From: Torpedo marmorata
Lineage: Eukaryota
Direction: 5' to 3'
Length of the DNA: 64,000 bases
NCBI GenBank assembly: GCA_977017645.1
Contig: CDRNVU010000074.1
Location: 1,984,001 to 2,048,000, forward strand
The translations under genes and the position numbers were made by a program. Positions 1 to 64,000 of this stretch are shown here, piece by piece. The notes under the pieces were generated by a model. It was not told the DNA's origin. It searched no databases and worked only from the letters and a program-made list of their open reading frames with translations. How positions within the stretch are numbered: the first letter of the stretch is position 1; each line of letters begins with the position of its first letter.

Positions 1-704
1 TACTCGTTATAGACGCTGCATCAGATGATGACGTTTTGTCTTCCAGAAAATCTCAAACGTCAAGCGTTTCATATCTTTTGATTGATTCTTTATTTTAATC
101 TTCTCCATGACGGATCCATTTATGAATTTTATCCTGAATTTCAGCGATGATATTGACAACTGTCCAGCATTTTAATTTGTTACAACCTGCCACGCATAGT
201 TGATAAATGTCGTTCCATATCTGAGTCTGCATCGTAGGAATATTAAAATGTACAGCTGCCCAAGGCAATCCTTGCAGTCGCTGGAGCTTTTTCAATGAGT
301 ATCCAAACGCTGGGTGTTTCTGCCCTTATGCCCGTGTAAATGCGTTTTTAATTTCAAGAAGAACGCAAATAAATCCATTCGGATCCCGTTCTATGTGTTC
401 TTGCCAGCTATATCTTATATTTAAGATTCCTCTTGGTGAATTCACTATTCCTGAAGAAAGGAATGATTTCTGATTCCACCATATTGGCATTATTAATGTC
501 ACAATAATCATCATCATATGAAAGGATGGACCAACTCTCAAAGACCTACGCGACACTGCACAACGAAGATATTGCTTCATTAACACACTTGGGTGTATTT
601 TATGGATTTGTGGCTCTAAGCACGAATATCAACATAATATTCCTTTCACGTAGCCTTTTGTATATTTAACCTATTTTGACGATTTCCTGACATATTTTAA
701 GTGT

Positions 705-1159
705 ACGTCAAGCATACAAAACCATGAAGTCATCTCATTTAAAATTCATTATCTGCATTCGGACTTGGACTTCTTCCCTGCTGATCTTCGTGCGGTCAAT
801 GACCATCATGGTGAAAGGTTTCACCAGGATATTTCGAGCATGGATAATCGGTCTCACGGCAATTGAAATCCATCAATGCTGGCCGACAATTTTTGGACAC
901 TGACACGAGAGGGTTCAGATGCTGGGTAAAAACGCGAATCAGCGGCAGTACGTTTTTATGCCGGTTAAACTAACGCAATGTGTCGGCATCATTATGCGAT
1001 TAAACATGCTAAATTCAATAAAGTTAATTTAATGTTTCTCCAACTTCCCACGTGATACATCAAATCTGACTTTATCTTTGTTTTCCGCTTGAGGTTGTTT
1101 GTCAGAATCCTCTATTTGTTTCAGGAAGCAATCGGTTTGAAAAAACACGTTCTCCAGTG
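705..1159 (+). mobile_element. DNA transposon relic, probably Chapaev3 (CMC superfamily): transposase C-terminus plus 3' end
   Basis: The + frame from 741 reads KIHYLHSDLDFFPADLRAVNDHHGERFHQDISSMDNRSHGN*NPSMLADNFWTLTR. This matches the recalled KIHFLHSHLDFFP..LGAVSDEHGERFHQD..PSMLADYCW transposase motif. The region ends in ...CCAGTG at 1159, consistent with CAC...GTG termini. It has an internal stop. Confidence 0.6.
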
Positions 1160-1442
1160 CGATCCTGTAACTGTGTCGTGGATATTTGAGTCCCATCTCT
1201 TAACTTCTGGAAGATCTGGCGCGACTCCCACTCCAGTCCGCCGTTGTCTTCAAGCTGCTCATCACCGTCGGATCCCGGTCCGGCTGAGCATAGGATTTTT
1301 GATTCTCATCCAGCTTTCCGGACACAGGGTCAAACTGATGGGAACCCGTGAGATACGAATGCCGCATGTTGGGACATGTGCATTAATTAAAACTGATCAG
1401 GTTTGGCGCGATTGCACTGACCACTTCTTTCCCTCATTGCAG

Positions 1443-2805
1443 GTAATTTAATGGCGATTGTGATGCTCTCTTGTGGAAAATGTGGTCTCTCCAAATGCAC
1501 AACCCGTTACTTGATGGGAATGGCGACGGCAGATTTCATGTGCGTTCTCTTTGGTGTTGTACTGGATCAGATTAATAATATCTATAATTATTCCCGTTAT
1601 TTAAGCCTCACTCCGATATGCGCCCTGACATCTGTCCTGAGGCTTGCAGCCATGGATTGCTCCATTTGGCTAACAGTGGCTTTCACTTTCGATCGCTCTA
1701 TCGCCATTTGTGGTCAAAAGCTGCGGGAACGTTATTGCACCGAGAGAACAGCGGCTGTAGTGATAGTAATTGTGACGATAGTGACTTATGCAAGGAACGT
1801 TCCCTACTACTTTGCAGTTGAACCAATCGTCATCATTGAACACATGCCATGGAACTGCGTGGTCACAACTATATACTTCACTTCATCCCTGTGGAGAGCA
1901 TTCACGGTGTTTAACACCATCATCACACCTTTGTTGAACCAATCATCATCATTGAACACGTGCCATGGAACTGCGTGGTCACAACTATATACTTGACTTC
2001 ATCCCTGTGGAGAGCATTCACGGTGTTTAACACCATCATCACACCTTTGTTGAACCAATCGTCATCATTGAACACGTGCCATGGAACTGCGTGGTCACAA
2101 CTATATACTTCACTTCATCCCTGTGGAGAGCATTCACGGTGTTTAACACCATCATCACACCTTTGTTGAACCAATCGTCATCATTGAACACGTGCCATGG
2201 AACTGCGTGGTTACAACTATATACTTCACTTCATCCCTGTGGAGAGCATTCACGGTGTTTAACAAGATCATCACACCTTTGTTGAACCAATCGTCATCAT
2301 TGAACACGTGCCATGGAACTGCGTGGTCACAACTATATACTTCACTTCATCCCTGTGGAGAGCATTCACGGTGTTTAACAAGATCATCACACCTTTGTTG
2401 CCAATCGGTTTAATATTATTGTTCAATTCTTTAACAGTCCGTCACATTATCGTTGTAAATAAGATGCGTCGGAGACTCCGATATTATAGTGGGATTCAGA
2501 AGGATCGAGAGATGGAAAACCGGAGAAAATCTATATTTTTGTTGCTCGTTCTATCCGCCAATTCTATTGTTTTGTGGATTCCGTACGTGGTATACATCTT
2601 TAAGTGGTCAGTTCAGAATTTCTATTATCGAGACCGATACTTTAATACCCCGACGTATATCTTACAACAATTTGGATATATGTTGCAATTTCTCAGTACC
2701 TGCACCAACACTTGCATCTATACATTGTCACAGAGGGCATTCAGGGAGCATCTTAAGAAGGGGGTGAAATGTCTGTTTACAATAAATGGGTACGTTAGTA
2801 AGTAA
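1443..2805 (+). pseudogene. GPR139/GPR142-like class A GPCR, main coding exon, disrupted by a 5 x 116-bp tandem amplification; first exon not found in window
   Basis: A polypyrimidine tract and AG acceptor at 1441-1442 are followed by GNLMAIVMLSCGKCGLSKCTTRYLMGMATAD...WLTVAFTFDRSIAIC...(repeat)...PIGLILLFNSLTVRHII...DREMENRRKSIFLLL...LSTCTNTCIYTLSQ. Removing four extra units (464 bp) puts ORFs 1451 and 2308 in the same frame. As assembled, the frame stops at 1996. Confidence 0.88.
1817..2400 (+). repeat. 116-bp tandem repeat, 5 units, inside the GPCR exon
   Basis: Units start GTTGAACCAATC at 1817, 1933, 2049, 2165 and 2281. The sequence resumes GTTGCCAATCG at 2397. Confidence 0.97.
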
Positions 2806-2841
2806 AATGCACTCGGCATTGCAATGTCAGTGAAGCTTTCA

Positions 2842-2847
2842 AATAAA
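2842..2847 (+). terminator. Candidate polyadenylation signal of the + strand GPCR
   Basis: AATAAA 37 nt after the stop codon at 2805. Confidence 0.4.
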
Positions 2848-2924
2848 TGTCCCAAAAAGGTTTGGTATTTATCATAAACAAACATATGCCAAGATGCGTG
2901 GATGTTTGTCGCCTGTATTTCCTA

Positions 2925-3200
2925 TGAAGGCAGGAACATTATTTGAGTTGAATGTGGTGAACGTGAGGCTGTGGATGTCTCGGTGGCAATCGGAAGTAAA
3001 AATATCCAGAGCGGGCGGCTGGCCAGGAAGAAGTGTCCACGAGGAGGAAGAAGGCTTAAAGTGGGAGAAGGGTTCTGTAGTGGGGGGTGGAGAGACCCGG
3101 TGGTGGAAATGGGTCTGGAGACGGAGGCGATGGAAGATGAGTTCGGCATTGTTTGGCAGGATCTCATAGTTTGAGAATTATGAAAGGCAAACGGAGGCCT
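2925..3200 (-). mobile_element. Penelope-like retroelement fragment (N-terminal ORF region)
   Basis: The minus frame reads NYEILPNNAELIFHRLRLQTHFHHRVSPPPTTEPFSHFKPSSSSWT..LDIFTSDCHRDI. This resembles the FFRRLRLRAHF...SSSWTP...LDLFI region of vertebrate PLEs. Confidence 0.7.
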
Positions 3201-3559
3201 GGACGCGAGGGCTAATATTCAAATCGGCGGCTTTGACCAGTTACATGACGTAAAGATCGAGTCCGTGTCATTCACGTACAACACTTGAATGGCAATGAAG
3301 TTAATACCATGTTAACTGACGACACCAGATTTTTCGAGAGACTTGTCAGGGAAGAGGTTTACAAGATATTTCAACCAGATTAAGTTTAACTGCGTTCATC
3401 TACCAAGGAGTGCGATTTAGTATTTAAATTAGATAGGCTCAGGGTGTAAAATATGACTTTGTGAAACAGGACATGACGACATAGAACATGGCAAGGACCT
3501 GGGCAAGTTTGTTGAAACATTGTGAAGAGTCACATAATTCTATGAAAATGATGACACGG

Positions 3560-5990
3560 AGAGGTCCGATGGGAAATAAGGTGTTGATCACGCCTGCATT
3601 TATTAATGAAGGCCTTTCCTTCACGAGTTACGATTATGTTCAATTCGTCAGTGAAACCAAATTTTGCCGACCGTTGTTCTGCTCCCAAAGAAACGGCAAA
3701 TATATCGTTAAGTTTCGAAGAGTGCAGCAACGATTCACAAGGTTTCCTAACGGCTTAAACCGTAAGACAACCATAGGTATTGTCGGATTTCCAGCTTAGG
3801 ACATTATAAACAGAAGTATGACTGGAGTGAAGGTTGGGCTGCATATGTATAACAATAGAATCACGTGCATAGAGTTGGAGGAGGACGGGCGTCCGAAAAA
3901 AAACACTTTGCTTCAGTATTTACAAGGAAGGGGACATTGATGAATGTGAGGTGTGTTTAGAACAGGCGACTGTGCTGGAGCATGTCCAGTCTGAGAAAAA
4001 AGGGGGCTGTTTATTCCTGTAAATATGCACACAGGTTTGTCCCTGGGACCTGACGAGATATATATCCGAGGTTATGGCAGGACGCGAATGAAGAGAATGC
4101 TGAGCTCTGGACCATGATATTTGTGACATTTCTGTCCTCCTGAGAGATGGCCAAGGTTTGTAAAATGGCAAATGCAGTCCAGTCGTTCAGGAAATTTAAA
4201 TGGAGAATCTTGGGAGCGATAGACTATTTTGTCTTACATTAGTATATGGCAAACTGTTGCTGAGGATACTTCAGAGCAGGACAACCTGTTGGAAAGGATA
4301 CACCAAGGCAGTATTTAGGTGCATATGGAGAAGCACGGTATTATCAGGGGAGTCAACACAGCGATCTGAGGGTCAGGCGGTGTCCAAAGTGCATGTTACG
4401 TTTTTCGGGCCGGTGACGTCCGAAATTGATAAAGGGGGCAATTGGTGTGGTGTACATGGATTTTAGTAACGCTTTTGTAAAGCACCACAATTGTTGGGTT
4501 ATTCGGGAAATCATCGGACGTTTGTTCAATGGAACCTTTGTAACGTGTCTGCGGAAACGTCTGGCCTGCAGACGGCGGTGTCTGATAGCAGATGGAACAT
4601 ATTCAGATTGGATGTCGTTGACTGTGACGTTTCTCGGGGATCTCTTATTTTACCCCAACACTTTGTGATTATATACACGACTTCGTCAAAACAGTGGACG
4701 GGTGTGTCAATCCATTTGTAGATGAAAAGATGTCTGGAGGTGTTGTGGTGAGTGTAGAGGCTTGAAGTAGGGTACGACAGGATATGGACAGGAATCAGAG
4801 TTGCGCGGAGAGATTGCATATTGTGTCCAATCGGAGAAGTATAATAGATGCACTTTGGAAAGTCAAACATTATGACAGATTGCTTGGTTAATGGCAGGAT
4901 TGTCGGCAGTGTGGAGGAATAAAGAACTTGTGTGTTTCATGTCCATATGTACCTCAACGTTGCCAAACATGTTGATAGGTTGCTTCAGAAGACGTATTGT
5001 GTGCGGACCTTCATTAATATTAAGGATTGAGTATTAGATCCGCGAAGTAATGTTGCAACCCGACAAATCTCAGGTGACTCCACACTTCGGACTGCTGTGT
5101 GGAGTTCCGGTATCCTCATTACATGCAGGATATGAAATCTTTATAGAGGGTGCAGAGGAAATTAACCAATATGTTGAATGGAATAGAGAACATGTCTTAT
5201 GAGCAAGGTTTACGGTGCTGCGGCATTTTTGCTTTGAATGACGTTGGAAGCTATAATATTTAATGCAGTTATTTAAGATTAAAAGAGGCATTGATATGAA
5301 GGTGAGCCCGTATCATTTACACAATGCGACAATAGCAAATACAGAAGGTCATCTGATCAAGTTGAATTGAGGAAGGTTTAGGGGAGATGTCCTCAGATGT
5401 GTGCATGTTTATTTACAGAGAGAGGGTTGGGTACATGGAAAGAATTCCCGGGGGTTGTAGTGGAGGCTGGTAAAACAGGAACCTTTAAAATACCCTTAGT
5501 TTGGCACCTGCATTCAATAAGATATAGATGGAAATGGGTTTGTGGACTGAAATGATCGGCACAACAGGGACTGTTCTGTGTTGTCATGTTCTGTGCTCTA
5601 TGTTCCATCGGAGAGTGAAGGTTGAAACGTTGCAGAATGTATAATATTATGAGGTGCACAGATAAGTTACATATTCGTAGTAAATGTTCCTGAAGACGAC
5701 GAGTCAAACACGAGAGGACAGAGGTTGATAATGAGAGGGAAAATGCGTGAGAGTGATCCGACGGCAACATTTGTATTATGACGGTCACAGAACTGTCGCC
5801 AAATTTGCTGAGGAAGCAATGGTCGCTGGTACAATTAAAACTTATAAAGTACTTTCAGGCGGTGACATGGTCAGAGTAAAATTGGAGAGACGCGGGCCAA
5901 AAGCAGAGAAACGGTAATAGCTTCTAGAGACAGTCCGGTTGGTACTTTTTGTTTTGGACAGAAGGACTAGGTTCGAGGTGTAAAATTCTA
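3560..5990 (+). mobile_element. Degraded CR1 LINE fragments (RT region and 3' ends)
   Basis: Remnants include VVYMDFSNAF (4426 ORF), RVQQRFTR, and CR1-type 3' UTR sequence, with many stops and frameshifts. Boundaries are approximate. Confidence 0.75.
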
Positions 5991-6161
5991 TTGTCCAATA
6001 ATTCCATTGCATGTTGGGTCATGCCCATTTTACTCCTGTTAATCATCATGTGCTCGTGTTTTATGGAAGCTGGTTTTGTTCATTTTAGTAGAAGGGTTGA
6101 AGGTGCCCAATAATTACAGGTTTGTGTCCGGAGATGTTACTTCGTGCATTTTAATATCATG

Positions 6162-8735
6162 AACCATATAACCATATAACAATGACAGCACGGAAACAGG
6201 CCATTAGGCCCTTCCAGTCCGCACCGAACCAAACATTCCTATCTAGTCCCACCTACCTGCACCCTGCCCATAACCCTCCACTTCCTTCTCATCCATATAA
6301 TTGTCCAACTTTTTCTTAAATAATAAAATTGACTCTTCCGCCACTATTTCTCCCGGAAGCTCATTCCACACCGCTACCACTCTCTGAGTAAAGAAGTTCC
6401 CCCTCATGTTACCTCTAAACCTCTGCCCCTTAACTCTTAGCTCATGTCCTCTTGTTTCAATCTCTCCTATTCTTAATGGAAATAGTCTATCCACATCCAC
6501 TCTGTCTATCCCTTTCATAATTTTAAATACCTCTATCAAATCCCCTCTCAACCTTCTACGCTCCAAAGAATAAAGACCTAATATGCTCAATCTCTCCTTG
6601 TACTCTAGAGTCTTAAACCCAGGTAACATTCTGGTAAACCATCTCTGTATTCTCTCCACTTTGTAGATATCCTTCCTATAATTTGCCGACCAGAACTGCA
6701 CACAAAACTCTAAATTAGGCCGCACCAAAGCCTTATATAATCTCAACATCACTTCCCAACTCCTATATTCTATGCAATGATTGATAAAGGCCAGCATACT
6801 AAAAGCCTTCTTCATCACCCTATTCACATGAGTTTCCACCTTCAGGGAACGATGCACCGTTATTCCTAAATCTTTCTGCTCTTCTGTATTCATCAATGCT
6901 CTCCCATTTACTACATATGTCCTGTTCTGATTCTTCTTACCAAAATGAAGCAACTCACACTTATCAGCATTAAACTCCATCTGACATTTTTCAGCCCACT
7001 TTTCTAAGCAGCCCAAATCCCTCTGAAATCCTTGAAAACCTTCTTCATTATCCACTATTCCACCTATCTTAGTATCATCTGCATATTTACTAATCCAGTT
7101 TACCACCCCATCATCTAGATCATTGATATATATAACGAACAACAACGGGCCCAATACAGATCCCTGAGGCACACAGCTGGTCACCGGCCTCCAACCTGAC
7201 AGACAATTATCCACTACCACTCTCTGGCCTCTCCCTTCCAGCCAATGTTCAATCAAATTGACTATCTCAGAATTTATACCTAAAGACTGCACCTTCCTCA
7301 CTAACCTTCCATGCGGAACCTTATCGAAGGCCTTACTGAAGTCCATATAGACAACGTCCACTGCGCTACCCTCATCCACATTCCTAGTCACCTCTTCAAA
7401 AAATTCAATCAGATTGGTCAAACAGGACCTTCCGCTCACAAATCCGTGTTGAGAGTTCCTGATCAGACCCTGTCTATCCAGATATTTATAAGTACTATCT
7501 CTGAGAACTTTCTCCATTAATTTACCTACCACAGACGTCAAACGTACAGGCCGATAATTTCCAAGCTTCCTCCTTGAACCTTTTTTAAATAACGGAACCA
7601 CATGCGCAATACGCCAATCCTCCGGCACTATCCCCATCTCTAATGACATTTGGAAAATCACCGTTAGAACCTCTGCTATTTCCTCACATATTTCTCTCAA
7701 AGTCCTGGGGAAGATCCCGTCAGGTCCCGGAGACTTATCCACCTTTATATGCCTCAAAAGCCCTAACACTACATCTTTCGTAATCACTATATTCTCCATA
7801 TTTACCCAATTTGCTTTTTATATCTCGCATATCCCAATATCCTTCTCCTTGGTGAATACCGAAGAAAAGAAACTGTTCAATATCTCCCCCATTTCTCTAG
7901 GCTCCACACACAGTGTTACGCTCTGATTCTCTTAGGGACCAATTTTGTCCCTCGCTTTCCTTTTATCATTAACGTATTTGTAGAAACCTTTTGGATTAAT
8001 TTTCACCCTGCTTGCTATAGTCTCCTCGTCCCTTCTTTTAGCTTTCCTAATTCCTCTCTTAAGATTCCTTTTACATTCAATGTATTTTTCAAACATCTCC
8101 TTAATTCCATGCTTCTTATACTTAATGTACGCCTCCCTTTTTTTCGAACCAAGTTTCCAATATTCCTCGAAAACCACGGCTCTCTCAAACCTTTTGCCCC
8201 TCCTTTTAACCTAACAGGAACATAAAGCTTTTGCACTTTCAAAACTGATCTTTAAAAGACTCCCATCACTCTACTACATCCTGCCCATAAAACAAATTGT
8301 CCCAATGCACACCCTGTAAGTCCTTTCGCATCTCCTTAAATCTAGCTTTTCCCCAATCAAAAACCTCAACCCTTGGCCTTGACTTATCTCTTTCCATAAT
8401 GACATTGAATCCGATGGCATTATGATCACTGGACCCGAAGTGCTCGCCAACACAAACCTCCGTCACTTGACCTATCTCATTTGCCAACAGTAGATCTAAC
8501 ACTGCTCCTTCTCTGGTCGGTACCTCTACATACTGTTGTAAAAAACTATCCTGCACACATTTCACAAACTCCAACCCATCCAACCCTTTCACAGAATGTG
8601 TTTCCCAATCTATATGTGGAAAATTAAAATCTCCATAATTACAACCCTGTGCTTATCACAAATATCCACTATCTCCCTATAGATTTGCTCCTCGAGGTCT
8701 CAGTCCCCTCCGGGTGGTCTATAATGCACCCCTTT
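6162..8735 (-). mobile_element. CR1 LINE, 5'-truncated and relatively young; open 518-aa RT ORF at 6243-7799
   Basis: Motifs [36 protein letters not shown] and LERRRLRGDLIE are present. Upstream endonuclease remnants include HFGSSDHN. The 8-bp 3' tail repeat (ACCATATA on +) is at about 6162-6180. Confidence 0.95.
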
Positions 8736-9280
8736 GCTAATTAATCCTACCAAAATGTAGTACCTCACATTTATCAGTGTTAAATTCCATCTGCCATGTT
8801 TCCACCCACTCTTCCAACTGTCCTATATCCCCCTGCAAGCTTTGATATCCCTCTTCACTGTCCACAACACCACCAATCTTCGTATCGTCTGCATACATAC
8901 TAATCCAATTTACACCCTATTATCTAGATCATTAATATATATGACAACCAACAATGGACCCAGTACCGATCCCCGAGGCACTCCACTAGTCACCGGCCTC
9001 CAATTTGACAAACAATTTTCCACCACTACTCTGTGGCATCTCCTATCCAACCATTGTTGAATCAATTTCAGTACTTCGCCGTTAATACCTAATGCTTAAA
9101 CCTTCTTAACGAGTCTCTTATGCGGAACCTTGTCAAATGCCTTACTAAAGTCCATATAGACAACATTCACAGCCTTCCCCTCGTCAACCCTCTTAGTAAC
9201 CTCATCCAAAAACTCTATGAGATTTGTCAAACATGATCTACCACGAACAAAACCGTGTTTACTACTCCTAATCAAATCTT
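8736..9280 (-). mobile_element. CR1 RT fragment, same subfamily as 58720-60548
   Basis: Closely resembles 59490-60030 (e.g. ATTAATCCTACCAAAATGTAG...CCACGAACAAAACCGTG). Confidence 0.85.
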
Positions 9281-9700
9281 TTGGTGGAACAATATCTCAT
9301 TTTCCGTCTAGGCACTCTCCAGCCAGATGGCATTAACATTGACGTTTCTGCTTTCCACTAAACCTGCTTATCGTTTCTTCCCCTCCCCCTCACCTGTCCT
9401 TCCTGTTCTTTTTCCACCCACCCAAACATCCCTCCTACCCCTCTTTGCTGCTGTCCCCTCCCTCCATTCTCCACCTATCATCTCCTGCCTTTGCCACCCC
9501 CTCTTCCCCCTCCCTCTTTTGTTCGGACGCCTGCCGGCATTTTCTCATACTTTGATGAAGGATTCAAGCCCGAAACGTCGGTTATGCAATTCTACCTTTG
9601 CTACATAAAATACACTGTTTTACCTGCTAAGTTTCTCAAGCATTTGTGTTTTTTACTTCAACCACGGTGTCTACAGATTTTCGTGTTTTACTTTTTAACT
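9281..9700 (+). mobile_element. Penelope-like element 3' end (GIY-YIG C-terminus plus 3' region)
   Basis: Reads LVEQYLIFRLGTLQPDGINIDVS, followed by a C/T-rich tract, then TTGATGAAGGATTCAAGCCCGAAACGTCG and a CCTGCTAAGTTTCTCAAGCAT tail. Confidence 0.8.
9552..9580 (+). ncRNA. Minimal hammerhead-ribozyme-like core in the Penelope-like 3' region
   Basis: (U)UGAUGA-AGG ATTCAAG CCC-GAAAC-GTC resembles the CUGANGA...GAAAC core with a short stem II. C3 is replaced by U in this copy. Confidence 0.45.
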
Positions 9701-10279
9701 CTGCTCCCTTTTCTTCTCCTGACCGTTACATGCAACATACTTGCTGCGCCTTAGTTGTGAGCACCTCTCTGTAAATACAGTCCATCACGCCCTCAGACTC
9801 GCGAATGATCCGATGTTCATCCAGCTCAGCTGCACTTCCCTAACACCGTTTCGAGAAAGTGCATCTTAAATCACTGTTTACAGAGAAAGTCGTACGGACA
9901 ATCCATTCCTGCAAGAAGAGTCTACCCATGTCCTGGCTGCGTATATTCATTGTATAGGACTTTATCGCTAACTCTCCCATGTCAATTGTACTATTGTGTG
10001 TAACGGTCATTGTCTGTCCTCCCTTCCCCTTTAAAATGTCCTCCAACCAGTCAGTGCCATCCTTGATCCATCCCGGCGTCTATTCCATGACGTTAGGACT
10101 TAGTTCATCCCACATCGTCGCATACACTCCCGTCTGTTGCCCAAAGTAATGGGTCTCCAATCACCATATCCCCGCCTGTTTGCATCATTATATTTGAGCC
10201 TCAGAGCCAGTCATATCCAACTGACCCGAATTCTGCTCTTAGATCTTTCTTCCGAAAAGTTATCTAAATCAATATATGT

Positions 10280-12582
10280 AGGTACCTACGAGAGAGAGTG
10301 AAATACTGGATCTTATATTGGGGAACGAGACAGGACAGGTGACTGAGTTATGTGCAGGGGAAACGTTTGGGTCAAGTGATCATATTGCAATTAGTTTCAA
10401 GTTGATTATGGAAAAGGATAGTTCTGAGCCTCGGGTTGACGTTCTAAATTGGAGAAAGGCCAATTTTGAGGAACTGAGAAAGGATCTAAAATGCGTGGAT
10501 TGGGATAGTTTTCTTTTTCGGCAAGGATGTGCGAGGAAAGTGGAGGACCTTGAAAGGAGAAATTGTGAGAGTACAGAGTTTGTATGTCCCTGTCAGGATC
10601 TAAGCCAACGTTAGAAGTTTTTGGGGACCTTTGTTTTCGAGGGATATTAGGGATCTAGTTCGGAAGAGGAAAGAGGTGTATAACAGGTACAGGCAACATG
10701 GAATAAATGAGATACTTGAGTAGTATACAAAATTCATGACAAACCTCAAGAAAGAAATCAGGAAGGTTAAAAGAAGACATGAGGCTGCTTCGGCAGATAT
10801 TGTGAAGGTCGACCCGAAGGGTTTCTACAAGTATATTAAAATGATTGTGAGGGGAAAAACTGGTCCCCTGGGAGATCAGAGTGGTCGTATATGTGTGGAA
10901 ACTGGCATAGTGTATAAGGAAGGAAGGGAAACAAGCAGTAGTGTCATGGACAATATAGGGATTAACGAGGAGGAGGTGCTTGCTGCCTTGCAGGGAATAA
11001 ATGTAGATAAATCCCCCGGGCCTGACATGATTTTCCCCTGGACATTGAGGGAGACTAGTGTAGAAATTGCAGGGGCCCTGCCTGAAATATTTAAAATGCC
11101 CTCAGCCACGGGTGAGGTGCCGGAGGATTGGAGTGCAGATCATGTAGTTCCGTTGTTTAAAAAGGACTCCAAAAGTAAACCAGACATTTACAGGCCGTTG
11201 AGCCTGACGTCAGTGGTAGTTAAATTATTGGAATGTTTTCTGCTAGATCAGATATACAAGTATTTGGTCAGTGAAGGGCTAATTAAGAATGGTCAGCATG
11301 GCTTTGTGCGTGATAGGTCGTGTTTAACGAATTGTATAGAGTTTTCCGAGGAGGTAACCAACAAAGTAGATGAAGGAAAGGCTGTGTATTTTGTCTACAT
11401 GGACTTTAGTAAGGCGTTTGACAAGGTCCATCATGGGAGGTTAGTTCAGAAGGTTCATACATTAGGTATCCATGGAGAGACTGTAAATTGGATTCGAAAA
11501 TTGTTGTATGGGAGAAGGCAGAGAGTGGTAGTGGATGATTGCTTCTCCAACTGGAGGTGTGTGATTAGTGGTGAGACTCAGGGATCTGTGCTGGACTATT
11601 GCACTTTGTTGTCTATATCAACGATCTGGATGACAATGTGGGAACTTGGATCAGCACGTTTGCTGAAGACCCTAAGATTGGAGGCGTTGCGGACAGCGAG
11701 GAAGATTTTCAAAGCTTGCAGAGGGATCCTGACCAACTGGAAAAATGGGCCACAATATGGCAGATTGAGTTTAATGCAGACAAGGGTGAGGTGTTGCATT
11801 TTGGAAGAACAAACCAAGGTAGGACATAAACAGTAAATGGAAGGGCACTGAGGAGTGCGGAGGAGCAAAGGGATCTGGGAATACAGATACATAGTTCCCT
11901 GAAAGTGGCGTCACAGGTAGACAGGGTTGCAAGGAAAGCTTTTGGAATCTTGGCCTTCATATTTCAAAGTATTGAGTATAGGAGTTGGAATGTTATGTTG
12001 AGGTTGTGTCAGACATTGGTGAGGCCAAAGTTTGAGTATTGTGTGCAGTTCTGGTCGGCGAACTACAGGAAGGATATCGGTAAGGTTGGAAGAGTGCAGA
12101 GAAGATTTACTAGGATATTGCCGGGTCTTCAGGAGTTGATTTACAGAGAAAGATTAAACAGGTTAGGACTTTATTCGTTGGAGAGTAGTAAAATGAGGGG
12201 AGATTTGATAGAGTTTTGCAAAACGATGATGGGAAAGACAGAGTAAATGCGAGTAGGCTCTTTCCACTTAGATTAGGAGAGATAGAAACGAGAGTATATG
12301 GCTGTAGGGTGATATGGGAAAGGTTCAGATGAAATATTAGGGGACAACTTCACTCAGAGAGTTGTGGGAGTGTGGAACGAGTTGCCACCTGACGTGCTAA
12401 ATGTGGGCTCCCTCTTACGTTTTAAGAATAAAGTGGATAGATACTTGTGTGGTAGACGTCTTGAGGGTTATGGACTGGGTGAAGGTCTATGAGACTAGCG
12501 GAATGATAATTCGGCACGGACTAGAAAGGCCGAATAGCCTGTTTTCTGTCCTGTAGTGTTCTATGGTTCTATAGTTTTATGG
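10280..12582 (+). mobile_element. CR1 LINE, 5'-truncated and frameshifted ORF2
   Basis: ORFs at 10318, 10736, 11599 and 11905 carry TFGSSDH, KSPGPD, YMDFSKAFDKV and EYCVQFWS. A (TTCTATGG)-like tail lies at about 12558-12582. Confidence 0.92.
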
Positions 12583-12950
12583 TTAACATCCCTCCCCCCA
12601 CGAACTGTCCAAACGGATATACATGGTAGTTCTGTGAGTGGCCACAGGATAACACTGTATTGCCCATGTACCTGCCGGCTCCACTTCGTTGTGAACACTT
12701 CTGTGTATATTTATTCCATGATGTTCTCAACATTCCGAATGCTCGTACGTGCATCCAACTGTCTTTCAGGAGTTCCAGTTGTGTACATCATCTAACAATT
12801 GTAGTCGGCTGGAAGAGCGCAATAATCCTTGATTTCGTACACTTGACTGCCTTCCTACATACGAAGAATTAAGGTCCGACCTCGACAGCTGCTCGGCAAA
12901 TTGCCTCGATCCAAAACCGCAAGGTCCAATATCACACTGGCTATGCCTAC

Positions 12951-13665
12951 TGTTATGGACCATGACTGACCATTTGGACTGCAGACGGTCAGCAGGAAGC
13001 AGGAAGTCTTTTGGAGTATACACTGGGACCAGTTACTGAAAGAATTAACTTGCCCAGTACTTGGTGTACTCAGAGAGAGAGAGAGAGAGAGAGAAAGAGA
13101 CGAGAGAGGAAGACAGGCTATGGAAAGATACTTTGTTGCACTTTTGCAAAAGCAGGTGCAAGCCTCTGCAAAAAACATTTATATTCAGTTGTTGTTTGAA
13201 GTTGCAAGAGGCTGGAAGAACACAGCAAAATCCAGGCTTGTGCATCCGAGGGGAAAAGGCTGGAGAACAGCACATGGCCTCCTCAGCAAAATCCAGAATT
13301 AAATCAACTTTTGTTATGAACAGGCTTGAGATCAGCAACACCGGCTGTGAGATCCAAGTCCACGCATCAATCCAAAACTTATTTGGAGTCGCAATCCTCG
13401 TGTATCTACCAAAAGGGAAAGTCATCAGAGAAGAAAAGCAAGCCAAGCATTCATAAGCTAAAACAATCATTGTTTCTCTCTCAAACGTTCATTAAGAAGT
13501 CCTTATTGCCAGCACACAGAGCTGAATTTGGACCCTGAACATAGAGAGTTAATTTTTGTGGACTGTATTTTTGGGAATGACTTATCTTTATGACTGACCT
13601 GGGGGTTTTGGGGAAAGTTTTCCATTTTTACATGAGGGTTGGGCACAGACTGTAATGGTCTGGGC

Positions 13666-13718
<53 letters not shown>

Positions 13719-13883
13719 ACACACACACACACAAACTCTTCAGATAAGAATAGTGTTTATAGACATTTATAGTGGGGTTAATTGTTGTGAAATTATATGT
13801 TAAATTGTCTTTAATAAATATAAATTTCAATTTTACCCCTTTTGCATTGCGTCTTCTGTCGTTGCTGGTTTGAAGTTGTAAAA
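12951..13883 (+). mobile_element. Family A LTR (5' LTR of a degraded element)
   Basis: Starts TGTTATGGACC and ends TTGTAA(AA). It is followed by the PBS-like TGGGGGCTCATCCTAGGATTT and is homologous to the other ~0.9-kb LTRs. Confidence 0.92.
13669..13733. repeat. (CA)n microsatellite expanded within the LTR
   Basis: About 30 CA units here, versus about 5-8 at the same site in the other family A LTRs. Confidence 0.95.
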
Positions 13884-14840
13884 AAATTGGGGGCTCATCC
13901 TAGGATTTAAATCATGGTCCATCTTGATAATTGAATGCATCCCAGTCTGGATTAAGACATTCATTTTGTGAAGTTAATTAAAAGCTAGTGTGTGTGTGTA
14001 ACGAAAAAACCACCAACAATGGATGTAAAGAAAATTTTGGAATCACGTGAACCTGATACTTTAAAAAAAGGCTAAAAAGGAACAGATAGTGGCTATAGCA
14101 ACAGAGTTGGGCATTGCGTCTGTAAACCCATCAATGAAAAAGGCGGACATTGGGAGAAAAATTGTCAAATACTATATAAAAGGGAAAAAGATTGAGAAGA
14201 GCGTGTTACAGCTGTTTTCCAAGGGAAAACCTTCTGAAAACATAAAGTTGGAACTGAATAAATTGTAATTGAATTGGGAAAAAAAATTGGACAGGGAATT
14301 GGATCAAACGAAATCAGACAGGGAATTGGAACTAAAGAGATTAGACTTGGAGGAAGCCAGAGAACAAAAAAGATTAGGCTTGGCGGCAGCCAGAGAACAA
14401 AAGAGATTAGAGAACGATAAGAAAATTAGGCAAAAGGAGCTGGAAAATATTAAGTTGGAAAATGAGAGGAGACAAGAAGAGCACCAAGATCAAATTCGTC
14501 ATCCTGTTGGGATGTATTTGGCCAGCAGAGAAGTTAGGTTGGTTCCTCCATTTGAGGAGACAGAAATAGATAAATACTTCCAGCATTTGCAGAAAGTGGC
14601 AGTGAAATTAAAATTGCCACAAGACCAATGGTCTCTTATGTTACAAAGTGTAATAAAATGAAAAGCTCTGCAAGCTCATTGTACTCTTACCACGGAGCAA
14701 GCTGCTGATTATGAAACGGTGACGAAGGCTATACCCAGGCTTATGAGTTAGTTCCAGATGGTGAAAGACAGAAGTTTAGAAATTGTAAAAGATCAGCAAC
14801 CCAATCTTACACATTTTGCTTATGAAAAGGTTGTGTGTTT
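13884..14840 (+). mobile_element. Family A gag fragment (degraded), truncated by a nested LTR at 14841
   Basis: Reads MDVKKILES...EVRLVPPFEETEIDKYFQH..., with stops and frameshifts, and ends abruptly at TGTTATGGAC. Confidence 0.88.
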
Positions 14841-16449
14841 TGTTATGGACCATGACTGACAGTTTGGACTGAGAACGGTAAGCAGGAAGGATGAAGTCTT
14901 TTGGAGTATACACTGGTACCTGGTACTGAAAGAGTTAACTTGACCAGGACTTCTTGTATTTACCAAAGAGAGACATCGGGGGAGACAAACTGGGAAAACA
15001 CACTTGGAGTAAAAAATTTGGAACAGAAGCAGCTGGAGAGAGTTTCTCTCTAAGGCCTAAAGTTAAAACTAACTCAGTGGAAATTTTGGAGTTGAAAAGG
15101 CGGGAGAACTCAGTAGGATCCAAGTCTGTGCATCCCAGGGAAGCAGTGCTGAGAATAGCACAGAGTCTCTTTAATCAGAAAAGTCCAGGCTTGTACATCC
15201 CAGAGAGAAAGGCTTGGGGAAAAGCAAGGCCTGATGAATCGGTAGAATCCTGAGTTGTGAAAGCAGATTTTGAGAAGGAATCAGCTGTGAAATCCAAGTA
15301 TTACGCCTTAATCCAAAACGGATCTGAAGTCGCAATCCTTATGAAAACACCAGAAGGGAACGTTATCAGAAAAAAAAACAAGCCATGCATTCGTAAGCAT
15401 AAACAGTCATTGTCTCTCTCCAACGTTCATTAAGAATTCCTTCTACAAGCACGCAGAGCTGAATTTGAAACCTGAACTTAGGGAGTGAATTTTTGTGGAC
15501 TGTATTTTTTTTTTTGACTGACTTGTTTTTATGACTGACCTGGGGTTTATTGGGGAAAGTTTTTCAATTTTTACATAAGGGTCGGGCACAGACTGTAATG
15601 GTCTGGGCTTTACACATACACACCTTTTTGATAAGAGTAATGTTTATAGACGTTTATAGTGGGGTTAATTGTTGTGAAATTATATGTTTACTTGTGTTTA
15701 ATAAATAATAATTTCAATTTTACCCCTTTTGCATTGCGTCTTCTGTCGTTGCTGGTTTGAATTTGTAAATAAAATTGGGGGCTCGTCCGGGATTTGAATT
15801 AAAAATCCATCTTGGTAATTGAAGGAATCCCAGTCTGGTTTAAGACAATCCTTTTGTAAAACTAATTAAAAGCTAGTGTGTGTGTAACGAAAAACCAGCA
15901 ACAATGGATGTAGAACATTTTTTGGAATCACCTGAACATGATACTTTAAAAAAGATGAAAAAGGAACAGTTAGTGGCTATAGGAACAAAGTTGGGCATTC
16001 CTTCTGTAAAATCATTTATGAACAAGGCAGAGTTTGGGAGAAAAATTGTCCAATACTTTTTAAAAGAAAAAAGTTTGAGGAGAGCCTGTTAGAGCAGTTT
16101 CCTAAGGGTAAACCTTCTGAAAAAATACAGTTGGAAATAAATAAATTGGAATTGGAGGCAGACAGGGAACAGAAGGAATTGAAATTGGAGGCAGCCAGGG
16201 AACAAAATAAATTAGAATTGGAGGCAGACAGGGAACAAAAGAACAGGAAATTGGAAAAAAAGAAATTGGAATTGGTACCAAAGAAATAGGACTTAGAGAA
16301 CGATGAGAGTAATAGGAGATAGATGCTGGAAAAGATAAAGTTGGAAAGTGAGAGGAGACAAAAAGAGCACCAAGATCAAATCCGTCATCTTGCCGAGGGG
16401 TTTTTGGCTAGTAGAGACGTTAAGTTGGCTCCTCCATTTGAGTAGGCAG
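14841..16449 (+). mobile_element. Nested family A element: LTR (14841-~15769, variant U3), PBS and gag fragment, truncated by another LTR at 16450
   Basis: TGTTATGGACC start, perfect PBS at 15776, then MDVEHFLESPEHDTLKK and the coiled-coil gag region. Confidence 0.9.
15776..15798 (+). promoter_or_regulatory. tRNA-Pro primer-binding site
   Basis: TGGGGGCTCGTCCGGGATTTGAA is the reverse complement of the 3'-terminal 23 nt of vertebrate tRNA-Pro including CCA. Variants follow the LTRs ending at 13883, 22416, 27346, 32282 and 61419. Confidence 0.92.
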
Positions 16450-18252
16450 TGTTATGGACCATGACTGACCATTTGGACTGCGGAGGGTCAGTAGGAAGGA
16501 TGAAGTATTTTGGAGTACACACTGGGGCCAGGTACTGAAAGAGTTAACTTCCCCAGGACTTGGTGTACCCAGACAGAGAGAGACCAGAGAGAGAGACAGA
16601 CTGTGGAAAAAGATACATTGTTGCACTTTTGCAAAAGCAGGTGCAGATCTCTGCAAAAAGCAGACAGTTGGGAGTTGCAAAGGCTAGAGAACACAGCCAA
16701 ATCCAGGCTTGTGCATAGTCAGAGAAAAGACTGGCAGAATAGCACATGGCCTCCTGTCTAAGAGGGAGGCTGATCTTGCGCTCCCTCTCACAAATTTGCT
16801 TAGAAAGAAAGAAAAATTTGTATGGTCGACAGGTTGTCAGGAAGCATTTGTCAAATTGAAAGCTATGTTATGCCACCAACCTGTGCTTAAGTCACCTAAT
16901 TTAGAACAGCCGTTTTCGTTAGCCGTGGATGGCAGCGATGAAGCTGTGGGTGCGGTGCTGTTACAGAAGAAGAACGAAGAGTACATTGACCATCCGATAT
17001 CCTACTTCTCGAAGAAGTTCAATGATCATCAAAGGAATTATTCAACGATAGAAAAAGTGTTGTTGGCTCTTGTGTAGGCTCTACAACACTTTAATGTGTA
17101 TATCTGTACAGATCAATAACCACTCATAGTGTATACTGACCATACTCCATTGGGTTTTCTTTGTAAAATGAAAAATAAGAATCGACGGTTGTTGAATTGG
17201 AGTCTAATTTTGCAAGAATATAATTTGGTAATCACACATGTAAAAGGGAAAGATAATGTAATTGCTGATTGTCTTTCTAGATGTTAAACTTTATCAATGA
17301 AAATAGTTCATATTTTGTATTTGTGGATGAACATTGTAGATGTTGTTTATATTGTGACACCTCAATTAATTTCCAAAATTTTTTTGTGGGTGGGAGGTGT
17401 TATGGACCATGACTGACCATTTGGACTGTGGACGGTCAGCAGGAAGGATGAAGTCTTTTGGAGTATACACTGGGGCCAGGTACTGAAAGAGTTAACTTGC
17501 CCAGGACTTGGTGTACCCAGAGAGAGAGAGAGCAGAGAGAGACAGGCTGTGGAAAATATACTTTGTTGCACTTTTGCAAAAGCAGGTGCAGACCTCTGCA
17601 AAAAGCAGACAGTTGGGAGTTGCAATGGCTAGAGAACACAGCCAAATCCAGGCTTGCGCATCCCAGAGAAAAGACTGGAAGAATAGCACATGGCCTCCTG
17701 TCTCAGAGAAATTCTGAGTTAAAAGCAACTTCTGTGGAGAACAGGCGTGAGATCAGCGAGACCAGCTGTGAGATCCAAGCACACGCCTCATTCAGTGGTA
17801 TACTGATCTGGATCGCAATCCCTATGAATACACAAGAAGGGAATGTCATCAGAGAAGAAAAACAAGTATTTGTAAGCATAAACAGTCATTGTCTCTCTCC
17901 AACGTTCATTCACAAGTATTTCTACAAGTACACAGAGCTGAATTTGAAACCTAAACTTAGAGATTGAATTTTGTGGACTGTATTATTCTTTTTTTTGACT
18001 GACTTGTTTTTATGACTGATCTGGGTTTTTTGGGGAAAGTTTTTTCATTTTTACATAAGGGTTGGGCACAGACTGTAATGGTCTGGGCTTTACACACACA
18101 CACACCTTTTAGATAAGAATAGTGTTTATAGACGTTTATAGTGGTGTTAATTGTTGTGAAACTATATGTTTAATTGTCTTTAATAAATATAAATTTCAAT
18201 TTTACCCCTTTTGCATTTCGTCTTCTGTCGTTGCTGGTTTGATTTTGTCACA
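16450..18252 (+). mobile_element. Internally deleted family A element: partial LTR (16450-~16760) fused to RT thumb/RNase H (~16770-17287), PPT, and 3' LTR (17398-18252)
   Basis: Reads ADLALPLTNLLRKK..LAVDGSDEAVGAVLLQ..ISYFSKKF..NYSTIEK. GTGGGTGGGAGG precedes TGTTATGG at 17398, and the LTR ends TGTCACA. Confidence 0.9.
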
Positions 18253-18585
18253 AGTGCAAGGTTGTTGTTCGGGCACCATTCAGCCAAGTTTTCAATCTCC
18301 ATCCTGTACGCCAACTCATCGCCTTCCTTTACACAACCGACTACCGTGCTACCGTCGGCAAATTTGCAGATGGTGTTATTGTCGTACCGAGCCACATTGT
18401 CGGAGGTGTAAAGTGAGTAGAGCAGGGTGCTAAGAACGCAGCCCTGTGGTTCTCCGGTACTGATGACGATTGTAGAGGAGATATTCTGACCAATATACAC
18501 TGATTGTCGTCTGAAGGTGAGGAAATCCATGATCCAATTACAGAGTGTGGTGGTAACTCACATGTCTTCGAGTTTGCTGATCAGC
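18253..18585 (-). mobile_element. Rex1/Babar-type LINE RT fragment
   Basis: [57 protein letters not shown]. Confidence 0.8.
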
Positions 18586-18589
18586 TATG

Positions 18590-18690
18590 AGGGGAACTTC
18601 CAAACTCCTTGGGCAGAGCATCACATTTGATCGGATGTTGCGGGCGCTGTAACAGCATTGTGCTAACCACTACACTAACCGTGCTCCCCT
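18590..18690 (-). mobile_element. tRNA-derived SINE head
   Basis: The minus strand reads GGGGAGCACGGTTAGTGTAGTGGTTAGCACAATGCTGTTACAGCGCC (A-box-like), homologous to 40025-40184. Confidence 0.65.
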
Positions 18691-18959
18691 GTGTTTTCGG
18701 TGAAAAGACCGACCCCAGTGAGTACCCGATGCTGCAAATTTTAAACCGACGAATGCAACGTTGAACCGAATTTTGACCCCATGTGAATCTCTTCATTACA
18801 GTTCCTGATCCACCCACTTGATGTCCCCATCACATAAGAGTTATGGGGTAAACAACACGAGGAATTATTCAGTGGGGAGCGAGTGAACTGACATCCTGCT
18901 ACAGCACAGTACAGGCCCGTCGGCCTTCGGTTTTGTGCCGATCCATATATTCCTTAAAA

Positions 18960-21078
18960 ATACTAAACCGTTAGTAGAGGCAATTAGAAGTGATTTGGCA
19001 ATTAATGGATTTACAGTCGGTCAAGAGCAACATAAAATTAGCTTATTTGCGGATGATGTTTTAATATATTTGACGGAGCCTGAGACTTCTTTGCAAAGAT
19101 TGCATTTTAAATTGGAGGAATATGGGAAAGTCTCTGGTTATAAGATAAATTGGGATAAAAGTGAAATTATGCCCCTTACAGAGGGAGATTATACTTTATG
19201 TAAAAGAAGTACTCAGTTCAAATGGCCACATAATGGAATAAAATATCTTGGGGTTCGAACAGATAATAAATTTAAAAAATTATATCAATGGAATTATTTA
19301 CCATTGCTTAAAAAGATTAAAGAAGACTTGAAATGGATTAATTTACCCATTACATTGATTGGAAGAGTTAACTGTATTAAAATTAATATATTTCCAAGGA
19401 TACAGTACTTGTATCAAACTACACCTATCTTATTACCACAGGCTTTTTTTCAGGATTTAAACAAACAAGTGCGAAAATTTCTTTGGAAAGGTAAAATGTC
19501 AAGAGTCTCTATGGAACGTCTAACATGGAAATATGAACTGGAAGGTCTACAACTCCCTAATTTTAAGAATTATTATCGAGCGGCACAGATTAGATTTGTT
19601 ACTTCTTTTTTTTAAAGAGAGGGAAGACTTGCATGGGTTGGAATAGAGATTGGTGAAATAGGAGAAATGGTACCAGAAGAATTTATGTACAAATGGAACT
19701 CAAATTTATTGATAGGTGCTAAAGAAACGCCGTTGTTAAAGCATTTGATTAATACTTGGAACAAGATTTATGATGAGATAGGGATGAAAGGAAACATATC
19801 ACCCAAAATGTCTTTGATACAGAATAATCTTATACCATTTATAAAAGATAATCAATTTTTAAATATATGGTCACAGAAAGGAATAAAGAAGCTGGAAGAT
19901 TGTTATGAAGGGAGCCAGTTTATGTCGTTTGTACAATTACGGAATAAATATGGAATACCCAATAACACTCTTTTTTGTTATTTTCAATTAAGAGGTTATC
20001 TAAGAGAAAAACTAGGTCCAGATATGTTGTTACAAGATTGTAGTGAGGTAGAAACCCTTATTAGGAAACGGAATATTTAAAAAAAAACTTCTATAATGTA
20101 TTCTATGCTACGAAGGGGAACTTTAAAACGAGACTTCATAAATCTTGACAAAGCATGGAGCAAGATCTTAACATTACAATTGATGAAAAAATATGGTCGG
20201 ATTTATGTCAAGATAGTATGACTAATACTGTTAATGTAAGATATAGATTAGTACAGTATAATTTTTTACATCAACTATACCTTACACCACAAAAACTGAA
20301 TAAGATAAAAATCTACGTTATCAAATAGGTGTTTTAGATGTGATGAAGTGGAGGGAACTTTTTTACTTTCAACATGGTTATGTTCTAAAGTTAAATGTTT
20401 TTGGATAGAGTTAGGGAACCGGTTAAAACAAATTACAGGTGTTAGATTTCCACAGAATCCTGATATATTTTTATTAGGAAATGTGGAAGGAACTAGACCA
20501 AAGTTGAAATTATCTACATGTCAACTGAAATTTGTAAAAATTGCTTTAGCAGTAGCAAGGAAGTGTATAGCAGTAACTTGGAAATCAGATAGAACTTTAA
20601 GTATGGATATAATGGAATTCAGAGATGCGGAGCTGTATTGGAAAGAATAACATATAATATGAGAAATAAATATGGGATATTTTTGCAAATGTGGCGTCCA
20701 TATATCCAATCATTAGGTATGAATATTTAAATGTGTTGCTCTACATCCTGGACCCTGTTGACTCTCTCAAATTTAAAGAATAAATATTGTTGAATACCAC
20801 GCGTTGAGCCGTGGACCCAGCAGCGATCCGTTCAGTTATTTTTGATAAGAAATATCAATGCCTTCTTTTCTTATTTTCTTTTAGATTTTAGCAAGGGGAG
20901 GGAATTAAAGGGTGGGAAAGGTGGAGGGTGGGTAACTTTTTAGAGGGTGGGTTAAGACGGGGGTCAGATGCACTGTAATACAAATTATGTTTTTTATTTA
21001 TTGGAATTAATAATGTATACTACGTATGTTGTATTACTGTGAGAAAATTTAAAATTCAAAATAAAATAATAAAAAAAT
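18960..21078 (+). mobile_element. L1-clade LINE, 5'-truncated: ORF2 C-terminal half, 3' UTR and poly(A)
   Basis: Motifs HKISLFADDVLIYL, SGYKINWDKSE and GLQLPNFKNYY are present. They are followed by a G-rich 3' UTR, AATAAA and an A-rich end at about 21060-21078. Confidence 0.9.
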
Positions 21079-21477
21079 ACATTTTAATTGAGCTGCCTTA
21101 TAGTAATTTTGAAAATTGGGAAGTTGTAAACCTCCCATTTCATAATTCCAAGTTAAATTCTCCATACCTACTCCAGCCAACTTTCCTTTCCACAAAAAAA
21201 TCATAATAATTAAATTTAAATCCTTAAAGTATTTTTGAGGAATTTCATAAGGAATTGATTGGAAAAGATTTTGAATTCTTGGAAAAACTTCCATTTTAAT
21301 ACAATTTACCCTTCATATTAAAGTTATTGGTAAATCTTTCCAACTCTCTAAATCATTTTTAATATTAGTAAATAATGGTAAGTAATTTAATTTATATAAA
21401 TTACTTAATTTTGTAGCTATGTTTATTCCCTAATATTTAAATCCATTATTTGACTATTTAAAACGAGTAATTTATTT
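21079..21477 (-). mobile_element. L1 ORF2 fragment, target of the LTR at 21478
   Basis: FPRIQNLFQSIP...GGLQLPNFQNYYKAAQLK on the minus strand. Confidence 0.8.
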
Positions 21478-22416
21478 TGTTAAGGACCATGACTGACCAT
21501 TTGGACTGCGGACGGTCAGCAGGAAGGATGACGTCTTTTGGAGTATACACTGGGACCTGGTACTGAAAGAGTTAACTTGCCCAGGACTTCTTTTATTTAC
21601 CAGAGAGAGACATCAGGGGGAGACAAACTGTGAAAAGCACACTTGGTTTTGAACCTTTTGGAAGAAGGCTGTGTAGAGATAACTCTCTCTCTCTACTGAA
21701 AGGCTTAAGGTTAAAACTAACTCAGTGGAGGTATTGGAGCTGAAAAGCGGGAGAACTCAGTAGGATACAGGCATGTGCATCCCAGTAAAGAAGTTGGAGA
21801 ATAGCACAGAGTCTCTTGAATCAGAAAGGTCCAGGCTTGTACATCCCAGAGAGAAAGGCTGTGGGAGTAAAGAAGGCCGGATGATTCACCAGAATCCTGA
21901 GTTATGAAGGCAGTTTCTGTGAGGAACTGGCTGTGAAATCTAAGTAAACGCCTTAATTCAAAACCGGATCTGAATTCGCAATCCTTATGAAAACACAAGA
22001 AGGGAACGTCATCAGAGAAGAAAATGAAGTCAAGTATTTGTAAGCATAAACAGTCATTGTCTCTCTCCAAAGTTTATTCAGAAGTACTTTTCCAGCACAC
22101 AGAGCTGAATTTGAAACCTGAACTTAAAGAGTGAACATTTGTGGACTGTATTATTTTTTTGACTGACTTGTTTTTATGACTGACCTGGGGTTTTTGGGGA
22201 AAGTTTTTTTTTCCATTTTTACATAAGGGTTGGGCACAGACTGTAATGGTCTGGGCTTTACACACACACCTTTTAGATAAGAACAGTGTTTATAGACGTT
22301 TATATTGGGGTTAATTGTTGTGAAATTATATGTATACTTGTATGTAATAAATATAAATTTCAATTTTACTCCCTTTGCATTTCGTCTTCTGTCGTTGCTG
22401 GTTTGAATATGTAACA
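21478..22416 (+). mobile_element. Family A LTR, 5' LTR of the host element (U3 variant shared with 14841)
   Basis: TGTTAAGGACC...TGTAACA, followed by the PBS. Confidence 0.93.
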
Positions 22417-22552
22417 AAATTGGGGGCTCGTTCTCGGGATTTGAATTAAAAATACATCTTGGTAATTGAAGGAATCCCAGTCTGGTTTAAGGCATTCCTT
22501 TTGTAAAGCTAACTGAAAGCTAGTTTGTGTGTGTAACGAAAAACCAGCAACA

Positions 22553-25500
22553 ATGGATCTAAGAGTAATTTTTGCAATCACCTGAACCTGATACTTTAAA
22601 AAAGGTCAAAAAGCAACAGTAAGTGGATATAGCAACAAAGTTGGGCTTTGCGTCTGTAAAACCATCAATGAAAAAGCAGAGATTGGGAGAAAAATAGTCA
22701 AATACTATATAAAATAAAAAAGTTTGAGGAGAGCTTGTTTGAGCAGTTTCGCAAGGGTAAACCTTCTGAAAACATACAGTTGGAAATAAAGAAATTGGAA
22801 TTGGAGGCAGCCAGGGAACAAAAGAAAGTAGACACGGAATTAGAAAAAAAGAAATTGGAATTGGAACAAAAGAGATTAGACTTAGATAACGAGGATAAAA
22901 ATAGGATATATGTGCTGGAAAAGATAAAGTTGGAAAATGTGGGGAGACTAGAAGAGCACCAAGATCAAATTCGTCATCCTGCTGAGGGGATTTTGGCTAG
23001 TAGAGAAGTTAGGTTGGTTCCTCCATTTGAGGAGGCAGAAATAGAAACGTACTTCCAACATTTTGAGAAGGTGTCTGTGAAATTAAAATGGCCACAAGTC
23101 CAATGGTCTCTTATGTTACAAAGTGTAATAAAAGGAAAAGCTCAGCAAGCTTATTCTACTCTTACCACGGAGCAAGCTGCTGATTATGAAACGGAGAAAA
23201 AGGCTATACTCCAGGCTTATGAGTTAGTTCCAGAGGCTTATAGACAGAAGTTTAGAAATTTAAAAAGATCAGTAACCCAATCTTATACAGAGTTTGCCTA
23301 TGAAAAGGTTGTGTGTTTGACAGGTGGTGCACATCTAAGGCAGTAAACAATGATTACAATCAATTGAGAGAATTGATAATAATCGAGGAGATAAAAAGGT
23401 GTGTTCATGAGGATATTAAGGGATATTTAGATGAAAAGGAGGTGAAAACATCGCAAAATTCAGCTACGTTAGCAGATGAATATGCTTTAACCCACAGGCC
23501 TAAGTGGACGTCAGGCAGAATATTCCAAAAGGTCACCGTTGATAATCCAAAGCAAGTGGAAAGTAAATTTGGAAGTCGTGTTAAGGAAAGGGATGAAGGA
23601 AAGTGCAAAAGGGAAAACCATTCAGGTCCCATTTGCCACTACTGTAGGAAGGCTGGTCATATGATAGCAAGCTGTCCAGTGTTGAAAAAGAAGAGAGAAA
23701 AGGAGGCAACACCTCATGCTTGCATTCAGAGTGAGAAGAGGCATAACACCCAGGAAGGAGATACATTTACTGACAAAGTTAGAGATGTATTTAAACATTT
23801 TGTGACTGATGGTTTTGTTTCAGTTAAGGCAGGATCTAAACAAGTTCCAGTGAAAATCTTGCGAGATATTGGAGCTGCTCAGTCACTTGTGTTAGATAGT
23901 GTCTTGGAATTTTGTAAAGCTACTGAAACCGGTGACATAAATTTAATTAAAGGAGTTGGGGGTGATGTTGAGTCCATTCCTTTGCACAAAATAGTGTTGG
24001 ACTCAGACTTGGTGGAAGGACCAGTTATAATAGGAGTGAGATCAGAGTTGCCAGTAGAAGTAGTCTCACTGTTTCTAGGCAATGACTTGGCCAAGGGTAA
24101 AGTGGTTTCTGCAGTGCGAATGACCACTAAGCCAGTAATTGATAATTCAGAGAAAGACTCTGATATTCATCGGGCATATGCCATAACCAGGGCCATGTCA
24201 AAGAAAAATGTCACTGTAGAAAAGGTAGAGGAAAATAACTTAGTGAAAGAAAAAGACAGTGATAATAAAGAAAACCTGGAAAAGGTTGAGCAGTCTCCTG
24301 TGTTACACCCATCCACTGATAAGACACCTACAGGCACAGATTTGTGACTATCCCGACAGGAGCTAATGGCAAGGCAAAAGGACGATCCAGATCTTGCTGA
24401 GGTGAGGGATAAGGTTCTCTCTGAAGAGGAGATTAAAAAGGTGCCAGTGGGTTATTATAAAAAAGATGGGTTGTTGATGAGAAAGTGGAGACCATGTGAT
24501 GTTCCTGCCGATGAAGAATGGGCAGTAGTGCAGCAGGTTGTGATCTCAAAAGTATATCTGGATGCAATAATAACTTTGGCTCATAGTACACCCTTAGGTG
24601 CTCACCTTGGGGTGAAGAAAACTATAAGGAAGATAATGAAACAATTTTATTGGCCCAGTTTGAGAAGGGAGGTTGTAAGCTTTTGCCGGGCCTGTCACAC
24701 TTGTCAGGTGGTGGGTAAACCTAATCAGGGTCCCCCGGTGGCACCCTTGCAACCTATCCCTGCTTTCAGTGAGCCTTTCTCGAGAGTAATTGTGGACTGT
24801 GTTGGCCCATTGCCCAAAACCAAAGCTGGGAATGAGTATTTGTTGACAATTATGTGTGCAGCCACCAGAATTCCAGAGGTAATTCCTCCAAGAAACATAA
24901 AAGCAAAGTCCATTGTAAAGGCTATGGAAAAGTCTTTCACCTTGGTAGGTTTGCCAAGGGAAATTCAATCAGATCAGGGCAGTAATTTCATGTCAGGCGT
25001 TTTCCAACAAGTGGTTGATGGACTAGGAGTTAAACAGATTGTATCCTTTGCGTACCATCCAGAAAGTCAAGGGGCCTTCGAGAGGTTCCATTCGACTTTG
25101 AAAAACATGATTAGAACCTATTGTTGTGAAAAGGAAAAGGATTGGGATGAGGGGGTTCATTTGTTGTTATTTGCAGCGAGGGAGTCTGTCCAATTATCAC
25201 TTGGTTTTAGTCCATTCGAGTTAGCTTTCGGACATGAGGTGAGAGGTCCTTTAAGATTATCAAAATAACAGTTGATTAATAGTGATGTGCATTTACATCT
25301 GTTAGATTATGTTTCCAAATGTAAGGATCGGTTACATAGGGCTTGTGAGATGGCAAAGGAGAATTTAAAGGCCACTCAACAGAGAATGAAGGTTTGGTAT
25401 GATCGAAAGGCTAAGATGAGAACTTTTAAACCTGGTGAGAACGTATCAGTTCTGTTTCCCATCCATTCAAATCCTCTTAGGGCTAGCATTTCAGGACCAT

Positions 25501-26383
25501 ATAGAGTTAAGTCAAAAATTAATGATGTCACTTATCTCAGAGAAACCCCTAATCGCAGACGAGACACACAGGTGTGTCCTGTGAATATGATTAAGCCATA
25601 TTTTGAACAGGTGCCGGGAAAAAGGACTGAACATTTATCAGATGTGCTGGTTATTGACAGAGGTAAGGAGGAGACAGATAAAACCAGTTTCAGAGAGGGT
25701 CCTGGGACTGTTAATTCTCAGGGTTATGCAGTAGGACAGGGGAAGTTGGCGCCAGAAGAGGCAAAGGCTGTGACTATTTCTGAGTTCCCTGTTCCAACTG
25801 GTAAGAAAACTCTGAAAAGGTTCCTGGGACTGATTCGTTACTTCCGCAAGTTCTGTAAAATCTTTGCGGATCTTGCGCTTCCTGTCACAAATTTGCTTGG
25901 AAAGAAAGAAAAATTTGTATGGTCAAAAGGTTTTCAGAAAACATTTGTCAAATTGATAGCCATGATATGCCACCACCCTGTGCTTAAGTCACCTAATTTA
26001 GAACAGCCGTTTCTTTCGCCGTGGATGCCAGCGATGAAGCTGTGGGTGCGGTGCTGTTACAGAAGAAGAACGAAGAAGACATTGACCATCCGGTATCTTA
26101 CTTCTCAAAAAAGTTCAATGATCATCAAAGGAATTATTCAACCATAGAAAAAGATTTGTTGGCTCTTCTGTTGTCTCTGCAACACTTTGATGTGTATATC
26201 TGTACAGCTCAGGAACCACCAATAGTGTATACTGACCATAATCTATTGGTTTTTCTTTGTAAAATGAAAAATAAGAATCGACGGTTGTTGAATTGGAGTC
26301 TAATCTTGCAAGAATATGATTTGGTAATAACACATATAAAAGGGAAATATAATATAATTGCTGATTGTCTTTCTATATGTTAA
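22553..26383 (+). pseudogene. Gmr1-like Gag-PR-IN-(RT core deleted)-RT thumb-RNase H polyprotein, copy 1, with stops and frameshifts
   Basis: Capsid/SCAN-like LQAYELVPEAYRQKFR; Zn knuckle CHYCRKAGHMIASC; protease LRD(I/T)GAAQS; integrase H..H..CRACHTC, DCVGP, SDQG, ERFHSTLK. Then KPY, about 35 aa, TVNSQGYAVGQG, RFLGLIRYFRKF, and RNase H DASD..NYSTIEK..YTDH..ADCLS. No YxDD motif. Confidence 0.93.
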
Positions 26384-26448
26384 ACTTTATCAATGAAAAT
26401 AGTTCATATTTTGTATTTGTGGATTAACATTGTAGATTTTGTTTATAT

Positions 26449-27346
26449 TGTTATTGACCATGACTGACGATTTGAACTGCGGACGGTCAGCAGGAAGGAT
26501 GAAGTCTTTTGGAGTATACACTGGGGCCAGGTACTGAAAGAGTTAACTTCCCCAGCTACTTGGTGTACCCAGACAAGATACATTGTTGCACTCTTGGTGT
26601 ACCCAGACAGAGAGAGACCAGAGAAAGAGAGACAGACTGGATAAGATACATTTGTTTCACTTTTTCAAAAAGCAGGGGCAGATCTCCGCAAAGCAGACAC
26701 AGTTGTGAGATGCATGGCTACAAGACACAGCCAAATCCAGGCGTGTGCAAAGTCAGAGGAGAAAGACTGACAGAATAGCACATGGCCTCCTGTCTCAGAG
26801 AGATTCTGAGAAAAAGCAACTTCTGTGGAGAACAGGCGTGAGATCAGCGAGACAAGCTGTGAGATTCAAGCATACGCCTAAATCAGTGGTATACTGATCT
26901 GGAACTTGCAATCCTTATGAACCTACAAGAAGGGAACGTCATCAGAGAAGAAAACAAGTATTTGTAAGCATAATCAGTCATTGTCTCTCTCCAACGTTCA
27001 TTCAGAAGTACTTCTACCAGACACAGAGAAAAAGTTGAAGCCTGAACTTAGAGAGTGGAATTTGTCGACTGTATTATCCTTTTTTTTTTGACTGACTTGT
27101 TTTTTATGACTGACCTGGGGTTTTTGGGGAAAGTTTTTTTTTCCATTTTTACATAAGGGTTGGGCACAGACTGTAATGGTCTGGGCTTTACACACACACC
27201 TTTTAGATAAGAACAGTGTTTATAGACGTTTATAGTGGGGTTAATTGTTGTGAAATTATATGTATACTTGTATGTAATAAATATAAATTTCAATTTTACT
27301 CCCTTTGCATTTCGTCTTCTGTCGTTGCTGGTTTGAATATGTAACA
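26449..27346 (+). mobile_element. Family A chimeric LTR (5' part like 31381, 3' part like 21478)
   Basis: Starts TGTTATTGACC like 31381. Its 3' part carries 21478-specific variants: GAACAGTG, TGTATACTTGTATG, TTTTACTCCC and a PBS reading GCTCGTTCTCGGG. Confidence 0.9.
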
Positions 27347-27482
27347 AAATTGGGGGCTCGTTCTCGGGATTTGAAATAAAAATACATCTTGGTAATTGAA
27401 GGAATCCCAGTCTGGTTTAAGGCATTCCTTTTGTAAAGCTAACTGAAAGCTAGTGTGTGTGTGTAACGAAAAACCAGCAACA

Positions 27483-30400
27483 ATGGATCTAGGAGTAATT
27501 TTTGGAATCACCTGAACCTGATACTTTAAAAAAGGTCAAAAAGCAACAGTAAGTGGATATAGCAACAAAGTTGGGCTTTGCGTCTGTAAAACCATCAATG
27601 AAAAAGCAGAGATTGGGAGAAAAATAGTCAAATACTATATAAAATAAAAAAGTTTGAGGAGAGCTTGTTTGAGCAGTTTCGCAAGGGTAAACCTTCTGAA
27701 AACATACAGTTGGAAATAAAGAAATTGGAATTGGAGGCAGCCAGGGAACAAAAGAAAGTAGACACGGAATTAGAAAAAAAGAAATTGGAATTGGAACAAA
27801 AGAGATTAGACTTAGATAACGAGGATAAAAATAGGATATATGTGCTGGAAAAGATAAAGTTGGAAAATGTGGGGAGACTAGAAGAGCACCAAGATCAAAT
27901 TCGTCATCCTGCTGAGGGGATTTTGGCTAGTAGAGAAGTTAGGTTGGTTCCTCCATTTGAGGAGGCAGAAATAGAAACGTACTTCCAACATTTTGAGAAG
28001 GTGTCTGTGAAATTAAAATGGCCACAAGACCAATGGTCTCTTATGTTACAAAGTGTAATAAAAGGAAAAGCTCAGCAAGCTTATTCTACTCTTACCACGG
28101 AGTAAGCTGCTGATTATGAAACGGAGAAAAAGGCTATACTCCAGGCTTATGAGTTAGTTCCAGAGGCTTATAGACAGAAGTTTAGAAATTTAAAAAGATC
28201 AGTAACCCAATCTTATACAGAGTTTGCCTATGAAAAGTTTGTGTGTTTGACAGGTGGTGCACATCTAAGGCAGTAAACAATGATTACAATCAATTGAGAG
28301 AATTGATAATAATCGAGGAGATAAAAAGGTGTGTTCCTGAGGATATTAAGGGATACTTAGATGAAAAGGAGGTGAAAACATCGCAAAATTCAGCTAAGTT
28401 AGCAGATGAATATGCTTTAACCCACAAGCCTAAGTGGACGTCAGGCAGAATATTCCAAAAGGTCACCGTTGATAATCCAAAGCAAGTGGAAAGTAAATTT
28501 GGAAGTCGTGTTAAGGAAAGGGATGAAGGAAAGTGCAAAAGGGAAAACCATTCAGGTCCCATTTGCCACTACTGTAGGAAGGCTGGTCATATGGTAGCAA
28601 GCTGTCCAGTGTTGAAAAAGAAGAGAGAAAAGAAGGCAACACCTCATGCTTGCATTCTGAGTGAGAAGAGGCATAACACCCAGGAAGGAGATACATTTAC
28701 TGACAAAGTTAGAGATGTATTTAAACATTTTGTGACTGATGGTTTTGTTTCAGTTAAGGCAGGATCTAAACAAGTTCCAGTGAAAATCTTGCGAGATATT
28801 GGAGCTGCTCAGTCACTTGTGTTAGATAGTGTCTTGGAATTTTGTAAAGCTACTGAAACCGGTGACAAAAATTTAATTAAAGGAGTTGGGGGTGATGTTG
28901 AGTCCATTCCTTTGCACAAAATAGTGTTGGACTCAGACTTGGTGGAAGGACCAGTTATAATAGGAGTGAGATCAGAGTTGCCAGTAGAAGAAGTCTCACT
29001 GTTTCTAGGCAATGACTTGGCCAAGGGTAAAGTAGTTTCTGCAGTGCGAATGACCACTAAGCCAGTAATTGATAAGTCAGAGAACGACTCTGATATTCAT
29101 CGGGCATGTGCCATAACCAGGGCCATGTCTAAGAAAAATGTCACTGTAGAGAAGGCAATGGAAAATAACTTAGTGAAAGAAAAAAACAGTGATAATCAAG
29201 AAAACCTGGAAAAGGTTGAGCAGTCTCCAGTGTTACACCCATCCACTGATAAGACACCTAAAGGCACAGATTTGTGACTATCCCGAAAGGAGCTAATGGC
29301 AAGGCAAAAGGACGATCCAGATCTTGCTGAGGTGAGGGATAAGGTTCTCTCTGAAGAAGAGATTACAAAGGTGCCATTAGGTTATTATGAAAAAGATGGG
29401 GTGTTGATGAGAAAGTGGAGACCACGTGATGTTCCTGCCAATGAAGAATGGGCAGTAGTGCAGCAGGTTGTGATCCCTAAAGTATATAGGGATGAAATAA
29501 TAACTTTGGCTCATAGTACACCCTTAGGTGGTCATCTTGGGGTGAAGAAAACTATAAGTAAGATAATGAAACAATTTTATTGGCCCAGTTTGAGAAGGGA
29601 GGTTGTAAGCTTTTGCCGGGCCTGTCACACTTGTCAGGTGGTGGGTAAACCTAATCAGGGTCACCCGGTGGCACCGTTGCAACCTATCCCTGCTTTCAGT
29701 GAGCCTTTACCGAGAGTAATTGTGGACTGTGTTGGCCCATTGCCCAAAACCAAAGCGGGGAATGAGTATTTGTTGACAATTATGTGTGCAGCCACCAGAT
29801 TTCCAGAGGTAATTCCTCCAAGAAACATAAAAGCAAAGTCCATTGTAAAGGCTATGGAAAAGTCTTTCACCTTGGTAGGTTTGCCAAGGGAAATTCAATC
29901 AGATCAGGGCAGTAATTTCATGTCAGGCGTTTTCCAACAAGTGGTTGATGGACTAGGAGTTAAACAGATTGTATCCTCAGCGTACCATCCAGAAAGTCAA
30001 GGGGCCTTGGAGAGGTTCCATTCGACTTTGAAAAACATGATTAGAACCTATTGTTGTGAAAAGGAAAAGGATTGGGATGAGGGGGTTCATTTGTTGTTAT
30101 TTGCAGCGAGGGAGTCTGTCCAATTATCACTTGGTTTTAGTCCATTCGAGTTAGCTTTCGGACATGAGGTGAGAGGTCGTTTAAGACAATCAAAATAACA
30201 GTTGATTAATAGTGATGTGCATTTAAATCTGTTAGATTATGTTTCCAAATGTAAGGATCGGTTACATAGGGCTTGTGAGATGGCAAAGGAGAATTTAAAG
30301 GCCACTCAACAGAGAATGAAGGATTGGTATGATCGAAAGGCTAAGATGAGAACTTTTAAACCTGGTGAGAACGTATTAGTTCTGTTTCCCATCCATTCAA

Positions 30401-31315
30401 ATCCTCTTAGGGCTAGCATTTCAGGACCATATAGAGTTAAGTCAAAAATTAATGATGTCACTTATCTCAGAGAAACACCTAATCGCAGACGAGACACACA
30501 GGTGTGATATCTGTGAATATGATTCAGCCATATTTTGAACAGGTGCCGGGAAAAAGGACTGAACATTTATCAGATGTGCTGGTTATTGACAGAGGTAAGG
30601 AGGAGACAGATAAAACCAGTTTCAGAGAGGGTCCTGGGACTGTTAATTCTCAGGGTTATGCAGTAGGACAGGGGAAGTTGGCGCCAGAAGAGGCAAAGGC
30701 TATGACTATTTCTGAGTTCCCTGTTCCAACTGGTAAGAAAACTCTGAAAAGGTTCCTGGGACTGATTCGTTACTTCCGCAAGTTCTGTAAAATCTTTGCG
30801 GATCTTGCGCTCCCTGTCACAAATTTGCTTAGAAAGAAAGAAAAATTTGTATGGTCAAAAGGTTTTCAGAAATCATTTGTCAAATTGATAGCCATGTTAT
30901 GCCACCACCCTGTGCTTAAGTCACCTAATTTAGAACAGCCGTTTCTTTCGCTGTGGATGCCAGCGATGAAGCTGTGGGTGCGGTGCTGTTACAGAAGAAG
31001 AACGAAGAGGACATTGACCATTCGGTATCCTACTTCTCAAAAAAGTTCAATGATCATCAAAGGAATTATTCAACCATAGAAAAAGATTTGTTGGCTCTTC
31101 TGTTGTCTCTGCAACACTTTTATGTGTATATCTGTACAGCTCAGGAACCACCCATAGTGTATATTGACCATAATCCATTGGTTTTTCTTTGTAAAATGAA
31201 AAATAAGAATCGACGGTTATTGAATTGGAGTCTAATCTTGCAAGAATATGATTTGGTAATAACACATATAAAAGGGAAATATAATATAATTGCTGATTGT
31301 CTTTCTATATGTTAA
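27483..31315 (+). pseudogene. Gmr1-like polyprotein lacking the RT core, copy 2 (tandem duplicate of copy 1, period ~4930 bp)
   Basis: ORFs are offset by exactly 4930 (22735/27665, 23313/28243, 24366/29296) and share inactivating stops (e.g. GTDL*, SK*). Confidence 0.93.
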
Positions 31316-32415
31316 ACTTTATCAATGAAAATAGTTCATATTTTGTATTTGTGGATTAACATTGTAGATTTTGTTTATATTGTTATTGACCATGACTGAC
31401 CATTTGAACTGCGGACGGTCAGCAGGAAGGATGAAGACTTTTGGAGTATACACTGGGGCCATGTACTGAAAGAGTTAACTTCCCCAGCTACTTGGTGTAC
31501 CCAGACAAGATACATTGTTGCACTCTTGGTGTACCCAGACAGAGAGAGACCAGAGAAAGAGAGACAGACTGGATAAGATACATTTGTTTCACTTTTGCAA
31601 AAAGCAGGGGCAGATCTCCGCAAAGCAGACACAGTTGCGAGATGCATGGCTACAAGACACAGTCAAATCCAGGCGTGTGCAAAGTCAGAGGAGAAAGACT
31701 GACAGAATAGCACATGGCCTCCTGTCTCAGAGAAATTCTGAGAAAAAGCAACTTCTGTGGAGAACAGGCGTGAGATCAGCGAGACAAGCTGTGAGATTCA
31801 AGCATACGCCTAAATCAGTGGTATACTGATCTGGAACTTGCAAGCCTTATGAACCTACAAGAAGGGGACGTCATCAGAGAAGAAAACAAGTATTTGTAAG
31901 CATAATCAGTCATTGTCTCTCTCCAACGTTCATTCAGAAGTACTTCTACCAGACACAGAGAAAAAGTTGAAGCCTGAACTTAGAGAGTGGATTTTGTCGA
32001 CTGTATTATCCTTTTTTTTTTGACTGACTTGTTTTTTATGACTGACCTGGGGTTTTTGGGGAAAGTTTTTCCATTTTTACATAAGGGTTGGGCACAGACT
32101 GTAATGGTCTGGGCTTTACACACACACACATACACCTTTTAGATATGAATAGAGTTTGTAGACGTTTATAGTGGGGTTAATATTTGTGAAATTATATGTT
32201 TACTTGTGTTTGATAAATAATAGTTTCAATTTTACCCCTTTTGCATTGCGTCTTCTGTCGTTGCTGGTTTGAATTTGTAACAAATTGGGGGCTCGTCATG
32301 GGATTTGAAACAAATTCCATCTTGGTAATTGAAGGAATCTTAGTTTGGTTTAAGGCATTCCTTTTGGTAAAGCTAATTAAAAGCTAGTGTGTGCGTAACA
32401 AAAAAACGAGCAACA

Positions 32416-35400
32416 ATGGATGTAGAAAATTTTTTGGAATCACCTGAACCTGATACTTTAAAAAAGGCGAAAAAGGAACAGTTAGTGGCTACAGCAAAAG
32501 GGTTGGGCATTGCTTCTGTAAAACCATCTAAGAAAAAGGCAGAGAATGGGAGAAGAATAGTCAAATAAAATATAAATGAAAAAAAATTTGAGGAGAGCAT
32601 GTTAGATCAGTCTCCCAAGGGTAAACCTTCTGAAAACATACAGTTGGAATTAAAGAAATTTGAATTGGAGCCAGCCAGGGAACAAAAGGAATTGTAGGCA
32701 GCCAGGGAACAAAAGGAATTGGAGGCAGCCAGGGAACAAAAGAAATTAGAGGCAGACAGGGAACAAAAGAACAGGGAATTGGAACAAAAGAAATTAGAAT
32801 TGGAATTGGAACGAAAGAAATTAGACATGAAAATGGAATTGGAACAGAAGAGATTAGACTTAGAGAACGATGAGAATAATAGGAGATATGAGCTGGAAAA
32901 GATGAGGTTGGAAAATGAGAGGAGACAAGATCAAATTCGTCATCCTGCTGAGGGGTTTTTGGCTCGTTGAGAAGTTAGGTTGGTTCCTCCATTTATGGAG
33001 GCAGAAATAGATAAGTACTTCCAACATTTTGAGAAAGTGGCTGTGAAAATAAAATGGCCACAAAGTGTAATAAAAGGAAAAGCTCAGCAAGATTATTCTA
33101 CTCTCACCACAGAGCAAGCTGCTGATTATGAAACGGTGAAAAAGGCTATACTCCAGGCTTATGAGTTAGTTCCAGAGGCTTAAAGACAGAAGTGTAGAAG
33201 TTTAAAAAGATCAGCAACCCAATATTATACAGAGTTTGCCTATGAAAGGTTTGTGTGTTTTGAGAGGTGATGCACATCTAAGGAAGTAAACAATGATTAC
33301 AATCAATTGAGAGAATTGATAATAATCGAGGAGATAAAAAGGTGTGTTCCTGAGGATATTAAGGCATACTTAGATGAAAAGGAGGTGAAAACTTGGCAAA
33401 CTTCAGCTAAGTTAGGAGATGAATATGCTTTAACCCACAAGCCTAAGTGGACGTCAGGTAGAATTTTCCAAAATGTCACGGTGGATAATCAGAAGCAAGT
33501 GGAAAGTAAATTTGGAAGTGGTGTTAAGGAAAGGGATGAAGGGAAGTGGAAAAGGGAAAACAATTCCAGTCCCATTTGCCACTACAGTAGGAAGGCTGGT
33601 CATATGCTAGCAAGCTGTCCAGTGTTGAAACAGAAGAGAGAAAAGGATGCAACACCTAATGCTTGCATTCAGAGTGAGAAGATGCATAACACCCAGGAAG
33701 GAGATAAATTTACTGACAAAGTTAAAGATGTATTTAAACATTTTGTGACTGATGGTTTTGTTTCAGTTAAGGCAGGATCAAAACAAGTGTCAGTGAAAAT
33801 CTTGCGAGATACTGGAGCTGCTCAGTCACGTGTTAGATAGTGTCTTGGAATTTTGTGAAGCTTCTGACACCGGTGACATAAATCTAATAAAATGAATTGG
33901 TGGTGAAGTTGAGTCCATTCCTTTGCACAAAATAGTATTGAACTCAGACTTGGTGGAAGGACTAGTTATAAAAGGAGTGAGATCAGAGTTGCCTGTAGAA
34001 GGAGTCTCACTCTTGTTAGGCAATGTCTTGGCCAAGGATAACGTAGTTCCTGCAGTGAGAATGACCACTAAGCCAGTCATTGATAAGTCAGAGAAACACT
34101 CTGATATTTATCCGGCATGTGCCATAACCAGGGCCATGTCTAAGAAAAATGTCACTGTAGAGAAGGCAGTGGAAAATAACTTGGTAAAAGAAAAAGAAAC
34201 TGATAATCAAGAAAACCTGGAAAAGGTTGAGCAATCTCCTATGTTACACCCATCCACTGATAAGACACCTAAATGCACAGATTTGTCACTATCCCGACAG
34301 GAGTTAATAGCAAGGCAAAAGGACGATCCTGATCTTGTTGAGATGAGTGATAAGGTTCTCTCTGAGGAGGAGATTAAGAAGGTGCCAGTAGGTTATTATG
34401 AAAAAGATGGGGTGTTGATGAGAAAGTGGAGACCACGTGATGTTCCTGCCAATGAAGAATGGGCAGTAGTGCAGCAGGTTGTGATCCCTAAAGTATATAG
34501 GGATGAAATAATAACTTTGGCTCATAGTACACCCTTAGGTGGTCATCTTGGGGTGAAGAAAACTATAAGGAAGATAAGGAAACAATTTTATTGGCCCAGT
34601 TTGAGAAGGGAGGTTGTAAGCTTTTGCCGGGCCTGTCACACTTGTCAGGTGGTGGGTAAACCTAATCAGGGTCCCCCGGTGGCACCCTTGCAACCTATCC
34701 CTGCTTTCAGTGAGCCTTTCTCGAGAGTAATTGTGGACTGTGTTGGCCCATTGCCCAAAACCAAAGCGGGGAATGAGTATTTGTTAACAATTATGTGTGC
34801 AGCCACCAGAATTCCAGAGGCCATTCCTCTGAGAAACATAAAAGCAAAGTCCATTGTAAAGGCTGTGGAAATGTTTTTCACCTTGGTAGGTTTGCCAAGG
34901 GAAATTCAATCAGATCAGGGCAGTAATTTCATGTCAGGCGTTTTCCAACAAGTGGTTGATGGACTAGGAGTTAAACAGATTGTATCCTCTGCGTACCATC
35001 CAGAAAGTCAAGGGGCTTTGGAGAGGTTCCATTCGACTTTGAAAACCATGATTAGAACCTATTGTTGTGAGAAGGAAAAGGATTGGGATGAGGGGGTTCA
35101 TTTGTTGTTATTTGCAGCGAGGGAGTCTGTCCAAGATTCACTCGGTTTTTGTCCATTCGAGTTAGTTTTCGGACATGAGGTGAGAAGTCCTTTAAGATTA
35201 TTAAAAGAACAATGGATTAATCGTGATGTGCATTTAAATCTGTTAGATTATGTTTCCAAATGTAAGGATCGGTTACATAGGGCTTGTGAGATGGCAAAGG
35301 AGAATTTAAAGGCCACTCAACAGAGAATGAAGGTTTGGTATGATCGAAAGGCGAAGATGAGAACTTTTAAACCTGGTGAGAACGTATTAGTTCTGTTTCA

Positions 35401-36325
35401 CATCCATTCAAATCCTCTTAGGGCTAGATTTTCAGGACCCTATAGAGTTAAGTCAAAAATTAGTGATGTCACCTATGTCATAGAAACACCTAAACGCTGA
35501 CGAGACACACAGGCCTGTCATGTGAATATGATTAAGCCATATTTTGAAAAGGTGCCACATAAAGGGACTGAAAATTTACCAGAGGTACTGGTTATTGTCA
35601 GGGGTAAGGAGGAGACAGATAAAACTAGTTTCAGAGAGCGTCATGGAACTGTTAATTCTCTGAGTTATGTAGTAGGACAGGCGAAGTTGGCGCCAGTAGG
35701 GGCAAAGTTTGTCGCTATTTCCGAGTTCCCTGTTCCAACTGGTAAGAAAACTCTGAGGAGGTTCCTGGGACTGATTGGCTACTACCGCAAGTTCTGTAAA
35801 AACTTTGCTGATCTTGCGCTCCCTCTCACAAATTTGCTTAGAAAGAAAGAGAAATTTGTATGGTCTACAGGTTTTAAGGAAGCATTTGTCAAATTGAAAG
35901 CCATTTTATGCCACCAACCTGTGCTTAAGTCACCTTATTTAGAACAGTCGTTTTCTTTAGCCGTGGATGCGAGCGATGAAGCTGTGGGTGCGGTGCTGTT
36001 ACAAAAGAAGAACGAAGAGGACATTGACCATCCGGTATCCTACTTCTAGAAGAAGTTCAATTATCATCAAAGGAATTGTTCAACTATACAGAAAGAGTTG
36101 TTGGCTCTTGTGTTGGCTCTACAACACTTTGATGTGTATATCTGTTCAGCTCAAAAACCACTCATAGTGTATACTGACCATAATCCATTGGTTTTTCTTT
36201 GTAAAATGAAAAATAAGAATCGACGGTTGTTGAATTGGAGTCTAATTTTGCAAGAATATAATTTGGTAATCACTCATATAAAAGGGAGAGATAATGTAAT
36301 TGCTGATTGTCGTTCTAGATGTTAA
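32416..36325 (+). pseudogene. Gmr1-like Gag-PR-IN-(RT core deleted)-RNase H polyprotein, copy 3
   Basis: ORFs at 33307 (LRDTGAAQS), 33923 (525 aa, integrase), 35522 (KPYF...RHGTVNSLSYVVGQ...FLGLIGYYRKF...VDASD) and 36098, with several stops. Confidence 0.92.
32662..32769 (+). repeat. 27-bp in-frame tandem repeat (ELEAAREQK) x4 in the Gag coiled coil
   Basis: Units read GAATTGGAGGCAGCCAGGGAACAAAAG; one has mutated to TAG. Confidence 0.85.
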
Positions 36326-37359
36326 ACTTTATCAATGAAAATAGTTCATATTTTGTATTTGTGGATGAACATTGTAGATTTTGTTTATATTCTGACACCT
36401 TACTTACTTTCCTAAATTTTGATCTTGCAGACCAAAATTTCCTTTGTGGGTGGGAGGTGTTATGGACCATGACTGACCATTTGGAAAGCGGACGGTCAGC
36501 AGGAAGGATGAAGTCTTTTGGAGTATACACTGGGGCCAGGTACTGAAAGAGTTAACTTCCCCAGCTACTTGGTGTACCCAGACAAGATACATTGTTGCAC
36601 TCTTGGTGTACCCAGACAGAGAGAGACCAGAGAGAGACAGTCAGACGAGACAAGATACATTTGTTTCACTTCTGCAAAAAGCAGGGGCTGATCTCTGCAA
36701 AGCAGACACAGTTGTGAGTTGCAAGGCTACAAGACACAGCCAAATCCGGGCGTGTGCAAAGTCAGAGGAGAAAGACTGACAGAATAGCACATGGCCTCCT
36801 GTCTCAGAGAAATTCTGAGAAAAAGCAACTTCTGTGGAGAACAGGCGTGAGATCAGCGAGACTAACTGTGAGATTCAAGCATACGCCTAAATCAGTGTTA
36901 TACTGATCTGGAACTTGCAATCCTTATGAACCTACAAGAAGGGGACGTCATTAGAGAAGAAAACAAGTATTTGTAAGAATAAACAGTCATTGTCTCTCTC
37001 CAACGTTCATTCAGAAGTACTTCTACCAGACACAGAGAAAACGTTGAAGCCTGAACTTAGAGAGTGGATTTTGTCGACTGTATTATCCTTTTTTTTTTGA
37101 CTAACTTGTTTTGTATGACTGACCTGGGGTTTTTAGGGAAGGTTTTTCCATTTTTACATAAGGGTTGGGCACAGACTGTAATGGTCTGGGCTTTACACAT
37201 ACACACATACACCTTTTAGATAAGAATAGAGTTTATAGACGTTTATAGTGGGGTTAATTGTTGTGAAATTATATGTTTACTTGTGTTTAATAAATAATAA
37301 TTTCAATTTTACCCCTTTTGCATTGCGACTTCTGTCGGTGCTGGTTTGAATTTGTAACA

Positions 37360-38273
37360 ATATTGTGACACCTCAATTAATTTCCAAACTTTTGTTCTTG
37401 CAGACCAAAATTTTCTTTGAGGGCGGGAGGTGTTATGGACCATGACTGACCATTTGGACTGCGGACAGTCAGCAGGAAGGATGAAGTCTTTTGGAGTACA
37501 CACTGGGACCAGGTACTGAAAGAGTTAACTTGTCCAGGACTTGGTGTACCCAAAGAGAGAGAGAGCAGAGAGAGACAGGCTGTGGAAAAGATACTTCGTT
37601 GCACTTTTGCAAAAGCAGGTGCAGACCTCTGAAAAAGCAGGCAGTTTGGAGTTGCAAAGGCTAGAGAACACAGCCAAATCCAGGCTTGTGCATTCCAGAG
37701 AAAAGGCTGGAAGAATAGCACATGGCCTCCTGTCTCAGAGAAATCCTGAGTTAAAAACAACTTTTGTTGAGAACAGGCGTAAGCAAAGCGAGACCAGCTG
37801 TGAGATCCAAGCACACGCCTCAATCAGTGGTATACTGATTTGGAGTCGCCATCCTCGTGAATCTCTACCAAAAGGTAAAGTCATCAGAGAAGAAAAAATC
37901 AAGCCAAGTATTCGTAAGCATAAACAGTCATTGTCTCTCTCCAACGTTCGTTGAAAAGTCCTTCTAACAGCACACAGAGCTGAATTTGGAACCTGAACTT
38001 AGAGAGTGAATGTGTGTGGACTGTATTATATTTTTTGACTGACTTAGGGTTTTTGGGGAACGTTTTTCCATTTTTACATGAGGGTTTGGCACAGACTGTA
38101 ATGGTCTGGTCTTTACATACACACACCTTTTTGATAAGAATAGTGTTTATAGATGTTTATAGTGGGGTTAATTATTGTAAAATTATATGTTTTATTGTCT
38201 TTAATCAATATAAATTTCAATTTTACCCCTTTTGCATTGCGTCTTCTGTCGTTGGTGGTTTGATTTTGTAACA
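37360..38273 (+). mobile_element. Remainder of the host 3' UTR and PPT (37360-37430) and 3' LTR (37431-38273)
   Basis: ATATTGTGACACC...GAGGGCGGGAGG, then TGTTATGGACC...TGTAACA. Confidence 0.92.
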
Positions 38274-38607
38274 CAATGAATCCCCGGATGATCCATTTAG
38301 ATGTATTTTATAAGTAACATTATATTACTTTCTTTTTTCTTTTTTCTTTTTTTTTTGTAGATTTTAGAAAGGGTAGGGAATGTAAGAGGAGGGAGTGGTA
38401 GAGGGTGGGATTAGAAATATTAAGTAATAATTTTAATTTGAAATGTTTGAAAAATGTTATAAGGGTTTGGGGATTAAGGGAAGGGGTAGATACACTATGT
38501 AATACAATATAACTATAACATATTTTTCTGTAGTTAATAATGTATATTATTCATGTATGTATTACTGTGTGAAAATTTAAAATTTAAAATAAAATATTTC
38601 AAAAAAC
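38274..38607 (+). mobile_element. L1 3' UTR and poly(A) remnant
   Basis: Similar to 20820-21078 (TATTACTGTG..GAAAATTTAAAATT..AATAAAAT..AAAAAA). Confidence 0.7.
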
Positions 38608-38609
38608 AG

Positions 38610-40490
38610 GAAACCATGCTGATTCTGCCTACTTTACCGACTGGCTCCAAGTGCCCTGAAACTTCATCCTTGTTTAAGTTAGACTAAAGGACTTGTAATT
38701 TATTATCTTTTGCCACCTTCCCGTTTTTAAGGAGTGGAGTGACATTTGCAACTTTCCAGTCCTCCGGATCCACTCCCAGATCACTATCAAAGCCACGACC
38801 ATCCCCTCAGCTACCTCTTCAGGAAATCTGGGGTATGGTCAATGTGGTCCAACTCAAAACGTTTGTCTGCAAAATTTTAAAATCTCTTTTGCTGCACTGT
38901 GAATATTATTATCTCTGTTTTTGTACTAAAGTTCATTTTTCATCCAATGAAGCTACCATTTGAATTTTCAGCTGCTCTGCTTTACAAAGTAACTCTTCAG
39001 CTGCAGCAAGTAAGAATTTCAGTGCATATGTACATTGTCCAATGTGGATGACAATAAAATAATTTCTCACTTTCAGATGGAATGGTGCAATGAGTGGGCC
39101 AAGGAGGGATTCGAGGAGGACTCTGGCACGATGTTGTCATGGAAGGTTTCATTGAGAGGAGAGATGGAGATTCAGTGTTTGTTTTCCTGGAAGCAGAAGA
39201 GAATGAAGGGGACCGTATAATGATGGAGAAGGTGATGAGAGGCACAGACAGGGGAGATAGTAAAAAAAAACTATTCCCCATGGCAGTTGTTCAGGGAGAG
39301 GAGGAGAGGTTGCGAGGGTGTCTGAGGAAGAATTTAAATTTTCCCTCAGAGAGTGGTCATATCTGGAACACACTGTCTGAGGGGGTGCGGTGCAGGCAGA
39401 GAGTGGAGCAGCATCTGGATGAGCAGTTCAATCACCAAGGCACAGGAAGTTACACACCAGTCGACAGATTGACAATGGTCGGCACAGACGTGATGGGCCC
39501 AACGGCCTGGCTCTCTGCTGAACAGGTCTGTGACTGTGAACATGGAAACCTGGGGCACAGCACGTCAGGCCGGACTCCCCTGAATCATTCAGAACCCAGG
39601 ATCTCAGGGTTGTATGTACGTACTCTGACTATTGAATCCTGATATATAATTACCAATACCTCAAAATCCACAGCTACGTCTTTCAGAATTCAAAGGTGCA
39701 ATCCATCTGGTCCGGGAGACGTATCTACCCTTAAACCATTCAGCTTTCTGAGCACCTCCTGCCTTGTTATAGTAACTGCAGCCACTTCCATTCCGTGATA
39801 CCCTTGGACATCCGGCACACTGCTAATGTCTCCCACAGTGAAGACTGATGGAAAATACTCATTTATTTCCTCTTCCATCTCCTTGTTTCACATCATTATT
39901 TCGCCAGCATCGTTATCATTATTTCGCCAGCATCGTTATCTGGTAGTCCTAAATCTACTCTCACCTCCCGTTTACTCTTTATAAGCTTGAAGAAGCTTTT
40001 TGTTTATTTTCTGTTTTAAATTTATAAATACAGCACGGTAACAGGCCCTTTCGGCCCACAGGCCGGTGCCACCTAATTACACCCAATTGACGTGCAAACT
40101 CCTTACAGAAAGCGGCAGATTCGAAACCGTGTTTCTGGCGCTGTAACAGTGTTGCACTAATCGCTATACTAACCGCGCCGCCCCTCTTTCTGCATCCTCT
40201 TTAATATAATTTGCTTGCCTACTTTCAAACTTCACATTTTCCGTCCCTGTGTGTCATTAGTTGCTTTCTACACGTATTTAAAAGCTTCTCAATCTTCTAT
40301 CTCCCAACTAATTTTTGCTTCCTTGTTTGCCTTCTGCTTCTTCATTGGCTTTGACTTCCCTTGTCACCCTCAGTAGTGACATTTGTTCATTCAAATTTTT
40401 CCTCTTTTTTGGTGTGTATCTCTCCTGGACCTTCCTCATTTCTCGCTGAAACTCCTCAATTTCTGCTCTGCCGTCCTCCCTACCAATGCA
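38610..40490. mobile_element. Old CR1 fragments in both orientations
   Basis: For example, the minus ORF 39690-39878 reads LRVDTSPGPDGLH, and a CR1 3'-like segment lies at 39200-39540. Boundaries are approximate. Confidence 0.6.
40025..40184 (-). mobile_element. tRNA-derived SINE with CR1-like 3' tail
   Basis: The minus strand starts GGGGCGGCGCGGTTAGTATAGCGATTAGTGCAACACTG..GGTTTCGAATC (A/B boxes) and ends GGGCCGAAAGGGCCTGTTACCGTGCTGTA, like CR1 3' ends. Confidence 0.75.
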
Positions 40491-43400
40491 TGCAGAAGGG
40501 GTTGATGCTGTAGCGGGAGTATCAACTGAGTCGGTGTGGGTGGAAATCAGAATTAGGAAGGGAGAAATCGTTGTTTTGTGAGTGGTTTACAGGCATACCA
40601 ATAGCCTTCATGGCAGTGACGAACAGAGAAGTGGGCAGATTTTGGAATGGTGCAGAAAAACAGGGTTGTTGTAATGGGAGTCTTCAACTTACAAAATATT
40701 GACTGGCATCTCCTTACCGCAAGAGAGGTAAATGGGGGAGAATTTTCCAGTAACGATTCCTGACGCAGTGTGTGCAGCAGCCGCTAAGAGGAGAGGTCAC
40801 AGGCCATACTGTATCTAGTACTGGTAAGGAACCTGGTCAGCTGAGAGACCTCTCGGTGGGGGAGCATTTCGGTGATAAGTACCACATCTCCCTACGGATT
40901 AGCACAGCAAGGATAAAAGCAGACAAAATGGTAATGCGTTTAATTGGGAATGTTAATTACGATTGAATGAGGCATAAACTAGGGAGAGTGATGTTCTCGG
41001 AACAAAAAGTATCCAAAATAAACCAGGAAATTATAGGACGGTGAGCCTGACGTCAAGAGTGGGTAAATTATTAGAAGGTGTTCTAAGATATCTGATGCAC
41101 AAATATTTGGATAGCCAGGGACTGATTAGGTATAGACAACATAGTTTAGTGCGTGGTAGGTAGTGTTTATCCAAACATATAGAGATTTTGAGGATGTTTC
41201 CAGGAAAGTTGATGAAGGAAAGGTTGTGGATGTTGTCTTCATGGACTTTAGTTAGGCATTTGACAAGGTCCCATCTGGGAGGTAAGTCAGGAGGGTTCAT
41301 GGTGATGTAGTAAACTGGAATCGACATTGGCTTTCAGGAGAAGTCTGACAGTTGTAGTGGATTATTGCTTCACATTATGGAGGCCTGTTACGAGTGGTGC
41401 ACCTCAGGGATCGGTGCTTGGAACATTGCTGCTTTTAATCTATATCAATGATCTGGACGATAATGTGTTAAATTGGATGAGCGTGTTCGCAGATGCACAA
41501 AGATTTGTAGGCGTTTTGGACAGCGAGGAAGGCTTTCAAACGTGCAGAGGGATCTGGACAAGCTGGAAAATGGGCTGAAAATGGCAGATGGAACTTAATG
41601 CAGACAAGTGTGAGGTGTTGCCCTTTGGATGGATAAACCAAGAAAGGACGTGCACGGTAAATAGTAGAGCACTGAGGAGTGCGGTATAACAGAGTGATCT
41701 TAGAATACAGATACATGATTACCAGAAAGTGGCGTCACAAGTGGTCAGGGTTATTAAGAGAGCGTTCGGCATATTGGCGTTCATAAATCAAATTATTGAG
41801 TATTGGTGTTCGAATGGTATCGTAAAGTTGTATAAGACATTAGTGCGGCCAAATTTGGAGTATTGTGTATTGCTTTGGTCACCGAACTACAGGAAGGATA
41901 TCACTACGATTGAACGCGTGAAGATAATATTTACTAGGATGTGGCTCGGACATCAGGAACTGAGTTGCAGGGAAAGGTTAAACAGGTTAGAACTTTATTC
42001 CCTGGAGCGTACAAGAATGATGGGAGATTTGAGAGATGCATTTCAAATTAGGAGAGGTAGAGGCAAAGTAAATGCAAGCAGGCTTTTTTTCACTGAGTGC
42101 AGGTAAGATAAAAACCAGAGGGCCTGGGTTACGGATGAAACGTAAAAAGCTTAGGGGTATTATTAGATGGAACTGAGAGTGTTGGGAGTGTGGAACGGGC
42201 TTCCAGCTGAAGTGGTGAATGGGGGCTCAATTTTAACATTTGGACAGGTACGTGGATGGGAGAGGGACGGAGGGCTATGGGTTGGATACAGGTCAGTGGG
42301 ACTCAACAGATTAATAGTTCGGCACAGACCAGAAGGGCCGAAGGACACGTTTGTGTGCTGGAATGTTCCAAAGTTCTGTGGTTCTGTGGACTAAGCACAG
42401 AAGTAATGTGGAGGATATATAAGAACCACCTGCGCATGTTGTTGGACAGTTTGTACCACTGAGACAGCAAGAAATGGTACGAAAAGGAAACCTTGGTTGA
42501 CAAAACAGGTGAAGCAGTCAGTTACGAGGAAGAAGGAAGCATACGTTACGTTTAGGGAGAATAAAAACTGTAAGGGCTCATGAGAATTGTATGGTAGCAA
42601 GGAACGTACTTAGAAAATGACTTACGAGTTCTAGCAGGGGCATAAAAAGGATTAAAGAAACCCCTCGGCATTCTATGCATATGAAGAAGGATGTCGCTTC
42701 GGGATAAAGAAGACAACATGTTCCTGAAGGCGAAGGACGTTGGGGAGCTCTTAAATTATACTTTGCGTTTGTAATCACCAGAGGAAGGGACCTATCTCAA
42801 GGTCAAGTGAGAATAGAACAAGCGATCTGCTGAACCATGTCGGGACTAAGAAAGATGAAGTGCTGGATCTTGTTAAAATATTAGGATCGATAAGACCCAG
42901 AGGACGGACGAGATATACCCCAGGTAGCGACGGGAATGGAGCGAAGAGATTGCCAGGGCGTTGGCAATGATCCTTGAAATTTTCGTGGTCACAGAGGAGG
43001 TGGCGGAAGATTGGAGAATGGAAAATGTCGTGCCTTTGTTTAAGATAAGGAGCATCATGGGAATTATAGATCAGTGACTCTTAAATCAGTCGTGGGTGAA
43101 CTATTGGAGAGGATTATTAAGGACAGGAACATATACCGTTTCGAGTACAGTCTTCTCAGGGATAGTCAGCATGGATTCGTGACGTGAAGGCCGTGCCTCA
43201 CGAGCCCAATTGTGTTTTTGAGGAGTTAACTAAAGAAAGTGATGAAGGTATACCGGTATATGTGGTGTATTCGGATTTTAGTAAGGCATTTGACAAGGTC
43301 CCCCATGGGAGATTCGCTCTCAAAGTAATGAAGCATGTGTTTCCTGGAACCTTGGCTGTGTGGATTGAGAATTGGCTTCTCTGCAGAAATCAGAGAGCAG

Positions 43401-44985
43401 AGGTGGACGGGAAGTATTCGTCCTTGAGGTCAGTGACGAGTCGTTTTCAGCAGGGATCTGTTCTGGGACAACCCACCCTCCCTTCTTCGTGATTTTTATA
43501 AATTATCTGGACGAAGATGTAAAGGGATGGGTCAGTCAGTTTAGGGATGCTGCAAACGTTGAAGGTGGGGACTGCGATGAAGTTTGTCGCAGCTTACAAG
43601 AGGATGCATACATGATGAGGAGATAGGCCGAATAATGGCAGATGGAGTTTCATCCGCATACGTTTGATGTGATGCATTTTGTAAGGTCAAGATTGAAGGC
43701 AGAGGATACGGTCAATGGTGGGATACATAACAGGGGGACCTTGGGGTCCAAATCCAGAAATCCCTCCAAGTTTCCGAAAGGTTATTAGGATACTTCAGAC
43801 GGACTATGTTATGCTAAACTACATTAGTCGGGGGATTGAGTTCAGGACTCGTGAGGTGATGTTGAAGCTCCATAAGTCTCTACTGAGATCTCCCTTAGAA
43901 TATTGAGTTCATTTCTGGTCACTTCATTACAAGAAGGATGCCCTCTTGTTTGAATCTTCCCCTCTCTCAATGGAAAAAGCCTCTACACATTGACTCTATT
44001 TTTCCCCTTCATAATTTTAAATACCTCTATCAAATCACCCCTCAACCTTCTACGCTCCAGGGAATAAAGTCGCAGCCTGTTCAACCTTTCCCTATAACTC
44101 AAACCCAGAAACCCAGGCAACATTCTTGTAAATCTCCTAGCACTCTCTCTATTCTGTTTATATCCTTCCTGTAATTCGGCAACCAAACCTCCGCACAATA
44201 TTCCAGATTTGGCCTCACCAATGCCTTATACAACTTCAACATGACATCCCAACTCCTCTATTATATACTCTGATTTATGAAGGCCAACATACCAAATGCC
44301 TTATTCACCACCCTATCTACGTGATCTGGATGATAATGTGTTCAATAGGATCCGCAAGTTTGCAGATGACCGAAACATTGGAGGTGAACGAGTGCAGAGG
44401 AGATACACAAGGATGATGCTGGGACTTGATCAACTAAGTTACAGGAAAGGTTAAACAGGTAGGTCTTTATTCCTCCTTTTACCGTAGAAGAATGAGGGAA
44501 TAGAGGTATACAATATTATGATGGGTTTAACTAAACGAATGCAAGCAGGCTTTATCCATTGAGTTTGGGAGATGTACGAAATAAACGATATGTATTCGGG
44601 TGAAATGGGAAAAACATTAAAGGGAGCTATATGGAGAACATGTTCAGGCAGAGAGTTGTTGGAGTATGGAACGAGCTGAACTGGTAAATTCATACTCAAT
44701 ATGGGGAACATGTTCAGGCAGAGAGTTGTATGGAACGAGCTGAACTGGTAAATTCATACTCAGTATGGGGAACATGTTCAGGCAGACAGTTGTATGGAAC
44801 GAGCTGAACTGGTAAATTCATACTCAATAGTGACGTTGAAGGAACATTTTTACAGGTGCATGGATGGGAGGGGTTTTGCGGAATTTGATCCATATGCAAG
44901 TCAGTGCTACTGGGCAGAATGATAGTTCGGCACAGAATAGAGGGGCCGAAGCGTCTGTATCTGTACTGTAGTGTTCTATCATGCT
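40490..44985 (+). mobile_element. Stack of degraded CR1 elements (+ strand) with a minus-strand CR1 piece at ~43936-44320
   Basis: Motifs APQGSVLG, EYCVLLWSPNYRKD and SDFSKAFDKVPH are present, and the minus ORF at 43983 reads LERRRLRGDLIEVFK. Confidence 0.8.
44631..44829 (+). repeat. Three-unit tandem repeat (70, 64, 64 bp) within a CR1 3' region
   Basis: ATGG(A/G)GAACATGTTCAGGCAG...GGAACGAGCTGAACTGGTAAATTCATACTCA units start at 44631, 44701 and 44765. Confidence 0.9.
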
Positions 44986-45019
44986 ACGGTATATTTTTAT
45001 TTCAATTGATGCGAATTGA

Positions 45020-45480
45020 GAGACGAGGTAGTCACTGGAAGCTGGAGTGACCTCTCCAGGGCGCAAGCCAGGGCACAGTTGATATGGAGATCCGTCTGTT
45101 GCCCATGAAGTGGGACACCCTCTCCATGTTATTGACAGGTCCAAAGGAACGGCGAATGTCGATACAGTTTGGAGCCAGCAGCATCGCAGGAGTTGTCGTG
45201 CCGGTGCTGGGTACAGCAGTCAGCCGTCCTCGGGACTCCGACTCCGGATTGTTCCTCGGGGTTTACTCCCAAAGCCTTTCCCGTGAGCGGGTATAGCCAC
45301 AAGGCAGCGGAGATTTGAAATCGGAGTTTTCCCTCTCCTAGATGAGTTACCATCCGTGGTTAACGAGACCCATCTGCCCAGAGCAACTGGTTTCAAGCCT
45401 TTGCTCCTTCTCAAATGAGTGAGAACAGCTCCGCCGGACATAAGAACTGTGCCACGCGTGGAGTTGGACTTGGTTGTCAG
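45020..45480 (-). mobile_element. Probable RTE-clade LINE 5' UTR fragment
   Basis: The minus strand reads CTCATCTAGGAGAGGGAAAACTCCGATTTCAAATCTCCGCTGCCTTG..GGGAGTAAACCCCGAGG...GCGCCCTGGAGAGG, resembling RTE 5' UTRs. Recognised from memory only. Confidence 0.5.
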
Positions 45481-45507
45481 AGTCTGTTTGTGACCCATGC
45501 CATGTGT

Positions 45508-45728
45508 NNNNNNNNNNNNNNNNNNNNNNNNNNNNNNNNNNNNNNNNNNNNNNNNNNNNNNNNNNNNNNNNNNNNNNNNNNNNNNNNNNNNNNNNNNNNN
45601 NNNNNNNNNNNNNNNNNNNNNNNNNNNNNNNNNNNNNNNNNNNNNNNNNNNNNNNNNNNNNNNNNNNNNNNNNNNNNNNNNNNNNNNNNNNNNNNNNNNN
45701 NNNNNNNNNNNNNNNNNNNNNNNNNNNN
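45508..45728. other. Assembly gap (N run)
   Basis: Run of N. Confidence 1.
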
Positions 45729-46165
45729 CTGACCATTTGGATTGTGGACGGTCCGCAGGAAGGATGACGTCTTTTGGAGTACACACTGGGACCAGGTTAT
45801 GAAAGAGTTAACATGCGCAGGACTTGGTGTACCCAGAGAGAGAGGCACATAGAGAGAGAGACAGGCTGTGGAAAATATACTTTATGCACTTTTGCAAAAG
45901 CAGGTGCAAACCTCTGCAAAAAGCATTCAGTTTGGAGTTGCAAAAGCCTGAAGCAACAACACCAAAACCAGGCTTGTGCATTCCAGTATAAAGATTGGGA
46001 ATATAGCACGAGGCGTCTTGTATCAGCTAAATCCTGATGTAAAGCAACTTTCGTGGGGAACAGGCGTGAGATCAGAGGGACAGGCTGTGAGATCCAAGTA
46101 CACGCCTCAATCAGTGTTATACTGATGTGGAACAGCAATCCTCGTGCACCTACAAAAATGGAACA
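45729..46165 (+). mobile_element. Partial, more diverged family A LTR
   Basis: CTGACCATTTGG...GCACTTTTGCAAAAGCAGGTGCA...GAGATCCAAGTACACGCCTCAATC. The 5' end lies in the gap and the 3' part is missing. Confidence 0.85.
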
Positions 46166-46511
46166 ACAGCGGAAGAAAAGCAGGCAAATCATACGTAATC
46201 AGTGGAAATCAGTTGTGCATACTTCCAACTTTCAATGTTCATAATTGACATTTATTGCCCGTTTGCATACATGATATCACGTTCAAACGTGAGATTATTC
46301 TTCCTGCGGACCAGGCACAATTTCTTCTTATTTGTAACAGTACGCTCCACGCTCGAGTCATGGTACATATAGAAGAGAGAGAAATGCAACAAAAAAGAAC
46401 TGTAAACACACAAACTTCAAATACAGAATACAATTAATATTTTCAGTAATAATTAACGTTTAAAATGAGAAACCTTAAATAAGTCGCCGATGGAATCTGT
46501 TGTTTCGTGAT

Positions 46512-47551
46512 CTAGAGTTGGAGGGGTAACAACTGTTTGTCGACCTGGTGGCACGAGTCATGTGCTCCGCATACATATTTTCTTATGACAGCAGCGAGCA
46601 CAGAGCCTGTCGTGCGTGGTGTGGTTTCTCGATTTGCTCTTCTGCTGCCGCTCTGGAGGAATCTGCTTATCGCTAATATTGGATACTTCAGAAATCGTTT
46701 CAACTCCTCTCTGAACTTGTGCTGAGTCGCTGCGTAAATACAGGTGTTTGTGCAACAGCTGAGAAACAGGAGCATATATCCCACCTCCTGCATGATAAAC
46801 ACCGGGTCGCTGTAACCCGAGTAATACAGGGTGTTTGTGATCCGGTAGTAAACGAAATGAAAGACAAACGTCAGCCACAACAGCACAAAACTGCCGGAAA
46901 CCGTGAAAAGTAAAATGATGGACTTTTTCCTGTTCTCCATTTCAGAGTCCTTGGAGGTCTCCGGGTTATTGTGACGACAGAGAAATCTACGCGCTCTGCT
47001 CGCCGCCACAATGAATCTAACGGTCAGTACATTGAGCGACACGATGAGAACGAAGGGCAGGAAAGGGGTTGCGATGCTATTGAAGGCTGAAAATATTACC
47101 CACAACGGGGCGGTGTAGAAACTGGATTTTGTGTGACAATACCACGGCCTGCCGTTCGTTATGTACAAGGGTTCAAACTTAAAGTACCAGGGGATGTTTT
47201 GCAAGCACCCCAGGGCGAATACCGTCCGAACCACAGCGGCCGCCACCTTTTGCCTGCAGTACCTGTGTTTCAGTTTTCGCCAGCAAATAGCTACAAAACT
47301 ATCGAACGTGAAAGCGACTGTTAACCAGACTGAAACGTCCTGGGAGGCGTAAATTAGAACCATTTTTAAACTGCACATCGGCGTGATCGACAGGTAGCTA
47401 CCTGGAAAATAGATACCGACTATCCTGTTGAGTATAACTCCAGTGATTAGGACGAGAAGGTCGGCCGCTGCCATTCCCACCAGATAGCAGGTGATGCATT
47501 TGGAGAGGCCGCATTTTCCCCGGGACAGAATTACAATGGCGATAACATTGG
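46512..47551 (-). CDS. GPR139/GPR142-like class A GPCR, exon 2
   Basis: Acceptor TTTTCTTTCAG|CC (phase 1), then ANVIAIVILSRGKCGLSKCITCYLVGMAAADLL...WLTVAFTFDSFVAIC...DSEMENRKKSIILLF...LSCCTNTCIYAATQ, open to the stop at 46512. Paralogous to 1443-2805. Confidence 0.92.
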
Positions 47552-47814
47552 CTGAAAGAAAACGAGATGAAATAAGACGAAGTGAAATAAGAAATAATTC
47601 TAGCTACTGCCAAACTGAAACCACACGAAAATTGGAGGAACAACCCGTCATATAACGCCTGGGCAACATCCAACCGGATGGTATTATTATTCCAATTTTC
47701 CGCTGATCTCGTACCCTGCCCAACAGAAACCCTGAATGGGATGGGCGGCTTATTCCGACTCGTACGCTTCAAAATGCCTCTATATTACAGCACTGGACCA
47801 ATGCTAAAAGGGAT

Positions 47815-48130
47815 ACAGTGAACTTCAGATGCAGCAGTGTCAGGAATTTAATGTGCGGGAAGCAACTACGTTATATGAAAAAATGTGCGAATATTTAATG
47901 TTTTAACCAACATGGGATTTAAAAAAGGTACACGAATAAATCGGATTATGTGAAATTTAACAGCGGCTGCAGACTTTCGTGTTTCACGCCAATGATCAAT
48001 CGTTTACAGTGAACCTCAGAGGCAGAAGCGGCAGAACGTTAATCTGTAGTACGCAAAATGTTATATTGAAGAAAAACGGCCGAATATTGAATATGTCCAC
48101 GCATATGGGGTACTACAAAATATAACGAAT
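47815..48130 (+). repeat. Diverged intronic direct duplication (period ~191 bp)
   Basis: ACAGTGAAC(T/C)TCAGA.GCAG at 47815 and 48006, each followed by similar GTTATAT..GAA..CGAATATT segments. Confidence 0.6.
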
Positions 48131-48306
48131 CGATAAAATTAACAGAAAAGACACATTTGCGATGGATAATGGAGAATGTCCGTTACTTTTCCGGGTCTGG
48201 TACCTCATTCCCTATCCTGGGGTGGGGAGGATAGGGGAGATAAACGCCTACAGTCGTGCCTCTCACCACGGGTTCCGAAATTATCAGTTCAACAGTGCGG
48301 TGATGA

Positions 48307-49802
48307 CCTAGTCAACAGAAAATTTGAAGAAATTCATCCATTTGTCACCACTCTGCAAAATGTAGTTCCAAAACCAAATTTTTCCAACACTTTAAATAAA
48401 TAATTCCACTCTAATCTATCAAAAGACTTTTCGGCATCTACTGTTAATACTAGTGCTAATTCCTCTTTCTTTTGTGCCACATTTATTAAACTAATTAATC
48501 TGGCAATATTATCCTTCGAATATCTGTTATTAACAAAACCTGCTTGATCTACATGGATTAAATCTGGTAAATATTTGGCCGCTCTATTTGCTAAAATTTT
48601 CTCCATTATCTTATAATCCACATTTATCAAAAGTATAGATTGTTACAGAGGATAATGCCTAAATTAGGAATTCATAAATCAAGATTAAAATGACAATCAG
48701 ATTTGAATGTAACAATAGATGAGGAACATTGGAAAGAAATATGTAAACAAAGCATGACGAAGATTATTAACGTTAGATATAGGTTGGTGAAATATAACAT
48801 TTTGCATCAATTATATTTAACACCTACGAAATTAAAGAAATTTAATCTGACATTATCAGGTTTATGTTTCAGATGAAATAGAGACGAAGGTTCTTTTTTA
48901 CATTCTACATGGCTTTGTCCAAAGATATATGATTTCTGGTTGAAAGTTAAAGGTTTTTGGACAATGTATTAAAGATTACACTCCCAATGGATCCTATGAT
49001 ATTTTTGTTGGGAGATATTAAAAGAATTAGTACTAAAATGAGATTAAATATGTATCAAATAGAATTTTTGCGAATTGCTTCAGCTGTGTCTAAGAAATGC
49101 ATTGCTATTACATGGAAGTTTGATGTAGATTTAGGGTGAGAGAGATGGCATACAGAACTTCGTTTAGCTTTTCCACTTGAAAAAATACTTATAATTTATG
49201 TACCAAATATCATTTATTTTTGAAAATATGGAGCCCATATATAAAAACTGTCGTTTTAATGATTTGACGATCTCTGGATATCAGATCTGACTGGCGAACC
49301 TATCGTCCACAATAAAATTAGCTTATAGTTGTTCTTTTTAGATNNNNNNNNNNNNNNNNNNNNNNNNNNNNNNNNNNNNNNNNNNNNNNNNNNNNNNNNN
49401 NNNNNNNNNNNNNNNNNNNNNNNNNNNNNNNNNNNNNNNNNNNNNNNNNNNNNNNNNNNNNNNNNNNNNNNNNNNNNNNNNNNNNNNNNNNNNNNNNNNN
49501 NNNNNNNNNNNNNNNNNNNNNNNNNNNNNNNNNNNNNNNNNNNNNNNNNNNNNNNNNNNNNNNNNNNNNNNNNNNNNNNNNNNNNNNNNNNNNNNNNNNN
49601 NNNNNNNNNNNNNNNNNNNNNNNNNNNNNNNNNNNNNNNNNNNNNNNNNNNNNNNNNNNNNNNNNNNNNNNNNNNNNNNNGGTGGGAGGGCTAGGGAGGG
49701 AAGGGAGGGGGTGAAAATATATCACATGCATTTTGAAAATTTTGCATTTTATAATATGTGTTATCGAGTGATTTAAAATCTTAAATAAAATATTTGTAAG
49801 AA
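48307..49802 (+). mobile_element. L1 insertion with 5' inversion and 16-bp TSD, in the GPCR intron
   Basis: A minus-strand RT piece at ~48335-48633 (INVDYKI..DQAGFV..DAEKSFDRLEW) abuts a plus-strand ORF2 C-terminus and 3' UTR/poly(A). TSD AACAGTGCG(G/A)TGATGA at 48291-48306 and 49803-49818. Confidence 0.85.
49344..49680. other. Assembly gap (N run)
   Basis: Run of N. Confidence 1.
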
Positions 49803-50099
49803 AACAGTGCGATGATGATGGACTTGGACCGCAGAAAGCGTGCAGGGTGACCTGGATCGTGTGATGCTGTTTCGCATAGCACACCCCAGAGACGTCAGGG
49901 ACTGGGTCTTCTAATCCACACGTTTCACTGAAGGGCTGGAGGCTAAAACGCTCACCCGTTTGATAGCGGTGCCTGATTTATATTCTAAGTAGCAACCCGT
50001 TATGCGACACAATGCCAAGAGGTTGGTAAATTGACTACGCATCTTATAAATATATTTATGAGGTGCCATATGTTCCCGGTGATTATGTGTTGGTCTTCA

Positions 50100-50690
50100 C
50101 TGACCACAGCAGTATAAATAGGCAATTCAGCCCATCGATACTGACCCGCCATTCAACCATGAGCGGATCCATTCTCCCCCTCAGCCAAACTCCCCGGCCT
50201 TCTCCCAATAACCTGGCTCATCAAGAACATCTCAGTCTCTACATATGTATACCTACTTTCTTGGACAACTGCCTGGGGAAATAAAGTCCACAGATTCACC
50301 ACCCGGTAGCTGAAGATTTTTTTCCGCATATCTGTTCTAAATTGACGACCTTCAATCCAACCCGTTTTATCCGATAATCTCGTACCAGCCTTTTTACATC
50401 TTTACTGGACACGACTTTCAACATTCAAAATGCTTCAATGAGATCCCCCATATCCGCCGAAATTCAAACGAGTGCAGGCCAGGAGCCGCCAAACGATCCT
50501 CATATTATTTCCCCTTCATTCCCGGAATCATCCTTCAGGATATCTCTCTAACGTCAGCACATTCCTTCTTAAATGAGAAGCATAAAGTTGCTCACAATAC
50601 TACACGTGAGGTCTCATCAGTGCCGTGTAAAGCCTCAAAATCACATCCCTGCTCACATATTCTATTAGTCGTGAAGGACCGTTTCAGATG
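50100..50690 (-). mobile_element. Old CR1-type 3' fragment in the intron
   Basis: AGGCAATTCAGCCCATCGA, TCCACAGATTCACCACC and TGCTCACAATACTACACGTGAGGTCTCATCAG are reverse-complement CR1 3' motifs. Confidence 0.6.
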
Positions 50691-50776
50691 CTCAACTCAG
50701 CAGACGCAGTTACACAACATATGCAGCAACATTTTCACAAAAGACGCACATTTCAATTGTGATTTCAAGCTCATAC

Positions 50777-50846
50777 CTGGTATTCCGGCAGCAGCCAGAA
50801 ACGGATAGTAAATTGAATATATAAGACCCTTCGCTGGTTCATGCAT
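50777..50846 (-). CDS. GPR139/GPR142-like GPCR, exon 1 (MHEPAKGLIYSIYYPFLAAAGIP)
   Basis: ATG at 50846, 70 nt, ending in a phase-1 donor G|GTATGAG that matches the phase-1 acceptor at 47551. The YYP.LAA.G.P TM1 start is typical of the family. The spliced CDS is 1110 nt, 369 aa. Confidence 0.88.
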
Positions 50847-50974
50847 CGGTTGACTGTCAGAAAACTTGATGGTTGCCTGCTTCGAAATAAAGGCTCCGGA
50901 ACGTCAAGAGAGACGTAAATATATGTCTGCAAGAAATCCCCAACGAGCCAATAAGTGCAGTCACGCTGCTGTCA

Positions 50975-50981
50975 TTTTATA
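50975..50981 (-). promoter_or_regulatory. Candidate TATA box of the - strand GPCR
   Basis: TATAAAA on the minus strand, about 130 nt upstream of the ATG, in non-repetitive sequence. Confidence 0.35.
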
Positions 50982-51789
50982 CTTGATTTAACATCGATTA
51001 TTTTCATAAAATAACGCGTTGATTCGATGGATTGAATAATTGGGGATGTACCTGTGGGCCACGGTAGTTATTGCGACATTTCTACTTGTAAGTCGGGAAC
51101 AGTGATCATAGAACAGGACAGGACAGGCGATATGACAGAGGGCGATATGCTGACTAAAGAAAACCGACTCCACCACAATCTAATTGTACCAACCTCAAAG
51201 CCATAACCCTCTCCTTTCAGGAATAGTTGTTACCCCTAATCAATCGGACACCAGAACAATGAACTCATTTAAAAACTCGTTTAAGGACTTGTATTTGCTC
51301 ATTATTTATGACTGAATATTTTTGTTTCTATTTTTACTCAGTTCGTATATTTTTGTTAAAATTTTTTTCTTTTGAATACATTTCATTCTTGTGGAGAACA
51401 ATTTATATTAATCGATTATTTATAAAATCTCATGGCCCGCAGGTGTATGTATCCTACGGTTTTGTGTGACGTCACGTATGTTCTGTGACAACAAATTTGA
51501 ACTTGAACTTGAAGTTCTCTTACATCCACTGAACTATCTGAGAGTCTTTTGAATGTCCCCACTGTACCTTCCTCCACCACAAATCCTGATAATAGATTCT
51601 ATGTACACACTACTCATTCATTAAGAGAAAACGTAGCTCTGATATCATCCTTAAACATGCCTCAACCCACCTAAAAAAGTATGTCTTCTTGTATTTGCTA
51701 CTGACGAAAAGCCCCCAGGCACAGTGTTAGAAGTGGGCCGTACGGACCTGTTAGATTCAGTCAGATATTGGCTAATTTGATCTAATGTT

Positions 51790-52358
51790 AAATCGAAACA
51801 CAATACCCATTCCGCCAAGTCTTTCTTCACTGAACAAACCGATAATTCCAGAAATAAATCAATGAAGCTTCCTCGCAATATTCAAAGGTTTAACCTTGAT
51901 AAATAAGTTCTACATGCCCGCAGAACTGCAGGGACATCTGCACATCAGATATGGGGACCATTCATTGAATACTATTATGATTGGAAGGATTAATAAAGCT
52001 CATTATCCCGAGAAGTCTTTGTCCGATGCCTGGAGGTCGCTACAGGATCCATATTTCTTCCCTTTTTTCCAATTTTAAGGTAACCTTTTGTAGAGGGAGG
52101 GGTTATTAGCGGTTTTTCTTTTTTTTTTGTTCTTGTTTATTTTTCTTTTTATTTTATTTTGGATTGTTTTTTTCAGAATATTTACACGGAATAAGAGTTT
52201 TAACTCGAATTTAGAACTTGGTTAAGATGACTTATTTATTTTATTATATACTTGTATAAATACCAGATGATTTTTCAAATGTTTTTCTTAACTTGTTATA
52301 TTGTATACATGTTTACTTGTTGAAAGTCAATAAAATATTTTAAGAATAAAAGAAAAAG
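51790..52358 (+). mobile_element. Degraded L1-like 3' end
   Basis: Short ORF2-terminal-like segment, T-rich 3' UTR, AATAAA and an A-rich tail at about 52330-52358. Confidence 0.5.
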
Positions 52359-52589
52359 TAATCGGGATTCGAGGGCGTATTGAGGGCAAGAAGGGCTTCC
52401 TACAGGCTTCGGCGCTGAAGGCTTACGGATCATCAAGGTCATAGATCACTGCTTCAAATTCTGTCTTTCTAGAAAGTCAAATTTCTTCAGAGGTTTTCAG
52501 AGTTTTTCAGAGGTTTTAAGTTTTAAGTTTCCCCAGTCTGGTAAAAATCTGATTCAAAATGTCTATCTGCTTTCATTATATATTTCTGA

Positions 52590-53663
52590 CATCAGGTGAC
52601 GTGAACACCGTAGTTCCATAGAAAAAGAGTGTCAGTTTGGAAACGCAGCGTCCAGGAAGACAAAGCCAATAATGGAAATGAAGTGGATTTTAATTGATCG
52701 CAATGCAATGTGTGGTTTCTCAAAGCATTTTTATATACAACCAGCATTATGCTGTAGCAACTGTTGCAAACTCAAGTGCCATTTCAGTGACACGTGCCTA
52801 GACGCTTTGGAATCATAAACTACTTAAGCCTTTTAAAACAGAGTTAGAGTCATATCTTGTTATGGATGTAAGTGGTTTTGAAGAACGGCAAGTGATTTCG
52901 CAGAAATTAAACTGAAACCGAGGTGATGTCACGTCATATAATGTCATAGACCTATATACTGAAGGCAGCGAGACATTTTAGGGAGAACTGAAGAAAACAT
53001 AACATCCTGGAAAGACAGGATTGGAGCAGTAATCTCTGGAAAGAGACGGAGATGCTGTTCTCTTGTAAACTCCTTATCATAGGATATACACAACATAAGT
53101 GGCTTTTAAATAAGTAATACCATTTGCGACTGCACTGTTAAGAAAAGAGAGGCAGCCTCATTTGTGTCAAGAAGATGGTCACGCCTGCTTAAGGAAGAAA
53201 TCATCGTGAAGATCACAGTTCCGCAACACTAACAAGATAGGGGGAAACGTCTGAAAACACTCGTAAAAAGAATATCTCTCTGGAAAACAACTCATCAAAG
53301 GACGTGTGAGTTTGAAAGAAATCTGATGCTCCACTCTTGCCTTATAATTACTTCTGAACCACAATTTAAAAGGATGCTCAAGTTCAACAAGATGATTGAA
53401 CCTGGACTTTAAAATTGACTTTTTAGACTCAAGCTTAAACAGTAGTGGTTTAGATTCTAACACACACAAAACACACACACACACACCCACACATATGTAC
53501 ATTTGCGCATATTGGGAATTAAGTAAGAGTTAAGTTTAGAGTTAAATAATAAATATTATGTGATTAATAGTTTAATTAAAAAAAATTTGAATTTACCATT
53601 GTCTGGTAAATTTTCCATTGTTGTTCCTTTGATAGTACTAGCAAGGTTTGGTAGTTCGTAACA
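52590..53663 (+). mobile_element. LTR of a second Gypsy family (family B); 5' boundary approximate
   Basis: Reverse-complement homologous to 56757-57929; ends GTTCGTAACA. Confidence 0.75.
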
Positions 53664-54779
53664 GGAGGGTGGAGGAAAATGCAGTTCGATATTGTTTAGT
53701 CCTAACCCGCACCCTAACCAAGGAGGAATATAAGGAGCCGTTCCGCCAAGTATGATATTGCAGGGTGAAGGTGCACATCCAAGCGCTGTCCCCATCTGCT
53801 CCCGGTCGCCCCAACATGGCGGAGGCCACACCGGGAGCAGGGGATTTTGTGAAACAGCCCTGCAGATTCGCTGGTGAAACGTGGCTTTAAATGAACTGCA
53901 AATGCCACTTTGCGCTCCATGACACCCATTGATCATAATTTCAACATTTGCTACAGATCGTTGTTAATGAAATGACTTCTCAAAAAAAAACCCGATTTAC
54001 AATCATGACAAGGGCGCCATTGCAGCAGATGAAATCTGAAATGTAATGCACTCCGAAGTGTTGTTGTGGATATGGACTATCCACGCTAATAGGGGCGGTG
54101 TTATGCGGGGTTAAAAATGATCGCAAATCGAGATAAAACTCATCCAAATAGAGTCAGGGATTATAGAACTCCTCCATAACATTTGGGGACAGATTAACTA
54201 GGCGCTAGAAATATTCAGGGCACAACATGTCCATGTAGGCATTATCTCCCATGTCTGGTTTCGGTTGTCTTCTTAAATATTAGAAATGGGAACTAACAAC
54301 TTCTGATGAGAAGAGTGTAGGCGACAGGTGGAGCTATAGTAATCACATTGACATTGCACCATGGAACCACAGCACATTAAGCGCATCGACCCATCGACAC
54401 AATCTGTGCCACTCGTCAATATGCTTTCCCATGTCAAGCCCCCGATGCTCCAGGGAATTAAGTCCTAACTTATTTAAACTTTCCCCATCACTCAGCTCTT
54501 TAAGTCATGACACGATACTGGTAATTCATCTCTGTACTATTTCAATCTTATTGATATTTCTCCTGTAGGTAGGTGCCACAATCTGAACACATGCTCCACA
54601 TTTGGCCGATCGAATGCCTTATACAATTTCATCATAATTTTCCTACTCGCATATTCAACGCTTCGATTTATGAAGGCCAATGTGACAAAAGCTTCCTTTA
54701 AAACCCTATCTGCCCGTGTCGCCGCTTTCAAAGAATCATGTTGATGTCTTCGCAGATCCTTCTGTTTTACCGAACCGCA

Positions 54780-56450
54780 AGAAGAACATCCAGCTGCAGC
54801 TCCTTGGCGGCCGAGTTAATGAACTGGAGCTGGAGCTGGAGGCACAGGCAGTGTTACACCGGAGTCTCAGGGAGACAATCACCCCCAAACGTCAGGACGC
54901 AGGTAGCACGGTGACCGTTTGGGAAGAGAAGGGGGATAGTCAGACAGTGCAGAACACCCCTGTTGTATTTACCCTCAACAATATGTATACCGTTTTGGAT
55001 ACTGTTTGGGGCGAACTACCAGGGACAACTCCGGATGTTCAAGTCTCTGGCACAGAGCCTAGCCCTTCGGCTCAGAAGTGAAACGAGGAGAAGTGGAGAG
55101 GTATGGTTATTGGGGATTCATTGGCTCGGAGCAGGTTCTGGAAGGAGATTGAGGATCCCGGATTGTATGTTGCCTCCTACCTGCCAGGGTCAGGGACATC
55201 TTTGATCGAGTCTACAGCATTCTCAGGCGGGAGGGTGAGCAGCCTGATGTCGTGGTCCACGAGGGGACGAATGACATAGATCGGAGTAGGGATGCGGTCC
55301 TGGAGGGAATATATGAGGTAGGAAGGAAATTCAAATGCAAACCCTCAAGGGTGGTAATCTCAGGATTGCTGATATTGCGACGCGCCAGGGAGGGGAAGAA
55401 GAGGAAGTTGTGCCAGATGAATGCGTGGCTGAAGTGTTGATGTAGGAGTTCAGATTTGTAGATCATTCGTATTTCTTCTGGGGAAGTTCTGACCTGTACA
55501 ACAATGTAGGGCTGCACCTGAACTGGAAGGGGACCAACACCCTGGCGCGCAGGCTTTCTGAAGCTGTTGGGGAGGGTTTAAACTAGTTTGGCAGGGGATG
55601 GGAACCAGAATGTGAATGCAGAGAAGAGGAGAGTAGGTCCAAAGCATAATACAATGTGTTCTCAGTTTGTGAGTAATGATAGGCAGGGTAGAAAACATAG
55701 TATAGTCCGTTCTAGGGTTTCCAAAGTGTGTCTATTTCAACGCTAGTAGTATTAGGAATAAAGGAGATGAACTTAGCGCTTGTATCATTACGTGGAACTA
55801 CGATGTTGTGGCCGTTACCGAGACTTGGCTGGCGGAAGGGCAGGATTGGCTGATTCAGGTACCAGGGTTTAGGTATTTTATAAAGGAATAGGGTGGGAGG
55901 TAAGAGAACTGGGGGTAGCATTACTAGTAAAGTATAGTATCAAGGCTGTATCTTTTTCATTTCTCTTTTTCTTTCTATTTTATAGATTAGTAGGGGTGGG
56001 AGGGTTGGGGTGAGGGGGGGGGGGTTGGGGGTGGAGAAAATATATCACATGTATTTTGATAATTTTGCATTTTATACAGTGTATTGTGTGATTTAAAATT
56101 TTAAATAAAATATTTTTTAAAAGGCTGTAGAAAGGAAGGACGCTGCCTAGGGAGTGCAGACTGAGAATTAGGAAGGGAGGAATCACTGTATTGGGAGCAG
56201 TCTATAGACTCCCAAATAGCCATCGGGACCACGATGAACAGATAATCAGGCCGATTTTGGAATGGTGCAGAAATTACAGGCTTGTGTTATGGGAGACTTC
56301 AGATTCCCAAATATTGACTGGTAGTTCCTCACTGCAAGAGGGATATATGGGGCTGAAGGTGTCAGGTGTGTTGAAGACTAATTCTTCACACATTGTGTGA
56401 ACCACCCGAAGAGAGGATAGGCCATACAGAATCTAATACTGGGCATAAGA
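54780..56450 (+). mobile_element. CR1 5' region: ORF1 (SGNH/esterase-like) and start of the ORF2 APE endonuclease, degraded
   Basis: VIGDS..., REGEQPDVVVHEGTNDIDRSRD; then KCVYFNASSIRNKGDEL..YDVVAVTETWL and GAVYRLPN. Confidence 0.85.
55951..56120 (+). mobile_element. Short 3'-end-only L1 insertion with 9-bp TSD inside the CR1
   Basis: AAGGCTGTA at 55942-55950 and 56121-56129. The insert is homologous to the L1 tail at 49681-49802. Confidence 0.85.
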
Positions 56451-56756
56451 GCCAAAGGCTCATTTTTTACCTTCATCGCGGCGTCCGATTGTCCCAGCGG
56501 GCGTCGGAGGAGTCCCGGAGTTAATATAAGGCCGTGCCAGACCTATTGATTGCTCTGCGCGTGCGCGAGTGCCGCCGAGCGCATGTGCGGTGGGTAGGTG
56601 GGTGGAGCATGCGTGGTGGAGCATGTGCACGAATCGGGAAAGAAGTATAATAAAACATAGCGACGTAGAGGAGGGTGAGTGAGATCGTCATAGGTTTCGT
56701 TGACCGTTATTAGTCGTCGTTATTAAGAATCGATATTAAGCTACGTTATTAACGAC

Positions 56757-58720
56757 ACGAACTTACAAACCCTGTTAATACTAAAAAAGCAACAGCAATG
56801 GAATATGCACCAGACAATGGTAAATTAAAATATAGTTTTTATTTAAACTATTAATAACATAACATATCTTACTTATCTATAACTATAACTATAACTTAAA
56901 CCCCACTATGCGCAAATATAAATGTGTGTGTGTTAAAGTCCAAACAATTTCAATTCAAACATAAATCTGAAAAAGTCAATTTTTAAAGTTTCCAACTTCT
57001 TTTGTTGAACTTCAGGATCCCTTTTAAATTGAAATTCAGAAGTTATTATAAAGCAAGAATGGAGCATTCCATTTCTTTCAAACTCACACGTCTTTTGATG
57101 AGTGGTCTTTCAGAGATAGTCTTCATGCGATTGTGTTCACAAGTTTCCCCCTAGCTTGTTTGGGTTACGGAACTGTGATCCTCACGATAATTTCTTTCTT
57201 GATCAGGAGTAACATACGGTGATGTCCTCTTTTCTTAGAAACAATTTGAAAGTGGCTTACTTATTTTAAAAGCCACTTATATGGTGTATTTACTATGATA
57301 AGGATAATACACCGAAACAGCAGCTCTATTCACTCAGATATCACTGCTCATAAAATGATTCTGCCTTTCCAGAATATCAAATAACTTCAGACTTTTTCTT
57401 TTTCCTTCCAAAGTGTCAGAGTTTCTTCAGTCTGGTGCAGTCTTGGTCAATCTGTTCCTAAATGACTCTCTGCTTTCAGTATATATTTCTGGCATCATGT
57501 AACATTACATCACCACAGTTTTAGTTTCATTTTCGAAAGAATTACCTCATTCCTTTCTTCAAAATCACTTACATCCACGAAAACATCTGACCTCATCTCT
57601 GTTCCAAGATTATAAGTAATTACGACTCCGAATAGTCTGGCACATGTCACTCAAATAGCACTTGAGTTTGTAGCAGCTGCTATCATAAGGCTTTTTAAAA
57701 TACACATTGTCCTTAAATCACTTAAATGCACTTCCGTTTCATTATTGGCTGTTGTCTTCTTAGACGTGAAGACTCCAAACTGAACGCTTTCTCTGAGTTA
57801 TTGGTTTTTCCTGCAAATATGCTGTGACCTGTGTGTGACCCTGTACCAGCCCACAGCTAACTTTACTAAGATATAAACTTATGTAACTTAACTTTAAATA
57901 TTAATATTAACATTAACACATCCGTGACACTACCGTTCCACAGAGAAAATTTTTAACTTGTAAAAGGTCAACATTTTTAATTACAATCTACCATTTATTT
58001 AATAGATTTCGTACACAACATGATACAAACAAATATTACAGAAATAGCACGTAAATTCAAACTCTGGACAGGCAATCAGCAATAACATTGTCTCTGCCCA
58101 TAATATGAGATATTTCTAAGTCATATTCTTGTAAAAGTAAACTTCAGTTCAATAACCGTCTATTATTAAATTTAATTTTACTCAAAACACCAATGTATTA
58201 TTGACGATATAAAGCACATTTGGTACCATAGCATTGCAAATATCAACCTCATGGTGTTGCAAAGCCCATACAAGAGACAATCATTCCTTTTCAATAGTAG
58301 AATAATTATTTTGGTGTTGATTGATTTTTTATATTCATAAGCCACTGGATGTTCAATACCATCATTTTCACACTTCTGCAATAAAACCTATCCTTTCGCG
58401 CCATCACTGGCATCTACTGCTGAAGAGAATGACTTTCCAAAGTCAGGTGACATAAGCACAGGCATGTGAAACAAAATGGCTTTTAGTTTGTCAAAATCTT
58501 CCTGACTAATTGTTGTCCAAATAAACGTTTCACCCTTTTTCAAAAAATTAGACAGAGGAATGGCAATATCCGCAATTTGTTTACAGAACATTCGGTAGTA
58601 CACAACCATTGCTAAAAATCTCCTCACAGCTTTCTTACCCGTGGGCATAGTAAATTCAATAATTCTCTGAACTTTAGCTTGAACAGGCTCCAGTTTCCTT
58701 TGGCCAACAACATAACCAAG
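56757..58720 (-). mobile_element. Family B Gypsy/Gmr1-related element 3' part: RT thumb and RNase H (~58060-58720) and 3' LTR (57929-56757)
   Basis: Reads YLGYVVGQRKLEPVQAKV..VRRFLAMVVYYRMFC..AVDASD..IEHPVAY..ADCLSRV. The LTR begins TGTCACGG on the minus strand at 57929. Confidence 0.85.
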
Positions 58721-60548
58721 ATATAACCATATAACATATAACCATATAACATTTACAGCACAGAAACAGGCCAGTTCGGCCCTTCGAGTCCATGCCGAAC
58801 ACATTCTCTCACCCAGTCCCATTGACCCGCACCCGGCACATAACCCTCCACACCTTTCTCGTCCATATACCTATAGAACCTTCCCTTAAACATTAAAATT
58901 GAACCTGCATCTACCACATCGGCCGGAAGCTCGTTCCACCCTCCCACCACCTACTGAGTGAATAAATTCCCCCTCATGTTTCCTCTAAACTTTTCCCCCT
59001 TCAATCTCAATCCATGCCCTCTTGTTTGAATCTTCCCCTCTCTCAATGGAAAAAGCCTGTCCACATTGACTCTATCTTTCCCCTTCATAATTTTAAATAC
59101 CTCTATCAAATCACCCCTCAACCTTCTACGCTCCAGGGAATAAAGTCCCAGCCTGTTCAACTTTTCCCTATAACTCATACCCAGAAACCCAGACAACATT
59201 CTTGTAAATCTCCTCTGCACTCTTTCTATTCTGTTTATATCCTTCCTGTAATTCTGCGACCAAACCTGCACACAATATTCCACATTTAGCCTCACCAATG
59301 CCTTATACAACTTCAACATGACATCCCAACTCCTATATTCAATACTCTGATTTATGAAGGCCAACATACCAAATGTCTTCTTCATCCAAGTGTGACTCAA
59401 CATTCAGGGAATTATGTACCAGAATTCCTAAATCCCTCTGTTCTACTGCACTTCTCAATTGTCTTCCATTTAACATGTATGACCTTTGCTGATTAATCCT
59501 ACCAAAATGTAGCACCTCACATTTATTAGTATTAAATTCCATCTGCCATGTTTCCGCCCACTCTTCCAACTGTCCAATATCCCCCTGCAAGCTTTGATAT
59601 CCTTCTTCACTATCTACAACACCAGCAATCTTCGTCTCATCTGCATACTTACTAATCCAATTTACCACCCTATGATCTAGATCATTAATATATATGACAA
59701 ACAATAATGGACCCAGTACCGATCCCTAAGGCACTCCACTAGTCCCCGGCCTCCAATTTGACGAACAATGTTCCACCACTACTCTCTGATATCTCCTATA
59801 CAACCATTGTTCAATCCATTTCACTACTTCATCGTTAATACCTAATGCTTGAACATTCCTAACGAGCCTCTTGTGCGGTACCTTGTCAAATGCCTTACTA
59901 AAGTCCATATAGACAACATCCACAACCTTCCCCTCGTCAACCCTCTTAGTAACCTCATCGAAAAACTCTATGTGATTTGTCAAACATGATGTACCACGAA
60001 CAAAACCGTGTTGACTACTCCAAATCAATGCTTGTGTTTCCAAATAACTGTATATACCATCTCCAAGAACACTCTCCATTAATTTACCCACCACCGATGT
60101 CAGACTCACAGGCCTATAATTTCCAGGTTTACTTTTGGAGCCCTTCTTAAACAGCGGGACAACATGAGCTACCCTCCAATTCTCCGGCACTTCCCCCGTG
60201 GCCAGTGACATTTTAAATATTTCTGTCAGAGCCCACACTATTTGTACACTAACCTCCATCAGGGTCCTCGGGAATTTCCTGTCAGGACCTGTAGATTTAT
60301 CCACCTTTATACTCTTTAACATAGCCAAAACTACCTCCTCATTAATCTTTATATTATCCATGACCTCCCTGCCATGTTGCCTTACTTCACCTGGCTCAAT
60401 ATTCCTTTCCTTTGTAAATACTGAAGAAAAAATTCATTTAAAATCTCCCCCATCACCTCTGACGTCTCGCATAGCCTACCCGTCTGATCCTCAATGGGCC
60501 CAATTTTATCCCTCACTATTCTTTAGCTTTTAATGTACCTGTAGAAAC
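58720..60548 (-). mobile_element. CR1 LINE inserted in the family B RT; itself interrupted by the family A element at 60549
   Basis: ORFs at 59726, 59339 and 58951 carry YMDFSKAFDKVPH and KYADE. The (ACCATATA)-type tail is at about 58722-58750. Confidence 0.92.
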
Positions 60549-63500
60549 TGTGATGGACCATGACTGACCATTTGGACTGCGGACGGTCAGCAGGAAGGAT
60601 GAAGTATTTTGGAGTACACATTCGGACCAGGTACTGAAAGAGTTAACTTGCCCAGGACTTGGTGTACACAGAAAGAGAGAGAGAGAGAGAGCAGAGAGAG
60701 ACAGGCTGTGTAAAAGATACTTTGTTGCACTTTTGCAAAAGCAGGTGCAGACCTCTGCAAAAAGCAGGCAGTTTGGAGTTGCAAAGGCTAGAGAACACAG
60801 CCAAATCCAGGCTTGAGCATCCCAGAGGAAAAGGCTGGAAGGATAGCACATGGCCTCCTGTCTCAGAGAAATCCTGAATTAAAAGCAACGTTTGTGGCGA
60901 ACAGGCGTGAGATCAGGGAGACCAACAGTGAGATCCAAGCACACGCCTCAATCAGTGGTATACTGATTTGGAGTCGCAATCCTCGTGAATCTCTACCAAA
61001 AGGGAAAGTCATCAGAGAGGAAAAAACAAGTCAAGTATTCGTTAGCATAAACAGTCATTGTCTCTCTCCAACGTTCATTGAAAAGTCCTTCTACCAGCAC
61101 AGTGAGCTGAATTTGGAACCTGAACTTAGAGAGTGAATTTTTGTGGACTGTATTATATATTTTTTGACTGACTTGTTTTTATGACTGACCTGGGGTTTTT
61201 GGGGAAAGTTTTTCCATTCTTACATGAGGGTTGGGCACAGACTGTAATGGTCTGGGCTTTACACACACACACCTTTTAGATATGAATATTGTTTATAGAC
61301 GTTTATAGTGGGGTTAATTGTTGTGATATTATATGTTTAATTGTCTTTAATAAATAGAAATTTCAGTTTTACCCCTTTTGCATTGCGTCTTCTGTCGTTG
61401 CTGGTTTGATTTTGTAACACAATTGGGGGCTTGTCCGGGATTTGAATCAAAATCCATCTTGGTAATAGAAGGGATCCCAGTTTGGTTTAAGACATTCCTT
61501 TTGTAAAGCTAATTAAATGCTAGTGTGTGTGTAACGCAAAACCAGCAACAATGGATGTAGGAGAATTTTTGGAATCACCTGAACCTGATACTTTAAAAAA
61601 GGCAAAAAAAAGGAACAGTTAGTGGCTATAGCAACAGGGCTGGGCATTGCTTCAGTAAAATCATCTATGAAAAAGACAGAGATTTGGAGAAAAATTGTTA
61701 AATACTATATAAAAGATAAATATTTGAGGAGAGCGTGTTAGAGCAGTTTCCCAAGGGAAAACCTTCTGAAAACATACAGTTGGAAATAAAGAAATTGGAA
61801 TTGGAGGCAGCCAGGGAACAAAAGAAATTGGAATTGGAACAAAAGAGATTATACTTAGAGAACGATGAGAAACATAGGAGATATGAGCTGGAAAAGATGA
61901 GGTTGGAAAATGAGAGGAGACAAGAAGAGCACCAAGATCAAATTTGCCATCCTGCTGAGGGGTTTTGGCTAGTAGAGAAGTTAGGTTGGTTCCTCCATTT
62001 GAGGAGGCAGAAAAAGATAAGTACTTCCAACATTTTGAGAAGGTGGCTGTGAAATTAAAATGGCCACAAGACCAATGGTCTCTTATGTTACAAAGTGTAA
62101 TTAAAGGAAAAGCTCAGCAAGATTATTCTACTCTTACCACAGTGCAAGCTGCTGATTATGAAACGGTGAAAAAGGCTATACTCCAGGCTTATGAGTTAGT
62201 TCCAGAGGCTTATAGACAGAAGTTTAGAAATTTCAATGATCTGCAACCCATTCTTATACAGAGTTTGCCTACGAAAAGGTTGTGTATTTTGACAGGTGGT
62301 GCACATCTAAGGCAGTAAACAATGATTACAATCAATTGAGAGAATTGATAATAATCGAGGATATAAAGAGATGTGTTCCTGAGGATATTAAGGCATACCG
62401 AGATGAAAAGGAGGTGAAAACTTGGCAAAATTCAGCTAAGTTAACAGTTGAATATGCTTTAACCCACAAGCCTAAGTGGACGTCAGGTAGAATTTTCCAA
62501 AAGGTCACTGTGGATAATCAGAAGCAAGTGGAATGTAAATTTGGAAGTGGTGTTAAGGAAAGGGATTAAGGAAAGTGGAAAAGGGAAAACCATTCGGGTC
62601 TAATTTGCCACTACTGTAGGAAGGCTGGTCATATGATAGCAAGCTGCCCAGTGTTGAAAATTAAGAGAGAAAAGGATGCAACACCTAATGCTTGTATTCA
62701 GAGTGAGAAGAGGCATAATACCCAGGAAGGAGATAAATTTACTGTAAAAGTTAAAGATGTATTTAAACCTTGTGTGACTGATGGTTTTGTTTCAGTTAAA
62801 GCAGGATCAAAACAAGTTCCAGTGAAAATCTTGCGAGATACTGGAGCTGCTCAGTCACTTGTGTTAGATAATGACTTGGAGTTTTGTGAAGCTACTGACA
62901 ATGGTGACATAAATTTAATTAAAGGAATTGGTGGTGATGTTGAGTCCATTTCTTTGCACAAAATAGTGTTGGACTCAGACTTGGTGGAAGGACCTGTTAT
63001 AATAGGAGTGAGATCATAGTTGCCAGTAGAAGGAGTCTCACTGTTGCAAGGCAATGACTTGGCCAAGGGTAAAGTAGTTCCTTCAGTGCGAATGACCACT
63101 AAGCCAGTCATTGATAAGTCAGAGAAAGACTCTGATATTTATCCGGCATGTGCCATTACCAGGGTCATGTCTAAGAAAAATGTCAAGGTAGAGAAGGCAG
63201 TGGAAAATGACTTGGTGAAAGAAAAAGACAGTGATAATCAAGAAAACCTGTAAAATGTTGATCAATCTCCTGTGTTACACCCATCCAATGATAATACACC
63301 TAAAGGCACAGATTTGTCACTATCCCGACAGGAGCTGATAGCAAGGCAAAAGGACGATTCTGATCTTACTGAGGTGAGGGATAAGGTTCTCTCTGAAGAG
63401 GAGATTAAAAAGGTGCCATTGGGTTATTATGAAAACGATGGGGTGTTGATTAGAAAGTGTACACCATGTGATGTCCCTGCCAATGAAGAATGGGCAGTAG

Positions 63501-64000
63501 TTCAGCAGGTTGTGATCCCTAAAGTATATAGGGATGCAATAATAACTTTGGCTCATAGTACACCATTAGGTGGTCACCTTGGGGTGAAGAAAACTATAAG
63601 GAAAATAATGAAACAATTTTATTGGCCCAGTTTGTGAAGGGAGGTTGTAAGCTTTTGCCGGGCCTGTCACACTTGTCAGGTGGTGGGTAAACCTAATCAG
63701 GGTCCCCCGAAGGCACCTTTTCAACCTATCCCTGTTTTCCGTGAGCCTTTCTCGAGAGTGATTGTGGACTGTGTTGGCTCATTGCCCAAAACCAAAGCGG
63801 TGAATGAGTATTTGTTAACAATTATGTGTGCAGCCACCAGATTTCCAGAGGCCATTCCTCTGAGAAACATTAAATCAAAGTCGATTGTAAAGGCTATGGT
63901 AAAGTGTTTCACCTTGGTAGGTTTGCCAAGGGAAATTCAATCAGATTAGGGCAGTAATTTCATGTCAGGCGTTTTCCAACAAGTGGTTGATGTACTGGGA
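60549..64000 (+). mobile_element. Family A element: 5' LTR (60549-61419), PBS (61424-61446), degraded gag-PR-IN running off the window
   Basis: TGTGATGGACC...TGTAACA; TGGGGGCTTGTCCGGGATTTGAA; then VRLVPPFEE, LRDTGAAQS, HSTPLGGHLG and DCVG. Confidence 0.93.

Follow-up and report, generated by a model that had tools for sequence, protein, structure and literature searches.

A Gmr1-like Gypsy retrotransposon of Torpedo marmorata whose most numerous form lacks the reverse-transcriptase core

Most described non-autonomous LTR elements have lost all of pol, or all of their coding sequence. For the reverse-transcriptase (RT)-less element that we describe here, the closest precedent is mouse IAP 1Δ1, a non-autonomous form with an internal deletion and one fused ORF that likewise needs a helper; in the covered part of its description, it is the source of most new insertions and a cis action of its fusion protein is reported (PMC6466679). 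According to the same account, IAP 1Δ1 is a retrovirus-derived ERV whose 1.9-kb deletion takes parts of gag and pol, with Gag and Pol needed in trans. The RT-less form belongs to the Metaviridae and differs in having lost the polymerase core alone, with complete coding regions for Gag, PR, IN and RNase H. Among plants, three semi-autonomous Gypsy elements, RLG_Quinta (PMC11302176), RLG_Sabrina_SA (PMC9744471) and pol-less Athila (PMC2410132), are alike in depending on a helper and in retaining coding sequence together with the PBS and LTR ends of that helper. As far as these sources were covered, the three have retained Gag, together with protease, Env or a DUF, but neither RT nor IN, and each is a family of its own that has diverged from its helper; the RT-less form keeps IN and RNase H and remains in the gene pool of its helper. 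The coding sequence of pol-less Athila is described as being under purifying selection, and the element as recombining with autonomous forms (PMC2410132). The definition of Gag-only, TR-GAG or Quinta-type elements, with RT and IN both absent, does not fit the RT-less form, in which the integrase is complete. In the Gmr1 clade of Gypsy elements the integrase lies 5' of RT, and in the covered part of that source the clade and the RT-less form are alike in this order and in a SCAN-related gag (PMC8220671). Gmr1 relatives keep RT (RVT_1 was found in 20/20 database relatives of the junction region), whereas here the RT catalytic core is absent from the majority form. Two database proteins without RVT_1 (P0020 and P0092) were considered and rejected as examples of the RT-less form, as they have other break points and have lost the thumb sequence. 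We found no description of a Gypsy form that lacks the RT core and bears IN and RNase H in literature titles and abstract openings, a search whose scope lay outside Repbase, Dfam and subscription journals.

We analysed a 64-kb stretch of T. marmorata DNA, referred to as the window. Positions 21478-38273 hold a tandem array in the order LTR-internal-LTR-internal-LTR-internal-LTR, followed by one extra LTR, so that the array has five LTRs; its internal regions are each 4.0-4.2 kb long. The features are as follows.

21478..22416, plus strand: first (5') LTR of the array, with a U3 subtype unlike that of the next three LTRs
22417..22440, plus strand: primer-binding site (PBS), common to RT-intact copies and presumably of the tRNA-Pro type
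22553..23696, plus strand: copy 1 gag, with coiled-coil repeats, a SCAN/capsid-like part and a CCHC knuckle; broken by frameshifts
23799..24146, plus strand: copy 1 protease region, motif D-I-G
24342..25604, plus strand: copy 1 integrase (H2C2, rve, p58_C/SH3), 5' of the RT remnant, which is the Gmr1 order
25691..25720, plus strand: RT-deletion junction of copy 1; 771 nt (257 codons) missing relative to the RT-intact form
25710..26380, plus strand: copy 1 primer-grip remnant, thumb and RNase H, matching Ty3 RT residues 257-475 only
26449..27346, plus strand: LTR common to copies 1 and 2, without a PPT ahead
27347..31380, plus strand: internal region of copy 2, which forms a tandem duplicate with copy 1 (98%); junction at 30623-30652
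31381..32282, plus strand: LTR common to copies 2 and 3, without a PPT ahead
32283..36457, plus strand: internal region of copy 3, with the younger haplotype and a 3' PPT; junction at 35632-35661
36458..37359, plus strand: 3' LTR of copy 3
37431..38273, plus strand: extra LTR of another subtype with a PPT in front; end of the array
60549..64000, plus strand: fourth copy of the family, RT-less; its junction lies ~660 bp beyond the window end

The array copies have decayed, their in-frame stops numbering 6, 7 and 8 and frameshifts being present as well; the protease motif reads D-I-G in copy 1 as against D-T-G in open-frame copies. Copies 1 and 2 are 98% identical, have 78 rare variants in common and both lack the PPT; they are thus a local tandem duplicate and not independent insertions. 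No TSD was found when the left and right ends of the array were compared. The junction stretches of the window contig (C114) have 100% identical matches on contig C119, which is probably a duplicated contig or haplotig of the window region. A rearranged pile of the same family lies at 12951-18252 on the plus strand, in the order LTR, gag start, LTR, gag start, partial LTR fused directly to thumb/RNase H, LTR, with the two inner LTRs splitting gag. On the minus strand, 58063-58726 holds thumb/RNase H sequence from a Gmr1 family that is more distantly related (~60% amino-acid identity), truncated upstream by a non-LTR element. The window also contains two rhodopsin-family GPCR frames (7tm_1), at 1421-2805 (plus strand) and 46512-47603 (minus strand), the former broken by 5.1 repeats of a 116-bp unit at 96-98% identity.

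All three array copies, and the fourth, lack the RT fingers and palm through a single in-frame deletion of 771 nt. The gap takes in the end of the linker, the fingers and the palm, including all three polymerase aspartates, and leaves the coding regions for gag, protease, integrase, thumb and RNase H. Between the post-integrase NM(I/L)KPY and the post-palm G-Q-G the distance was 150 nt, in frame, in 41/42 RT-less copies (the remaining copy being a regular-expression mismatch), and 928-934 nt in sister RT-intact elements (19 measurable of 30). When a natural RT-intact piece of 524 amino acids was searched against the window with tblastn, at junctions 1 and 3 the alignment jumped from residue ~43-48 to residue ~297, and at junction 2 it was extended weakly, at 41% identity, to residue 89. 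The best solved-structure match of this helper piece is Ty3 RT (E=6e-87), to which it aligns over residues 51-475, and the RT-less remnant covers residues ~255/257-475 only. Pfam identified SCAN, zinc knuckle, H2C2, rve, p58_C and RT_RNaseH in the element ORFs, with SCAN weak in the window pieces, and found no RVT_1 in the RT-less ORFs; blastn with the RT core gave no match within the 64-kb window. Two RVT_1 matches in the window (6243-7814 and 18887-19612) belong to unrelated non-LTR elements. These results confirm what an earlier note on this DNA had claimed for the array, namely three in-frame RT-less junctions (here placed at 25691-25720, 30623-30652 and 35632-35661), internal regions without an RT core, and a Gmr1-like order with Gag-PR-IN-thumb-RNase H retained. 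The PR-IN-RT-RH order is seen in the Pfam domains of the RT-less ORF and its relatives and in the RT-intact form, where RVT_1 follows IN, and the family has TG..CA LTRs, a PBS, a PPT and a short TSD. The nearest named relative is a Pristis pectinata (sawfish) protein of Gmr1 layout, 58% identical over Gag-PR-IN and 68% over thumb-RNase H. By its domain order and homologues, the family would be labelled a Gmr1-type Gypsy element. An autonomous element carries its own RT catalytic core (D, YxDD), and this was absent from every RT-less copy tested, which places the form outside that class.

We observed the RT-less form throughout the genome. A 261-bp junction query returned 40 scored matches of 1,411 candidates, every one of which spanned the junction. 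A 31-nt pattern for the main junction had 13,532 exact matches, two older junction forms had 2,372 genome-wide, and an RT-intact pattern whose left half is identical to that of the junction pattern had 5,683; reversed controls gave 0. By these counts, which are exact-match lower bounds of unequal sensitivity in an assembly in which at least the window region is duplicated (C114/C119), RT-less copies outnumber the RT-intact form by ~2.8 to 1 and make up about three quarters of the counted pool; if full length, they would amount to up to ~1.5% of the 6.2-Gb assembly. We sampled 57 copies among the matches listed first, on contig C1, and of the 29 with both ends recognisable, 25 were flanked by exact 4-bp TSDs, 22 of them different. 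LTR-LTR identity of RT-less copies reached 99.7% in this sample and 100% in one best-match copy. The RT-less form is therefore genome-wide and has transposed, and the dispersed junction copies with their own TSDs anticipated by the earlier note do exist. Among pairs with common rare variants no recent burst of RT-less copies was seen except for the window duplicate. At C1:5,291,043-5,301,010 and 12,279,502-12,290,158, RT-less junctions lie ~5 kb apart, which suggests more tandem arrays resembling that of the window.

The identical 771-nt skip was also present in contigs of 3/4 other public runs with three different organism codes, and the summed depth in those runs was lower over RT than over its flanks; these are contigs from coded samples. 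No run is registered as RNA, and in the one guessed to be RNA the junction occurs as a contig only. In the fourth run, X3, no joint was found and coverage had a hole over RT.

A search for RT-intact elements with the same LTR and PBS, as the earlier note had proposed, was successful. In the first same-family RT-intact copy, the flanks of the gap are 94% and 92% identical to the RT-less form, and its RT as a query gave 40 scored matches at 96-100%. All 30 loci that we fetched carry family sequence on both flanks of RT, with an identity of mostly 89-96% across the coding part, and the break of the RT-less form falls at the 11-nt direct repeat described below. RVT_1 lies 3' of IN, and the RT region was near-complete in 38/40 sampled matches to the RT-intact pattern. 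RT-intact and RT-less forms have LTR ends, PBS, PPT and TSD length in common. Median LTR-LTR identity was 97.1% in RT-less (n=38) and 96.5% in RT-intact copies (n=23; p=0.96), and thus their activity periods overlap. With a shared PBS, shared LTR ends and overlapping activity, the RT-intact form qualifies as a helper, and the proposal that the polymerase is borrowed from such a helper gains support. A whole open frame was found in 0/60 sampled RT-intact copies, the longest being 1,477 and 1,383 codons, so that an active helper is presumed rather than observed. Sister Gmr1 families, found with a sawfish RT query, were considered as the parent and rejected once the same-family RT-intact form was known. 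They have ~70-78% DNA identity, unrelated LTR bodies, the same PBS/PPT type and 2,020 pattern matches; an equivalent junction guessed for them, with a single breakpoint tried, gave 0 matches. These sister RT-intact families of the same genome (rows L060-L109) are possible secondary helpers. The 3' half of the PBS varies between copies, and identical variants occur in RT-less and RT-intact forms (L111-L170, L222-L261). Such a pattern would follow from a PBS that is inherited from RNA and not recopied from tRNA, as is described for Ty3 in the covered part of that source (PMC5371799).

Next to the junction the two forms differ, and away from it they are mixed. The deleted or intact label changes 26 times on the gag tree, 25 times on the PR tree and 28 times on the IN tree, against shuffled means of 39-46, and 6 times on the thumb-RH tree, in which junction-linked codons are included. 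Part of this interleaving reflects low resolution, since the trees are star-like. Near-fixed differences between deleted and intact copies are confined to codons 1094-1116, within ~20 codons of the junction. Old and young haplotypes are present as mosaics in both forms, LTR clades and LTR subtypes mix both, and low-frequency variants are shared mostly through recurrent mutation. Rows L059 (duplicate contig) and L146 (mis-centred) were left out of the counts. Deleted and intact forms make up a single recombining pool with no separate lineage. The earlier description of a semi-autonomous lineage thus holds for helper-dependent mobility and fails for a separate lineage, as haplotypes and LTR subtypes are common to both forms away from the junction.

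The junction occurs in three states, which we call I-Y (unchanged; 1,064 copies), N-Y (~1,300, the remainder of the 2,372) and N-S (13,532). The old haplotype carries the junction in 19/19 scorable I-Y copies, 5/5 N-Y copies and 13/50 N-S copies. Divergence by rare variants was 2.6%, 2.4% and 1.0%, respectively, a measure that is possibly inflated for old-type copies. The junction-linked changes built up stepwise in RT-less copies. Because I-Y and N-Y are confined to the old haplotype and are more diverged, the deletion would have arisen once and early, consistent with the earlier claim that it is ancestral to the window copies. We infer that recombination carried it through the turnover of haplotypes, and such carriage would imply co-packaging with helper RNA. 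The deletion might also be imagined to have recurred at a short repeat, through RT slippage or recombination of DNA, as many independent accidents, or the RT-less form to be a spliced RNA. The break does sit in an imperfect direct repeat of 11 nt, which encodes Gly-His-x-Thr at either end, and the helper sequence is unchanged at 1,064 junctions. These unchanged junctions are, however, old and found on the old haplotype only, two derived junction changes are common to 13,532 copies, and no canonical splice ends border the gap in any register on either strand. Recurrence or splicing is therefore scarcely credible, and a single old deletion remains our reading.

We then considered the open frame. 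ORFs of at least 1,280 codons were present in 5/95 RT-less copies. In each of seven scored columns, a catalytic residue of PR, IN or RNase H was the most frequent one (the third RNase H aspartate was read from two translations only), and the integrase D-D-E residues were the commonest in 94-96 of 96-97 copies. Nonsynonymous (N) and synonymous (S) variants were counted column by column, leaving out CpG-type changes and window copies. Private variants of RT-less copies (878 N, 288 S and 81 stops) were neutral-like. Shared variants amounted to 42 N, 63 S and 0 stops in RT-less copies and 60 N, 69 S and 0 stops in helpers, which corresponds to N/S values of 0.22 and 0.29 of neutral. Four regions, gag, PR, IN and RNase H, showed a significant depletion of N among shared variants; the PR-IN spacer, the junction zone (p=0.21) and the thumb alone (p=0.21) did not. 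The earlier note had predicted dN/dS below 1 for the deleted copies. The values are indeed well below 1, but crediting them to RT-less genomes did not hold: 121/130 shared variants of the larger sample are also present in helpers, so that the purifying signal belongs to the whole pool. As RT-less-specific shared variants number only 5 N and 4 S, selection in cis is inseparable from recombinational refreshing. Purifying selection on the RT-less genome itself is likely, if not proven. The observations that the earlier note had named as counter-evidence, RVT_1 in the internal region or a junction at this locus only with neutral dN/dS, were not made.

The RT-less form might be a pure passenger, its RNA moved wholly in trans and its proteins idle, with the frame kept tidy by recombination with helpers around the junction. 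This would fit the 121/130 shared variants found in helpers and the nonsynonymous changes that accumulate at junction-linked codons, and any deletion is in frame by chance 1 in 3. We nevertheless think it unlikely. Although some three quarters of the counted pool are RT-less genomes, none of their stops attains a frequency of 8%; their shared N/S is no higher than that of the helper; and all 8/8 frame-breaking large deletions seen were single-copy, none having been amplified, while the sole other shared large deletion is in frame. The rarity of stops and frame-breaking deletions, although RT-less copies are the majority, is indirect support for a role of the frame in cis. We think it likely, though by no means certain, that the RT-less form is packaged with helper-made RT and translates its own Gag-PR-IN-thumb-RNase H, with the frame needed in cis. 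The element may in that case supply its own particle, protease, integrase or RNase H, as the earlier note had envisaged.

The retained thumb and RNase H correspond to part of Ty3 RT, an asymmetric homodimer (PDB 4OL8) in which polymerase activity and that of RNase H are divided between two subunits (PMC5371799). Both Ty3 subunits are full length, and one without fingers and palm is not among the published details covered. In RT-less copies, four adjacent primer-grip residues have become polar or charged with their neighbours unaltered (post hoc p ~0.007, with two of the four fixed by the design of the search pattern), which is compatible with relaxed constraint as well as with an exposed surface that has adapted. 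A split RT, in which a functional thumb-RNase H provides RNase H in trans to the helper polymerase like Ty3 subunit B, would make the two forms a cooperative pair. The deletion exactly spares Ty3 residues ~255-475, the RNase H activity of Ty3 is described as coming from the non-polymerising subunit (PMC5371799), the RNase H catalytic residues are retained and the four polar changes would suit this model. In the same account, however, the RNase H of Ty3 subunit B sits between the fingers and palm of that subunit, two parts that are missing here, and helper recombination accounts for the RNase H conservation; we regard a split RT as very unlikely. A two-component retrotransposon, in which the majority genome encodes Gag, PR, IN and a free thumb-RNase H with a polar-adapted N-terminus, the last of these acting as RNase H partner to a polymerase from the RT-intact minority, seems to us quite improbable. 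Complex prediction for helper RT-RNase H with thumb-RNase H, from single sequences and without nucleic acid, scored 0.00 and is evidence neither way.

In the favoured reading, of an RT-less form that needs its frame in cis, one deletion would have occurred at the 11-nt repeat, probably by template switch. RT-less RNA would then meet helper RNA or Pol in common particles, where helper RT may copy both and switch between them, as the mosaic haplotypes and matching ages suggest. Integration of the cDNA would be normal, in line with the two LTRs and 4-bp TSDs observed. The open frame would be retained since cis translation is probably needed for RNA packaging or stability, by analogy with IAP 1Δ1, and may also be refreshed from the helper via recombination. 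The orphaned primer-grip residues turned polar stepwise, as seen at the junctions. The RT-less form behaves like a long-lived defective-interfering genome that still holds most of its protein set.

In conclusion, the RT-less form drops only the polymerase core, yet it outnumbers its helper. In an animal Gypsy element, it provides an extensive, dated record from nature of how defective and helper genomes are co-packaged and recombine, so that cis preference, helper load and whether RNase H can be separated from polymerase can be tested by counting. RT-based annotation or phylogeny would overlook the majority form of this family.

Follow-up and report, generated by a model that had tools for sequence, protein, structure and literature searches.

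Main finding and structure of the inserted unit

We identified a nested LTR retrotransposon in a 64,000-nucleotide stretch of the Torpedo marmorata genome (GenBank assembly GCA_977017645.1, contig CDRNVU010000074.1, positions 1,984,001 to 2,048,000), hereafter the window. Our reading, to which we assign a probability of about 0.82, is that a unit from a lineage without the polymerase core of reverse transcriptase (RT) was copied in trans and inserted into the 3' UTR of a host copy that was itself RT-less, and that a tandem duplication followed. The inserted unit and its junctions comprise the following features (positions within the window):

31377..31380 (+), left ATAT of the 4-bp target duplication, at the end of the host 3' UTR
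31381..37359 (+), RT-less unit, LTR-internal-LTR, 5,979 bp, inserted in a sister copy's 3' UTR
31381..32282 (+), LTR C, the unit's 5' LTR, 902 bp, TG...CA, with a 34-bp-period U3 duplication
32286..32304 (+), primer binding site (PBS), tRNA-Pro, decayed, first 12 nt match
36448..36457 (+), polypurine tract (PPT) of the unit, PPT-like GGGTGGGAGG
36458..37359 (+), LTR D, the unit's 3' LTR, 902 bp, 95.5% identical to C
37360..37430 (+), right ATAT (37360-37363), rest of the host 3' UTR and host PPT, 71 bp

The preliminary description of this DNA had claimed TG...CA ends and an ATAT target site duplication (TSD), and both were recovered: the left junction reads GTTT-ATAT|TGTTA (31373-31385) and the right junction TAACA|ATAT-TGTGACACC (37355-37372), with an exact ATAT at both flanks. 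The uninterrupted family UTR occurs as GTTTATATTGTGACACC at 17345-17361, and the unit's own UTR has it at 36383-36399 with one mismatch; rejoining the two flanks yields this family UTR with exactly four bases repeated. We consider this rejoining a stronger argument than the probability of ATAT by chance alone, which is approximately 0.01 from base composition. When 21 pairs of left and right LTR flanks were compared at 4-6 bp, exact matches were found only in B/D and C/D, and A/D had one mismatch. TSDs of 4-6 bp are reported for LTR insertions in an extract of PMC8220671; a TSD length specific to Gmr1 was not found in the literature searched. Short microhomologies occur at both junctions of the unit and, as a caveat to the left one, the UTR and the LTR start share the three bases TGT.

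The PBS and PPT claimed earlier were located at the positions listed, and an intact 18-nt PBS-Pro at 15776-15793 agrees at 18/18 positions with the PBS-Pro probe for MLV given in PMC4587795. The hallmarks of integrase-type insertion (TG...CA termini, 4-bp TSD, near-identical LTRs, PBS and PPT) are all present. The unit's own 3' UTR (36326-36457) is uninterrupted, and the 71-bp tail beyond LTR D is identical to it at 61/71 positions, where approximately three mismatches would be expected (P=0.002); the first 30 bp of the tail are 29/30 identical to another copy. The junctions, and a tail that is not of the unit's own type, support the proposals that the unit integrated whole and that this gave rise to the LTR-71 bp-LTR arrangement.

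Alignment of LTRs C and D, which had been suggested as a check, gave 41 substitutions and no indels over 902 bp (K2P 0.047), and D is only 85.5% identical to the host LTR on its 3' side (E). The U3 duplication is shared by C (31488/31522) and D (36565/36599) as described, but is not confined to them, since a third LTR, B, carries it too (26556/26590); the motif occurs in single copy at 16556 and was absent from the other LTRs in a search allowing three mismatches. The expectation that C and D are sisters fails when taken literally (C/B 97.0%, C/D 95.5%; the 5' LTR tree gives (B,C),D) and stands in the 3' LTR tree (support 85), B being a later chimeric duplicate of C.

Coding content and family assignment

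The internal region of the unit contains the following remnants:

32417..33830 (+), decayed gag (coiled-coil repeats, SCAN-like capsid, CCHC knuckle) into protease
33824..35551 (+), C-terminal part of protease, linker and integrase (H2C2 zinc finger, D-D-E core, C-terminal domain), two stops
35552..35641 (+), integrase-RT linker remnant, running up to the in-frame junction of the RT deletion (about 35636-35641)
35642..36325 (+), RT C-terminal (thumb) region and RNase H, one stop

Three stops lie in the gag-protease region (32854-33828), with a frameshift near 33824-33828. Compared with RT-bearing relatives, approximately 250 aa of the RT polymerase core are missing in frame, while the unit retains integrase, thumb and RNase H. 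The earlier claim of RT loss was confirmed by the absence of any RVT_1 match or YxDD motif in the unit's pol and by an integrase-to-RNase H spacing of 154 aa, where an RT-bearing relative has 405 aa. Three of four RNase H acidic motifs were matched in both the unit and an RT-bearing relative, the fourth reading KELLA. All three internal regions that reach the deletion site share the identical in-frame junction.

We also searched for an RT-less class conserved across phyla, which we rejected. In a set of 369 proteins, the integrase end and RNase H occurred in order in 214, of which 21 had short spacing (the query being counted in both figures); the breakpoints of the other 20 vary, no protein visibly sharing both of the unit's, and these 20 may be gene-model artefacts.

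We provisionally assign the unit to the Gmr1-type Ty3/Gypsy retrotransposons, with Gag-PR-IN-RT-RH order. Integrase (aa 197-534) and the RNase H downstream share one frame and are collinear with RT-bearing relatives, and the integrase is 71% identical to that of an RT-bearing Pristis pectinata polyprotein with the same domain order. A SCAN domain in gag gave weak Pfam matches (E=0.0076 and 0.00024) that fall short of the curated cut-off, and the gag aligns to a SCAN-bearing relative (P0125). An integrase tree of 22 chosen sequences, which covers integrase only and includes no reference Gmr1 sequence, places the unit among relatives with integrase before RT, near the Pristis protein. In extracts of the Gmr1 literature, the clade is likewise described as having a SCAN-like capsid followed by PR, IN and RT-RH (10.1101/2025.03.03.638093; PMC8220671) in a single Gag-Pol frame (PMC11117352). 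Unlike the clade, the unit has no RT fingers/palm or YxDD, and its LTRs of approximately 900 bp compare with 337-518 bp in four pufferfish Gmr families tabulated in an extract of PMC11117352.

The host copy and its tandem duplication

The surroundings of the unit are made up of host-derived segments:

21478..22416 (+), LTR A, host 5' side, third U3 subtype
22417..26448 (+), copy 1 of the host's internal region, without RT and cut at ATAT 26445-26448
26449..27346 (+), LTR B, chimera, resembling C up to about 27100 and A from 27134
27347..31380 (+), host internal region, copy 2, RT-less, cut at ATAT, 98.0% identical to copy 1
37431..38273 (+), LTR E, host 3' side, U3 subtype unlike C/D (85-86%) and A (79%)

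The left junction, although present as claimed, is not unique: the ATAT|TG sequence and a third LTR of the C/D subtype also occur at 26445-27346. The 5' part of LTR B differs from C at 10/685 positions and its 3' part from A at 1/213. Divergence across the duplication (90/4930, 1.8%) is lower than that between C and D (4.5%; P=4e-6). These comparisons show a 4.93-kb tandem duplication by unequal LTR-LTR exchange after insertion of the unit, leaving B as a chimeric LTR. The second junction is unlikely to be an assembly artefact in which two haplotypes stand in tandem, because internal copies 1 and 2 differ at 79/4032 positions and join inside the chimeric LTR.

The host is not an intact element. 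LTRs A and E are 79% identical, and flank comparison yielded no TSD for the host, nor for the cluster at 12951-18252; the two flanks therefore do not provably derive from one host molecule.

Timing of RT loss and alternative explanations

Around the deletion junction, the unit and the host copies differ at 27-29/200 and at 47/400 and 49/400 positions (12-14%), which ranks this stretch with the most divergent of the internal region, whereas a junction copied after insertion would be expected to show at most 18/400 differences (<=4.5%; P about 1e-8). Within the stretches aligned to P0125 no stops or frameshifts common to the unit and host copies were found, which leaves the RT deletion as the sole common lesion seen. 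We conclude from these sequence comparisons that the RT deletion preceded integration. The template would then already have been RT-less, and reverse transcription most likely took place in trans with the RT of an intact relative, in agreement with the preliminary description. Two independent RT-less insertion events, one with a TSD, are seen in the 64 kb, and the other family copies in the window stop short of the junction region. No RT-core match of the unit's family occurs in the window, and protein searches gave no RT-bearing partner above approximately 74% identity, the best relatives being 71-74% identical at the protein level (among the matches listed; best 120, 120 and 150).

The unit might instead have inserted with its RT and lost it afterwards through gene conversion, with the RT-less copy next to it as donor. 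Three tandem copies adjoin, and a probable conversion tract from the unit to copy 2 in the integrase region covers 182 identical bp with 11 informative sites in a row (P about 0.13 for such a run, corrected), so conversion between neighbours probably occurs at the locus, though not at the deletion junction, where divergence far above the ceiling makes this route extremely doubtful; we reject it. An RT-less lineage would also be unnecessary if RT were spliced out or skipped on the full-length RNA of an autonomous element, each copy arising afresh. The identical in-frame junction in copies 8% apart and the GAG|GGT of the host copies, which resembles an exon-exon join, fit such an origin, but RT-bearing relatives read LTVNLAKSEF before the right breakpoint, with no hint of a pyrimidine tract and AG acceptor (judged from codons of relatives, not of the true parent), and we regard it as distinctly unlikely.

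It is very improbable that there was no insertion at all and that two unrelated deletions in a tandem array left a coincidental ATAT overlap. Other deletions do occur in this tandem array (e.g., 16768/16769), and microhomology exists for both events: on the left, a 71-bp deletion between TGT triplets would have taken out a PPT, and on the right, a deletion from the LTR-PBS spacer to the UTR could have used ATTG. Against this, the two events would need ends no more than 4 bp apart, a PPT precedes D, D resembles C rather than E, and copy 2 matches copy 1 at 98% identity and the unit at 92%. Autointegration yields the same two junction types, and further same-orientation LTR-into-gag junctions lie at 14841 and 16450. 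That circles of one cDNA recombined into the chromosome afterwards is nonetheless scarcely credible, with neither the 71-bp tail (61/71) nor LTR E (85.5%) of the unit's type and the upstream internal region 8% diverged from the unit's.

For the preferred reading, insertion of a unit copied in trans, we propose the following history. A non-autonomous Gmr1-type lineage carries an in-frame deletion of the RT polymerase core, and one of its copies, the host, would already have been resident in the chromosome. RNA from another RT-less copy, whose LTR, PBS-Pro and PPT were intact, was probably packaged and reverse-transcribed by an intact relative's RT, giving cDNA with two identical LTRs. As the junctions show, integrase inserted this product in the same orientation in the host 3' UTR, 71 bp before the host 3' LTR, duplicating ATAT. 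Unequal exchange between LTR C and host LTR A, at about 27100-27134, later produced the 4.93-kb tandem, chimeric B and the second ATAT|TG. The outer ends of the host appear to reflect separate rearrangement, and all copies are decayed today.

Comparable systems and significance

IAP elements are betaretrovirus-like ERVs. Extracts of PMC6466679 describe a mouse IAP type (1-delta-1) that resembles our unit in having an internal deletion with one fused frame, a need for proteins in trans and normal insertion as an LTR unit. Its deletion removes 1.9 kb with parts of gag and pol, compared with approximately 0.75 kb and only the RT core here, where Gag, PR, IN and RNase H are retained; a cis role is reported for the IAP fusion protein. 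Wheat RLG_Sabrina and RLG_WHAM (extract of PMC9744471) also lack RT, retain their PBS and LTR ends, and move with the help of an autonomous partner; they are without integrase as well, number thousands of copies and have an identified partner, whereas our unit keeps integrase and RNase H and only two insertion events are seen. In Drosophila, LTR ectopic recombination gives LTR-int-LTR-int arrays with shared LTRs (extract of PMC5932611); here, in contrast, the exchange involved two LTR subtypes of a nested pair, duplicated the junction of the insertion and produced a chimeric LTR that can be dated.

Selection could conceivably, though in our view improbably, keep the RT-less lineage, which would supply its own Gag, protease, integrase and thumb-RNase H in one frame and borrow only polymerase activity, its RNase H working beside the polymerase of a helper. 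Such a division of labour is conceivable in view of Ty3, whose polymerase and RNase H activities are contributed by separate subunits (PMC5371799); Ty3 subunit B nonetheless retains fingers and palm. Omega in pol between the unit and the host copies was about 0.65 (P=0.009) and 0.70 (P=0.03), but it was 0.77 in a neutral control pair and 1.14-1.16 in gag.

Deletion derivatives mobilised in trans are already known, as are nested insertions and tandems with shared LTRs, and the in-frame layout of everything but the polymerase is a modest variant that rests on two insertion events. We found no description of non-autonomous forms of the vertebrate Gmr1 family in the literature searched. The weight of the finding would rise if many RT-less copies genome-wide proved to be under selection for the integrase and RNase H that they retain. 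The locus illustrates how a nested insertion can seed a tandem array and a swap of U3 subtypes between LTRs, and it records, cleanly and in a form that can be dated, the integration of an RT-deficient LTR element of the vertebrate Gmr1 family after RT loss.

Element family and RT deletion

At 21478-38273, a single LTR retrotransposon family is represented by five LTRs and three internal regions, each in + orientation:

21478-22416 (+), LTR A
22417-26448 (+), copy 1 of the host, the RT-less sister element
26449-27346 (+), LTR B
27347-31380 (+), copy 2 of the host
31381-32282 (+), LTR C
32283-36457 (+), internal region of the RT-less unit bounded by LTRs C and D
36458-37359 (+), LTR D
37431-38273 (+), LTR E

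The internal region of the unit codes for a decayed Gag, a protease, an integrase (IN; H2C2 finger, rve core and C-terminal domain) and then RNase H. The unit shares integrase-first order and a SCAN-like capsid with Gmr1-like elements, in which integrase precedes RT/RNase H (PMC8220671; 10.1101/2025.03.03.638093). Its closest named relative among the matches listed is an RT-bearing polyprotein of the sawfish Pristis pectinata (P0125; 71% identity in IN, 74% in thumb/RNase H), to which the unit's pol query (P0001) aligns at residues 362-916 and 1198-1424; this relative points to a cartilaginous fish as the probable source of the DNA. Only isolated stops interrupt the reading frame that runs from integrase into RNase H, and the integrase D-D-E and RNase H acidic motifs are retained. 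The preliminary description had assigned the unit an RT deletion, which is borne out by the spacing between the IN end and RNase H (154 aa vs 405 in an RT-bearing relative) and by the absence of YxDD from its pol. The intervening 30 residues resemble the start of a normal IN-RT linker, which points to one in-frame deletion junction near 35636-35641; the junction is identical in all three internal regions extending that far. The retained RT piece aligns with Ty3 RT (4OL8) from residue 259 onward (E=3e-19). Downstream of RNase H the UTR is ~130 bp, and no envelope-sized frame was found there ahead of the 3' LTR.

The family LTRs at 12951-61419 fall into at least three U3 subtypes with conserved ends and strongly different mid-U3 regions (~45-70% identity for LTR A against C or E types). 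Within 12951-64000 the family's LTR pieces (11) and internal pieces are without exception on the + strand (P ~0.01-0.02, taking 7-8 independent events). Three self-nestings occur in 25 kb (14841, 16450 and 31381). At 14841 and 16450, a family LTR begins in the same orientation within another copy's gag, and no right-hand partners or TSDs were found for these two junctions. The LTR fragment starting at 16450 is fused straight to the RNase H-proximal region at 16768/16769, a large internal deletion. Other features of the window are:

1817-2407, tandem repeat (116-bp period, 5.1 copies, 97% matches)
46512-47603 (-), single open frame for a class A GPCR (7tm_1, E=1.6e-17), presumably akin to the GPR139-like receptors, a group that is expanded in sharks and rays
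52439-53659 and 56757-57794, inverted pair (~70% similar), probably LTRs of another family
58063-58726 (-), RNase H fragment adjoining one of the inverted stretches
58073-58645 (-), fragment of another Gmr1-type element (69% identical)

Insertion junctions and LTR pair

The family 3' UTR, intact at 17345-17361, breaks off at 31377 after GTTT-ATAT, where LTR C opens with TGTTA; LTR D closes with TAACA at 37359 and the UTR picks up again as ATAT-TGTGACACC. LTRs C and D, 902 bp each, align without indels; 41 positions are substituted, 18 by transition and 23 by transversion (K2P 0.047). A PBS lies 3' of LTR C and a PPT upstream of LTR D; the family PBS copy at 15776-15793 matches, at 18/18 positions, the MLV PBS-Pro probe printed in PMC4587795. 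Among 21 flank pairs tested, an exact TSD occurred only where D was paired with B or C. The 71 bp between LTRs D and E are the remainder of the host UTR: 61 of the 71 positions agree with the unit's own UTR, for which ~3 mismatches would be expected were the tail the unit's (P=0.002), and their start is 29/30 identical to the copy at 17349. Both the integration of the unit as a whole in a sister copy and the origin of the LTR-71 bp-LTR arrangement from that insertion, as originally proposed, are upheld by these features. Two separate deletions without an insertion are a possible source of both junctions because of a TGT microhomology on the left and a likeness to the LTR-PBS spacer across ATTG on the right, but they would have to converge to 4 bp or less.

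Tandem duplication and host copy

A second GTTT-ATAT/TGTTA junction, missed by the preliminary description, lies ahead of LTR B at 26441-26453, so that the left junction at 31377 is present but has a counterpart. LTR B has the same U3 duplication as LTR C, differs from it at 10 positions over the first 685 bp and carries the C variants against D; over the last 213 bp it differs from A at one, with the C-like to A-like switch between 27100 and 27134. In trees of nine LTRs (fragments at 16450 and 45729 left out), the 5' part grouped B with C and these two with D (support 91, 100), and the 3' part paired A with B and C with D (100, 85). The predicted sister relationship of C and D thus appears in the 3' part, but in the 5' part C is nearest to B, which is explained by the origin of B in a post-insertion exchange of C with A. 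Between copies 1 and 2 there are 79 differences in 4032 positions, and the pooled tandem duplicate is 1.8% diverged vs 4.5% for C/D (P=4e-6). The duplication arose by unequal exchange between LTRs C and A after the insertion, corresponding to the shared-LTR tandem mechanism of PMC5932611.

LTRs A and E are 79% identical, differ in U3 subtype and have outer flanks (ATTT, CAAT) without a TSD; the host is therefore not one intact integration. The CAAT right after LTR E (38274-38277) equals the LTR-PBS spacer of E's closest relative at 60549 (93%); E is possibly a recombinant, or an LTR that once stood at a 5' end. The receiving copy is RT-less, as first described, and has the same deletion junction, but is not itself intact. 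The host copy came first, the unit's insertion second and the tandem duplication third, with the host ends rearranged apart from that sequence. We put a probability of roughly 0.8 on an RT-less Gmr1-type unit having been reverse-transcribed in trans, inserted by integrase into a sister copy and later partly tandem-duplicated.

RT loss before integration

Any sequence that the unit took over from its neighbour once inserted should be no more diverged than the LTR pair, 4.5%. Host copies 1 and 2 depart from the unit at 27/200 and 29/200 positions, respectively, within 100 bp of the deletion junction, and at 47/400 and 49/400 within 200 bp (P ~1e-6 to 1e-9); these differences speak strongly against post-insertion conversion from the neighbouring copy as the source of the deletion and place RT loss before integration, as had been suggested. 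The internal regions of unit and host are 92% identical overall. In the parts that align to P0125, every stop and frameshift belongs either to the unit or to the host pair, with none in common. Junction divergence and private lesions together argue for two distinct RT-less templates, integrated separately, each probably otherwise open in frame. In the zinc-finger region of IN, a tract of 182 bp (29377-29559; unit 34388-34570) looks converted from unit to copy 2, and gene conversion probably operates at this locus, only not at the deletion junction.

A cDNA with two equal LTRs requires RT, so RT would have been supplied in trans, and reverse transcription of the unit in trans is most likely. 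No RT-core match was found in the window by tblastn with five RT-bearing relatives, nor a close RT-bearing partner among the matches listed in protein searches. The RT-less state before integration supports the earlier proposal of a trans step; that step and its helper are what we infer from it.

With the neutral expectation drawn from the local substitution spectrum, pol showed a synonymous excess in two unit-host comparisons (51 synonymous and 104 nonsynonymous, omega ~0.65, P=0.009; 45 and 99, omega 0.70, P=0.03). The neutral control, in which copies 1 and 2 were compared, gave 0.77, and gag gave 1.14-1.16; taken singly, neither IN nor RNase H reached significance. NG86 values were 0.55-0.61 for unit vs host and 0.67 for the control. 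Any signal of selection in pol could also stem from recombination with a helper. Transversions exceeded transitions in both neutral comparisons (23 to 18 for C vs D; 45 to 34 for the 22417-31380 copies), an excess unusual in vertebrate nuclear DNA.

Comparison with known elements

RT-gapped predicted proteins are not rare, making up 20 of the 213 others with both IN and RNase H; their breakpoints vary, and some are perhaps gene-model artefacts. No description of an RT-less Gmr1 lineage retaining IN and RNase H was found in the open-access literature, although it may already be catalogued in Repbase or Dfam. IAP 1-delta-1 is likewise a trans-moving deletion derivative, whose in-frame gag-pol fusion is reported to help in cis (PMC6466679). 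Wheat Sabrina/WHAM, also trans-mobilised, is described in PMC9744471 as being without integrase as well as RT, whereas the unit retains integrase. A bolder and improbable reading, in which selection keeps an RT-less lineage that borrows only polymerase and whose own RNase H works beside the helper's, would have as its sole basis the division of polymerase and RNase H activities between different Ty3 subunits (PMC5371799). Trans-moving deletion derivatives are already well described; the unit works like known non-autonomous LTR elements, among which its protein layout is a variant.
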